Source: Amphiscolops sp. MND2022
Lineage: Eukaryota
Length of the DNA stretch: 64,000 nt
Assembly (NCBI GenBank): GCA_964187785.1
Contig: OZ076409.1
Location: 29,142,001 to 29,206,000 of the forward strand
Direction: 5' to 3'
Each line of letters opens with the position of its first letter. Positions within the stretch are counted from its first letter, which is position 1. Made by a program: the position numbers and the translations under genes. This document shows positions 1-64,000 of this stretch, one piece after another. The notes beneath the pieces are model-generated. The model saw only the letters and a program-made list of their open reading frames with translations. It was not told the DNA's origin and made no database searches.

Positions 1-2
1 GA

Positions 3-1769
3 TTAGATTCCGCCATAGCAGCCGTGTTTTCAGAAGTTATGTCTGACTTCGTACCGAGCCAGGAGCAAAACGCGGAGATAGCCGTTGCCACCAGCCAGCC
101 TAACTCCTCGCGAGCCTCCCCCGACAGCACCAATCCACCGGATGATGCTGAAACCACCACGCAAAGAAACACATGGCCTCCGCTGGAAGTCACCGACTAC
201 AGTTTGGAAAATTGGCCAAACTCCATCCAAGGGCCCACAGGTGAGCCCAGCATTGCTGATACCCCCAACGAACAAAATGACACTCCAGTGACTCCACGGG
301 CGGACCCACGGACGGCGGTTGTCGAAAGGAACCCCCCGGGTTCCCAGGAGATGACCAATAGCATAGGCGGGAATCCCTTTCGAAGCGGATATGCGCTACC
401 GGAAGCACCGGCGAAGATGTCGAACAGGCCAGCGGAGAACTCGAAGACAAACATAACAGAGAATCCGTTAAGATACGTTTTTCGAACGCCACCCTCGAAG
501 AGACCAAAGATTAATTATGCGAATGCGAGCCGAACATCCCACACGCCAGACTCTCAAGCTAGCGCCGACACCAATCTTGACTCAACAATAACTAAAGCAA
601 GAAAGGAAACGCAAACGGTTCGAGAAGACTTTCAGAGTAGCCTAGCTCAGCTAGCTCAAGTCCAGACAAGGCTAGCGCGGGAAAACAACGAACATGAGAT
701 GCGCGCCGACATGATAATGAGAGACATGGACGAGCTGCGAAAAGGTCTTCTGGAAATGCAAGCGGAAGGGCGACAGAATCAGGGCCGACTGGAGGCGTCC
801 ATGGCATCTCTCAACGATCTGATTAAACAGAGAGAAACTACAGCGGACGCCCGCATGGCCGAGATGTCCGCAATAATGAGAGAAAGAGACCGCCAGGCCG
901 ACGAACGCATGAAAGCAATGACAAACACAATGCAGCGCCGCGACATGGACTCCAATGTCCGCATGGCGGACTTGATGATGGCAATGCAAGATTTAACACT
1001 GGGCGTGAAAGCAATTGTGTCGCAGACTCCCGCACAGCAAACACAAACGGCGTCACGGGTGCCCCGAAAATACCAGCAGGCCGAGATGCCATCTACAAGT
1101 GAAGCTCCCCAACCTCACTATAGAACGGTGGCACAGCACACAGTGTAGCCTCCTAGGCCCCCAAAACTAGTGCCACCCGCGACGTACAGGCGTGACCTGT
1201 CGAAAGCTAGTAAGATGGCTAAGGTAACCCACACGGAGTCACGAGACGCCGGCACAGACCCCATGACTGACCCGCCGTCGTTTGACCAGTACACTCGCGG
1301 GGCATCGACCTCGGGCGACTTTCATTCCGCTGCCGACGAAACGAACACCCGCAGGACCAGCTACTATACCGCCGATTCCAGCGCGGCATTCCGCCCACCT
1401 GCGCGAACGCAGACGTTCAGAGACTTCGTTCCGCGGCCAGTGGCCACCAGTACGCAGCGCAAGGTGACGACCAAGCGGAACCTAGAACAAGGCAAAGGCG
1501 AACATAGTGACATTGAAGAGATGCCCTCGGTGGCAGAAGAGGCCCCGGACACACCGAGAACTACCCAACGACAAGCACTAGCAGAAGCAATATCCACAGC
1601 CATGTCTAAAGGCTTGGAGCCGTTGCTCGCCGTCAAGGAGTCTAAAAACAAGCCCACGAAATACAGAGGAACCCGAGACGGAAATGCAGATGGGTGGATG
1701 ATGTTGATGAAACGCCACTTGGAAAAAGCACACCCGAAGGCGACCCCCTCGATAAAGCATGGACGATAA
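3..1769 (+). pseudogene. Gag N-terminal region of element A (low complexity, coiled coil, start of capsid), interrupted
   Basis: Frame is open from the window edge. In-frame TAG at 1146-1148 separates ORFs 24-1148 and 1170-1769. Capsid-like motif PTKYRGTRDGNADGW. An apparent 1-nt loss in the C-run near 1745 moves the frame into ORF 1694-6487. Confidence 0.8.
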
Positions 1770-4700
1770 TTGAGTATCTAGAGCATGAAGCCAGAGACTA
1801 CATCACGAATAAGTCCGAAGCCGAGAGGGACACGGATGAGAAAGTATTCGCATTGCTGGCGCGTCGCTTTGGGACAGGCTCCAGCAAAATCCACATCCAG
1901 CAGCAATTTAGAACCCGCAATCAGAATAGCGAAGAGGACTACATGCAATACCTTGATGCCCTCGAGGGCTTGCGTAGTCAGGGTTACCCCAATGAAGAGG
2001 TAACAGTTCGTCGATACGAAATTATGCAAAGATTCATTGAGGGAGTACGCAACTTTGAACTAAAAAGAAACCTCGCGCTAATGTATGCACCGGAACAATA
2101 CGTGGAGACCCCGCCAACAGTGGAAGCCCTCCGCTTCACGGTACAACAATACTTACGCATGCGTGGCTCCACTCGCTCGGACAACTACCCGATGATACCC
2201 CCTCCACAACAACAAGCCAACATCCCACAACCTAATCAGTCTCCGGTAGCACCCACGCCTGCCCAAAAAATGCAACAACAACAGCCTCCCCAACCAGCGG
2301 CATACCAACAACAACCCATGCCACCGGCAGCCTATCGACAGCAACCCCAAAGGGCGTGCTTCAACTGCGGAGACCCATCGCACTTCGTGGTGGACTGCCC
2401 CCTGAAGGACCGTGCACGGAAGCCGGTGCAACAGCAAGTAAACTCCTGTCACACGAACCCGACCGGCAGTTGGGTGTGCCCCTCTCAGCCACATGGCTTG
2501 AACTATGATGTTTTCCCAGCATCCCTGCCAACCCAAGGCACAGTTGCCTTCTGCATTAATTGCGGCCGTACTGAGCACTCGGCGTCGGAATGCATGGCCT
2601 CGGAACAAATGAGTCACGAAGAACAAATCCGTGCAGCGTGGTATGCTCCTTCACCAAGTCAATTCGACGGCCTGAGCCAAGACGACCAGGTCCGGGTAAT
2701 ATCGATAGCGGAAGATGGAGGCCCCTCCCGACCTGTAGTAGTCACCTGTGGCGAGAAGCAAGTACTCACCACGCTGGAGGCACCCGCCCCAGATTGCACA
2801 GAAACACTTATCTCGATACACTTACTTCTTTCGGCCGAGCAAAAATCGCGACCCACGCTGACGCTATCGCAACTAAAGGAGGAGTTATGCAGAAACGTGA
2901 AATATACAATCGCAGCGCGACCGCTCCCGCATTTCGCAAGAGAAGACGAAACGAAACTGGCCCCAATACAGAAAGTCAAAACCGTTTCTCCGGTGCCGGT
3001 AGCCATCAACGTAGACGGTGTAGACATGAAGTTTGACGCTATCGTAGTCTTAGAAGGTCACTTCCCTCAGGGATTGTACTTGGGCCGCCAGGAGTTGCGA
3101 TGTTATAACATCGGAGTGCAAGATGCCCAGGGGGAGGCTCGCATTGATGAACGGGCATCCCTGGTGGTTGCCTTTGGCAACACAATCCAGGAACCAATAC
3201 CTTTGTACGGGATGATTGACACCGGTTCGGGTGTCTCCATTCTCTCCCTAAAGGCCTATCAAAAGATTGCATCAGCCCACGCCTTGAGCCTCCTGCCTTA
3301 TGACATCCAACTGTATGCCGCCAATGGCAAAACCATCAACACCATCGGCATTGCCGAAAATGTTAGCTTCCAGTTGGGCGGACATACCCTTCGAACCAAT
3401 TTTATAGTCATCGCCGATCACCTAGGTGCGGAGGACTTTTTGCTTGGCAGAAACTTCTTGCGCACTTACAACGTTCTCGTGGACCTGACGGCCATGAGGG
3501 TCACCATACGAGACCCCAAAGCGCCACGCCACTTCAAACCCGTCCATGAGGTAAGTGACCACGAGCATTCCTTAGTGATATCCACCGAAAAAGTAGTCCT
3601 AGGCCCTTATGAGCGTAAACTGGTGCGAGCCCAAGTTATTTCTCAAAAGCACAATGAGTACCTTTTCCGAAACGTAATGATTCGCCCCCTGGGGGTACAT
3701 AAACGATGCCCCTTTGTTTCAGAAGATACATTGACGTCTGTTGGAGACGAGGGCATTGTTTTCATAGCCGTACGAAACACTGCCACCTTTAAAAACGTAA
3801 CCATTCCAACCAAAACTGTCCTCGGTAAAGCAGAACCTACAAACTTTGTGTTGCAACCTGTGGCTGCCGACACGGCAACCGAAATTGATAAACCTTTGTT
3901 TGAACAAGTTAATAGAGTTTATACCGATGAGTGGTTGAACGAAACGAGTTCGGAATATAGTTCTTTTGCTCAAAACTTTTTGTCCTCTACTGAGATGTCT
4001 GAAGAAGGGTTGTCGGAAAGTGAGAAGCGTGCTCGGACTGACCCACAGTTACTAAGACCTATACCAGGTCCAGACCTCTCTTCTGTCCTTTCTTCATGGG
4101 GGGAGGGAGCGAGAGATCAACTAGCAAGCGTCCTGAGCGAGTACGATGATCTTTTTATGAAGCATAAAGCTGACATAGGGAGGTGCAAAATAGCGAAACA
4201 TCGTATAGAACTAGAACCGGAAGCTATCCCGCATAGAGAAGGCGCTCGGCGCATGTCCCCGGATAAGGCGGCGAAGGCTAATCAAGAGGTGCGGAATTTG
4301 TTGGCCCTTGGCCTAATTCAACCCTCCTATTCACCGTGGGCAAGCGGAATAGTCATGGTCAAAAAGAAAACAGGCGAACTTCGCTTCTGCTGCGACTTCC
4401 GACCGCTCAACGACGTAACGGTCAAGGACGCGTTCCCATTGCCCAGGATTGATGAAAGTCTATCCCGGATAGGCAATGCGAAAATTTTCACAAGTATTGA
4501 CCTAGCGTGGGCCTTCTGGCAGATACCGCTAAAGAAGCGCGATAGGAGGAAAACGGCGTTTGCCTGCGAACTGGGCTTGTTCGAATGGCGGCGCATGCCC
4601 TTTGGGCTGTGCAATGCCTCAGCCACATTTCAGCGTTCCATTACACGAGCCCTGCAACGGATCCAGCAGCGACACGGGAGTGTCGTCATGGCTTACATTG

Positions 4701-6487
4701 ACGACATCGTTATCGCCACGGAAACCATAGAAGATCACATCGCACGAATCAAGGAAGTATTCGAGTGTCTCCGAGAGGCTGGATTCAAGATGCGTGCCGA
4801 GAAATGTGACTTCATGCGCACGGAAACAAAGTACCTGGGACGAGTGGTGTCCTCAGAAGGCATCAAGCCAGACCCCGAAGCAGTAATCAAAATCCAAGAA
4901 TGGATGCCCCCAAGAAGCAGAGAGGAGCTTCAGAGCTTCCTAGGGTTCGCGAACTATTACCGAGATTTTGTGCCGTTTCATGCAGCCAAGGTGCAACCCC
5001 TGCAGGAGTTGCTCAAGAAGAATCAGCATTTCCGCTGGGAAGTGAAACACCAAGAGGCCTTCGATGCCGTAAAAGAGGCACTAGCAAATGCGACCGCCTT
5101 GGCAGCCCCAAATGAAGACGGACGGTTCGTGCTCGATACCGATGCTAGTGCGGTAGCAATAGCTGGAATCCTGCACCAGGAACAAGAACACAATGGGAAA
5201 ACTATCTTACGGCCAATAGTCTTCGGGAGCAAGTCCCTAACGAAGACGCAACTGAACTATGGAGCACCCAAGTTGGAAATGTACGCAGTATTTTACTTCA
5301 TAGAGAAATTCCACTCGTATCTCGCAGGCCGAGAGTTCACGCTCCGCGTGGACAACCAGGCCCTATCGTGGCTTAAAACGTACTCCATGGACCAAGCCAT
5401 GATAGGTCGCTGGATAGCCCGTCTGGATCAATATAACTTCAAGACGATCAACCGACCTCGCACACAGCATCGAAACGTGGACGGCCTCAGCAAACGGACT
5501 AACGACTATGTGCACCGAGAGAAAATCCTTGAGAAGTTACCGGAAGTGAGTGAAGGATTCAACTTCATGACCCAGGAAGACTATGAAGCACTCCCCACCG
5601 TGCCATACTTTGATAAACACGGACGCCTAATACCAAACCATCCAGAGCTTCCACCGGAAGCTCGAGCCCAACTCCCACTGCTGTATATCTTGGGAAAAAG
5701 GCCCAAAATGAGCTTGCAAGAACCCCCGGTGAGTGATGCCCCGTGGTACCCCCAAATACAGTGGGAAGCGACACCCACCATCGATGAGGATCACCGACCG
5801 AGTCACATCCTCAGCATCACAACCGGAGTGCCACCGGCACGCCTAGACACTGGAGAACCTGATCCTGTGCTTGAAGGGATGCCACCCGAATGCCAAAGAC
5901 AAGCCCACGCCCTCAGAACAGTCGGGACAGAGCTGCACGAACACTTTCTAACTAGACGTGGTCTCAAAGACCTGCACCTAGCGCAAAATAGGGACGTGCA
6001 CCTCCTGGCGCTGAGGAAACTCATGAAAGGCGAACCACTGGAAGACACAATGTTCCCCGAAGACGTGCAGGACTTCGCGCGACGCTACTTCCATCAAAAG
6101 AAAGACCTGCTCTTCCTGAACCCAGACGACATCCTCTGCGTCAACTACGTTCCGCAACAACGTGCGCTGCACGTGCGACCGTGCATGATAGTCATGCCCC
6201 AACTATACCAACACGAGATTTTGTATAGGGCGCACGACGAATCGGGACATCAGGGCGTAGGGAAGGTGCTAGCAAGAGTACAAGAGCGGCACACCTGGCC
6301 GGGCATCAAGCGTGACATAGTCAATCACATTAAGCACTGCTTAACCTGCCAGCAAACAAAACACCCTGCCGGGAACCCCTGCTACCCCTTGCAGAACATT
6401 AACAGCAGCAATTTCAACGACTTGGTGCAATTCGACCACCTCAAACTATGCAAAACTGAGTCGGGAACACCGGTCTCTTGGTCATGA
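1694..6487 (+). CDS. Gag C-terminus, protease(s), reverse transcriptase, RNase H and integrase zinc finger of element A
   Basis: CFNCGDPSHFVVDC and CINCGRTEHSASEC knuckles; DTGS protease; MPFGL and YIDD (RT); LDTDAS (RNase H); HDESGH...CLTC (IN zinc finger). Confidence 0.95.
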   Translation: MDDVDETPLGKSTPEGDPLDKAWTIIEYLEHEARDYITNKSEAERDTDEKVFALLARRFGTGSSKIHIQQQFRTRNQNSEEDYMQYLDALEGLRSQGYPNEEVTVRRYEIMQRFIEGVRNFELKRNLALMYAPEQYVETPPTVEALRFTVQQYLRMRGSTRSDNYPMIPPPQQQANIPQPNQSPVAPTPAQKMQQQQPPQPAAYQQQPMPPAAYRQQPQRACFNCGDPSHFVVDCPLKDRARKPVQQQVNSCHTNPTGSWVCPSQPHGLNYDVFPASLPTQGTVAFCINCGRTEHSASECMASEQMSHEEQIRAAWYAPSPSQFDGLSQDDQVRVISIAEDGGPSRPVVVTCGEKQVLTTLEAPAPDCTETLISIHLLLSAEQKSRPTLTLSQLKEELCRNVKYTIAARPLPHFAREDETKLAPIQKVKTVSPVPVAINVDGVDMKFDAIVVLEGHFPQGLYLGRQELRCYNIGVQDAQGEARIDERASLVVAFGNTIQEPIPLYGMIDTGSGVSILSLKAYQKIASAHALSLLPYDIQLYAANGKTINTIGIAENVSFQLGGHTLRTNFIVIADHLGAEDFLLGRNFLRTYNVLVDLTAMRVTIRDPKAPRHFKPVHEVSDHEHSLVISTEKVVLGPYERKLVRAQVISQKHNEYLFRNVMIRPLGVHKRCPFVSEDTLTSVGDEGIVFIAVRNTATFKNVTIPTKTVLGKAEPTNFVLQPVAADTATEIDKPLFEQVNRVYTDEWLNETSSEYSSFAQNFLSSTEMSEEGLSESEKRARTDPQLLRPIPGPDLSSVLSSWGEGARDQLASVLSEYDDLFMKHKADIGRCKIAKHRIELEPEAIPHREGARRMSPDKAAKANQEVRNLLALGLIQPSYSPWASGIVMVKKKTGELRFCCDFRPLNDVTVKDAFPLPRIDESLSRIGNAKIFTSIDLAWAFWQIPLKKRDRRKTAFACELGLFEWRRMPFGLCNASATFQRSITRALQRIQQRHGSVVMAYIDDIVIATETIEDHIARIKEVFECLREAGFKMRAEKCDFMRTETKYLGRVVSSEGIKPDPEAVIKIQEWMPPRSREELQSFLGFANYYRDFVPFHAAKVQPLQELLKKNQHFRWEVKHQEAFDAVKEALANATALAAPNEDGRFVLDTDASAVAIAGILHQEQEHNGKTILRPIVFGSKSLTKTQLNYGAPKLEMYAVFYFIEKFHSYLAGREFTLRVDNQALSWLKTYSMDQAMIGRWIARLDQYNFKTINRPRTQHRNVDGLSKRTNDYVHREKILEKLPEVSEGFNFMTQEDYEALPTVPYFDKHGRLIPNHPELPPEARAQLPLLYILGKRPKMSLQEPPVSDAPWYPQIQWEATPTIDEDHRPSHILSITTGVPPARLDTGEPDPVLEGMPPECQRQAHALRTVGTELHEHFLTRRGLKDLHLAQNRDVHLLALRKLMKGEPLEDTMFPEDVQDFARRYFHQKKDLLFLNPDDILCVNYVPQQRALHVRPCMIVMPQLYQHEILYRAHDESGHQGVGKVLARVQERHTWPGIKRDIVNHIKHCLTCQQTKHPAGNPCYPLQNINSSNFNDLVQFDHLKLCKTESGTPVSWS

Positions 6488-9400
6488 TAGACCACTTCAC
6501 GAAATTCGCCGAGGCTATCCCGTGTGTCCACGACGAATATGATGCCCAAACCACAGCTAAGATCATCCTTAATAAATGGTTTGCCAGGCATGGCACTCCA
6601 GCACGCATGCAGTCGGACAATGCCACGAATTTCACAGCTGAAATCGCGCAGGAGTTAATGAAGGCATCGCAGGTAACAAAGGTGACATCCACACCAGCGC
6701 ATCCCCGAGGAAATGGACTCGTGGAGAGACAGAACCGAACGTTACTCACACTGCTCAGAGTCTACACATCGCGACGAATGCAGGATTGGGATGAGCACAT
6801 CGATGGAATCCTCGGTGCTTACAATTCAACTAGACACGCAACCACGGGATTCTCTCCCTACATGCTCCAACATGGAGCCGAAAAATCCATTCCCTTGTCG
6901 TTCATCTACCCAGAGTTTGCTGCGCGAGGATTCGATTCCAAAGAAGAATTCGTAGAACACCTTCTAGCCAGGCAACAAGAAATCCATGAACTCGTCAGAA
7001 GAAATACGCACCAAGCACAGCTAAGGCAAAAGCTAAAGTTTGACCGCCACCTGAAGGCCAAAGCGCACGCCGTAGGCGATGCGGTGTGGGTATTCTGCCA
7101 TATCATACCCAAGGGTGGCACCCGCAAGCTGATTCGCGCATGGCGTGGACCCCACAAGGTGACTGACGTGTTGCAGGACGGACGATTATATGTGCTAGAC
7201 ACTGGTCAAAAGGTCCATTACGAAAGATTAAAAAAACACGTGCCCGCCCCTTGGGACTGGGCTGCACACCAGCCCTTTGGGCCGGATCAAAACGTAGCCA
7301 TCATTGCTGATCCGTATGTAGAAGAAAGCAATGAAGAGATAGCGTCCGACATCTCTCGAGACTCTTTTCTACCAGAACAACTTCCAGAAGCGTCGTTCGA
7401 AATGGAGCCAACAGGATCGGTTCCACCTCGTACCATTCAGACTCGTACCCAAACGGCCCTCGAGCAAGGAATACCCCGAAGAAGATTCAGCCACTTCGGA
7501 TACCCCTCTGACTCAGACTCCGAAAGAGAAGAAAATGAACCGCCGATCCAGAGCCCAGCACCGCCAGTAGTGTTCCCCGACTTGGACGACCTAGAACCAC
7601 TGTACTCCGACCAGGAGGAAATTCAGCCAGCCGCACCTACAAATCTGATACCATCACCCTCAGGGACCTCGGCCCCACTACTATCCAATCCGTCCCTGAC
7701 GGATACCCTGAGTAACTTTCCCTTGTTTGGCCCCCGATTGGAGGACCCAATCGGTCCGATGGAAATTAAACCAAAGTCAGGAACTGAAGACGAAGAAGAG
7801 ATAGTCCATCGCAGTCCAAACCAATGCTCAACACAACCCGATACCACGAACCGCAGAGGACGGCCTCGAGGCCGACCACCAGGTCGAGGACGACCCCGCG
7901 CCATACCATCCAGTAGAACCACGACATCGTCGCGAACCCAAACCACACGATCCAGAAGAGGCCCTAGGACAAGAGTGAGCACTCGTGCACCCCCTCGAAA
8001 GCTAGACCGAGCAATGACTCTACCAGAGATACCCGAAAGCCAACAACCACCGGAGAACCAGAATTCTGAACCGAGACCGTCATCGCAAACATCACGATAT
8101 CAACTGCGAGCTAATAGAGCACCACGATACAAGTGTGGAACCTGTGGTTCCCGCAACTGTAGTTGCGTCAAGCAACTGACTCGCGATTCACCGGACAACC
8201 GATTGGCCCGGGGAGCGGTAGTCCCTGCCAGGGACCTCCTAATGGCCAGGGCACATTATCATCCACAACATGAGATCCTGACTGTACAAGCCCAGCGAGA
8301 AAAAGTTGAGGCCCCTCCGCTAGTACACCATCTAATCATCACGGTAGAGAAAACATTCACTAGTGTGGAGCGAGAAGTGATACCACCGCTGGAAGAAACA
8401 CTCAGAGCAATGCACGCGACATCTCCCTCCGACTGCCCCACTTACCGATTCAAGGAATGGACACCACCTCACCGAGGCGGTCTAGAGTTCACCCTACATG
8501 CCATCATACCGCCCTTGCCACCCTCAATGACGTTCGGCGAGCTAGCGGAAGAGGATAGCAGCCCGGAGATGGTTCGCTGTATCACTGCACACCAACTGTG
8601 GGAGAAATATCGCATTGCCTCCCCGCCAGGAGACATATACCAGCCCACCAATGGATGGTGGCTACTCGTCACTTCTCTCGACGCAACGACATTGGTGTCT
8701 CCCACAACTCTATTAATGTGCTTAGAGAGCTTGCGCACTGTAACAGAACCTAAGAATACGCTCTGTTTCCACATGGCCGACATTCATCGCGGCAAGTTCC
8801 TAAGCCAACATTGGCTACAATTAATAGCGGTCATCTTCTGCCGACAGGCGAAGATACACTTCTTGGATCGGCAATCTTATACGCCGGAAAAACCCGTCAC
8901 GGTCAACGAAGCACTCTCGATAGCACACGATTGGTCATCTACCAACATGGGAGATAGACCGCTACGCCGCACCGTCTGGGAGGACCGCAAAGCGATCTTA
9001 CGGCATTTAGCACCCCAACCTAATGATGACCAGAGCAATACCACCGGCAAATGGCTCATAACCCAGCCCAAGACCAGACCGAACTACCTGCCTTGGATAA
9101 CTTATGCCAATACAGATATCCTGCAGGCCCCTGGCACTGTGATACTGTGCTGCCCTGCAGATTTGCTCTCTTACTCTGCCACCACCCGTTATGTTATTCG
9201 CGAATACGGTCAGGAAAACATATTTCGCCTAAGGCCGGCAGTTGGCACCGCAATTCGCTTAGTCCGCTCGCCAACTGCACCCTGGAATAACGAAATTTTC
9301 CTTCTATGTACCAGAGCATCGAATAAATACCCACTCTTACATGAAGTACTCCATGCGTGTTTGACAAATTTGATAACCCAGCTCCATCGAAACCACATTA

Positions 9401-9570
9401 CCAGAATCCACTTGCCCATATATGATCCCGAGCGATCGATGAACCCCCTACCAGCCTGGTACGCCACGCTACGCGACCACTTTGCAGACCATAATATTGC
9501 AATAATCTTGCACGATCGCGTCTATGTCTCGATAGCATCGGTGACCTCAGTCGATTTTGGAGGTAGTTGA
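6478..9570 (+). CDS. Integrase core plus long C-terminal extension (AT-hooks, Cys cluster, two macrodomain-like units); frameshifted from upstream pol
   Basis: DHFTKF, SDNATNF, NGLVERQNRTL, WRGPHKV (GPY/F-like); RGRPRGRPPGRGRPR; CGTCGSRNCSC; C-terminus resembles TARG1/Poa1p-type macrodomains. Confidence 0.9.
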   Translation: MVMIDHFTKFAEAIPCVHDEYDAQTTAKIILNKWFARHGTPARMQSDNATNFTAEIAQELMKASQVTKVTSTPAHPRGNGLVERQNRTLLTLLRVYTSRRMQDWDEHIDGILGAYNSTRHATTGFSPYMLQHGAEKSIPLSFIYPEFAARGFDSKEEFVEHLLARQQEIHELVRRNTHQAQLRQKLKFDRHLKAKAHAVGDAVWVFCHIIPKGGTRKLIRAWRGPHKVTDVLQDGRLYVLDTGQKVHYERLKKHVPAPWDWAAHQPFGPDQNVAIIADPYVEESNEEIASDISRDSFLPEQLPEASFEMEPTGSVPPRTIQTRTQTALEQGIPRRRFSHFGYPSDSDSEREENEPPIQSPAPPVVFPDLDDLEPLYSDQEEIQPAAPTNLIPSPSGTSAPLLSNPSLTDTLSNFPLFGPRLEDPIGPMEIKPKSGTEDEEEIVHRSPNQCSTQPDTTNRRGRPRGRPPGRGRPRAIPSSRTTTSSRTQTTRSRRGPRTRVSTRAPPRKLDRAMTLPEIPESQQPPENQNSEPRPSSQTSRYQLRANRAPRYKCGTCGSRNCSCVKQLTRDSPDNRLARGAVVPARDLLMARAHYHPQHEILTVQAQREKVEAPPLVHHLIITVEKTFTSVEREVIPPLEETLRAMHATSPSDCPTYRFKEWTPPHRGGLEFTLHAIIPPLPPSMTFGELAEEDSSPEMVRCITAHQLWEKYRIASPPGDIYQPTNGWWLLVTSLDATTLVSPTTLLMCLESLRTVTEPKNTLCFHMADIHRGKFLSQHWLQLIAVIFCRQAKIHFLDRQSYTPEKPVTVNEALSIAHDWSSTNMGDRPLRRTVWEDRKAILRHLAPQPNDDQSNTTGKWLITQPKTRPNYLPWITYANTDILQAPGTVILCCPADLLSYSATTRYVIREYGQENIFRLRPAVGTAIRLVRSPTAPWNNEIFLLCTRASNKYPLLHEVLHACLTNLITQLHRNHITRIHLPIYDPERSMNPLPAWYATLRDHFADHNIAIILHDRVYVSIASVTSVDFGGS

Positions 9571-9901
9571 GAACACGTCTCGCTCTCTCCTTGGCAAATC
9601 AGGCCACTGGCCTTTTGCATTGCCTTTCGTAATTTCGAAGCACCTTAAATTTTAACAACGATGCACCGATAAGCGCAAGTTTTAGTAGCAACCACATAAA
9701 ATTTTTTTAACCTTGTGTTTGTGTGTTCGTCCTAAAAAGTTTGACTGACCACCCGTTTATGTAACGTTTTATCCCCAACTGTGACCTGTTTTTCAGTTTT
9801 GTCCTGTTGCCTCGCCTCTGCGCGGCTCCCCCACTTATCACGCCAAATCAGTCTTGCCATCACAATCTTCGGTGCTAAACATTCCTTTATCATTGTTTCC
9901 A

Positions 9902-12900
9902 ATGGACCCATCTGCGCGACACCGCCTGCCTGCACCCCAGAACGCTGCGCGTGCCCAACCATCCACAAGGAGCGTTCCACCTCCAATGATGAGCGAAATA
10001 GATGGTCGAGTCGACCAACTAGCTCTTGTCCAAGACACTCTACTAAACGGAGCGACACCCACAATGATCGCTGGCTTTGCCATGATCATCGCCCAAATCC
10101 AAGCTCAGGCAGAGTACCCTGATGTTAGCCTCACCATCACCAGCCGGGTCGGCCCGATAGAACGCTCTGCCACCTTTCGCGACGGTACCTGGCAAGGGTA
10201 TGACTTGACCCACAGCCTCATAGATCCTCGGTCCCACTTAGTCTATGGAGAGCCTACTAGGCCTCCCATGGACCAAGAGCGATCACTGCGCATTTCGCAA
10301 TCAGCATTGCAGACACAAACTACGACCCCGTTGCCCTCACCACACCCTGTGCAATTCAGCTGCACACTGCCAATCATGCCACCCCCAGTGCTAACACCGC
10401 CCATGCCTCTGGCATCGGAAGGCATCCGACTACTCACAACCCCATCTTCTAACTTCATGCTTCCATCTACCTTTCAGGGGGGAGGGGTGCAAGTAGACAA
10501 TACAACAAGCGCTACCCTGAGCGAAGAACAGCCCAGGAGAACGGTGACGTTCAAGGACTCATATGAAGAATTGACTCAAACGTCCTCCAGAACCGAATCA
10601 CAAGTCTCGGAACCTCCACAAGTCTCAGAACCAGCCAGCCTAGTAGGCTTCCAGATGGACCCACAATTCCGAGAACGTCAGCGAGAACAACAGAAAGCTA
10701 AAAGTAAGGCGGCCAACACCGTGGTAGACCTCCGGGAGAAGATTAAAGCTGGAAAGCGAGCTAGAGAGGCGGCCGGGCAAGGTAGGCAATCGAGCTCGAC
10801 CAGTATCCCGCAACCCCCGTCTACCTCGCCCACACAACCAGAAATCAGGAGACCTAGAATAACGCACGAATTCCTCACAAATGCAGAAAAACGACAGCTA
10901 GACATCACTGCACGCGACGCACTGCGTCTCAAGCGGGAAATACCAACCACGACGTCACCAGAAGACCCATTACAACAGAAGTTCGAGGTCGCTACAGGAA
11001 CAGGGGACCTTGCCAGTAGACAGAAAATAGAAAAAGCCACGGTAGGGGTACTCTACAATCGCCCCGTCAAGAAACCCGTGTTCACTCGGGATGGATGCCC
11101 CCCCTGGTTCAACCGCATGCGGGCAGAACTGGAGAGAGTGGATTCAACATACATGCGTGTTCCCGACGGCTTCCTCCGACAGCGCCCAGGCCGCTTTGAC
11201 GAAGACCGCTTGCGAACCAAGAACTATGCGAGGGACCCCATTACAATCCTGCCCATGGGAAAGGACCTCCTACAGAAAACCAGAATAGCCTTCTTCGTCG
11301 ACTCGACGATAAAGTCTTCTTTCAATTCCCACAATACCCTCATGGACGTCAGAATACTGAACATGCCCTGTACTACACTGAATGAAATGGCAGAGGTGAC
11401 TGATAAAATGTTCACCCAAGCGGGAACAGAGACTATCCCACTACCTCCGTTGTTGGTATATTCGAATGTGATAGACCACCTCGCTCTGCGAGGGACCCTG
11501 GAATTCTTCCGGCCAGACCATGAAAGGTTTACCGAGGGGTTCGTCACTGACGAGGTAACTAACTACGTGGAGACGATGGCCAATATTGCCCAAGCTATGC
11601 GCAGAAAGAAAGCCACCACTGGGACGGTGTTTATGTCACCTCCAGGCTACGTGTACCTTCCCCGGACCCTTCAGCAATTCTTGTACCTAATAATGGAGGC
11701 CGCGTACGCGAGAGATCTGGCTTTCTACATTGTGGCCCCTAATTTACGCATCAGTAACAATAGCTGGCGCCCCTGTGAAGCCTCATACCCAGCCTTCATT
11801 GCCGAAGTCTCCAAGGCCCTCCAATCATACGTCGGTTACCGCGGCAATTCCCAAATGATAGTGGATGAAGCAACAGCGTTCGATTATGGGATGGAAATGG
11901 CTCGTCGATCAATGAACGAGCGTGGAGACCGAATAGTGAATGATCCAAATGAAAATGAGCGCAATAACCTGGTGGATAACCTCTGGTTTGAACGCCGGGA
12001 CGAATCGACCATAGACGAGAAAACGCATGAGCCCAAGTTCCACAAAGAACTCACGAGTCTGATGAAGGAAACCGAAACGATTCAAAGTGATAGGAAGAAT
12101 TCCTCTATCTTCCCTATAGCACAAATATCGTTGGACGCTGAACCTGGGCAAAGATCACCCACATTAGCCATGCTGTTGATACTGGCTCAAGATATTGTAC
12201 GAAGGAATGCTCAAGAGCCAACACACACATACCAAACATGGCACGATCAACTGCGAGAACCTCTGGGCCAAGTCGCGGACCGGCTAGGCATATCATTTCC
12301 CGTATTCCTCCATAACATCTCTCCCTTCTGGCTTCCTTCCCTAGTACAGGCCGAGTACGGCCTGGATGAGCAGCGAATGCGACTATACATGGAGGCCATG
12401 GAAAGAGCCACCATTAGTGAAATACTAGCGTATTTGATGGCCGTGGGGTTGACCATGATGTACCGAGGACCGTCAGCCCTCATACAAAAGTTCGTGCTCA
12501 ACAAGGGAGGCTCAGCCCTGTTCAGCTTCCTGGTCTTTTCGCAGAATCAAAGGAGTTGGATATCTGCGCTCATTAAAACTCTGGACCCAGCGGGTTCCTT
12601 GAAGTTAAAAGCGCAACTAGATTTGAACATTCAAGCACTTCTAGTGTGGATTTATTCCACTTGGGTCAATGTTTCTGGCGTTATGCATCCTCTGGATGAG
12701 TGCCCAGCTATTAACCGAGATCCCAGTCAGCTTCCAGGGTTCCTGTTCCCTACACAAATAGCAACGTTGATGCTCGTGGAAACAGAGGACCTGATCCCAC
12801 TCATTGCTCCTGTAATCTGGCCTATCTTCGGCGCAGTTATGGCCTTGCGCTATCCAACGCAGGCCTTGCGAGTGGCAGCAGTAGCCCCATCCCTCTCGAT

Positions 12901-13987
12901 CCTACACTTCGTGACCTCTAATGGGCCCCTTCAGGGTCCCACCTATCAATCAGTGATACACAGCTTTGCCAACTTGCGACCTCCCATGGCATACACCATA
13001 ATCAAAGACCGCCAACAAGTGGAGCACAACTATCTTACGTTGATCAAAGCGCGAGCACGCAGCTCGCTCCCATTGCCAATGGAAATCCACCCGGTCGTTT
13101 GGCTACATACCCCCCTCAATCCAAACAATGGAGCAGTGGCAACGTTTGATGGGTGGGACGTGCCAGTTGTCCTGCGTATCTTGAGAGCGATTATCCAAAG
13201 ATTGGGTGGTCGCCGAAAAGGAGAAGAACCTACTAGGTTATTATATCCCTATGCGTGTGACACTTCCAGAGCATACTGTGCAAGAGCGGAGCCCCGTGAG
13301 CATACCGCCAGAATTTTAAATACCATTACGTGTTGGGCCCAGCCGGAACTCGTAGACCTCCCTATCCACCAGACCTTTCAACAGCTGCCAACGACTATTC
13401 CAACAGTAGCAAGAGAACCAAGCAGGAAAGATCTGCCCGTGAGCACTGACGTTCCCAGCAACCCGCGCATTGCGCTAGAGATATTCGTGCGCCTGCATGG
13501 TCTCCAGCGAGAACATATTCGAGCTGTAGGCGAAGAATACGCTAGGGGAATACAAACATTCAAGCAGCTATTCACCCAGCATGGTCATCAAGAATTGGCG
13601 GACGGACTGCCGAACTTAGAGCCAACCGAAGCTATCCCAGGGATCAGCGACTTGAGCGAAGCTGCCTCTGGCAGCTCTCGCACCGTCCTTCCCACACCCC
13701 ACCTCACTCAAGACACCGATGAATTATTGGTAGAAGGGGTACAAGACGATGTCCCAAACGTCATGCCACCATCAGAGGAGCCTATGACCGACAACAACTT
13801 CACGCTCTCTGATGCCACTACTCCTGTAAGAGACGAAGCGGAGACTAATATCTCAAACATGGAGGCAGCGGACATAGAGTCAGAGCTTAACAACTTACTG
13901 ACAATAGATGAAGAATACCAAAATACAGTGGACACCATGGGCAGCACTTCCATGCAAGAAGCCCCACAGAACCAGCTGTTGGAGTAA
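9902..13987 (+). CDS. ORF3 of element A, ~1361 aa, unknown function, with an SGNH-hydrolase-like segment
   Basis: Uninterrupted 4.1-kb ORF between pol and the PPT (first ATG 9902). RIAFFVDS resembles SGNH block I. Confidence 0.85.
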   Translation: MDPSARHRLPAPQNAARAQPSTRSVPPPMMSEIDGRVDQLALVQDTLLNGATPTMIAGFAMIIAQIQAQAEYPDVSLTITSRVGPIERSATFRDGTWQGYDLTHSLIDPRSHLVYGEPTRPPMDQERSLRISQSALQTQTTTPLPSPHPVQFSCTLPIMPPPVLTPPMPLASEGIRLLTTPSSNFMLPSTFQGGGVQVDNTTSATLSEEQPRRTVTFKDSYEELTQTSSRTESQVSEPPQVSEPASLVGFQMDPQFRERQREQQKAKSKAANTVVDLREKIKAGKRAREAAGQGRQSSSTSIPQPPSTSPTQPEIRRPRITHEFLTNAEKRQLDITARDALRLKREIPTTTSPEDPLQQKFEVATGTGDLASRQKIEKATVGVLYNRPVKKPVFTRDGCPPWFNRMRAELERVDSTYMRVPDGFLRQRPGRFDEDRLRTKNYARDPITILPMGKDLLQKTRIAFFVDSTIKSSFNSHNTLMDVRILNMPCTTLNEMAEVTDKMFTQAGTETIPLPPLLVYSNVIDHLALRGTLEFFRPDHERFTEGFVTDEVTNYVETMANIAQAMRRKKATTGTVFMSPPGYVYLPRTLQQFLYLIMEAAYARDLAFYIVAPNLRISNNSWRPCEASYPAFIAEVSKALQSYVGYRGNSQMIVDEATAFDYGMEMARRSMNERGDRIVNDPNENERNNLVDNLWFERRDESTIDEKTHEPKFHKELTSLMKETETIQSDRKNSSIFPIAQISLDAEPGQRSPTLAMLLILAQDIVRRNAQEPTHTYQTWHDQLREPLGQVADRLGISFPVFLHNISPFWLPSLVQAEYGLDEQRMRLYMEAMERATISEILAYLMAVGLTMMYRGPSALIQKFVLNKGGSALFSFLVFSQNQRSWISALIKTLDPAGSLKLKAQLDLNIQALLVWIYSTWVNVSGVMHPLDECPAINRDPSQLPGFLFPTQIATLMLVETEDLIPLIAPVIWPIFGAVMALRYPTQALRVAAVAPSLSILHFVTSNGPLQGPTYQSVIHSFANLRPPMAYTIIKDRQQVEHNYLTLIKARARSSLPLPMEIHPVVWLHTPLNPNNGAVATFDGWDVPVVLRILRAIIQRLGGRRKGEEPTRLLYPYACDTSRAYCARAEPREHTARILNTITCWAQPELVDLPIHQTFQQLPTTIPTVAREPSRKDLPVSTDVPSNPRIALEIFVRLHGLQREHIRAVGEEYARGIQTFKQLFTQHGHQELADGLPNLEPTEAIPGISDLSEAASGSSRTVLPTPHLTQDTDELLVEGVQDDVPNVMPPSEEPMTDNNFTLSDATTPVRDEAETNISNMEAADIESELNNLLTIDEEYQNTVDTMGSTSMQEAPQNQLLE

Positions 13988-14558
13988 AGGAGTCCTCTGG
14001 ACCCTCCAAGACCGTTGGAATACAATTAAGCACAAAAGACCTTATCATCAAAGCATTGATGCCAACTCTTGATTTTAGTTGTGCTACACCATCTTACTGG
14101 TGCTGAAAACTTTCGGTGCAATAAAGCTTGATTTCAAAATTTTGTTTGATATATATTTTACTATGCTACCAATGCAACAATGCAATATAGCTACATCCTC
14201 TGGGCGGGTCCCGGTTCGGTGCCCTCCCGTTTTGATTTGAATTTAAAACTTCTACTAAGCCCAAAAGTTGTTGTTACTCACTTGGCCGCGCAGGGGTCCA
14301 ATTTTAGAAAAAGAAATTTTAACTTGAACTGAGTGATTAGTGAAAAAACTTTTTTTTAAAAGATCCGACTGTAGAGTTTTTAACCTAGAAACCAGTGCTT
14401 TTTGAATTTGATGGCTTTAGAGTGCTAAACATGCAGTAACGAAACGAAAAGAATAGTAATGTGAAATCAACATAGTCTTGATGTAAGACCTTTTCTGTAA
14501 ATCTCAGAGTACCTTTTGGGTGCGAGCATCCTCTCGTTTGCCGAGGACGACAAACTAC

Positions 14559-14571
14559 GGCCCGGGGAGGA
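14559..14571 (+). promoter_or_regulatory. Polypurine tract of element A
   Basis: GGCCCGGGGAGGA immediately before the LTR start TGTAAC. Confidence 0.8.
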
Positions 14572-15292
14572 TGTAACGTCCACCAGTCAACACCAAATTT
14601 TCGATGGAAAATTCGATCAAGAACCAGAAAATGTGCGAATCAAAATGGCCGACCTGGCAGGTCGTTGAAACCCAAAAATGAAAAAAAAAGAACACGCGAA
14701 CAGGAAGAACAACAGGAGATGATAAAGAAAGGAAGCAAAACGACTGTTGACATGAAGATTCACTCGGTGCAGAATACGACGAACGCTACCCGGTGCTATG
14801 CCATCCCTCTGGGAGAGAAAGCAGAACTGTTCTAGAATGGCATGACTGGATCCCCGAAAATCTACAAACAGTAACTGTATTCTCACTTGGGGCTTATCCC
14901 CCTTTAATTTGTTAATTTATAATGCACTTTGTTATTTCCCCCATGCCTGACCTTCTAGGTCAGCATTTCATGTCCATAACTGTCGAAATGACATTTTTCG
15001 GATAAACATCTTTTTGGACCTCGGAAGTATGTAGGAGATGGCGGGAACGCGCTAAAAACCTTAGGATTTGTTTTTACAGGCTTGTGGGGCGTGTCCGGAC
15101 TTTGAGAGTGCCGGCACGTCGCCTCGGAGCTCTAACTAGAGGAGCCTCCTTAGACGTTAGAAAAGTCCCCCATGGAGACCATTTTGGGATCAAAAACTAG
15201 TGTTTAGGAGTGTAGTAAGACAACGGTCTCCTGTTTAAGCACCCTAGGCATTGTCCCTCTTCCTAGATGTGCGCCGCTAGCCGGACGTTACA
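14572..15292 (+). repeat. 3' LTR of element A (721 bp)
   Basis: Perfect 10-bp terminal inverted repeat TGTAACGTCC...GGACGTTACA directly after the PPT; partner LTR not in window. Confidence 0.88.
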
Positions 15293-15417
15293 AGTCGTCA
15301 AAGCACTTGGGGAATTGAACTCGTAACCTTTTGGTCCAAAATCTTGCGATGTTTTTCTGATTTATCTTTTCGCTATATTCCATGGTAGGAAACTTGATCT
15401 TCGGCGTGATAAAATGT

Positions 15418-17266
15418 AACAAGACGCCCGCTGAGCAGCGGGATACTTTCCGCACCACACTGTTCTACAACAACATAAATTTGAGGCACAAGAATAGCCA
15501 ATCCACTATAAAAACGCATAGAAATTCGAAGAAAAGAAAGCTTTGATTCACCTCAGCCCATTTTTGAGGGAAATACTTAATTTATTATTTCTGCGATAGC
15601 GGGCCACTTTTCGTTTTTTTCGGCACTATGCGACTTACTGAGTAAAGAGAAATTTTTCGCAATTTATAGTTTTTGAGATTTTCTATAAAAAGTAATAAGT
15701 TTCCCGAGTCTTGAGGGTGAGCCCATCTTACTTTTGATCACGTGGAACTGATGAGTTTTCTTATTGATTGTGCAAAACACCTCAATTCAGTTTTTTCAGG
15801 TCTGTGCGTGTTTCTGAAACTTTCATTTGGTCGAAGGGTCCCCCCTTGCATCCATAGCTGATTTCGGCTTGAGAAAACTAATTTTGCGAGTTGAAACTAT
15901 TTTCGCCATCGTAGAACTTTACCAAAAAATTCAAATAGGATTTTTTGTGATTCCTGTTGAGGAAAAAGTGGTTGCTGAGCCTCAGGCGTACCTATTGGGG
16001 TAGTTTTCACACTGAGGAATTGGCAAAAATTTGGACATTTCCAACTTTTTGCTGTCAAATTTGAGCCATTTTCTATCCAAAGTCTGCAAATATTCCTTAC
16101 AAAGCCTACTGATTTTGAGTTCGATCTTTGTTGATTCTTTGCCAATAGTCTGACTCCAAAACGACATAAAAAGTACCCATATGTTGCATCAAAACGTGAA
16201 GATGTTGAAATTTTTGGACTCATTTGAAGTCATTCTGAAGTGTTTTTGAAACAAAAAGCCGCAACATTCTCTCCGAAAAATTGCTGTATAGCTTGTTCTT
16301 TCGTTGTTGACTGTGCTGGAACTTGACAATTTCAGAATCAATTTGAGGCATTGTTCTTTTACAAAATGACTTTATCTCTTGACGAAAGCTCACTCAAACA
16401 ACCAGTTTCCCCATTGTTTAGAGGTTTCAACACTCTAGTCCACGAAGTCTATCGATACTTTGACTAAAATTGAACGAAAATTGTGAAAAACAGGAATTTT
16501 TTGAGTTTTTGTTTTTTTTGAAGTCAATTCCAGATTTTTTTCGTTTGAATAACTGCGTTTATCTCGTCACTAAGCATACTGAACATTACATGCTTTCTTC
16601 GTTGACCCTTTTCAACATTCCAACCTGCAAAGTTTGTCGAAAAATATTGGAAAAAAATGTTAAAGAAACTTGTGAAAAGTGCAAAAGTCGGGGTTTTTTG
16701 TCTTTTTTGTTGTCAATTTGAGATATTTTTCAATAATAAAACTGTCATTATCTCTTCAGAAAAGCCTGTTGGACAACAAACTCTTTCCTTGCTGACCCTT
16801 TTCACATTCCAATCCACGAAGTCTGTCAAAAGTTTGACTGAAATTTGCATTAAAAAATTTGCAAAAATGAAATAGTTTGGTTTTGTCATTTTCGTTGTCG
16901 AATTGAGATCTTTTTCTTTTGGAAAACAGCAATTATCTCTTTATAGAAGACTATTGGACAACGAGTTTGTCCCTTGTTGACAGTTTTCAACATTCTAATT
17001 TACCATGTCTATGGCAAAATTGACAAAACTGCCTTAAAACGTAAAAGTTTCTCATTTTTGGGTCATTCTGGGGTCCTTGGGGTCAACCAAAAAAGTCGAG
17101 AAGCCGCCACAAATTCATATCGCTTGGAGATAAACTTATGTGAGTTGAATTCTATGGGTAATAGCCTTAAAGTTAAATATAAATTTGGTGTTTGGCAAAT
17201 TTTGTTAAAAAAACCTGTTTGATTTAAATAATTTCTTTTCCCATATGGAATATGGGCGGAAAATAA
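15418..17266 (-). mobile_element. Non-autonomous Helentron-type element (HINE-like), family 2, copy A
   Basis: Homologous to 18576-21513. Minus-strand 3' end has hairpin CCCGCT-gctc-AGCGGG then GTCTTGTT; the other end reads ATATGGGCGGAAAATAA. Confidence 0.65.
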
Positions 17267-18189
17267 CATAAAGATCCAAATAAAATAAGGTAAGAAAGAG
17301 CTAATCCTTCATTCATGCATTGTTTGCGTTCTTCGTCGTTTGAGTACACGTTCTGTGCGGAAACATTCGTAATTGAACAGACTTTGGCGTGAAGTTTTGT
17401 GCCAACTCCGTCAAACGCCAAATTAAAATTTTCAATATCAATTTCGACTAAAACGAGAAACAGCTGAACTCAAGAGGCAGAAAGAACTTCGAACCTTGAG
17501 AAAATAATACGTGCTAACAATAATTGTCGCAAGCAGCTATTAGAACCCGCTTTGTTTTGAAATGAAAAGTAATTAAATTTAATTTTGCTTCTAAAATCTT
17601 GTTACAAAGATCAGAAAAAATTTTTTCAAGAAATCAAATTCCACATTCTTTAGCAATGAAATTTATGCAACTTTATTCATTAACCGAATAGTGATCTACT
17701 TTGACCGCCCATATTCCGTAATAGTACGCGCGACGTTCTACATATATGGAAGGAATGTATATGTGGTAGTGACAATTGTGAGTTTGGTCATTTTTCATCA
17801 TTTCGGTGATCAGAAGCTAAGGTAAATTAACTGCCGGGCGGGATATCGGGTTTGAACTTTGTAATTTTAGTGATTTTTAGCTTCTTTTGTAAATATGCTG
17901 CACAGGTATACTGAAGCAGAAGCTTTCCGCTGTGATTTTTTTTAGTTTTTGAAACTTTGCAATTATATTGATATCAGAAAAGGGTAAAGTGCATTTTTTT
18001 CTTAGTTTTTGATCATACTCATGACTGATTTCTTAGGAAATTAGATTGCGATAGACTTTTTTCCATGAATTGCAAATAATTCGTTAAAACTGTAAAACTT
18101 TGACCAATTTTGACGGATCGACGAACCGGAACCTAAAACAGCCCGTTCAAAGAAACGAATCGACTGCTTGCTCAGATTCTACTGCCTAC

Positions 18190-18378
18190 CTTCAAATTCT
18201 CGCTCATGTAGTAGGGCTTGGCATCGGAGCCATCGTTTCGCTCGGAGTCCTCGCAGAAGCAGAGGAAGATGGTGTCCACTATCATCTCGTACACGGACAG
18301 GAACACGTGGGCTATGATGTACGCCGCCAGAGCCCCCAGGGCTATGGGGATTGCCTGGATCTCTATCTCCTCATTCGC
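18190..18378 (-). CDS. SLC44A1: Choline transporter-like (SLC44/CTL1-like) exon, near C-terminus
   Basis: Translates AYIIAHVFLSVYEMIVDTIFLCFCEDSERNDGSDAKPYYMSENLK, the SLC44 signature region; AG/GT borders, phase 0/0. Paralog assignment tentative. Confidence 0.93.
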
Positions 18379-18575
18379 CTGAAAACAAAGATCAATATAT
18401 TCAGTGCTGACTGGAAAAGGGAAACTGACATGAAAAAATAGCTGAATTTACAACTTCCTTTCAAACAACTTTGAATGTAAAACTCCCTTCCCATCAGCTT
18501 TTAGTGTCGGAATAGAAGCTGGTCGGATGAAGATTTTTTGTTTGAACTTGAATGTAACTACCAATCGATGAAGTG

Positions 18576-21513
18576 AACAAGACGCCCACTGAGCAGCAAG
18601 ATATTTTCCGCCCCAAACTGATCTACAGCTACATAAATCTGAGCCTCAAGAATAGCCAATGCACTATAAAAACGCGAAGAAATTCGAAGAAAAGAAAACT
18701 TTGATTCATCTCAGCCCATTTTTGAGGGAAACACTTAATTAATGATTTCTGCGATAGCAGGCCACTTTTCGTTTTTTTTCGGCACTATGCGACTTACCGA
18801 GTAAAGAGACATTTTTCGCAATTTTTAGTTTTTGAGGTTTTCCATGAGGGTAATAAGTTTCCCGAGTCTTGAGGGTGAGCCCTTTCTTCCTTTTGACCAC
18901 GTGGAACTGATGAGTTTTCTTATTGAAGAGAATTTTTTTCGGGAATTTTTTTCGAAAACAAGTATTTTTCGCAATTTATAGTTTTCCCAAGTCTTCAGGG
19001 TGACCTCTTTGTTAGTTTTGATCATGTGGAACTGATGAGTTTTCTTTTTGATTGTGGAAAAGACCTCACTTCAGTTTTTTCCCTCTCTGTGTGTCTTTCC
19101 GACACTTTTATTTGGCCGAAGGGTACCCCCTTGCTTTCATAGCTGATTTCAGCCTGAGAAAAGTAGTTTTGCGAGCTGAAACTTGTTTCGCCATCTTAGA
19201 ACTTTACCAAAAAATTCAGAAAATTGGATTTTTTGTGATTTTTGTTGGGAAAAAAGTTATTTCCATGTCTAAGGCGTTTCTCTTGGGGTAGTTTTTGGCA
19301 CTGTGAAAACAGAGTAAAAGTTTGAAAATAAGCCCTTTACAATGTTAAGACTATTGTGCTATCTCGGGTTGTTATATTATTGCACATAGTTTAACCAGAA
19401 GGAAACCAGTTTGAGGAAATTTTCTGATTTGAATCTACAGATGTCTCTTCAAAAGTAATCCTACTGGACACCAAGTTTAGTTGTCGTTGAATGCTTACAC
19501 CATTCTTTCCCACGAATTAGCTCTGAAAATGTTCCTTCGAAAGGTGAACTTCAGATCTAGTAAGATCAGAAAGATTTTTGTAAGTGTGCGAATAAATTTG
19601 TCTGACATCTTTTCAAACCACTACCGGTAGCTACACGTTTGAATGTTGACCCGATGGGTTTTCTGATTGAAGTTAATTCTCGAAAAGTGTCCAAAATTGG
19701 GTCTATGTTGTTGAAACTTGAGAAACTTCGGAAGTTTTGAAACCGTTGTTGTTAATTCGATGAACTTCATCTTTTTTCCCAAATAGCGCTTTGAATACCC
19801 TTTTGTTTCAGCGCTCAGGTCAATGGAAGAGGTTTTTTTCTCCAAAACTTTTGCGGTTTGAACAAAAATTGGGTTTCATTTGTCAAAAAACCAAAAAAAA
19901 CTGGTTTTCTGTTGTTCCATGGATTTTGGGGTGTTTTTGAGGCCATTTCCAACAAAAAAGCAGTTATGTCTTCAGAATTGCATACTGGATACCAGGATTA
20001 GTCAATGTTGAGTTTTTCAAACCATTTTATGCCAGTAAGTAGTTCAAAATGTACAAAAGCTGCCTTAAATGTAAAAAAAACTTGAAAATTATCAGTTTTT
20101 GCAATATTTCTGTCATTATGAGAAAATTTTATCTCAAAAGATGCAAATTTCTCTCTATAAAACGTGCTGTGGACCTCGTTTCATCATCTAGAGCTTTAGG
20201 AAGCTTTTATTTTATCAAAATTTTCTAATCTCAAAAAAATTCAAATCCCCAAAACCATTCAAAAAGTACACATAAGTTGCATAAAAGCGAGGATGTTGAA
20301 AATTTTCGACTCATTTTGAGTCATTTTGAAATGTTTTTGAAGCAAAACGCTGGAACGTTCTTCCAAAAAATTGTAATGCAAACCTCGTTTTTCCGCTTTT
20401 GATGGTATTAGAACGTATAACGAACGCTCTCGGAACCTGTAGAGATATTGCATCAAAAAGGACAAAAATTTTGACTTTTTCGACACTTTCAGGGTCAATT
20501 TAAGGCATTTTTCTTACATAAATTGAAGTTATCTCTCGACGAAAACTCACCCAATTAACAACTTTGCTCCTTGTTTAGGGGATCTAGTTTTCTTGTAACC
20601 GAAGTCTATCGATAGTTTTAGAAGACTAAGTGAAAAATGATGAAAATCGGAAAATTTTTGATTTTTCGACTTTTTTGATGTCAATTCCAGACAATTTTCA
20701 ATTGAAAAACTGCATGCATCATCTCACAAAGCATACTGGAGAAAACATTTTTTCCTTGTTAATCCTTTTCAACATTCCAATCCACGAAGTCTGTCGAAAT
20801 ATAAAACAAATGCATAAACACCTTGTAAATTGGCAGTTTTTGGGGTATTCGTTATTTTTGGAGTCAACTTGAGACATTTTTCATTCATAAAACTGCAATT
20901 ATTTCTTCATAGAAGCCTACTGGACAACGAATTTGTGCCTTGTTGGACGTTTTCAACTTTCTAATCCACGATATCTAAAAAAAAATTGAGAAAAATTGCA
21001 TTGAAACGTCAACAATTCTTTCCTTGCTGACCCTTTTCAACAATCCAATCCACGAAGTCTGTCAAAAGTTTGACTAAAATTTGCATAAAAAACATTCAAA
21101 AATAAAAAAATGGGTTCTTTGTCATTTTCGGTGTCAATTTGAGATCTTTTTCCTTTGGAAAACAGCAATTATCTCTTCATAGAAGACTATTGGACAACGA
21201 GTTTGTGCCTTGTTGAGCGTTTTCATCATTCTAATTTACCATGTCTATGGAAAAACTGACAAAAACTGTTTTAAAACGTAAAAGAAATCTCTCTTTTGGG
21301 GTCATTTTTGGGTCATTTTGGGGTCTTCGGGCTCTACTAATAATATCCAGAAATCTCCTCAAATACATATCGCACGAAGCTAAATTATGTGAGTTAATTC
21401 TATGGGTAACACCCTCAAAGTTAAATATAAATTTGGTGCTTGGCAAATTTTGTAAAAAAAATCGTTTGATTCAAATACTTTCCTTTTCCATATGGAATAT
21501 GGGCGGAAAATAA
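18576..21513 (-). mobile_element. HINE-like element family 2, copy B
   Basis: Perfect 12-bp subterminal inverted repeat TATTTTCCGCCC (18602) / GGGCGGAAAATA (21501); same termini as copy A; internal sub-repeats. Confidence 0.68.
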
Positions 21514-21761
21514 TAATATATAACCACAAGCTGGAAAAAATATTTTTCAGCTGTTTAAAGAGCTCACATTTTCACCCATGCACACAAGTTAAACTCTAAT
21601 TCAATTTTTCAGTTTGCATTCCGTTTGACAATTAATTTTTGAAAAAGCTGATTCCCTGTAAATGAGGGAGAAAAGTGCTTCGTGATAAATCTTTCTCCAT
21701 TAATGATTGTTTCGATTAGCTTTTGTACAGGTGGACAATAATAAATAGTATGGCAAGTGAC

Positions 21762-21928
21762 CTCTGTTATTTGCATGCCGATGACAACGACCACGATGAC
21801 GACAAGAATCTTGGCCAGAAAGAGACAGAAGTCGCCCACTGTGTTGAGGGCCATCAGTCGCAGGGCATTGCTCACGAGCAGTGTAAAACCTCGTTTGGCC
21901 GCCTTGCAGAAGTGGTAGCCATAAATTG
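21762..21928 (-). CDS. SLC44A1: SLC44/CTL1-like exon
   Basis: AIYGYHFCKAAKRGFTLLVSNALRLMALNTVGDFCLFLAK; AG/GT borders, phase 1/0 consistent with neighbours. Confidence 0.92.
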
Positions 21929-22155
21929 CTGCAAACAAAATATAGTGTGAAGTCATAGCGTGGGCAAGTGAACTCCGTGCGAGCTGAAAGAATTAGCTAT
22001 ATTATGTTATGATAATGATGATGAGCAAAACTTAAATATAAATCATGACATGATCATGAAATGAAATTTGAATATATTACCTAGTTTCCATCAATGAAAA
22101 TGCGATATGAACTATATTCCAGGTGAAACCTGTGAATTTATGTTGAATTAATTAC

Positions 22156-22271
22156 CTGTCATAATGTATGCGTTGCGGTTGATGAACTTGAGGAAGTTCT
22201 CCAGACACCACAGACAGCAGAACATGCACTTCAGAACCAGGGTCGCAATTATGTTCTTCGAGGCCCCGAGT
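22156..22271 (-). CDS. SLC44A1: SLC44/CTL1-like exon
   Basis: KCMFCCLWCLENFLKFINRNAYIMT signature; AG/GT borders, phase 2/1. Confidence 0.94.
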
Positions 22272-23203
22272 CTAACAAACAGAATTAGTATCAAAATCGT
22301 CAAAACTCTCTATCTTAATTTTGGATTTAAGACACCTGATAATTCTGATCCAAAAATCTGTTGGTCGGTCAAACACTGTTGGAAACTAATTAGCTCTGAT
22401 GGGAAGCACGAATCTTCTTTTTGGGAATCTGCTTTTCGTGTGAAGTCCTATTCTCCTTGACAAACTTTCAAAAACCACAACTACCTGATTTTCACACAAA
22501 CGAAGAATTCTCGCATTCCCATAAATGGAACATTAAAAGTATCAAATTATCATCATTGACAGTGCCTACCGCATCACCTATGATGTCTAGTATTGTAAAC
22601 TTCATCGCAACTTAGTGGACTCTTTAGGAAAAATTTCAAATTGGATTTTGTTTTTGTTCAGGACTTCTGCTGCCATCATTTTCCAAAGATTGAGAAGAAG
22701 ATTTGCAATCATGGTTCGGTCAAAAATGAAGATATCTTGAACTCAACATGTGTCAATTTGAATTGTCGTCCAGTTGCATTCTCGAAAATATTACCTCTGA
22801 ATCTCTTGAAGCTTAGCTCACTATTGGTGGTACGATACCTCAAAAAGCGACCCTGCATGAAGTCAATTCATTCAATTCGATTCATATCGCTAAGGTTTTC
22901 ACCGGGCAGGTATTTACAGTCAAACAGAAACGTTCAACAAAAATTTGCAGTACTGCTCAAATGTCCTCCGAAATCATCTTTTCAGATGTGTTGCGAGACC
23001 AAAGCCTTCATTTTCAAAAATAACTACCAAGGAAAATTTTCAAATTGAGTAGCATCGTCAACATGGCACAGATATATACAAGTAACATAGATGAATTATC
23101 AATAGCATTCTTGTATACTAAAGAATTGCATGCTTTTTGGATAGCTTGGTAAACGCAAGTAATGGAACAATTCAGGCCAAATACATATGTACTTATGGAA
23201 AAA

Positions 23204-23349
23204 CACTTTTACATGATTGGCATATGCTTGCACTGTTAAACCGAAAAGGTTTGAAACATTACACAGATATACATATCTATCTGTCTAATATTAATGTTTC
23301 AAACCTTTTCGGTTGAACAGTGCAAGCGTATACCAATCATGTAAAAGTG
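23204..23349. repeat. Fold-back palindrome / MITE-like element
   Basis: CACTTTTACATGATTGG...CCAATCATGTAAAAGTG; arms of about 58 bp nearly perfectly inverted. Confidence 0.75.
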
Positions 23350-23555
23350 CTTTTACCACACACAGCATTTTGTTTGTTTCAATATATTATATAACGGACA
23401 AAAAGTTGAAACCATGTAACAAAAACAATTCGAACGTAATTAGAATCTTAGAAAACAGAAGGCAATAATTTTGTTAAGCAATGATTAATGTATAACAATA
23501 GTTATAATTAGATTATGAAATATATTTCGATTAATTAGATTTCAACAATCCTTAC

Positions 23556-23806
23556 TTTTTCTCGATGTAAGTGAGGACAGCCTGGATCATCTGGACAATT
23601 GCAATAATGAGAGACCCAAAGGCCAGTGTACCCAGATGGTACCTGCACGTGCGGTACACAGATGCCAGAATGGGGAACCAGCCGAGCTTGGACTTGTCTC
23701 TTGTGAAGTACCAGGCGGCCACTGCACCCGCGATGATCATCAGCTGGGCAGCCACGAAGAACTGCGTCACCCAGAAGAATGCGAACAGATGGTACCAAAA
23801 CGCCCT
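23556..23806 (-). CDS. SLC44A1: SLC44/CTL1-like exon
   Basis: FWYHLFAFFWVTQF...AGAVAAWYF...RYHLGTLAFGSLIIAIVQ; AG/GT borders, phase 0/2. Confidence 0.94.
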
Positions 23807-24040
23807 CTGTCACAAAACAGGAAGTTGCTTAAATTTATTAACCGAGCGTCGCTGAGAATCAATCGCAAATGCTCAAAAACGTCTCAAAAATTGTAGCAAA
23901 GGTTTATTCCATATAAACATCTTTGAAATTTTTCTTGTTTAAATTCAAGTTTGAAATGCCATCCATGATCTTGTCAATTTTTTTTTAATTTTGAAGGAAA
24001 AATTATTTGAATTTCGAAATAAAACCCTGATGAAACTGAC

Positions 24041-24108
24041 CTCGTTCCATTCATCGTCCTTGTATTTGACAAACTCGCCATCTGAGGTGTCAACGACAAC
24101 TGCCGACT
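24041..24108 (-). CDS. SLC44A1: SLC44/CTL1-like exon (extracellular loop)
   Basis: SAVVVDTSDGEFVKYKDDEWNE; AG/GT borders, phase 1/0 links the flanking exons. Confidence 0.8.
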
Positions 24109-24198
24109 CTAAAAATAGAGTTGAATTCTTCCTGTTATCACAAATTAGATGATTTCAACGAAAGTTAAAAAAACAAAAAAAATCATTCATCGATGAAC

Positions 24199-24459
24199 GA
24201 CATTTATGAAAAGACCCTTGAAGTACAAATTTGTATTGTATTTATTCCAAAGTCACACATATAGAGCTGGTTTCTAGATATCACTTCGCATTTCCGGTGG
24301 CCATTTTCATCCATAGAATGCATTATACGATTGGCTCGCCAAGTCAATTGCAAAACTGACCACTGAATAGAATACGATATGTAGAAACCAGCTCTATATG
24401 TGTGACTTTGGAATAAATACAATAGAAATTTGTACTTCAAGGGTCTTTTCATAAATGTC
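24199..24459. repeat. MITE-like element with ~80-bp terminal inverted repeats
   Basis: GACATTTATGAAAAGACCCTTGAAGTAC...GTACTTCAAGGGTCTTTTCATAAATGTC. Confidence 0.8.
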
Positions 24460-25921
24460 CCTATATAAGGGTCCCTCTTTATATAGGCCCCTGGATAAAC
24501 TAAAAATTTACAAACTTAGCAAGAGCTCTATTGCAGAGAAATGCCCACAGCTTTATAACAATCCATTCAAATTTAAAACTGCATGTTTCTGGACTATTTA
24601 AAACAGCGGTCAATCTTCAAATTCGAATTTTTGGTGAACAAGCCAACATGCAGGCTCTCTACAAATGCGTAACCGCTTGGAATGATTCTCAAGCGTCAAT
24701 ATTGTTTTCAAAGCAGTTTTGAAGTGTTTATTGACAAAAAAATATATTTTTGAAAGCGTTGGCGCTTTTTGCGGTTCACATAGTAGACAGTTTTCCATTG
24801 CGTGTATTTGAAAATTTGGAATGCAAAACAATTAAAAGTTCATGTGTAACAGTCCACAAGAGTTTAGATTGACAGATCTGACAGCTCTTCTTCAATTAAA
24901 ATGAAACCAAAATGAAGTCATGTACAACAATGCATCCATGATTTCGAACATGCAGCAAACGGAGTCTTAGCTGTCTTTTGTCCTGAGGAAATTGTAATAA
25001 AACCATTGTTTAGATACCAGTTTTGGCAAACTACTATAAAAATCATCAAAACATGTTTTTTCGACATGCTGTGGAAGTTTGGATCTTGATGTAGCCGTGA
25101 GTTGGTGTAAAAATTTTCATTCGAATTAGATTATGCTGTTTTTTTTCGTAAAATCACTGCTACTCTATTAAAATATCACCTATTTCACAAAAACTCTTCC
25201 TCAAAAGATACGAAAGTTACCAGTTTCACTGCGCCTTTTCTGTTGTCACTGGATTCAGCGTAATCAGTAAACTCAAGGAAAAAGATGCCAGCTACGAACA
25301 AAGAAGTTTGCCAGCAAACAATTGTTCAAACATACACAGAAATTACAAAAAATGAAGCGTTCATTCTTAAATTGGCGAAATCATTATTACATGGTATCCT
25401 GTTTTTGTGTACGACGTATTATACCATCATAAGTTTCGTAGTACGATCGTTTAACGGCCAATCATACTACAAATGGTGACTAAGATTTCGGCGTGATCGT
25501 AGCATTATCATAATTCCATTGCATTACGACTTGCATGGAGGGTCTACAATAGCTACAATAGTGTAAGAAATAAACTGAACCTTTATTTGTAAGAAAAGAA
25601 TTGGACCAAAACAAAACAGCTCTGCTTTCTGCTACCATCCAAATTATTTGAAAATAAATAAAACAAACTTTCCAAAGTTTTATTAGGCACTTGAAATGTA
25701 GGTTTGCAAAGAATGAAGAAACTTCATAAATTTCATTGCTCATTGATTGTATTTACTACTGAATTGGCATAAGGGACATCATTTTGGACAATTTTGTAAC
25801 ATTTGGCACCTAATTTGCAACTTGTTTAGTTGGCAGATACTTCTTCATTTATTGAAGACATTGTTGTTGTTGTTGATGTGGATTTACAGCTTTCGCTGAT
25901 GGGATTGCTCCCAAATTCTTT

Positions 25922-28651
25922 CTAACATCTTCGTCCCCTGTTTCTACATTGTCCACAGTCGCACACCCTTAACCATGTACAAGAGTTGTCTTCGTCGAAC
26001 TGGTTATTGTAGTGTCTCCACATATCGCAGAAAAGTCTGTCTTTGAGACCCATTCCGTTGCCAATGTCAAAGCAATTATTAACCTTGTTCACGATCTGAC
26101 AATTCCTAAAGAAAAATTCGCTGCGGCTTCTCTCAGTCCGGGGGATTTTCATTTGATAGTTCATGGGTCTGCGTGTGCTGCAAGTCATGTTGGTATGTAA
26201 GTTCAAAATGTTCGCCAGGTTTCCTCTAGTAAGCGATGAAAAAAGTAGGAGATCGTTCATCTGCACAAACATTGGTAGCGGCAAAATGTTCAGTAGCCTC
26301 AAACTGTTAGCATAGCAAGTCTGTTTGTTGCCCATTATCCATTTCACAGCTTTCTTCTGGAGCCTCTCTAAAGCGTTTATGATGGCTTTTGATTGTTTGG
26401 CACAAAAAAGTCCATAGGTGACGGTCGGAAATACCAGCGATTTGTACAGGTTCAGCTTAGTGTTAGATTTAACATTGTACGCAATGTTCCGCCTGAGGGA
26501 GAACAAAACATTAAAGGCTTTTTTCAACCTACTGCTAACATGTGCTGACCAGTTGAGATCTTTTTTTACAAAGATGCCAAGGTCTTTAACTTCTTCTTTG
26601 TCCTCAAAGTTGATGTTTCCGACTTTATATTGACAATTTTTATCTCTGAACTCAAGTTTGTAGCATTTGTCCGGAGCCAAGCTCATTCCATTGGTGTCAA
26701 CCCAGTTCGAAATGGCTTCTAAGTCGGATTTTATTTGCGCTTGTGTCTTCGCGACAGCTAATATTTTTAGATCATCTGCAAATATGTAGGGATCACTAAA
26801 CTTCAGTGCTTCGGGTAGGTCGTTTATGAAAATACAGAACAATAAGGGACCCACGAGAGATCCTTGGGGCACTCCACTTGTAATTTCTAACTCCTGAGAT
26901 ATAGTGTTCCTAACTCTAACGTGCTGGGTTTGTCGTTCCAAGTAGTCACAAAGAATATCGAGAAAGCAGCCTCCAAATCCAATTGCGCTCACTTTCTTCA
27001 GCAGCTCATAATGCGGTACTCGGTCAAATGCTTTCGCAAAGTCGGTGTAAAAAGCGACCACTGTATCACTGGAATTTTTATCCAAGGCTTCTTGTATGTC
27101 TTTCAAGAATTTCAGCATGTTTGATTGAACTGATCTTCCACGGACAAATCCGTGCTGGTTTCTGGAGAGAAAGAAAGAGAAATGAAGAAAGAGAGGATCA
27201 TACAAGCACTTTTCGAAAACTTTGCTGTCAATATTCAGAAGCGACACTGGTCTGTAGTTCTTTACTAATTGTTTATCGCCCTTCTTGTAGACAGGCACGA
27301 TAGTAGCATCTTTCCAACATCTAGGAAGTGTTCGTAGCCTTTTAACATTCTTGAATAGTTTGTTCAGGGTAGTACTCATTTCAACAGCTGTTTTTTGGAA
27401 AAGTACTGGGGGAAACTTGTTATGGCCTCTGGACTTGGTGATGTCTAGGTCTGTTAAAATGCTTCGAATTTTGGATCTTGAAACGTCAAAATTTGTCAGA
27501 ACCGATCTTTTGTTTCGAATGTCTTGTAGTGTGCATGGTATTTTTGGAGAGTAAACCGAATGAAAGAACTCGTTGAAGAAGCGGGCTGTTTCGTTTTCTG
27601 AACGACTGACCTCGTCGCCTTTGTACATCACTTTATGAATGAAATTCGCTTTGTTGAGATAGTTCAAGTGCTTGAAAATTTTTTCAGTATTGCGTGAGCT
27701 GAAATGTTCTTCTTGGTACTTCAAACGATCGATTTCACAGTTCTCTAGAACCAAGTTCTCTAGTTTAGATACGCTATTTCTTCGGTATGCAGTAGGTCTT
27801 TCTAGAAGCACTTTCTTCTGAGTTTTCAATTTGTTTTTGAGATTCGATGTACTTGGAGTTATCCAAGGAGGCATTTCTTGTCGATGTCTCGTTCTCAGCG
27901 GAACACACTCCTGTATTAAATTTTCAGTGTATTGACACAATTCAGAATACATGTTGTCGATGTTTGTGTGACAAACTGGACTGAAAGGACGTGTGCTCAT
28001 AATGTCAATCATTTTTTGATAGTCAGCTCTCCCGTAACTCCGATACTTCTCAAATATGGGTTTCCGTTGGTGATGCGAGCATTCGAGTCTCATTTTCACT
28101 GCATGATGATTAGTGATGTTGTAGACCTTCGTGAAATCATTATCCTTTTCGGCCAAGATATTACATTTCCTTTGAAAGACCAAGTCTATGGTGTTGTTTG
28201 CACAAGTGGGAAAGTCAACTACTTGCCGAAGCATGTGATGATCAAACAAATCAATGACTCTTTGTTCGTAGTCATCGGAGCTGCATAACGTTTTCCAGTC
28301 AACTGTAGGCAAGTTCATGTCCCCACAGACAATTAGTGGAGTTGTTTTTGGTAAAGAGTCGAGTATTTGTTTGGGGTCTGCAATTTCATATCGGTATTTG
28401 CTGTCATCCGGTGGGTTGTACAGAGTACAAAGAACAATCTCTAAGTTGTCAAGAGTTATTGAACAGGCTACACAGCATTCAGGTAATACGATGTCTAGTT
28501 GTTTGGAAACAAGAGTGCTTTTCACGGCAATTAGCGAACCTCCATGAGTAGAGTAGTCTTTAGTAGACGGTCTGTCTGCTCGGTAAAGTTTGTACTCTTT
28601 CAGTTGTAGTTCAGAGTCTGACACACCCCCATCCAACCACGTCTCACACAA
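25922..28651 (-). CDS. LINE ORF2 (APE endonuclease + RT), CR1/L2-group-like, 5'-truncated
   Basis: ETWL, GGSL, YNPP, GDMN (APE); NYRPVSLL, QHGF, DFAKAFD, GVPQGS, FADD (RT); C-terminal CDCGQC. Short (CAA)n run at ~25862-25877 downstream on the minus strand. Confidence 0.93.
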   Translation of the reverse strand: MCETWLDGGVSDSELQLKEYKLYRADRPSTKDYSTHGGSLIAVKSTLVSKQLDIVLPECCVACSITLDNLEIVLCTLYNPPDDSKYRYEIADPKQILDSLPKTTPLIVCGDMNLPTVDWKTLCSSDDYEQRVIDLFDHHMLRQVVDFPTCANNTIDLVFQRKCNILAEKDNDFTKVYNITNHHAVKMRLECSHHQRKPIFEKYRSYGRADYQKMIDIMSTRPFSPVCHTNIDNMYSELCQYTENLIQECVPLRTRHRQEMPPWITPSTSNLKNKLKTQKKVLLERPTAYRRNSVSKLENLVLENCEIDRLKYQEEHFSSRNTEKIFKHLNYLNKANFIHKVMYKGDEVSRSENETARFFNEFFHSVYSPKIPCTLQDIRNKRSVLTNFDVSRSKIRSILTDLDITKSRGHNKFPPVLFQKTAVEMSTTLNKLFKNVKRLRTLPRCWKDATIVPVYKKGDKQLVKNYRPVSLLNIDSKVFEKCLYDPLFLHFSFFLSRNQHGFVRGRSVQSNMLKFLKDIQEALDKNSSDTVVAFYTDFAKAFDRVPHYELLKKVSAIGFGGCFLDILCDYLERQTQHVRVRNTISQELEITSGVPQGSLVGPLLFCIFINDLPEALKFSDPYIFADDLKILAVAKTQAQIKSDLEAISNWVDTNGMSLAPDKCYKLEFRDKNCQYKVGNINFEDKEEVKDLGIFVKKDLNWSAHVSSRLKKAFNVLFSLRRNIAYNVKSNTKLNLYKSLVFPTVTYGLFCAKQSKAIINALERLQKKAVKWIMGNKQTCYANSLRLLNILPLPMFVQMNDLLLFSSLTRGNLANILNLHTNMTCSTRRPMNYQMKIPRTERSRSEFFFRNCQIVNKVNNCFDIGNGMGLKDRLFCDMWRHYNNQFDEDNSCTWLRVCDCGQCRNRGRRC

Positions 28652-29399
28652 ACAAATGACATTAAACTATTGTACATCAAGATGATTTTTATTATATAGT
28701 TTTTGAAACGGGTTTTCTATTATTTCATTTCGTTTACTATCTTAATACGTGGGACACAGCTATTTATCGCAAAGATTATGGATTATGTTATATAAATAAG
28801 AGAAAGCAAATTAGACGGGGCCTACAAGAAACGGAAAGGAGTGCTGGTGAAACTGTCAAATCATTCAATCACATTTTGTCAGCAGGGAGCAGCTAAAACA
28901 CAATATTCTCCAAGTGCGACGTCGGCCAAAATACACATTCAACTGCAAGTGACCCATGCTGTTGAAGCAATGCGATGAAGGAAAAATGGCAACAAACAGT
29001 CAAAACGCAGGCCGCAGTGAAGTGCCAAGTACAAGCAAGCTGGCAACAAAAACAGAGCTTCAAGTGAATCGGTTAGGGAAAAAAATACGTTTCTGCGAAA
29101 TCTGCGAGACAAAACAATGCAGCCAACAAGTTCAAAACAAGCAACATGAAAGCCAAAGGTAATAAAAAAAGGAAATTGCCAGCCTCGACGACTCGAAAGA
29201 ATGGCACGAAAGCGAAAGTGAGAAAAGACAATAAAAAGAACAGGAAAACAAACAGAGCTAATCATCACAAACAAAAGCGCAACAGGAACCGATGGCACAG
29301 ACAACGAAGATACAATCTGGGAAAAAAATTTGCGGTGCTCACTTCACTGTCACGTTAATTTGAACTATTCTCACTTGCTTGTGGCGTCTTGTGTATAAG

Positions 29400-30900
29400 C
29401 GCTATTGCTTGATTGTTCGTTTATTTGTTTTGACTAATTCAATCTCGCTGCTCTCCACATTTGCATTTGTTTGCAGCTTTGTCTTGACCATCAGATTCGC
29501 TCCTATAGGGTGGTTCGCTGTTCTCTGCCAATTTTGATTTGCTAAACGAGAACAGTCCTTTCTGGTTATTCCATCTACGGTAAACCAATTATGCCAAAGT
29601 TTCTCTGCTTTAAGTTTGCTATCGTTACCATATTTTTCGGAAAGATGACGTGAATGACAATCTAACATCACCACTGTATGACCTGGGGCGTTTAATACCT
29701 TAATTTCGAATGGAAGTAGTCTATCTACCCACCTAGTTAGCCTTGACAAAAAGGTTTTATTTACCTGATTGTCCATGAAAATTGTCTTTTAAGTTTTGTG
29801 TTCTGAGGCTACATCGAATCCAGTGCCCTATAAAAAGCTTCGAAAATTGTCTATAGCCTATACCACCGCTAGTATTGCAAGCTCATTTATCAAATGTTTT
29901 TGCTCAAACTCTCTTCCTCCCTCTGCTGCAGCATTGCTCCCAGCTCTTCCTTCCTGGCTTCGCAAACCGTTCCAATTTTTGCTTTTCAAATGTTTTAATT
30001 CGGTCTTTCGTTTTATTGCTTCTTTTATTGCCCAGAACGCTCGGTGTTCTTTTCCTTTTTCCATTCTTTGTAATGTTTTGATAAAGGTTGGAGGGGCGCG
30101 CAGAAATTCGCTAGATTCGGCCTAAATTGGTTCAGTTGATCAATGGTGCCCATAAAAGATTGAAGGTCTTTCAAATTTTTAGGTCGTATTTTATCGGTAA
30201 TCGCTTTACCTTGTCATTGTTTGGCGTGAATGTTCTGCTGACAGCTTGTATCTCAACCTATCTGTTTCTTCTTTGTCAATTTTAAGTTTTTCAGTTTTCA
30301 GCCTGATTCTTTCTTCATCTATTACTTCGATGGCTTCTTCCACTGTTTTCATATTGTCTTCCTTTCTTCCTTTTGTTACTATTACAATGTCATCATTGAA
30401 TGAAAATGTATTTTTTGTTTCATGAAGAACTATTCTTTCGGAATTCCGGAGGCATAGTAGTTTGTCCGTAGAAACCTGTGTTGAATGCCTAGTATGTTTT
30501 TGTCGCCTCTCCTCCAACAATCTGAAAGTTGCAGTTCTTTTTTGTATCTGGTGGTAACCTAATTTGTCCATACGCATACAGCATGTCCTATGATGTAAAT
30601 AGTACGTCTTCGTCAGTCTTGCCGTTGAGTACTTCCGGGATAATGTTCATCAGACTTTCCAGATCTTACATTTGGTATTTGTTCTTCAAAATGGCGTTGT
30701 TGGCCCTTCTGTCCTTATTGACAGTGGCTACACTGGTTGAATAAACATCTCATCATTGATTGTCTCTACTCGTCTAATATTACCTACTTCTAGTAGATGC
30801 TTTAATATCGCGTGTACTGCTTGTTGTAACTGGAATAGCACACGTCTTCCCTTTGTTTGGTTATTTTTTTCCGTCTTTGAATTCGATATAAATGTTAAGA
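29400..30900 (-). pseudogene. Decayed Ty3/Gypsy pol (RT and RNase H fragments)
   Basis: FNDDIVIVTKG (RT), SRLTRWVDRLLPFEIKV..APG (RNase H end); multiple stops and frameshifts; boundaries approximate. Confidence 0.75.
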
Positions 30901-31100
30901 TCAATGATTGCTCTCTGTATTGAACACGTTATGAAATTTTCACTGCATCCGTTTTAACTCTGATGACAATTCAGTTTCAGTTATAATGTTTTTCAAAATG
31001 TTTGTGTACTCGCTTCCACGTTTTGCTTCCGCCATGCATGGGTTGTCCTGGAATCCCAAGACGGGTTAACATAATACGTTAAAGAAGAAATTGTACTCAC

Positions 31101-31167
31101 TGCATGAAGCAATGTAGAGCAGAGTCACCAACCAGTACAGCACAAATAGTGCTACTATAATTAACGT
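31101..31167 (-). CDS. SLC44A1: SLC44/CTL1-like exon
   Basis: TLIIVALFVLYWLVTLLYIASC transmembrane segment; ttttag acceptor, GTGAGT donor; phase 0/1. Confidence 0.87.
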
Positions 31168-31268
31168 CTAAAAACAAAAACAAAGAGTTAAGAACAACAA
31201 CAACAACATTCGAAGTGTGAATTCAACTTAATGTTTGTAACTAAATGGAGGGTCGAAAGTGAACTCAC

Positions 31269-31340
31269 GAAAAGAGGCTGCAATACGATGAGGGGCATCG
31301 CCATTACCACCGAACTGGCTTCTTTGAACAAGGCTATAAC
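31269..31340 (-). CDS. SLC44A1: SLC44/CTL1-like exon
   Basis: VIALFKEASSVVMAMPLIVLQPLF; GTGAGT donor; phase 0/0. Confidence 0.9.
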
Positions 31341-32056
31341 CTAAACAGGGAAACAATTTAACGTTTGGTATTACAGTTCACCAAGGGTGTTCTGCGAATT
31401 CTGAAATCCGGCTTTTCCAACACAAACTGGAAGTAAAACGTTGATTCGCTGTTCGTTGTCAGGTCTTTCAGCGAAATACCTACGGGCAACTCAGAATGCT
31501 GCAACAAAATTTTTCTGTCAATTCAGAAAATTTCGTGGATATGCCAGATATTCTCAAATGAAATTTGGAAACATGCATTTAATCTGTGGAGTTGGTTCTT
31601 TACAATGTTTTAATGACGGCTTCTTCACTTGGGAGATTTTTGAACTTGGGAATTCGCATGTGATTATTAAACTCAGAGCCCTATTTTTGATTCTTTTAGT
31701 AAAATAATCTACATTCGCCCACAAATGCGACTCGATCAGAGTCCGAATTTATTGCGTAAAAACTACATCCAAAATGCGCAAAAGAGTGTCTAAAATTTTT
31801 CCGCAAGAATAAGCCGAAACTGCGTTAAAACATGCCTAAAAATTTCACGAAAACTTTTCTTCACTTGCACAAAAGTAACATTGTCTGTTTTTTGCGGATT
31901 GAATGATTTCGATGAAATACGGTTTTCCAGTAGAAATAAGTATGCCAATCATAATCAATCAACATTCCACAGTTGTCGGTACCTTGAATATAGAAGTTTC
32001 TGCCGGAAACTATATATTTATTTCGTTCAGACATTTTTTAAATTTCAAATTCGACG

Positions 32057-32522
32057 TTTTTTTGTCGGTGCTTTTCTTGAAAAGAGCCGACTATAGTCAT
32101 GGCTTTTTGTCAGTGTTTTTTTCGATACACCTGACGTGACCAAAATAGTTCCACCAAAAGTTCTACAAAATTTTAGGAAGACGCCAAATAGTACCTGTTG
32201 GCCCAAGGAACTGGACCAAAAAGGTTTCCCGCGAAACATACAATACCGGACGAGACCAAAGGGTCCCCTTTCAGTTTTTTTCGAAATTGCGAGACTTTTT
32301 CTCGGAAAAAAATCCCAAAGGGTCCTCCCTACATTTTTTTGGAGTTTTGCGACAGTTTGGATGTTGAAAATCCCAAATGGTCCCAATTTTTTACGGCATT
32401 GTGAGACTCTTTTCAAAAAGTTTTTTCGGGTGCTGTAGAAAAGAATCCTTTAACACTTTGGAGTCCTTTTGCTATTTTTGAGCCTTAGATATGGCGCCAA
32501 CTTGGGCCGGTCCCGGCTTGTT
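32057..32522 (+). mobile_element. HINE-like element family 1, copy 1
   Basis: T-run GTCGGTGC...CCGAC 5' inverted repeat; 3' GCGCCAACT, GGGCCGGTCCC hairpin, GGCTTGTT. Confidence 0.7.
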
Positions 32523-32698
32523 TTCATACAGTCAACTCATCGGGAAAAATTTTGTTGAATCCCGTACATAGAAATTCTCTGAACACCCACCGACTTCTCC
32601 AATTTATTCAACGAAAGATTTGCGAAAACAAAAGCTCTGGTAATTTTCCTGAAGAATAAACTATTCGCATCGTCACCTATCAGAGATAAGTGGGACTA

Positions 32699-33020
32699 TT
32701 TTTAGTCGGCGCTTTTCTAGTGAAAAGATCCCGACTAATACAGTGGCTTTTTTTCTCTTTTTTTTCGTCAGACCACAGACCTCATCGTGTATGTACCACT
32801 TTTTAGTAGACTTTACTCGGTTTACGGTGAACCCAGCGGTCACAGGTTCGAGTCCTTGCTTTAGCCAGAAACGTTTTCGAGCATTTGCGGAAGCGGACGA
32901 GACTGAAGGGTCCCCTCTTCCAATTTTTTTTCGGCACTGTGCGACTTTTTTTTCGATTTTTCCCGGCCGTATTGGTATTTCCCCCGCCGCTGTTTTTATT
33001 TTTTTTGAAGGGGGGGGGCG
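32699..33020 (+). mobile_element. HINE-like element family 1, copy 2 (3' end not recognised) with a tRNA-like segment
   Basis: T-run AGTCGGCGC...CCCGACT 5' structure; internal GGTTCGAGTCC. Confidence 0.55.
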
Positions 33021-33270
33021 GAACAATATAGATGACATGGTCCGAAATTTCCAAATTAGTTTCCAAAATTCTCAAATCGACATTGAATTTAATAAAATTG
33101 AATTACCATGGTAATCCCTCAGGAGACCACTGCTCGCATACCACTTGTAAATAAGATCGAATGTTTGCGCTGCTATGCGAAGCAGCATTTTCATTCCTTC
33201 TACATCTCTGGTAGCGTGATAGTAGCGTATGCTAATTTTGAATGTCTATTTTGTAGAAATTGATTGTCTA

Positions 33271-33888
33271 TTTTTAGTCGGCGCTTTTCTAGGGAAAAGT
33301 GCCCGACTCTTACAGTGGCTAGTTTTTTTTTCGTCAGACTACAATCTCACTCTGATTGGGCCACTTTTCTTACAATCGAAACTACTAAAACTACTAGCAT
33401 AAGAGGCCAAGTCCGGTCAGCGGAAATTAGTGCAAAAGGGTCCCCCTTTCATTTTTTTACCTTTTTTACGTAACCTACAAAACCGGAAGAGACCAAAGGG
33501 TCCCCCCTTTCAATTTTTTTTCGGCACTGTGCGAAATTTTTTTGAAAATTTTTTAAGGTCTCAAAAGAGTCCCCCCTTCGAGTTTTTTGATATTTTGCAA
33601 CAAAATGTATGTTAATAAATCCCAAAGGGTCCCCTCTTTTCATTTTTCGGCACTATGCGACATTTTCGAAGTTTTTTCAAAAAAAAATTTTCAAAAAATT
33701 TTCAAATTTTATTTTGTTCCCAGTCGGGAAACAGTGATTTTCCAGTCATATAGAGCATTAAAGGCACACTTTGGGTGTCTCCAAAGTGTTTTCAAAGCTT
33801 TTCATGAATACGTCCTGAGCATATTTAGAAAACTTTGCGCTTCTTGAGCCTTAGATATAGCGCCGACTTTAGACGTTCCCGTCTTGTT
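33271..33888 (+). mobile_element. HINE-like element family 1, copy 3
   Basis: Subterminal inverted repeat AGTCGGCGC (33276) / GCGCCGACT (33860); end GTCTTGTT; internal AAAGGGTCCCC repeats. Confidence 0.72.
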
Positions 33889-34625
33889 TGGAATTAGCCA
33901 ATTGGAATCAAGATTGGTAAAACAGACTGATTTTGGAAAACAAATTTGAACGTTGTTTTGCAAATTTTCAACGTTCTACAGTGCATTATGTGAACTAGCA
34001 TCAAAATTGCGTCATCAGTGCTGATTTGAATGTAAATTGCGTTATTGTTAGTTATTGTTTTTAGCGTTATGGAAAAACTGCCTCGAGCTTGCGGTAATAA
34101 TTGCTCTATAAAAACGCAATAAAATGCGAACTCTGGGCTCGGCAACATCACTCGATTGCCGAGTCTCATTTGTGGACGAACGTAGATTATTTTTCTAATA
34201 AAATCAAAAACAGGGCTCTGAGTCTATCTCACATTTTCATTCATTTGAATTTTTTCGACTAGAAGGAACTCTGTGAAATGTGATAAAAAACACAGGGATG
34301 TATTTCTGACCAAGAAAAATCAGGGAGAATAATGAAATCAAAATTAAAGAATATATTGACATACAAAGATTCAAAAAAAATTCTAACGTGCTAGCTCCGA
34401 AAAACTTCAAGAACCTAGGATTGAATTCATGAATCAAAATCAATAGACTAAGTTTGAACCACAATTTAGACTAGAATTTGTAAATCTCACTATGATCTCG
34501 GTGAAGAAAAGTTTCATTGACTCTCGTTACTGCATTGAGATTTTTATAAACTGCAGACAATTTTCAGTAGACGTTTTGCTTTTGCTAGTTTTTAGTCGGC
34601 GCGTTGCCCGACTATAGCAGTGACC

Positions 34626-35702
34626 TTTTTTAGTCGGCGCCTTTTCCCTTAAGGAAAAAAGCCCGACTCTTACAGTGAGTAGTTTTTTTTTGTTTTTTTT
34701 TCAGTTGACAATCTCACTCTGAGTGGTCCACTTTTCTTACAATCTTTGTTCACATTTGTTCACATTTGTTCAACTAACTTTCTGAGAAGCAGGGGATCGT
34801 GGGTTCGATTCTCGCACTAAACCACAAATTTTTTATGCTTCCAAAAGTAGATGCGAGACCAAAGCTTTGTTTCGTTTCGTTTGATTTTTTTCGTTTTTTT
34901 CGGCACTATGCGACTTTTTTTTCGAAAATTTTCGGAATCTATCAATTGCATTTTTTTTGAAGTTTTCGGTTTGTAAAAACGTTTAATGAGCCTGAATGGC
35001 CTCTTTTTGAGTTTTTCGGCATTGTGCGACTTTCTAAAAAAATACTTTTTTTCGAAAAAAAATTTCAAATTTTTTTTGAAAAAAATAATTTTTCCAAATG
35101 TTTCCAATAGTTGTTCCTTGAATATTTTTGAGCCTAAGATATGGCGCCGACTTGGGACGTTCCCGTCTTGTTTTTTCTTCAGACTACAATCCTCACACTG
35201 ATCGGTCCACTTTTCTTACAATTCTTACAATCTTAAAATCTTACAATTCTTACTTAGCAAATTTAAATAAAATACTTTAAAAGCTTGCGGAGTAGTATTT
35301 TTACATCATCTAAGAAACTCAAAGGGACCAAAGGGACTTAGAGTATTTTCGGCTCTGTGAGACTTTTTTTCGAAAAAAATTTTTTCCCAAAGGGTCCCCC
35401 CTTCAATTTTTTTGGAGTTTTCCGACAGAACGGATGTTGAAAAATCCCAAAGGGTCCCCCCTTTCAGTTTTTTCGGGCATTGTGAGACTTTAAAAAAAAT
35501 TTTTTCACCAAAAGTGCCCCTCCTTCAATTTTTTTGATGATTTGCGACAGAATGGATGAAAAATTTCAAAGTGTCGCCTCTGGTGTGCCAATTCGGTTCA
35601 ACTTTTGGGTTTTTCCGGTACCGTAGAAGAGAATACTTGAAAGTCCTTTTGCTGTTTTTGAGCCTTAGATATGGCGCCGACTTGGGCCGTTCCCGGCTTG
35701 TT
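34626..35702 (+). mobile_element. Two tandem HINE-like family 1 copies (34626-35172 and 35173-35702)
   Basis: Same subTIR and 3' hairpin/CTTGTT ends at 35172 and 35702; microsatellites (TTTGTTCACA)n and (TCTTACAA)n after the 5' region. Confidence 0.7.
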
Positions 35703-35748
35703 TTGAAAAAAGGTAAGCAAATTTAGAAAAAATGTAAGAAGATTTGAC

Positions 35749-35867
35749 CAGTTTGACTCTGCTCCACATGGCGATCATGACGAGCAGCAAGACGGTGGTA
35801 AGAATGGTGGCCACGATCGCATATGCGAAGAAGGCAGTGACATCATCTTCTTCCTCCTTGGTACGAT
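35749..35867 (-). CDS. SLC44A1: SLC44/CTL1-like exon
   Basis: RTKEEEDDVTAFFAYAIVATILTTVLLLVMIAMWSRVKL; ttttcag acceptor; donor GTCAAA is weak but phase 0 joins VIALF of the next exon. Confidence 0.85.
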
Positions 35868-37334
35868 CTGAAAACAGAATTAGATTTGTGAAGAGTCAAT
35901 GACTCATTTTGAAACACGTCAGCACAACTGGAGACAAGAAGCAAACAGTCAACGGCAGAAAAGATACAGCTGCGCAATCAGAAGACTTAGCCATTTTAAG
36001 ATAGTGGACTTTCTAAAAACTTATCATATGGATAGTCGGTCAAATTGTTCGGAGATTAAACCATCGTTCGTAGACATAGCTTTGTACCAAGATCATGGCA
36101 CATCATGGGGGCATGAAACACTTTCAAAGCCATAAGCCGAGTTTCATGACATTCCATTCTTACCAGGACTGCCGTGACAAAATAAATTCGATTTTCGATT
36201 TTAGGTTTTACTCTTTAGATCTTATTGCGTACCCTTGTCAAACTGATGTTCCGTGTAGAATTTCCTCTACATTTTTTCTGACTAACATATATATGATCTC
36301 GCTTCACCATAGAAGTTTTGGTGCCTGTTTTGGCAAGCGCTCCACGTCTTCGAACATGAGGAGATAGTGACTGACGGTCAACAAATAAATTTAGTCATGC
36401 TAGGAAATTTATCTGGCAAAATTACTCTGGTAAAAAAATGCTTTTTTTCTCAAGCATGGTCCACATGCTTCTCAGTTCAGTCACAATTAGAGTGCTAATA
36501 ATAAATTTAATATCAACTTTGCTTATTAAAATATTACGGCTTATTATTGCAGTAATTTCAACTTGAGGCGTTGTTGACCTTGCCAAAAAATTAATTTTGC
36601 AGCTTCTTCAAGTGACATTTGTGAATATATTCAAAAGAGTTTGCATTGACTTGGAAAATATGCTACTTAAAGTCTAACATCCAAGATAATTTGTTTAAAA
36701 AAACTCCTTGTTTCTTTCATTTAGCTCTCTTTTTAATGCACTCTTCAGTGGATTCTAAATATGTGGCACCGTCACGGTTTGCTTAATTTATCATTTGAGA
36801 CCAGATGATCAAAATTGAATGGGAAGAAAAAATATCTCTGTCAATTCCCCAAATCAATGATTTTCCTCTGTACACTAAACAAACAAATTCAATTTGTTTC
36901 TAACTGCTAACAAAAAATGACGCTGGAACATGCACGAAACAATGCATTCACATGCTTGGGAACTTCTGCGGCATGGTGTCATATTGAGCGGGAATTCACA
37001 AGTGTTATAAAGACACTTGTTTGTAAACATGTCTGCAGTCTAGTTTGACTTCAGATGCGCTCAAACGAAAATTTGAGAAGCTCTTAATTTTGAAGTCATG
37101 TTGTTTCATCCTGGCGTTAATTCCGGCAGTTTTTTCATCCCAAGCCAAGTGCTCATAGCAAAGAAAATTACTTAAGAAGTTCATTCTTTTCAAGAATCCC
37201 AGAAAATGGAAAGACTTATTAATAAGTTCTAATCGAAAGTTTCAAAAGAAAAACCAGACAACCAATTACATCTATCAAGCAAGAAGTTCAATAGTTTTAC
37301 AAAACAGCAGTTCTAACATATTTGGTTCACTTAC

Positions 37335-37352
37335 CAGGTTTTCCTTCATCTA
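37335..37352 (-). CDS. Candidate 18-nt micro-exon of the SLC44 gene
   Basis: ttacag acceptor, perfect GTAAGT donor, phase 1/1, encodes DEGKP in frame with the next exon. Confidence 0.4.
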
Positions 37353-38261
37353 CTGTAATTAGGTTTGAAGACATTGAGAGAAAGTATAAATACTACCGAG
37401 AGAGACAGTAATGCAAAAATGACCTTGATAGATTTTTAAATTTAAGTCAACTTCAAAAGTCCAATTCATACTAATACTGTTCAACCTAACAGTATATAAC
37501 TGTAACTTCTCCCGCTTTGTTATTTAGAATGGATTTCTTAGTTTTCATTTTATGATGGCAATTAAGTGTTTTTAAAAAGATTTATAAATAGTTTTTTGAT
37601 GATGGAAAGGTGTCATCCACTTTTTTTGACAAATATAGAGTTTGACGAACTATAGTTATTTGAAAACTTCAAGCTCCACTGTGAGAACATTCATGATTTC
37701 GGGGGTCATTTCGTGATCTGTCAGAGATGGGACCCTGTGGTAACAGAGTTCGTAACCTGGGGACAGATGTGGCACCAGACGAATAACTCACGCTTTAGAA
37801 TTTATGATTTTGAACAAATTCAACTCGAAATTCATGTTCGCTTTTTTGGTGTTAGTTTTCGCTGTTCTCTAACATCTCTATGGGTTTCCTTTACTTCTCC
37901 GAGAAAAACTTAAGCCTTGACTTACGTTAGTTTTCATGGTGCTAAAATTACATGGTCGGTTGCTAGTTTGATATAGAATGCCAACTAATTTCGTTTTTTT
38001 TTTCAGTTATCTGTTTTCCCTGGCATTCTGTCTAACTGAGCATTCCCTAGTTGAAAAAATTTAAATCGTTTGCAAATCTTAAATTATTTGACACTAACTA
38101 TTACAAAATTCTTAGAAAGTTTGCGAATTTCAGCTAATAATGGTACAAAAATGAATATTTTTTTTACAAAACTCTTGCAAAATTTGCATCATTCGACTTG
38201 AGGAAAAACTAAAAAAACGTATACTGAAAAAACTTAATAATTAGAAAAACATTCTGCAATC

Positions 38262-40151
38262 TGTCACAGCCCCGACTGAGCTGCGAGTATTGCAACAAAC
38301 ACAACCCAGTCTTCGAAGAATAAATTGGAAAAAGAACAAAAGAAGAGGAAATAGACAGCGAACAAACAATCAGAAACAAAGGAGCTAAACAATATAAATT
38401 TGAAGTTAAATTAATAAATATATGCATATTAGTATTATTATCATAATATTGTACACTTATATAAAAACGTACTTACGGAATAACGGAGCTATTTGCGCAG
38501 TTAATAATAATACAATACTATGCACCGCTCAGTGAATGAACTGAGAAATCGAAGGCGGAACTGAGGCCTGGCAGCCGGCCTCAAATACTCGCACTGAAGC
38601 GGCGGCCTGGCAGGCAGCCTGAGAATTGCAACCTCAGCGGATTAATATGCAAGCGCGCGCTATAGTGAAGACATGTAAATGAACCAATGTCTAGTGCAGT
38701 GATTTATTAACAATACGAATGCAAATATACCAACAATTGAGATTACTGTGCTAACTTAATAGAACATCACGTACCACGGCCTGGGATGCGGCCTGAGAAT
38801 TAATTACGATAAATCAATCACGAAAGTGAAAGATGATGATGCTACCATGTAACTTTGTCTCAAAATGAAGCCAGAGATTATTATCTATGATCTTAAACTA
38901 TATTGTAGTTTAAAATATTACATATAACGTTCTTTTACATGTAAATGTTGATTAATCTATAAAGAGGCCTGAACCGCGGCCTGAACCAAAGATTTAGTAC
39001 CGAATATTAAACCAAGTGTTAATAACATGCATATCCTGTTCCCTGAATCTGTTGTCGTTCAATTGCATTAAATACCTTTCCGAACAATATATCTGATGCT
39101 GTTTATAATTAATAGTTGCTTTACCCACTGAACATATTTGTCCGTCCCGGACTATGGCCTGGGACCAGGCTTTGTGTTATTAACCAAAATCAGAGCTACA
39201 AATACTGTAGAAGCAATTCTACTCTTTCATTTGAAGCCTAATGTGTAATCTGTGTTAAATTTCATTCAAATTGTTGCTGATTTATTTAATTTAGGGAAAT
39301 ATTTGTAAAGAAAATTGGTTGTCATCATTTTTTTCCCAAATTTGTGCTGTTAATCAATCTTATTCAGTGAGTCATTGCGCGTGTCGTTGATAATTTTTTC
39401 AGTTCGGCATCCTGAAGAGGCGGGAAATTGGAGGCGAAGGGAAGCGGAGTCGCAACTCAGGCCGGAAGTGGACGCGTGCTTTTCTTCGGAAAACATGAAC
39501 AAGCTGAAAGCCTGAGTTCGACAAAGCGGAACCGAACTTCCTGTTTCCCTGCCTCGGACGGACGCCGGACTGAACAAAATGTGAAGTATGTTCGTGTCTT
39601 TCCCCCGATTTCCGGGATGGAAAGTATAAATACAATGCGAGCTAGAAGCCATTTTTAGTAGTTGAATTTGTTATTTTGCGAAACAATTATCTTTCGTTTA
39701 ACGATAATTAAAAATCTTGAAACGTCACACTTTGTCACTTGAGAACTTGCTCTAATTTCCTTAAAAGAAAATCGAGAATTATCAAGACTAAGTAAGATGC
39801 CAGAACGTAGCTCCAAAAGAAAAGCCAGAAGGGATTCTCCTGTGAACTCTTTAGACGAACCTGAATCTTCTAGCATGAGAACTGAAAACACTGCTAGTTT
39901 GTCTGATAAGGATTTTACGGAATTATCTGAAAAGATAGAAAAATCTGTAAGTAAAAGAATCAAAGACGCGGAAGTCGGACAGCGCGAAATTCTGAAGATG
40001 ATAGAGAACCTGACTTCTAAAATCGATACGCTGACAGAGAGACCGTCTAACAACGTGCGTCATGGTCCCGACGACGAGGATGCGGAAAACACGGAATATA
40101 GGTATAGACTAGTTGAACCAAGTGATTTACTCCCGAATCACGGTCAACACA
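38262..40151 (+). repeat. 5' LTR of element B (1890 bp)
   Basis: Direct repeat of 52020-53925; starts TGTCACAG, ends CAACACA, followed by TGG. Confidence 0.96.
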
Positions 40152-40163
40152 TGGTGACAGGAG
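40152..40163 (+). promoter_or_regulatory. Primer binding site of element B (possibly tRNA-Leu)
   Basis: TGGTGACAGGAG directly after the 5' LTR, complementary to a tRNA 3' end CTCCTGTCACCA; tRNA identity uncertain. Confidence 0.7.
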
Positions 40164-41323
40164 TTACCACAACCCAGGACATACCCACCCGATCATCCAG
40201 CCTACCCCCGCCCAACATGAGATATCCAGACGATATCGTGGACAAACTGCTCGGATCCCTGAAGAATGCCACACAACAGAGCGCGGGACTGCCCAGACTC
40301 CCAAAGGCACTCTCAACAACCATGCCCACATTCGATGGCCGCAATGACAAATTCGAGCATTTCGAGGACCTGTTTATGACTAGCCTGAAAGTATATCCAA
40401 ACATCTCAGAGGAAGAGCAAATTCACTACTTCCACTCCCTCCTGAGAGGCGATGCCCTACAGACGTATTGCAATATGACAGACGCAAACCGCGCCAGTTT
40501 AGACGACATCATTACCACATTCCGAAGACGACACGTTCGCCCACAATCTATAGCCACCGCAAGATGTAAGTGGGAACAGCTTTACTTTGACCCGACTCGC
40601 CAAACCTTCCAAGACTTCCTGGAGCAATACCAGAAATTGGCACAGGAGGCATATGGTGACGACGCCCCAAAGTTCATAGAAACCTCATTCTATGCAAAAA
40701 TGCCAGCGCACTTAAAACGAGTCCTTAACCAGGCAAGACTCGAGACAGAGTCGTACGAACTGATGGTCCAACACCTGGAACGCGAGATGGAGTTAAACGG
40801 ACTCCTGGCCCCAAGCGAAACAAACATAACGGGAGTAATAATAATCGATGATTATAATGATATATAATGATAATAATGATAATCGGTACATAATCGATGT
40901 ACAAGATGCCCCACAACAAACCGCCAATCCACCCAAACCAGCAGGCCCGTGTTTCGGATGTGGCAACCCAGGACATGTAATAAAGAACTGCCGGAAAACT
41001 GCTCGAGAAGCCCGCAACCGAGGCAACAGGGCACCGACTAAAATAACAAACCCATGTGAAACCTGCGGCAAAAAGAGCCATACGACACAGGAATGTTATT
41101 CTGGCGCCAACTGGGCAAACAGACCCCAATGGTGGAAGACCCCTAAAGCAACTTCACCGAATAACATCCCGCTGCCACAGAATACACAAGGTCAGTACCC
41201 TCCAGACAATACACCAGTACATCAGCAGCCATATAACAACCAAACAAATAGCCAAACGGGCTACCAACCCATGCTCCCGCAGACCACTCAACCCCAAAAC
41301 CAAACCCACGAGTTCAGCCAATC

Positions 41324-41330
41324 AAAAAAC
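41324..41330 (+). promoter_or_regulatory. -1 ribosomal frameshift heptamer A AAA AAC at the gag/pol junction
   Basis: Heptamer in the gag frame immediately before TAA; pol is in the -1 frame; downstream hairpin CTGTCG-aaacc-CGACAG. Confidence 0.8.
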
Positions 41331-41335
41331 TAAAT

Positions 41336-44300
41336 ATGCCACATCTTCGATTTGGGGAGACTGTCGAAACCCGACAGTACACAACATCCGAACCCCCAAA
41401 TTCATATGACTACGAAAAGAACACCGAGCGACATGAAGAACCATCTCTCGACTGGCAGCGAAGATGGCAGATTCACAAACTCAATAAATATAATCGCCAA
41501 AACACCGCAAAGAAAGACTACCCTCAGTGGTACCTTGACAACCCGACTGCTTACAATACTCCTAAACGACCCCTACCAGAAAGCACTTCCCCTGAAACCT
41601 ACTTCCACGACTCTGACTTCAACTGCGACCCATACTATAACCCTCAACTATATGACAAGACGACCCTAACGTTCAAACAACAGGAATGCACGCCATTTGA
41701 AGAGTACATCAGAAAAACAGGGATGAATATCTCCACCGAGCCACGCTACAGGTCCAAAACCGTCCAACCTATCCCAGACTACAACCAGGACGCCGAACAC
41801 GTAACAGAAATCCTAGTTGATATCTCACAGAACAACGTCAAATCTATACTCAAGAACCAAGGATCCTCTACCATGGCTCCCCATTCTCCACCAAAAGATC
41901 AGCCAAGAAACCCTATCAGAGCCGGTATCATACGATCCCCAACAATGGACGTGGCACCAGACAGCCACCAACACAGAAACCTCACCGACAGGACCACGAT
42001 CGAAGCCGTGGACCTGACCTCACCTATACCCAATTCAGAGACCAACATCTCCAAACCAAAAACCAAACGAATAAAGAGATCTCTTCTCCTAGAACCCTTC
42101 GTTCAACACGAGACACAGTTCTCACCCACTATCCTCAATAGTCAGCTAGAAGATGAAATCGACACCGATCGACACATCATAGCTGACGCAACCAACATGC
42201 AGTCTGAATTCCCATCAGGTGCTGCAAACGGCACACCGCAACAGGACGTTCCCAAGTCCTACCTCCCTAAGCAGACTGCAGAATATCAGAGGAACAACCA
42301 AAGTCCAGTCAGAGAAATCAACGTTCTCACCTCTCTCTCCAGTAGGCAGACCGAAAACGAAGTCGAGGACCCTCGACCCCTCAACCCTGCCGCAACTAAT
42401 ACACAATCTGGATCCCCCACCGGTGTTGTAAACGACACACCACCCCAGGACGAACCCCAGTCCTACCCCCTAGCCCAGATTGTGGAATACCTCACGAGAG
42501 ACCCCATAACAAAAGAAGAGTGCATACCAATCTTTTCAGCAGTATCCCTCAAAAAGAAGAAGAAAATGCTCTTCGCCCCCATGGACTTCCAGGACTTGAC
42601 CCTGGACGCCCTTATCGACTCTGGCGCCCTTGTAAACTGCATCTCCGAAACCGATTACAATAAAATCCTCCAAATGTCCCCCAAAGACATTGTTAAAGAG
42701 TTGGAACCACCCCCTTTCAAACTCCAAGTCGCAAATGGCGACATTGAAACGCCTACCAAAACAATCATCCTCCAATTCGAAATCGGAGACTGGAATTTTA
42801 AGGAAACTTTTATCGTGGCCAAACGACTGACAGGCCCGATTCTTGGCCTCACGTTCCTTAAAAATAACAGCGCCATCCTGGACGTGAGCCAGGGCTTGCT
42901 ACACTTCCCCCACCTCACATATTCAATCGAAACCGACGAATATACCCGTAACAGGAAACTGTACAAAGTACAAATAAAGAACCCACTCACTATTCCCCCT
43001 GAAACGACACAAACAATAACAGGCTCCACAGATATCCCATCCAACGTCGACACAACCGGTGTCATCAACCCAGCCACCAACCACTGCAGTGGCGACCCCC
43101 TCGTGGTAGCCAGTTCAATCTCAACAGCCTCAAACCGAAAAATCGACATCAGAGTAACAAATACCACCCCTACACCCTATACCATCAAACGAAACACAAC
43201 AATAGCAGAATTCAAAATCCTGTCCCCCGAAGAGGCAAAAGAACTCAAACCACTCAACACAGCAGCACTCAAAGTGCTCGCTGAAGACGACTCCGAAGAT
43301 GCGATGGTGTACATCAACGAGCTCCTGAAAACCTCAGAAAAACCATCTCACAATCAAAACTTTTGGTTTCCCACACCAGACCACCCCGGAGACCCTGCTA
43401 CCCATACCCCGATCCAGAACCGAATTCTCCGAGAAATCAAAGAACTGGAAGAAATCCAGAAACTCGACCCCAACAACAGCGAAGAGGAACGAAAAACATT
43501 CCTCCAAAGCTTCAAATGGGACGATTCACAACTCTCCGAAGATGACAAGAAAGATATCGAAGAAATACTCATAGAGTTCAACGACATCTTTGCAAGACAT
43601 CGACTGGACATTGGAATCAACCATGATTTCAAAATCAAACTCACACCGAAAACAGACGACCCCGTCTACTCACAGAGTTTGCCCTGCCCCATTAACCTGA
43701 AAGAAGATCTGACGGTCGAATTGGCCCTAATGCATTACTTCGGGATTATAACCACGCTCCCGTTCAGCAAGTATGCCAGCCCCATTTTCGCCCAAAGGAA
43801 GCCAAACGGCCGCCTGCGCCTACTAGTCGACCTCAGGAAAATCAACAACCTGATATCTGATGGTTACATTAACAACAATCATCCAGTGAGCACACTAACA
43901 GACGCGGCGCAACACCTCGCCGGCAAGAAGTTGTTTTGCAAGCTTGATTGTTCACAAGCCTACCACGTGCTGCAAATGGCAGACCAGAAGTCCGTTCAAC
44001 TTCTAGCATTCAACTTCGCCAGCAGGACATTCGCGTACCTCAGGCTAGCCCAAGGCCTGAGCCGCTCATTGTCGTCCTTTTCAAGTTTCATGAGGGAATA
44101 CCTCGACAAGGCCATAAAGGCGGACAAATGCGCTCAGTACGTGGATGACATTGGAATCGCCACCAACACTCCCGAGGAGTTAAAGAACAACTTGAGAGAA
44201 GTTTTCCAATGCATCCGCGCAGCAGGACTCCGGCTCTCCATGGCCAAATGTCAGTTCGGCGCCAAGGAAGTCGAATTCCTTGGGCGAACAATTTCCCCAG

Positions 44301-45310
44301 CAGGGGTAGCACCCCAAAGCCACAAGATCCAGAAACACCTTCAGACCACCAAATTCCCCCGGACGAAGAAGGCACTTCAAAGATACATCGGCTTCGTAAA
44401 TTACTACAGAAACTACATTCCCCGATTATCAGAGAAGATTGCCCCATTCCATGAACTCATCAAATCAGACAAGCCAGTCAAGATAGATCAGGAACTCATA
44501 TCCAATTTCGAAGCTATCAACAAATCGTTAGACAACGCATGTGGCCTTTGGCTCAAACAGCCACTGCCAAACCGGCAGTACGTACTAATGACAGACGCAA
44601 GCTTCAGGAATGCCGGATATGCCTTGATGACGGAAGAAGACCCGGAGCAAAAGATAACCTCCACCAGGAACACTTACGCTCCAGTGGCATTTGGCTCTAA
44701 AACTTTTTCACCATCCCAGTTGAAGATGTCAACCTATGCCAAAGAATTCTTAGCTATCTATTTCGCTTTTATGGAATATAGTCACATCTTGTGGGGTTCA
44801 TCCAAACCGACTATTGTCTTAACCGACAATAAATCAGTCACCAGGTTTTTCCAAACCAAGATGATACCACCCTCCCTCTGGAATGCCTGCGATTTTGTAC
44901 TGCAATTTCACTTTAAAATCGCCCATGTGCCGGGAAGGATGAATACAGCAGCCGATTTCCTCTCCCGATTAGACATTAGCCCCAAAGAAAAAGTCCTTCT
45001 CCAAATCAGAGAAGACATCCAAACGACGCCGATCCAGGTAAACATACAATCCTCCGACATCCATGAAGAAGATCAATTCTATTTTTTACCAGAGGACGAT
45101 ACTGAGACCGAAGAAGACATTTGGGAGCGTAAACAACAAGCCAGGAAAGAGATCTACACACCCCATGACCAGAACTCCGACCCCAAGAGTGAAACTGTCA
45201 AACCATCTCCCAACCCGAGAACCTACCCTTGGTCTGCAACAACATCCACGACCCAGAGCAAGAACAGCGGCGCCAACTTCACAGTGACACAAGCTTCCCG
45301 CGCAGTCTGA
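41336..45310 (+). CDS. pol of element B: protease, RT, RNase H
   Basis: LIDSGA, ILGLTFL (PR); YVDD (RT); MTDAS (RNase H). Confidence 0.95.
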   Translation: MPHLRFGETVETRQYTTSEPPNSYDYEKNTERHEEPSLDWQRRWQIHKLNKYNRQNTAKKDYPQWYLDNPTAYNTPKRPLPESTSPETYFHDSDFNCDPYYNPQLYDKTTLTFKQQECTPFEEYIRKTGMNISTEPRYRSKTVQPIPDYNQDAEHVTEILVDISQNNVKSILKNQGSSTMAPHSPPKDQPRNPIRAGIIRSPTMDVAPDSHQHRNLTDRTTIEAVDLTSPIPNSETNISKPKTKRIKRSLLLEPFVQHETQFSPTILNSQLEDEIDTDRHIIADATNMQSEFPSGAANGTPQQDVPKSYLPKQTAEYQRNNQSPVREINVLTSLSSRQTENEVEDPRPLNPAATNTQSGSPTGVVNDTPPQDEPQSYPLAQIVEYLTRDPITKEECIPIFSAVSLKKKKKMLFAPMDFQDLTLDALIDSGALVNCISETDYNKILQMSPKDIVKELEPPPFKLQVANGDIETPTKTIILQFEIGDWNFKETFIVAKRLTGPILGLTFLKNNSAILDVSQGLLHFPHLTYSIETDEYTRNRKLYKVQIKNPLTIPPETTQTITGSTDIPSNVDTTGVINPATNHCSGDPLVVASSISTASNRKIDIRVTNTTPTPYTIKRNTTIAEFKILSPEEAKELKPLNTAALKVLAEDDSEDAMVYINELLKTSEKPSHNQNFWFPTPDHPGDPATHTPIQNRILREIKELEEIQKLDPNNSEEERKTFLQSFKWDDSQLSEDDKKDIEEILIEFNDIFARHRLDIGINHDFKIKLTPKTDDPVYSQSLPCPINLKEDLTVELALMHYFGIITTLPFSKYASPIFAQRKPNGRLRLLVDLRKINNLISDGYINNNHPVSTLTDAAQHLAGKKLFCKLDCSQAYHVLQMADQKSVQLLAFNFASRTFAYLRLAQGLSRSLSSFSSFMREYLDKAIKADKCAQYVDDIGIATNTPEELKNNLREVFQCIRAAGLRLSMAKCQFGAKEVEFLGRTISPAGVAPQSHKIQKHLQTTKFPRTKKALQRYIGFVNYYRNYIPRLSEKIAPFHELIKSDKPVKIDQELISNFEAINKSLDNACGLWLKQPLPNRQYVLMTDASFRNAGYALMTEEDPEQKITSTRNTYAPVAFGSKTFSPSQLKMSTYAKEFLAIYFAFMEYSHILWGSSKPTIVLTDNKSVTRFFQTKMIPPSLWNACDFVLQFHFKIAHVPGRMNTAADFLSRLDISPKEKVLLQIREDIQTTPIQVNIQSSDIHEEDQFYFLPEDDTETEEDIWERKQQARKEIYTPHDQNSDPKSETVKPSPNPRTYPWSATTSTTQSKNSGANFTVTQASRAV

Positions 45311-46770
45311 GACCGTACCAAGACCAGGACCCCGTCCTCAGAAACCTCAAACTGAAAATCCTAAAAGAACCGTACGACACCCAACTTCTGAACGACGACT
45401 CCAGAGCGACCAAATACCTCACACAAGATGATCGCATCATCATAAAAGATGGACTCCTGTATCGACAATATTTTGGCGATACAGGGAAAGTCAAGTACTT
45501 GCAAGTACTACTCCCCCAGCAATTGGTTGATGAACTCATACAACACCACCACGGCAAATTCGGGAAACATCCAGGTATAGCTAAAACCATCCAGCAATGC
45601 CGCGAAAAGTACTACTTCCCGGGGCTAGCCGCCCGAATAGCCACCCACATTGCACAATGCCCAGAATGCGCCCAGACGAAAAGGATACCAAATGCCAACA
45701 TCACACCCCCGCTCATCGACATGTCCAAAATAGCAATGGGTCCAGAAGACGCGCTACAAATGGACATCGTCCCTTTTGACGACCCTTCGGGAGGATACAC
45801 CGCAGTCATCACAGCGATGGATGTATTCTCCCGTTATCTATTCGCGTATAGCGTCGCCAGAGTCGACACCAAGACTGTCACACGGGTCCTTACAGATATC
45901 ATCACAAGACACTGCTATCTCCCAACAACGATCATCACGGACAAAGGATCCCAATTCATATCGGAGGCAATGCAACAAACAACAGCCATTCTCGGAATCC
46001 AACTGAAACATGCCACCACCAAACATGCCCAGACGGTAGGCATCCTAGAAAGGACACACGCCTCGCTCAAAGAAAGTCTAAAAATCATGACGGGAGAGAG
46101 GCGAACGATGTGGCACCAATTCTTACCAATGGCAGTATTAAATTACAACACTTCCTACCACACTTCATTAGGCTGCGAACCCAGCCGAGTTTTCCATGGA
46201 AGAGTGCCATACAACGTACTCGACCTAAAGTACGGTCTTAAACCCCAGGCCACTGCCCCAACCAACCACGAAATAGCTGAGGGAGTGTTACAACAAACAC
46301 AAGAAATCCTCAAGCAGAGCCAACAAGCCCTGATGCAAGCCTACGTCCGACATATGCGTTATTATGACCGGAAAACATCAGCACACCCCTTGGTAGTAAA
46401 CGACTACTGCTATGCTTTGCATCCAAAGGCGCATCGCCAAGCGACGAAATTGCCGTTTCGGGAATACCTTTGGACGGGACCATATACCCTGGTCAAAACC
46501 CTACCCAACAACAACTATCTGATACGCAAACTCCAAACCAATTTCACACAGATCCTGCACAGAATCAGGCTACGCCCCTTCGCAAGCAGTCACAAGCTGC
46601 CTGACATTACAGTCCCCCCCAAGGATTTCCAGCAGGATACAGAGGTAGCCATACAGCACGACGACCTCTTCGCAATGGCGTGGGAAGAACTTTACAAAGA
46701 ATGCCCTAACCAACCCGCAAACAAACAATTACCCGAACCTGAAGTGATCCAACCCAGAAACAATCAATGA
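45229..46770 (+). CDS. Integrase of element B (frameshifted from pol)
   Basis: HGKFGKHPG...CPEC zinc finger; MDVFSRY, TDKGSQF, GILERTH core; WTGPY motif. Confidence 0.93.
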   Translation: MVCNNIHDPEQEQRRQLHSDTSFPRSLRPYQDQDPVLRNLKLKILKEPYDTQLLNDDSRATKYLTQDDRIIIKDGLLYRQYFGDTGKVKYLQVLLPQQLVDELIQHHHGKFGKHPGIAKTIQQCREKYYFPGLAARIATHIAQCPECAQTKRIPNANITPPLIDMSKIAMGPEDALQMDIVPFDDPSGGYTAVITAMDVFSRYLFAYSVARVDTKTVTRVLTDIITRHCYLPTTIITDKGSQFISEAMQQTTAILGIQLKHATTKHAQTVGILERTHASLKESLKIMTGERRTMWHQFLPMAVLNYNTSYHTSLGCEPSRVFHGRVPYNVLDLKYGLKPQATAPTNHEIAEGVLQQTQEILKQSQQALMQAYVRHMRYYDRKTSAHPLVVNDYCYALHPKAHRQATKLPFREYLWTGPYTLVKTLPNNNYLIRKLQTNFTQILHRIRLRPFASSHKLPDITVPPKDFQQDTEVAIQHDDLFAMAWEELYKECPNQPANKQLPEPEVIQPRNNQ

Positions 46771-47419
46771 ACCCACCCACCCCGGCCCCCCAAGCCCTAG
46801 CCTAATATACGACCCCGAAATCATTCCTAACCACCCAAGTGACCAGACACAGCACCCACTAACCGATATCGATGATGAACCCGAAAATCATACACCCGCA
46901 CCTCAATCCCCCCGGAAATCCCATTACAACCTTCGAAAAAACCCGACGTCAAATTGGAAACCAGATTATGCCTATTACAATGCCCTAACAGCCAATTCAA
47001 CAAATTTGACACATTCTTCCGACGGACTGGACAACGGCCCAGAATTACAGGTTTTAGCGGACCTCGGCCCAGACGGCAGTCTGAGATCAGAAAATTAATC
47101 AGGCCCAGGCACTGGCCTGGACCACAATCCTATGACCTGACTTCAAATCTCTTCAAATTACAACGGCTCTCACTCACTCTACTGTACTCTATGACTCGGA
47201 TGAAAACAATACAGAGGCTAAATACTAAATTGAATGACCCAGTGGACCACCGAGCTGCCTCAAATCTTTTCTACGCTCCATAATATCAGAGCATGTTTTT
47301 TTCTTCTCTAACAACGGAACCGACAGACGGAACCTTATATCAAAACAATGGCTACACAATAAAGAAACAACAAAGAAAATAAATCAAAGTCATCTATCAA
47401 AGTTTAGTTTCAAATAGTT

Positions 47420-50400
47420 TCAACAGGATTTCCCTTGCCGCGCAGCACGTTTACCTCCTTTTCCCGTCTGAGATGACGCACACGACCCAGGCTGACTACC
47501 TTCCACAGAGGCACGACCAACAGTAGAACTTGAAGGCACTACAGCACTAGATGACATCCGAGTCCGCCAGTCATTCACTTGCCCAGAATAATAGGCATTG
47601 TAACACTCAAACAGACTGTTGTAAATCTCTTCAATGGGATGCCGACTAACACCACCACAAGGATTGAAGGCGCCACAACTCAAGAACTGAGGACCATTCG
47701 GCAGATTCATTTTCAACTCCTCCAAACATTCTACAGTCAGCAAATCGGAAGACATGAATTTAGGATGTAGTACAAATGACTGTACACTTCGGAGACCTGA
47801 CCGGATCACAGAAGGAGACAAACTTGTTCCGCTAGTTGAAATATCAACAGGAGGCAACGACTTAGGAGCAGGACAAACGATCACTCGGACCAGCCGCACA
47901 ACTTGCTTTACAAAGGCCCGACACTGGAAACTCTCATGTCCCTCCAGATACTTGAAGACATCAGAGATCTGCGAACTATCGACACTCCGCTGCCGTAAAT
48001 CTATAACCAAGGACTTAAACTCGTTCGTGGCGGCATCCCGTTCCACATCGCCCAGACATCCCGATTCCTGGAGACAGAAGACAAGGTCCTGAAACAAGTC
48101 CACAATATACTCAGCGTCACCACCCAATAACATGTCGATACTAAGACAACTGAGTGACCGCGCAACACGAGACTTGGCATAAGAGCATGAGCCAAGAACT
48201 TTCAGGAACTCCAATAAATATCCTTGACATTCACGAAGAAACACCCGTCGAGGACTCTCGTCAAAACCACGCAGCGCTTTCATGATACTGGGTTCTCCCT
48301 GAAGACATTCGGAGGCAGTCACATTCGCCCAACTGTTCAGGGGTTTGTCTATATAGTCAGACCAATTGTCGATGGATGGTAGCTGACTTATCTTCTTCAC
48401 CTTGCTTAACAAGCTCCAATAGAAAAAGCAAAAATCAGTGTAACTCCTGCAAGCATAATCTGCAACATCCGATTCAAATAACCTCTTGCAATTTGATCGA
48501 AAACACAGCAAAAGGACATGCAACAAGGCCAGTCGAGGCAGACCCAAACGGTCTGAACACAAGAGGGAATCCAGATCCACGACATTGACATTCTTCCTCA
48601 TCAACAGGGTATCGTTCGACACACAAATCTTCACATCAGACCAATTGTCCAGGAGCTCTTGCAATACAATGCATAAATTTTCCGGAGGAACAACCCCAGA
48701 CTCCAAGCAGAGACGAAATTGCGGCAAGTTCAGAAGCCAAGCCTGGGGAGCAAATTTTTTCAAACGTTGCGTCAGATACTCTATGACAGCAAAGGGATCC
48801 ACGGATCCAACACAAACCAAACTGGCATCGCGAACCAAACGACGCAGAAGATCAACATCAAAGATGGTAGCAACAACAGGTACAGGTCGACCCATAGAAC
48901 GGCACCAATCCATGTAAGCGTTAAATAACACAGGCGGGCAGTTTTGAATAGCAACAGGGCCATGACGAGTAGACACCAAAGACAGCACGCTGGACAGGCA
49001 ACGAATCTCGGCTTCACAGGAGACAGCTCCAACGTCTTCATCCACGAGACACACTTCCCGCAAAGAGTCATCGGGACAGCATCGGACAGTACATCGCACC
49101 CCAGAGAATGACGATTGCACTGCCAAGCTAAAAGGGCTGTCGCCAAGCCATGACTTCACACGACGAAGTACGCGTGGGTAAAGGGTCTGGACTATCACCA
49201 CCAAGGTTTCAGTCTTACTCCAGGTAACACAGGCATACGGACTGTCAACTGGAAGGGTCGTACGGAACTGGCTCCACAGACGACGGAGAAACATCTGCGA
49301 GCCACCACTCCTCAGTAGCTCAAATAAACAACCCACAAGAGTCGTAGGAGGCACATTGGACGGGACGCCAACCAATGCATTCACCTCGTCCTCGACAAAG
49401 TTGTTCATTTTTCCCAGAGTAACTGGTGGCGTTTTTTCAATCTCAGCTCGCAATTCCAACGAAACTTCACTGACAGCGATGGCATCAAATTTCTCAGTAT
49501 AGATGAAGTCTTCGTGGTCAAATCGGTAACGCCGATCCTTTGCGAAATGGCCCTTGCACTTAAAGTGCCTCCAGATGCCTCGAGGCCCTCGGGACAGGAA
49601 AGACACATCTTTACGGCACACTGAGCAATTAAATCCATTGGGGCTCTTATCATTCCGACGACTAACAAACAGCCTGGGTATTGGGTGATTAGTCATGGCC
49701 TTAGTCAGAACATGCCTCTCGGTCTGTTTCTTCGCACGTTCCTCGTCTCGAGCCAGAAGCCGCTCCTTTCTAAGCTCAACAGGATCCACAACACGCCCAG
49801 GATCACTGGCGTCAATTCCTTTCCGCTTCAACAAACGGGACAGCTCTTCGAATTCTAAAATAAAAAACCTTCAATCAACCAACAAAATAACGACGAAACA
49901 GACAAACCGGAAAGTACACCATCAAAACATACGGCAAACAACTACAACCAAACACCCAACAGCCGAAGAAACAACAAATACCATACGAAATGAAGAAGAA
50001 ACTTGAGAAAATACTCACGTCTAGCCAAATTTTTAGTCTCTTTCTGCGTCTCCGTCCGCTCAGCCCGGGCAGCACTTCGAGCCAACATGACACACTGTGC
50101 GGCTGACATCACAACAGGAGAACCAGTGGGGACAGACTGCAGACCAGCTGATAACAAATATAATAAAATATCAAAAACACAATGGCAGAAGGAAAAGGAA
50201 ACGAACAGCTAGACAAACTACACATTCGAAAGATCATACAGAGGATAGATCAAACAGAAGCAAGAAAAACAAATAGGGAAACATACCACTCTCCCACTCG
50301 TTATGGATGACAGAGGGCTCCAACCCTACTGCCGTCCGACCATGTTGAGTTCGGGTGTGTCGAGAGGATTCATCAGGAAGCATAGAGGCAATGTCACTTT

Positions 50401-51276
50401 CCTGAGCAGGCGTCTCCAAAGCAGCCTCGCATACAAAAACATCACCCTCTGTAGACAATCCAATCCCTGGTCCGTGCCCCAGTTCAGCGACTAAAACAAA
50501 CGACATAGAAATATCTCAAAAGGAGCATCACAACTCGCAAATAAACGACTCCTAACAAGTACAGTACAAACGACAAGAAGGAGGAAGGAATACCTACTTT
50601 CGAGAGTCTTCGAAGCAGAAACAGTCGGCGGATCATACTCCTCGCCACAACTGTCCATCAGGGTGAAAGGCCTCGGAATGACCCCGGCAACGACATCAGC
50701 CAATCGCACACGCTTAGCTGACCGGACACTACTTGTCGAAAGCATCCGACTGGACCGAGACTGTTTCTTCTGCTTGCGCTGTGATTTTGAACTGGCGCTA
50801 GGACAAAAATCCGCGTCGAGCTCATCATCAGTCACTGTAGAAAGTAGATGTAAAAAAGAACGCGTTCATACAAAACGAGAAAGTGCCGGCCACCCATTTA
50901 ATTTCTAGGAAAGCTTACCTTTCTTGTTCGTCAAGTAATCAATGTCATGACGATTGTCGCTTGTAGCAGAATGGTAGGACCCACTCTCAGGACAGCTCTC
51001 ACCATCAGTCTCAACAATCTCATCCTCGGTAACATCCTTTTCGCCAAATCCTCGTCCTGCCGTCTCGGTCACTGTACCTGCAACAGCCTCTCCAGTTTCA
51101 TCGCGACTGCCAGTAACACTTGCCTCATCACTGCCATCCCTGTCATCACAACCACGTACTTTCTCCTCTCCACGAATAACTGACTCGACGACTGATTCCA
51201 CCTCAGCCTCACTTTCTTTCAAACCAACCTCCCGACTGTGACAAAGTAAGGCATTATCTTCTTCAGTGGAGCTCAT
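47420..51276 (-). CDS. Five-exon antisense gene inside element B, predicted 1120 aa: acidic N-terminus, BED-like zinc finger, hAT-transposase-like body
   Basis: Exons 51276-50919, 50834-50598, 50490-50287, 50147-50019, 49854-47420; four GT-AG phase-1 introns join five annotated ORFs into a 3363-nt open frame. CSVC...IWRHFKCKGH finger. Confidence 0.85.
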
Positions 51277-51365
51277 GTCTCAAAACTTTCTGAAAAATAC
51301 AAAAACTATAACACAAAGAAGATGTGGCGTAAAGCAAGGAAATTTCTACTATCAAAAGTTATCTA

Positions 51366-51374
51366 CTATATAAG
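51366..51374. promoter_or_regulatory. Candidate TATA box of an internal, possibly bidirectional promoter
   Basis: CTATATAAG lies between the divergent ATGs at 51276 (-) and 51497 (+). Confidence 0.4.
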
Positions 51375-51496
51375 GAGAGTTGTTCAGTCTGCCAGCTGAA
51401 CAATTCATGGAGTTGACACAAACCGTGTGAACAAATTTTCCAAGCGAAGCAAATCAGTTGTACTAAAAATTGACTGACGCTTAGTTTACTACTACA

Positions 51497-52081
51497 ATGA
51501 ATCATCCCAATTCAAACAGCAAAATGGACGAAGACGTCTTCATTCTCGAACGAGATCAACAGCAGCAGCCCGAACAAAGAGCCGGTACACCGCCACCAGA
51601 TTATAACCTAATTACCACGCGGCAAACTAACATTACTTACGAAATCGTTAAAACACAGGACTACCACGTAGTCCTAGTACATGAAAAAACGCCGGCCGAT
51701 ACTACGAACACAGAAAACGAGATGGGAGTCATCAGACGTTTCACGCAAGACAACCCAGTGATCCCCGAAGACACATTTATGAGTCCGGTCAGGCAATTCG
51801 ACCGTGAAATTTACGATGATCCCGACTACAACGTTGATAGCCCGATAAGTTTCTACAGTAGCTCAGAAGGCTACTATTCGGGAAGTGATTGGGAGACAGA
51901 CTCATCTTGGCGATCCTACAATTCATCAACTGACGATCTCCCAACGCTATTTGAGACCCCGATTCGATCGATTTCCCAATTTCTTCTTCCTGAGGGAACT
52001 GGGTACAGAAGCCGAGGACTGTCACAGCCCCGACTGAGCTGCGAGTATTGCAACAAACACAACCCAGTCTTCGAAGAATAA
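51497..52081 (+). CDS. Small acidic/Ser-rich ORF (194 aa) of element B, running into the 3' LTR
   Basis: ATG in ACAATG context, open through the PPT region and the first 62 nt of the LTR; PPPDY and CEYC motifs. Confidence 0.55.
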   Translation: MNHPNSNSKMDEDVFILERDQQQQPEQRAGTPPPDYNLITTRQTNITYEIVKTQDYHVVLVHEKTPADTTNTENEMGVIRRFTQDNPVIPEDTFMSPVRQFDREIYDDPDYNVDSPISFYSSSEGYYSGSDWETDSSWRSYNSSTDDLPTLFETPIRSISQFLLPEGTGYRSRGLSQPRLSCEYCNKHNPVFEE

Positions 52082-53925
52082 ATTGGAAAATGATCAAAAG
52101 AAGAGGAAATAGACAGCGAACAAACAATCAGAAACAAAGGAGCTATACAATATAAATTTGAAGTTAAATTAATAAATATATGCATATTAGTATTATTATC
52201 ATAATATTGTACACTTATATAAATACGTACTTACGGAATAACGGAGCTATTTGCGCAGTTAATAATAATACAATACTATGTAATAATAATAATCGAATCG
52301 CACCGCTCAGTGAATGAACTGAGAAATCGAAGGCGGAACTGAGGCCTGGCAGCCGGCCTCAAATACTCGCACTGAAGCGGCGGCCTGGCAGGCAGCCTGA
52401 GAATTGCAACCTCAGCGGTTTAATATGCAAGCGCGCGCTATAGTGAATACATGTAAATGAACCAATGTCTAGTGCAGTGATTTATTAACAATACGAATGC
52501 AAATATACCAACAATTGAGATTACTGTGCTAACTTAATAGAACATCACGTACTACGGCCTGGGATGCGGCCTGAGAATTAATTACGATAAATCAATCACG
52601 AAAGTGAAAGATGATGATGCTACCATGTAACTTTGTCTCAAAATGAAGCCAGAGATTATTATCTATGATCTTAAACTATATTGTAGTTTAAAATAATACA
52701 TATAACGTTCTTTTACATGTAAATGTTGATTAATCTATAAACGGGCCTGAACCGCGGCCTGAACCAAAGATTTAGTACCGAATATTAAACCAAGTGTTAA
52801 TAACATGCATATCCTGTTCCCTGAATCTGTTGTCGTTCAATTGCATTAAATACCTTTCCGAACAATATATCTGATGCTGTTTATAATTAATAGTTGCTTT
52901 ACCTACTGAACATATTTGTCCGTCCCGGACTATGGCCTGGGACCAGGCTTTGTGTTATTAACCAAAATCAGAGCTACAAATACTGTAGAAGCAATTCTAC
53001 TCTTTCATTTGAAGCCTAATGTGTAATCTGTGTTAAATTTCATTCAAATTGTTGCTGATTTATTTAATTTAGGGAAATATTTGTAAAGAAAATTGGTTGT
53101 CATCATTTTTTCCCAAATTTGTGCTGTTAATCAATCTTATTCAGTGAGTCATTGCGCGTGTCGTTGATAATTTTTTCAGTTCGGCATCCTGAAGAGGCGG
53201 GAAATTGGAGGCGAAGGGAAGCGGAGTCGCAACTCAGGCCGGAAGTGGACGCGTGCTTTTCTTCGGAAAACATGAACAAGCTGAAAGCTTGAGTTCGACA
53301 AAGCGGAACCGAACTTCCTGTTTCCCTGCCTCGGACGGACGCCGGACTGAACAAAATGTGAAGTATGTTCGTGTCTTTCCCCCGATTTCCGGGATGGAAA
53401 GTATAAATACAATGCGAGCTAGAAGCCATTTTTAGTTGAATTTGTTATTTTGCGAAACAATTATCTTTCGTTTAACGATAATTAAAAATCTTGAAACGTC
53501 ACACTTTGTCACTTGAGAACTTGCACTAATTTCCTTAAAAGAAAATCGAGAATTATCAAGACTAAGTACGATGCCAGAACGTAGCTCCAAAAGAAAAGCC
53601 AGAAGGGTTTCTCCTGTGAACTCTTTAGACGAACCTGAATCTTCTAGCATGAGAACTGAAAACACTGCTAGTTTGTCTGATAAGGATTTTACGGAATTAT
53701 CTGAAAAGATAGAAAAATCTGTAAGTAAAAGAATCAAAGACGCGGAAGTCGGACAGCGCGAAATTCTGAAGATGATAGAGAACCTGACTTCTAAAATCGA
53801 TACGCTGACAGAGAGACCGTCTAACAACGTGCGTCATGGTCCCGACGACGAGGATGCGGAAAACACGGAATATAGGTATAGACTAGTTGAACCAAGTGAT
53901 TTACTCCCGAATCACGGTCAACACA
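52020..53925 (+). repeat. 3' LTR of element B (1906 bp)
   Basis: Copy of the 5' LTR with about 15 substitutions seen by eye, a 20-bp insertion and two small deletions. Confidence 0.96.
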
Positions 53926-54019
53926 CAATCTATGAAGGGTACCATTTCCATACTCTCAACCTTAGCATTTCGCAACAAAAGGATCCTATCTCTCCCAAGA
54001 AACAGTCTGATTTTTATTC

Positions 54020-55170
54020 TTTTGCGTCTGCAAGGTAAACTGGCAAACTACTTACCAAGCTTTACGACGGCCTGGTTGACAATTTGCGGACAATTTCTAT
54101 ATCTGATATGTCCAGGAAAGGCACTTGCAAAAACCACTTATCAAGAACCTTCAATAGGTGATTCGCAACTAATTTCAATGAAAATTTTAGCTTGCGTTAC
54201 TTTGAATAAGTTTCGGAAGTCGGTGAAGCAATTACTGCATCTTTGACTTTGCACTTATTCTGTTTCGCAAACATAAAGTAGCTTTAAACTGTGACTATAG
54301 GAATCAACTTAGCTGTCCTGGTGAAGAGGAGCTTCTGTTGATCTGCTAAACCAATTGATCGATCCCAATCCTTGTGTCCACGATAACTTTCTCAAGCAAA
54401 AATATCGCAACCATATGCAATATAATAAATTGACGTTGGAATTTCGAAACAATATAATATCACTTGTTTAACCCCAAAAAAGCTCTTCAATAGCCAGAGT
54501 TAACTGAATTAATTGTACGAGAAACTTCCAAGCTTTCACTTTCTTCAATACTTGAGTAGCAAAGTCGACTGATTTGAATCTCTACTTGGTTGCTGTGAGT
54601 CTTAGTAGGAGTTAACTCTGGTTACTTTAGCATACAGGAAATACCAAATGGCGGATGTTTGTGGTTAAATTTACCATCGCCATACGAGCGCCTTGATATA
54701 TAGAATAAGCAGAAACAAATTATTTACCTGGGCTAGATGTATACACCAAAATATGTAAAAGTATATATAAAAGGCATTCATTTAAGCAAGATTAAGGCAT
54801 ACATTTACACATTTTATTTGCTGTCAAATACTCAGTGAAGTTGACAAATAGTCCTCATGGGTCCTAGAGACACCCACGTAGCCCAAATATGGAATTCATA
54901 TTAAGTTAAATACGATAAACAAAGAATAAAGTCCAAATATACACTGACTTTGAAAAAGGAATCCAAAATGGGACGTAAGAGGGGAATTGAAAATGTTTTG
55001 GCTTCGATTTTCGATTTTATAGTTTAAATCTCTCATTTGGGTCAAAATATGTCGATTGGGCGAAAACTAGCACTCAAATTCAATTCTACACATTTTTACA
55101 GCTTTTTAAAACTGGCTAACTCGACTTATTTTTCCTTCAATTTTTCGGAACAAATTTTGAGGCGCCAACA
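54020..55170 (-). repeat. 3' LTR of the BEL/Pao element (1151 bp)
   Basis: Direct repeat of 61817-62968; preceded on the minus strand by GAAAACGGGGCCGGCAT (PPT-like). Confidence 0.95.
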
Positions 55171-58100
55171 ATGCCGGCCCCGTTTTCAGCTCGAAAACGC
55201 TTTTCAAAAAGTGGCGCCAGTTTAACCACAGGTCGTTTCAGGGCTCCATCGACAGTTTTGATTAGTGCTGATCTCACAATACCATCTTTTCCAGGGAATA
55301 CTTCCATGACTCGCGCCATCTTGTAGTGAGACCTTCTAACATTGTCGTCTATCAGCCAAACAAGATCTCCAACTTGAATATTTGGCTCTGACTTGTTCCA
55401 TTGTGCTCTTACCTTGTTCTGTGGAAGGTATTCTTTCACCCATCTGTTCCAAATTATGTCTGCATAATCTTGGCTTGATCTAAACATCTTTCTATGGTTA
55501 GCATAAACCTCTGCGCTTGGAATAAAGGGAATGCAAACATTCGCTCAACCAATAATAAAATGGTTCGGTGTAAGTGCTTCGAGATCTTCAGGATCATCGC
55601 TTGCTGGAGTAATAGGACGCGCATTTAATGTTTGTTCCACTAAGCACATAGTTGTCAATAAAACTTCATCTGTAAGAGATCGATTACCCAATATAGCCAC
55701 CATTGCCTTTTTGCAACTTCTAACTAATCTCTCCCATACACCACCAAAATGGGGTGCGCCAGGAGGGTTAAACTTCCATACAAAGTGCTTCTGAGCAAGC
55801 TCTGACGTTATTTGATCTTGATTCCATGAGTTGATGTACTCCTTCAACTCTCTTGCTGATCTAACGAAGTTAGTACCATTATCGCTGATGATAGTAGTCG
55901 GCTTGCCACGTCTAGCAATAAATCTGTTGATAGCTACCAAGCAAAAATCTGTGTCAAGACTTCGAACCACTTCGATATGTACTGCTCTGGTAGTTAAACA
56001 TGTAAATAAGCAGCACCAACGTTTCATAGATCTTCTTAATAATTTCACCTCAAACGGACCGAAATAATCCATCCCAACGTTGGTGAACGGATATGACTGA
56101 TAATCAAGTCTCTCTGGGGGTAAGTCGGCCATGAACGGGGTTTTATTCTGTGCACGTAATTTGCGACAGAACACACAACTAGTTTTAACACTTCTCAAAG
56201 CATTTCGTAACCCGATTATCCAAAATTTTTGTTGAAAAACACTTCTCACATACTCTACACCTTCATGATTGTGTTCGAAGTGTAGATCTCGCAACATGGT
56301 CATTACCATGTCGTGTTTAGTAGATAGCAATACTGGGTGACGCTGTTCGAAGCTCAAGTTGGCATGTTTGATGCGACCCCTAATTCTGATAACTCCTTTT
56401 TCATCAAAGAAGGGTGCAAATTTTGATAGATTTCCGCCGTTTTTAGTTTTACCGAAACTTTCCTTCTCATCAAAAAGGTCCGGGAAAGATTCTTTTTGAA
56501 ACATTTTCAAAACTTTTTCTTCTGCTCGGTTCAATTCTTCAACAAGTAAAACTTTAGATTGACTTTTATACTTCAACCGCAAACAAAACGCGATAACACG
56601 GACGCATTTCGAGAAACTACTAAATTTTTTCCAATCAACAGGTGGCTCCTGAGTCATACTTGTGTTCGCAATTACTGCAACTTCAGCATGATCATCAGAA
56701 ATCACGTGAATTGGATGCAAAGATAACGTCCAATCCTCAGGCTGTTCTTTGAACCAAGAAGGTCCGGTTAACCATTCACTTCCAGATAATTTTTCTATAG
56801 TTATACCACGAGTTCCAATGTCAGATGGATTCAACTCGCCTCGGATATGTTTCCATTCGTCAATGGTGGCCTTTTCCAGGATTTCAGCTGCTCTGTTGGC
56901 AACAAAGACATTCTGCTTTTTGTCCGCTGAGTTTAACCATTGCAATACAGTAACGGAATCTGTCCAATGAGTTACACCATTAATAGGTAAATCGTGTTCT
57001 TGAATGATCAACTTTCTCAACCTCACAGAATACAAGGCTGCTTGTAGCTCTAGACGAGAAATAGACAACTGTTTGATAGGAGCTATTTTGCATTTGCCCA
57101 ACACAAAGGACACTTCGATGCCATCTTCGAGTTCTCCTCGAAAATATGCAACAATGCACATTGCTTCCAAAGAGGCATCACTGAAAATATGTAACTGCAC
57201 GTTCTTGGGGATATTGGAAAAATACTTCCGGGAAAGAGATGTCTGCTTAATTGTCTGCATTTCTTGTACCCACTCGAAGAATGTTCGCTTATCTTCTTCA
57301 CTGATATTTTCGTCCCACGTCTGACCAAAACGGATCCAAATACTCTTCAAAAGCATTCTCATTCGCATGGTGAACGGTGCGAAGATTCCCATGGGATCAA
57401 ATACAGATGAAACAAAGGATAGTACCACTCGTTGCGTTACTTCTTGTGGACATTCTTTGTTTGGTCCTCGGTAGACTTGAAGACTGTCGGAATCTATGGT
57501 CCATTCGAGACCTAGGATGGGCGATGAATCCGCATTCAAAGTAAATTCATTAGATTCCAGATGGTCTTCCGAGGGGATAATTTCAAGCACTTCAGGGCAA
57601 TTGCTCGCCCATTTCTTCAAAGTAAAGCCACTGCGCTTCAGTGTTTCCACTAACTGTTGATAACATTCAATGGCCTCTTGTGGTGTATCAACACTCTTGA
57701 CAAGATCGTCCATGTAGAAGTTTCTGTCTATTGTAGCGGCTGCTAAAGGAAACTCTCTTTTGTTATCTCTACCGCCCTGTTGGAAACCATAATTGGCACA
57801 CGTTGGGGAACTCTTTGCTCCGAACACATGCCTATTATACTCGAAAATTCCAATGTTATCTTCTGGTTTATCTCGCCAAAGAAAACGTAGAACTCTACAT
57901 TCTTCTTTCGGAACTGCTACTTGTAAAAACATTGACTCTATATCGGCAGTGATTGCTATTAGGTGCTCTCTGAACCTGAAAACAATTCCCACTAAGTTGC
58001 GCAATAAATCAGGTCCACTGAGAAGTTTGTCATTCAGCGAACAGCCTCTAAACTTTGAAGCTGCATTGCAAACTCTTCTGACCTTGCCTGGTTTATGTGG

Positions 58101-61100
58101 ATGTTTCACTGGGTGATGAGGTAAGTACCATTGCATATCATTCTCTGTACTGGAAACTTCTTCCTGATCCAGCTTTCGAATAAAATGGTTTTCCAAGTCC
58201 TTCTCAATGGTAGCTTTGTAAGCTTCTTTCAGTTCAAGGTCTTTCTCCAACCTTTTTTCCATCGACAAGAACTGCTGATATGCTGAGTAATAATTGTTAG
58301 GCAGATCGGGATTGTCATCAACCCACATTAAAGCAACTTCATAACGTTCACCGTTATGCTTTGTTGTTCTTTCTAAAATTGACAGTGCTCTCTTTTCTTC
58401 TTTGGATCGACCGGAGACATCACACACTGACGCGTATGTCTCCATGTCCCACCATTTTTTCATCTGATTTGGCAGTGGGTCGGATGCAACTGAAAGGTTG
58501 CAAGAAACCGATATGTTACTTGTTTCCTTTTTTGGCAAGGCTCCGCTAATGGTCCAACCCAGTGCTGTTTTAACTGCCCATGGTTGATTTCTTTCGCCAG
58601 ATTTGTATTCCAGCGGCCTGATCAAATAATAAGCATCCTGTCCGAAAATCACTTTAACATCAGTCATTGAGACTTTAATATTAGGCAGATCAGATAAATA
58701 TTGGTACTCTTCTTTTAGTTTTCTGAAGTCATAGTCTTTTTCACCAACATTTAGGTTAGGATGACTGCAGAACGTTACAGTCTCTCCAGCCGTTTCTGCT
58801 TCGCTGGAAACCACTTTGGCTGTTACTATTTGCGTTTTCAAATCAGACAAACCATGAATGCCAGCAACGGACATTACGGACTCTTTACCTTTCAACCTGA
58901 GAAGATCAACCAAACTTTGATCCATAAACGAAACAGTGGATCCGGTATCACAGAGCGCAATGGTTTCAACGCAACGTTTTTCATTACCTATCGAAATAGG
59001 AATCAGTTGTAAGAAACCGTTATTGCCTGTCGACATCATAGAAGAGCTGCCGGCCCTGCTTTGAGGCACCGAGTCTTCTGTTTTCTTGTCATTGGTGACT
59101 TTATCTATTTTCTGCGCATCAGAGTGTAGAAGTCTATTGTATTTCTTAGTGCAACCATTCACACCGCAGACACGTTCTGATTTGCAGTCTTTAATCAGGT
59201 GAGAATTAAGACAACAGAAACAAAGTTTCAGTTTTTTCAACGTTTCATACCTTTCGTTGACAGCTTGCTGTTTGAATTTGTTGCACATCCAAATTTTATG
59301 TTCGCCATCTTTTAATGGACATTGCTTAATAGAAGTTGATGTTGGTTTACCTTGGTCATTGGCAGCAAATGTTGAAGTCTTAACCTTTTCGGTTGATCCA
59401 GTGGCTTTCTTCTCAAATGGTGTTTTGAATTGCACCATCATTTCATCATGCACATAGGCAACTTTATTTAGCCACTCGCTAAATTTGCAAAGATCTGCAT
59501 TATAGTAGCTTTTGCTTTTTGCAAGGAAAAACCATTTTGATTTCAATTCAGGAGGTAACTTTCTCAAAGCTGAATTGAGGACTGATTCTGAGTACAAATC
59601 TCCAGTGAAACCAAATTGTTTTAATACGTTGACACAAGTAGTGATCAACTGAGCATACTTTATAATAGCTGCTGAGTCATGCGACTTGATAAACGGACTC
59701 AGATGGATTTGCTTCATCTGCGCATTCACAATTGTTTGCGGACGTCCGAAATTGGTAACCAAAGCGTTCCATGCAGCACTATACATGATTCCTGAGTACC
59801 CAAGACCAGCAATTGCCGCCTTGGCTTTACCTTTAAAGAGCATTTTCAAATGACTCATTTTTGCATTGTCATCGATTGGTGCGTTATGGTAGGTTGCTGT
59901 ACACGCTGGACCATTCCGGCCATTCCAATGGATCTCCGTGAAAGTCAGATAATTTTAACTTAGGTAAACTTGTTTGAACAAAAAGTACAGGTCGCTGTAC
60001 AGGTAATGCTGGGGTAAAGGAAAGAAAAGGATTTTCTACTTTGAAAGTGGGATTTGCGAATTCATGTTTAGGCTTCGGTTCGTCATTGCGTTGCTGAAGT
60101 GAAGGGTTTGTTTTCGGAAAACTGATTCCAGCGTTTTTTCTCGGAGGTGACTTACTGGTACCTCTGCTTTGAGGTTGCGAAGTCAGCAATTGATTTCTTT
60201 GAGGAGAGTGTTTTGGAAATCTCTGAGGTAGTCTTCTTGATCCATATTTGATTTCTACCTCTCTTCTAGATTCCTTCGGTTGTGAAAAGCCCTTTTCGAG
60301 ATTTTCATCACTTCGTTCTAACCAGCTTCTGATGTCACTGTTTTTGTCTTCTTCTAGTGTGAGAGACATCAAGCTGGGACAAATCGACAAAGCACGAACT
60401 GACCCCTCAGCTTCTTCTATTTGCAGTCTCATTTCGTGCTGCTCAAACGCTTTTCTGCTTTCCATTTCAGCAATTTCAGCTTCCGCTTGTAGATCTAGGA
60501 GCTTCTGATGCATCTCCATTTCCATTTGCTTTTTCGTTTTCTCTATTTTCAGTTCTCGCTGCCTTTTCTCAATTTCTAACTGAGACTTTTGTTCTAGCAC
60601 TTTAGCATGCATCTCTAAGCGTCGTAGTTCACTAACCCTTGACAACTCGGAACCCACCCTTGAGCCCAACGGTTTGCAGATATCACTTTTCGGCAAAGTT
60701 CTTGAAGGTGAGAAGTCCACTAATGAACGTCGCTTCACTGTACTCAAAGTCGCTGATCTTGTATGCCGAGGAGCAACTCCCGTACGGTTTTCACTCTTAT
60801 CAAACGCTGTGGGTTGTTTAACATCTCTTAGCAATTTCAGACTCTTTTCTAGTGTATCGTTTGCACTTTGGCGAGTTTGACTACCTTCATCACCAGTCGA
60901 TGTCACTGGAATGTCTTTCATGGAGGTAGTTTCCCCCAACCCATCTGAAGATATTGGTTGGTTCCAATGATCTTTTACTTCATTCAAACGATCGACATAG
61001 TTCAATGAATCTGTCGTCGCTTGTTGTATTTTCACACTGAAGTCTCTAATTTCCTTTTCAAACATTGACAACTCTCCAATTGATTCCGTTTTTAGCTGGC

Positions 61101-61617
61101 TACAAACACTTTCGTAAACCTTATCCAGCTTACTTTTGAATTCTTGAAGTTTTTGTATTGATGACTTCACCTTACTTGACCTTTCTTCTTGTTTCATCAA
61201 GTTGTTAATCGTATCTAATTCACTGGACAAGTTTCGCGTCATTTCGGAAAATTGATCCATGGACTTACAAAACTTCAGCAAGTCTCCTTCATCTTTTAAC
61301 TTCCGGGGAAGGCTATCGATAAATCCAAGATTTCTGAGGTGTTTACACCATTCTGTGAATCGTTCTTCGAATTCCAAATTTAGTTTTCTAAGAGCCGTTC
61401 TGCGACTACATTGGTTCTTTTCTTTCAACATTGGAAGATACAGTTCGAATTCTTTCTTCAATTCATCCTTAGACGCCCAAAACTTTAAACAAAAAATGCC
61501 CTTATCGATCCAAAGAACTGGATTGTTTGATTTGATATTTCGCAAGTCATGTTCCGTATTTCGAATGGTCGAGACAATGTCAACTACTCGTTTTTCATGA
61601 TTGATCCAGTCGCTCAA
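55137..61617 (-). pseudogene. BEL/Pao gag-pol polyprotein with two frameshifts (~59890 and ~55545)
   Basis: LPKLKLSDFHGDPLEW gag; Cys/His knuckles; CDTGS; WYLPHHPV, FGAKSSP, FYMDD (Pao RT); FSDAS; SDNGTNF, GGVWERLV (IN); LKRPVVKLAPL terminus. Confidence 0.93.
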
Positions 61618-61794
61618 TGTGGATTAGCTTTTTAACGAATCCGAAAACGGGACTTTTCTTTCAGTTCCATTTTTTGACACGGTCATTAATTGAGGATCAT
61701 AAAACCCACCTTCAGCCATTGTCTTTTGCTTTTCTCACAGCGGTCAGATAGGCAAATTTCACAAAGCTCAAATAGGTTAAATTTGCAGAGTGCC

Positions 61795-61813
61795 TTCCCG
61801 GGTCGCGGCACCA
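61795..61813 (-). promoter_or_regulatory. Primer binding site (tRNA-His-like) of the BEL/Pao element
   Basis: Minus strand TGGTGCCGCGACCCGGGAA, 3 nt after the 5' LTR; complement resembles a tRNA-His 3' end (...CGGCACCA). Confidence 0.75.
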
Positions 61814-61816
61814 AAA

Positions 61817-62968
61817 TTTTGCGTCTGCAAGGTAAACTAGCAAACTACTTACCAAGCTCTACGACGGCCTGGTAGACAATTTGCGGACAATTTCTATATC
61901 TGATATGTCCAGGAAAAGCACTTGCAAAAAAACCACTTATCAAGAACCTTCAATAGGTGATTCGCAACTAATTTCAATGAAAATTTTAGCTTGCGTTACT
62001 TTGAATAAGTTTCGGAAGTCGGTGAAGCAATTACTGCATCTTTGACTTTGCACTTATTTTGTTTCGCAAACATAAAGTAGCTTTAAACTGTGACAATAGG
62101 AATCAACTTAGCTGTTCTGATGAAGAGTAGCTTCTGTTGATCTGCTAAACCAATTGATCGATCCCAATCCTTGTGTCCACGATAACTTTCTCAAGCAAAA
62201 ATATCGCAACCATATGCAATATAATAAATTGACGTTGGAATTTCGAAACAATATAATATCACTTGTTTAACTCCAAAAAAGCTCTTCAATAGCCAGAGTT
62301 AACTGAATTAATTGTATGAGAAACTTCCAAGCTTTCACTTTCTTCAATACTTGAGTAGCAAAGTCGACTGATATGAATCTCTACTTGGTTGCTGTGAGTC
62401 TTAGTAGGAGTTAACTCTGGTTACTTTAGCATACAGGAAATACCAAATGGCGGATGTTTGTGGTTAAATTTACCATCGCCATACAAGCGCCTTGATATAT
62501 AGAATAAGCAGAAACAAACTATTTAACTGGGCTAGATGTATACACCAAATTATGTAAAAGTATATATAAAAGGCATAAATTTAAGCAAGATTAAGGCATA
62601 CATTTACACATGTTATTTGCTGTCAAATACTCAGTGAAGTTGACAAATAGTCCTCGTGGGTCCTAGAGACACCCACGTAGCCCAAATATGGAGTTCATAT
62701 TAAGTTAAATACGATAAACAAAGAATAAAGTCCAAATATACACTGACTTTGAAAAAGGAATCCAAAATGGGACGTAAGAGGGGAATTGAAAATTTTTGGC
62801 TTCGATTTTCGATTTTATAGTTTAAATCTCTCATTTGGGTCAAAATATGTCGATTGGGCGAAAACTAGCACTCAAATTCAATTCTACACATTTTTACAGC
62901 ATTTTAAAACTGGCTAACTCGACTTATTTTTCCTTCAATTTTTCGGAACAAATTTTGAGGCGCCAACA
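61817..62968 (-). repeat. 5' LTR of the BEL/Pao element (1152 bp)
   Basis: Minus strand TGTTGGCGCC...GACGCAAAA; direct repeat of 54020-55170. Confidence 0.95.
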
Positions 62969-64000
62969 TATTCAATTTTAATTTACTGCTTGAATAGCAT
63001 TGCAAATGCGTCTACATTCCACAGGAGGGATGTATTTACCAGGACAGAGAGAATTGAGAAATGTAGTACGATGCATTCGGTTCGCAACAGTAATAGCTTC
63101 TGAAGTTTCACCGCTTGGGGCTGTTGAATTAAAGTTTTTAGACTGACTTTCTTGAAGAAAGTTTTTCACCTTTCTTGCTTGTTTTCAACATTGAGTGAGT
63201 GGCTCCAGATGATTTTGGATCCAGAGTCGCCATTGAGCCGTAGTTTGAGCTGCTAGGCGTGTAAGAGTGTGCTGGGTTTGCATTGGTGTAGGTTAATGAT
63301 TGTTTTTTGGTTGTAGGGTACCGGGTACCGGGTACAGTAACTTTTGGGGGTGAAATCGAATGTAATTTCTTATTGGTCAAAATTAACCATTTGACCCTTT
63401 TGTTGGTATCCTGAGGCAGTCGGTGCATTGTAAACGGTAATTATGGCTGTTGTTGCTAGTAATTTAATGATTTCTGAATCCTTGTTCGAAATAACACATC
63501 GCATTTTTTGTAACAATTTCTTAGAAATATGAGCAAATTTTGTTAAAATGTTGTCAGATTCTTGTTAGAAATTCTCGCAAAATTTGCGTGTCTTGTACAA
63601 ACTTGCAAGATTCTTAAATAAGAAATGCATAAATGGTAAGAATTTAGGTCGAATTTTGCAAAATTTGTGATTTCCGAAAACTAGGGTTATTATGGACTTA
63701 GAAGAGTCTCGAAAGATTCTATCTCTTTCTATCTCTAAGCATTTGACTTTTCCTATTTTCCACTATCAAATGTTTCAAGCGAAACTGTTTTCAGTGACAC
63801 CTGAAACCTACTTTCCAATCGTTTCTTAGTCCAGGGAACTATGGGGCCGGTGAATTTTACAGTCGCTGTCAGACATGGGAAAGATATGTTAGAGCTGGAG
63901 CTAGACCATAAAAATGTCTCAAGTAGCAAATCGGGACCTTCTCTTTGTATTAAAGTCTCCTTACATTTCTGACACAATTAGTTTTAACAATAAGTTTGTT

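Follow-up and report, generated by a model that had tools for sequence, protein, structure and literature searches.

An intron-containing antisense gene with a predicted hAT-transposase fold in a Ty3/Gypsy retrotransposon clade of Amphiscolops sp. MND2022

That host genomes can domesticate transposases is well established; among the domesticated proteins derived from hAT elements, the ZBED proteins, DAYSLEEPER, GTF2IRD2 and Kat1 are kept for DNA binding or regulation. The VANC proteins of Arabidopsis VANDAL DNA transposons are anti-silencing proteins that are not known to be transposase-derived, and retroviruses, endogenous ones included, swap their env genes. In plants, according to main-text descriptions, Ty3/Gypsy elements such as maize Grande (gene23), rice RIRE2 and Retand carry antisense ORFs (aORFs) between pol and the 3′ LTR (PMC7264820, PMC11963269). 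Most copies of a lineage carry the aORF, Grande has a known internal promoter, and a nuclear or DNA-binding role is suspected for their products, which either have no recognised relatives or carry a TRP28/PF04195 domain (PMC7264820, PMC11963269). Retroviral antisense genes, HTLV-1 HBZ among them, have likewise been described (PMC10974842, PMC11963269).

The window analysed here, a 64,000-nt stretch of Amphiscolops sp. MND2022 contig OZ076409.1, contains a 15.7-kb Ty3/Gypsy element (38262-53925) with a multi-exon gene on its antisense strand. The best overall explanation, and in our assessment a likely one, is that this is a genuine antisense accessory gene of a Ty3/Gypsy clade and that it encodes a non-catalytic helper of hAT fold. 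Like the plant aORFs, it lies between pol and the 3′ LTR, in the same orientation and in most copies of its lineage. Unlike them as described in the main text of those studies, it has an animal host, four conserved introns and a transposase fold; the word 'intron' is absent from that main text (PMC7264820, PMC11963269). The PF04195 (TRP28) domain was not found in the window protein, which matched no Pfam family at E≤1. We regard the gene as a variant of the kind of antisense accessory gene that plant elements carry. With HBZ, as described in part of the cited literature, it would share a spliced antisense mRNA for a nuclear regulatory protein of a retroelement, a likeness predicted here from the DNA; HBZ differs in starting in the 3′ LTR, in being a small bZIP protein and in being unrelated in sequence and fold. 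Any likeness to VANC may be functional only, that of a transposon-encoded, fast-evolving DNA-binding accessory protein acting on its own family. The ESM Atlas places the window protein nearest to clusters of host-domesticated hAT proteins, but those are encoded by single- or low-copy host genes outside mobile elements, whereas the antisense gene is carried by a mobile retroelement and is present at no fewer than 204 places. As in env swapping, a third gene located 3′ of pol acts as a module that recombines, and its history is not that of pol; here, however, the module is an antisense transcription unit and not a sense envelope gene.

The carrier is bounded by TG...CA LTRs on the plus strand at 38262-40151 (5′) and 52020-53925 (3′). 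Self-BLAST paired 38261-40151 with 52019-53925 at 97.96% identity over 1911 columns. A 5-bp target duplication, CAATC, occupies 38257-38261 and 53926-53930, and the purine-rich tract AGAAGCCGAGGA lies just before the 3′ LTR. Both gag (39743-41330) and pol (41252-46770) are on the plus strand. The capsid-like part of gag is open from inside the LTR and gave weak Pfam hits to DUF1759 and Retrotrans_gag. Within pol, protease, RT and RNase H occupy 41252-45310 and the integrase, in another frame, 45193-46770, with Pfam hits to RVT_1 (3e-23), RT_RNaseH, rve (4e-16) and Integrase_H2C2. The LTRs and target duplication, the order PR-RT-RH-IN and a gag with a CCHC knuckle are those of a Ty3/Gypsy element. 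No tandem repeats were found inside it.

The original prediction that gag and pol are both frameshifted in this copy holds. In gag, the capsid part (to 40864, frame 2) is out of frame with the CCHC nucleocapsid part (40845-41330, frame 0), as observed in the window copy. In pol, a one-base length difference near 45197 puts RNase H and integrase out of frame; across a 701-base pol stretch, none of four other copies shares this difference, three of the four having an uninterrupted 233-aa frame and the fourth being broken elsewhere. The element also contains a second extra ORF of ~194 aa on the plus strand (51497-52081), which is arranged head-to-head with the antisense gene and terminates within the 3′ LTR. 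This ORF had no Pfam hit, remains uninterrupted in a copy with 71% DNA identity and has a pN of 0.205 and a pS of 0.696 (ratio 0.30) over 198 codons.

The antisense gene comprises five minus-strand exons (51276-47420) joined through four GT-AG introns, all in phase 1, to give a spliced frame of 1120 aa plus stop with 0 internal stops. Exon 1 (50919-51276, 358 nt) starts with the ATG at 51276 and codes for an acidic, apparently low-complexity stretch. It is followed by intron 1 (50835-50918, 84 nt, GTAAGC...CTACAG), exon 2 (50598-50834, 237 nt), which has the basic cluster KSQRKQKKQSRSSR, intron 2 (50491-50597, 107 nt, GTAGGT...TTTTAG), exon 3 (50287-50490, 204 nt), intron 3 (50148-50286, 139 nt, GTATGT...ATCAG), exon 4 (50019-50147, 129 nt) and intron 4 (49855-50018, 164 nt, GTGAGT...TTTTAG). 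Exon 5 (47420-49854, stop included) codes for a zinc finger and the entire hAT-like fold, and the motifs previously quoted for it, CSVC...RHFKCKGH, PFSLAVQSS and VKQVVRLVRVIVCP, are present there. At the 3′ end of each intron, a pyrimidine tract precedes the AG. A putative promoter (51330-51400, minus strand) includes TATATAG at 51372-51366, 96 nt 5′ of the ATG, and this promoter/TATA block is nearly invariant in all four lineages of the gene. The 3′ untranslated end of the cassette, delimited by a 30-nt identity scan, extends over 47220-47419 on the minus strand; a search for four poly(A)-like hexamers on the minus strand of 46900-47422, within 520 nt past the stop, found none.

Intron 1 is unusually conserved between lineages (78-89%). 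It carries a GGTGGCCRGC block (50885-50897) and a 10-bp palindrome, GAACGCGTTC (50858-50867), each occurring once within the window, and unspliced read-through of this intron leads to a TAG at the fifth codon. The idea that the GGTGGCC block is similar to the Hermes subterminal repeat GTGGC was dropped: that repeat has been re-evaluated and the BED site given as AAGT (PMC10368747).

The splice sites, phases and spliced frame that had been claimed are kept in four lineages of the gene, which confirms the five-exon model. When 12 other copies were aligned with the window copy, all four introns retained GT and AG in 8/8 copies of the three other lineages (~68-70% DNA identity). Two splice sites carry mutations in L012 and L018, both of them decayed copies, and one donor of L018 falls in an alignment gap. 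Of 40 exon comparisons with the eight diverged copies, 35 had exon gaps in multiples of three; gaps in introns mostly had other lengths. When the window's exon borders were transferred to the other copies, a full-length intact frame resulted in 8 of 13 sequences, with all four lineages represented. These comparisons indicate that the gene model exceeds chance expectation. Transcription, as well as the start site and the four junctions, is deduced from these sequence comparisons only.

The position of the gene within the element is fixed. It is tail-to-tail with the integrase C-terminus in 30 of 30 loci, and likewise in a second clade, where identity is 49% for the protein and 66-67% for the integrase. 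In a third clade (26-36% identity, integrase 52%) the gene is in the same place and has two further introns. Overall, 37 loci were examined in the three clades (30, 4 and 3), and in every one the gene lies beside a Gypsy integrase. No inverted repeats flank the gene within 46700-52100, the sole inverted pair being an internal 22-nt match of 82%. Because the same place recurs at all 30 loci and in two deeper clades, comparison of the copies indicates that the antisense gene is old and integral to a large, old Ty3/Gypsy clade, and not a nested transposon. This agrees with the original prediction, which had the gene as a selected part of the retroelement that carries it.

At least 204 matched places, spread across chromosomes, were found over the three clades (55, 54 and 95 scored matches). 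Exon 5 matched with E=0 in all 55 scored places, in 37 of which it has no stop; among the exon-5 copies of the lineage to which the window copy belongs, just 5 of 15 are stop-free. The cassette gene decays along with dead element copies. Between lineages, pS is 0.70-0.97 and thus saturated, and the pN/pS ratio falls from 0.34 in exons 1-4 to 0.21-0.26 in the core and 0.11-0.13 in the zinc-finger region. The zinc-finger region is the most conserved part of the protein, with 84-86% identity between versions. Ratios of 0.11-0.34 at saturated pS are not near 1, as had been anticipated for a selected gene, and the substitution pattern indicates that the antisense gene is real and under purifying selection. 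We consider it very probable that its product is a genuine protein with a hAT fold, kept by selection on the element.

The exon-5 ORF was modelled with AF2 (pLDDT 73.9). According to Foldseek, the top 10 rows were all Hermes (E 5e-4 to 4e-3, probability 0.99-1.00), and the next entry had an E of 0.11. VIA-align aligned residues 206-707 of the model to Hermes 133-609 with a Z of 12.8 and an rmsd of 5.3 over 374-398 residues, at 11% identity; the runner-up fold was RAG1 (Z 5.9). In a Foldseek-independent search of 48,161 chains, Hermes was the sole chain with Z≥8 (Z 11.5). Consistent with these results, the named ESM Atlas neighbours were Dimer_Tnp_hAT, DUF4371 and FAM200-ZBED5 clusters (0.87-0.91), all of them hAT-derived families. 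The region concerned (ORF residues 206-707; 47750-49255, minus strand) is predicted to form a complete hAT-transposase fold, in which an RNase H-like core is split by an all-helical insertion domain and followed by a C-terminal part.

By contrast, no sequence similarity to hAT proteins was detected. Pfam returned nothing at E≤1 for the window protein and nothing at E≤0.1 for 19 relatives, and a profile search of PDB sequences also returned nothing, its best row being an unrelated spike fragment (E 0.1). When two family alignments were compared by hhalign with 7 ordinary hAT transposases of the same genome, which carry PF05699, the probabilities were 0.17 and 0.10. The hAT dimerisation domain (PF05699, SERxFS motif) is not recognisable by sequence, and the region aligns by fold only, to Hermes residue 609. 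The proposed hAT derivation thus stands at the level of fold and not at that of sequence, and homology would rest on a predicted structure with an rmsd of ~5 Å and 11% identity. Like Hermes and other hAT transposases, the protein has an N-terminal zinc finger, an RNase H-like core with a large helical insertion and a C-terminal part. Unlike Hermes, it has no detectable sequence similarity to them, an apparently non-acidic first catalytic position, a 300-aa N-terminal extension and ~110 extra C-terminal residues, and it is encoded within a retrotransposon, with neither inverted repeats nor a transposon of its own.

The protein consists of three parts: a poorly conserved acidic/basic N-terminus (exons 1-4), a strictly conserved C2H2 finger region and the hAT fold. 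The finger has the form C-x2-C-x16-H-x5-H (49547-49627, minus strand), with C82, C85, H102 and H108 of the exon-5 ORF as ligands, none of which varies among 31 sequences that reach as low as 30% identity. The N-terminal fragment (residues 55-215) was modelled with a pLDDT of 82.4 and shows a beta-beta-alpha fold in the model. A structural search with this fragment gave no significant match (best Foldseek E 0.83, survivin; no chain with Z≥5). The BED-like identity originally given to the finger is putative: there was no Pfam hit to zf-BED, and BED structures appeared only at E 2.8-6.8 among unrelated rows.

The catalytic positions of Hermes are D180, D248 and E572. Judged by motif, strand position and the offsets of alignments to retroviral integrases, Q252 would correspond to the first aspartate, and this residue is Q, H, L, R or K across the family. 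The motif there is FSLAVQSS, where the local hAT consensus has SLTSDIWT, and beta1 of the model spans 247-253. The second catalytic position varies between N, G and D, and the CxxH motif of the local hAT consensus is absent from the protein. Acidic residues near the core include a nearly invariant D244, E278 and a conserved D/E at ORF residue 676; of these, D/E676 and D244 could still belong to an acidic site. From motif and strand position, we infer that the first catalytic carboxylate is gone and, because of this loss, that the protein no longer cuts DNA.

The gene appears to act as a module. On a pol/LTR backbone that is 97% identical, four anciently diverged versions of the gene were found, ~75% identical in protein, with paired integrase regions 97-99% identical. 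In cross-copy comparisons based on short junction pieces and 3′ ends of the element, the window copy and L030 are 97% identical in the backbone and 69% in the cassette; conversely, L021 and L030 are 85% identical in the backbone and 95% in the cassette. Four ancient versions on near-identical backbones, and one version on differing backbones, thus point to exchange of the cassette as a unit. A 30-nt identity scan placed recombination breakpoints in the 3′ end of the cassette at ~47340 (L027) and ~47220 (L029 and L030). The simplest explanation for the exchange would be that co-packaged RNAs recombined by template switching. Another source for a divergence confined to the cassette, hyper-editing of a duplex between sense and antisense RNA, was considered and rejected: transitions and transversions are about equally frequent between cassettes (ratio 1.0-1.2), and the reverse incongruence, with cassettes 95% identical on backbones only 85% identical, also contradicts it. 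As a separate observation, the pairing of one integrase with four cassette versions speaks against a tightly co-evolved partnership and is silent on function.

In the mechanism that we propose, the antisense gene would be transcribed from what is apparently its own TATA promoter. Its four spliceosomal introns would survive retrotransposition because they are antisense on the genomic RNA and therefore cannot be spliced out of it. The protein would then act for the element in the nucleus, binding DNA under the guidance of its zinc finger. That it binds DNA without being catalytic is somewhat better than an even bet; that it promotes transcription of the element itself, or shields the element from silencing, is a tentative suggestion.

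A trivial origin, whether as a hAT transposon nested in the element, a host gene transduced on a single occasion or an open frame that arose by chance on an A-poor strand, might be entertained, given that ordinary hAT elements are abundant in the same genome and that the minus strand is T/G-rich (plus-strand AT skew +0.24) and so has fewer stop codons. It is already refuted, and its residual probability is negligible: place and orientation are identical in 30/30 loci and the two deeper clades, inverted repeats are lacking, pN/pS stays at 0.11-0.34 where pS is saturated, and the fold is confident and specific. It is also very improbable that the protein is a still active transposase that moves some DNA substrate. 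The complete fold is kept, and D244, E278 and D/E676 are conserved near the core, but the first aspartate position is occupied by Q, H, L, R or K and the second by N, G or D, CxxH is absent, and the gene has no inverted repeats on its flanks.

Other readings accept the antisense accessory gene and assign it a different role. As an integration cofactor, the protein would use its transposase-derived surfaces for DNA binding and target capture to anchor the pre-integration complex at particular positions on the chromosomes, a task that chromodomains perform in chromoviruses. The entire transposase fold is under selection, not the finger alone, and the gene directly adjoins the integrase in all clades examined. 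We nevertheless regard this role as unlikely: integrase regions 97-99% identical are combined with four versions ~75% identical with no sign of co-variation, and the three insertion sites, whose target duplications begin CAATC, CTCCT and CTCAA, show nothing obvious in common in their flanks and no common motif, in what is a very small sample. It is similarly doubtful that the protein is a repressor or interference factor for copy-number control or the exclusion of rival lineages, its four versions being kept by frequency-dependent selection. Catalytically dead transposase derivatives can repress, as the P-element KP protein does, and the coexistence on one backbone of four ancient versions exchanged as units is typical of specificity or immunity modules. 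However, all versions share the promoter block and the intron-1 motifs, the candidate cis elements, none of which is version-specific, and the finger region, the most conserved part, suggests a common DNA specificity. A related and rather speculative proposal is that the protein is the element's specificity module against host silencing or rival lineages, with four or more ancient versions that coexist under frequency-dependent selection and are shuffled onto the backbone most successful at the time. If true, the element would have an exchangeable, intron-bearing third gene, made from another transposon's enzyme, with a role like that of viral env or immunity regions.

A full-text literature search, with Repbase and Dfam outside its scope, returned no paper with a hAT-like gene inside an LTR retrotransposon. 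For annotation, the finding is a warning, in that gene finders would label thousands of such copies as multi-exon host genes. The non-catalytic accessory gene proposed here would be an animal counterpart of the antisense ORFs of plant Gypsy elements, with a recognisable fold; the role of such antisense ORFs would therefore be open to DNA-binding, localisation and expression assays. It would also show, in a natural setting, that introns in antisense orientation persist through reverse transcription. If the reading is true, one selfish element domesticated the transposase of another, and a diversified clade has long retained the gene, exchanging it in the form of a cassette.

The antisense gene is carried by a single Ty3/Gypsy LTR retrotransposon (38262–53925). 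Its two LTRs (~1.9 kb each; 97.96% identity over 1911 columns) begin with TG and end with CA, and the element is bordered on both flanks by the 5-bp duplication CAATC. Its plus strand encodes a gag-like ORF, a CCHC nucleocapsid ORF, protease–RT–RNase H and integrase. The original prediction that gag and pol of this copy are frameshifted was borne out: the capsid and nucleocapsid parts of gag occupy two different frames, and RNase H and integrase are separated by a one-base length difference near 45197. The latter was found in none of four compared copies, three of which have an uninterrupted frame at this place and the fourth of which is broken elsewhere. The gag frame (39743–40217, plus strand) is already open inside the 5′ LTR and stays open across the primer-binding site; Met codons lie at 39797, 39875 and 39998. 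Translation of gag may thus begin within the LTR, as in yeast Ty1. Throughout 40000–52000, antisense gene included, the plus strand is A- and C-rich (AT skew +0.19 to +0.35; GC skew −0.15 to −0.30). The antisense protein therefore uses T/G-rich codons, and the mutational bias of the element shapes the gene on the opposite strand.

The gene itself (51276–47420, minus strand) lies between integrase and the 3′ LTR. Its predicted structure was reproduced exactly: five exons are separated by four phase-1 GT-AG introns (84, 107, 139 and 164 nt), and the spliced frame comprises 1120 codons plus a stop. Retention of intron 1 would lead the frame into a TAG at the fifth codon. We aligned this region of the window with 12 further copies found in this genome. 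All four introns retained GT and AG in 8/8 copies of the three other gene lineages, which share only 60–70% DNA identity with the window. In the decayed copies L012 and L018, two splice sites were mutated, and one L018 donor was gapped in the alignment. In 35 of 40 exon comparisons among the 8 diverged copies, lengths differed by a multiple of three, which mostly did not hold for the introns. Transfer of the window's exon borders yielded a full-length intact frame with the same phases in 8 of 13 sequences, with all four lineages represented, and stops or frame-breaking indels in the remaining 5. Introns in antisense orientation cannot be spliced from the genomic RNA and are therefore copied into every new insertion. 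Intron 1 (50835–50918) was 78–89% identical between lineages, versus 61–68% for the flanking exons. Within it lie a GGTGGCCRGC block that does not vary and the perfect 10-bp palindrome GAACGCGTTC, each present once in the window. These motifs may serve as a regulatory site or act in cis on the sense RNA.

Synonymous sites between the four lineages were saturated (pS 0.70–0.97). The ratio pN/pS was 0.11–0.13 in the zinc-finger region (pN 0.09–0.11), 0.21–0.26 in the core (pN 0.16–0.20) and 0.34 in exons 1–4 (pN 0.24–0.28), values well short of the neutrality that would have argued against a retained gene. Only the last 40 residues were near neutral (0.5–0.95). A search of the 1.07-Gb assembly with exon 5 gave E=0 at all 55 scored places, 37 of which were stop-free; exon 5 was stop-free in only 5 of 15 copies of the window's own lineage. 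It is thus the active element lineage that is under selection; copies that are dead decay.

The association of gene and element extends well beyond this insertion. At each of the 30 loci fetched around matches to exon 5, the C-terminus of integrase lay tail-to-tail with the antisense gene, just downstream of it. A second clade in the same genome encodes a protein 49% identical to that of the window (stop-free in 40 of 54 matches) in the same arrangement, beside an integrase that is 66–67% identical. In a third clade, the protein is 26–36% identical (stop-free in 86/95 matches) and the integrase 52% identical to the window's. No inverted repeats were found flanking the antisense gene. Together, these observations rule out the alternative that the gene is a passenger, such as a nested DNA transposon. 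As the arrangement is shared by diverged clades, the gene was acquired long ago as measured against the diversification of this Gypsy clade. In the third clade (L061–L063; C6, C10 and C7), the exon-5 equivalent is split by two additional introns, one of them a clean GTAAGT...TTTTAG intron of 120–121 nt. Introns have therefore been gained or lost within a retroelement-borne gene, whose exon–intron structure has changed since acquisition. At L025 and L026 (C11:32276921–32282619), two copies of the gene lie ~3.2 kb apart in the same orientation, and the integrase-side DNA adjoining L026 is unrelated (45–52% identity), which suggests a tandem or rearranged arrangement.

The hAT derivation in the original prediction held at the level of fold and failed at the level of sequence. 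The antisense protein had no match in Pfam or in a profile search of PDB sequences, and profile–profile comparison with seven ordinary hAT transposases of the same genome (all with PF05699, some with zf-BED and DUF659) gave probabilities of only 0.17 and 0.10. An AlphaFold2 model (mean pLDDT 73.9) computed for the 816-residue exon-5 ORF with 20 sequences as input had the topology β1-β2-β3-α-β4-α at residues 247–326 followed by a long helical region. The ten best Foldseek rows were all chains of the hAT transposase Hermes (E 5e-4 to 4e-3, probability 0.99–1.00), and the first other entry had an E of 0.11. VIA-align aligned model residues 206–707 with Hermes 133–609 (Z 12.8, rmsd 5.3, 374–398 residues aligned); the runner-up was RAG1 (Z 5.9). 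According to a Foldseek-independent search of 48,161 chains, Hermes was the sole chain with Z of at least 8 (Z 11.5), followed by RAG1, an IS4-type transposase and Tn5 transposase at 5.3–5.8. In the ESM Atlas, which uses language-model features, all named neighbour clusters were hAT-derived (Dimer_Tnp_hAT, DUF4371, FAM200-ZBED5 and GTF2IRD2-like; scores 0.87–0.91), a lead rather than proof. On this structural evidence, at 11% identity, the modelled protein has a hAT transposase fold and probably descends from a hAT transposase. By sequence criteria it lies outside the hAT family, yet it has the hAT fold.

The catalytic positions were mapped approximately on the exon-5 ORF, without superposed coordinates. 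Strand β1 reads FSLAVQS, versus SLTSDIW in the local hAT consensus. The starts of alignments with retroviral integrase cores place their first aspartate at residues 251–252, and at this putative position family members have Q, H, L, R or K. The position after β4, the putative second aspartate, varies between N, G and D, and a conserved D/E at residue 676 may be the counterpart of the third catalytic residue. The protein lacks the CxxH motif present in the local hAT consensus. Catalysis by DDE enzymes needs all three carboxylates. The finger region is the best conserved part of the protein (84–86% identity between lineages). All of 31 sequences, some with as little as 30% identity, keep the finger ligands C82, C85, H102 and H108 (C-x2-C-x16-H-x5-H). 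In a model made separately for residues 55–215 (pLDDT 82.4), a β-hairpin precedes a helix. BED domains were found only among the insignificant structural matches to this model. The predicted term 'BED-like' is therefore a description of the ligand spacing.

Comparison of copies by sliding identity revealed a sharp mosaic. On the integrase side, left of about 47220–47340, the window was 95–99% identical to L023, L024 and L027–L030, and right of ~51400, through the 3′ LTR, 93–96% identical to L027 and L029, the two copies extended there. For these pairs, identity fell to only 50–80% over the antisense transcription unit. The backbone comparisons drew on ~1.2 kb of integrase in 11 copies and, in two copies, on ~2.5 kb of the 3′ side. 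Pairwise matrices resolved four cassette lineages with mutual exon-5 identity of 68–70%: A (window, L002), B (L016, L020, with L024 and L027 at 88%), C (L021, L026, L030) and D (L023, L028, L029). All four are carried by a 97% backbone; L021 and L030 share a 95% identical cassette on backbones only 85% identical. Transitions approximately equalled transversions between cassettes, so their divergence is old, and editing is ruled out as its source. The pattern requires recombination, and the antisense gene behaves as a swappable cassette, a feature new in this analysis. Copy-choice recombination between co-packaged RNAs generates mosaics. Left breakpoints differ between lineages. The right breakpoint falls within a block (51330–51400) that is nearly invariant in all lineages and contains TATATAG 96 nt upstream of the ATG; we take this block to be the putative promoter of the antisense gene.

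Head-to-head with the antisense gene, their ATGs ~220 nt apart, lies a second extra ORF (51497–52081, plus strand, ~194 aa) that ends ~60 nt inside the 3′ LTR. It had no Pfam match, remains open in a copy with just 71% DNA identity, and over 198 codons gave pN 0.205, pS 0.696 and a ratio of 0.30; it is probably a further accessory gene. Another Gypsy-type element (1–14000, plus strand), similarly A/C-rich on this strand, contains gag-pol (1646–6487), an ORF (6460–9570) whose first ~125 residues match the integrase core and whose next ~900 have no Pfam match, and a 1400-aa sense ORF (9785–13987), also without Pfam match. A second LTR retrotransposon (54020–62968, minus strand) starts 94 bp from the Gypsy 3′ LTR; its LTRs (54020–55170 and 61817–62968) are 97.8% identical and it contains a 1469-aa ORF (55545–59954). 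We take it to be a putative BEL/Pao-type element, a group not known outside metazoans; the window is animal DNA. A LINE-type non-LTR ORF (25922–28666, minus strand, 914 aa) has endonuclease and reverse-transcriptase domains.

In the plant elements Grande, RIRE2 and Retand, additional ORFs likewise lie in antisense orientation downstream of pol, before the 3′ LTR; their function is described as still unexplained, and that of Retand has a TRP28 domain (PMC7264820, PMC11963269). HBZ and like retroviral antisense genes are spliced (PMC10974842, PMC11963269). LTR elements of bdelloid rotifers have captured other extra ORFs, and the 'antisense' passage of that source concerns small RNAs (PMC5408684). 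Full-text literature searches returned no hAT-like gene within an LTR retrotransposon, and we therefore file the present gene as a novel form of antisense accessory gene. Its structure, conservation, fold and modularity are shown here. We propose that the protein would be made from its own promoter, would enter the nucleus, where clusters of basic residues encoded by exon 2 and located at the C-terminus may direct it, and would use the invariant finger to bind DNA, while the remainder of the transposase, no longer catalytic, would act as a scaffold for DNA binding or assembly. For Hermes, PMC10368747 describes BED fingers that recognise short repeats and an enzyme that acts as a tetramer of dimers. 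As the candidate process served by the antisense protein, we rank transcriptional activation or protection from silencing first, followed by integration targeting and by repression or interference between lineages.
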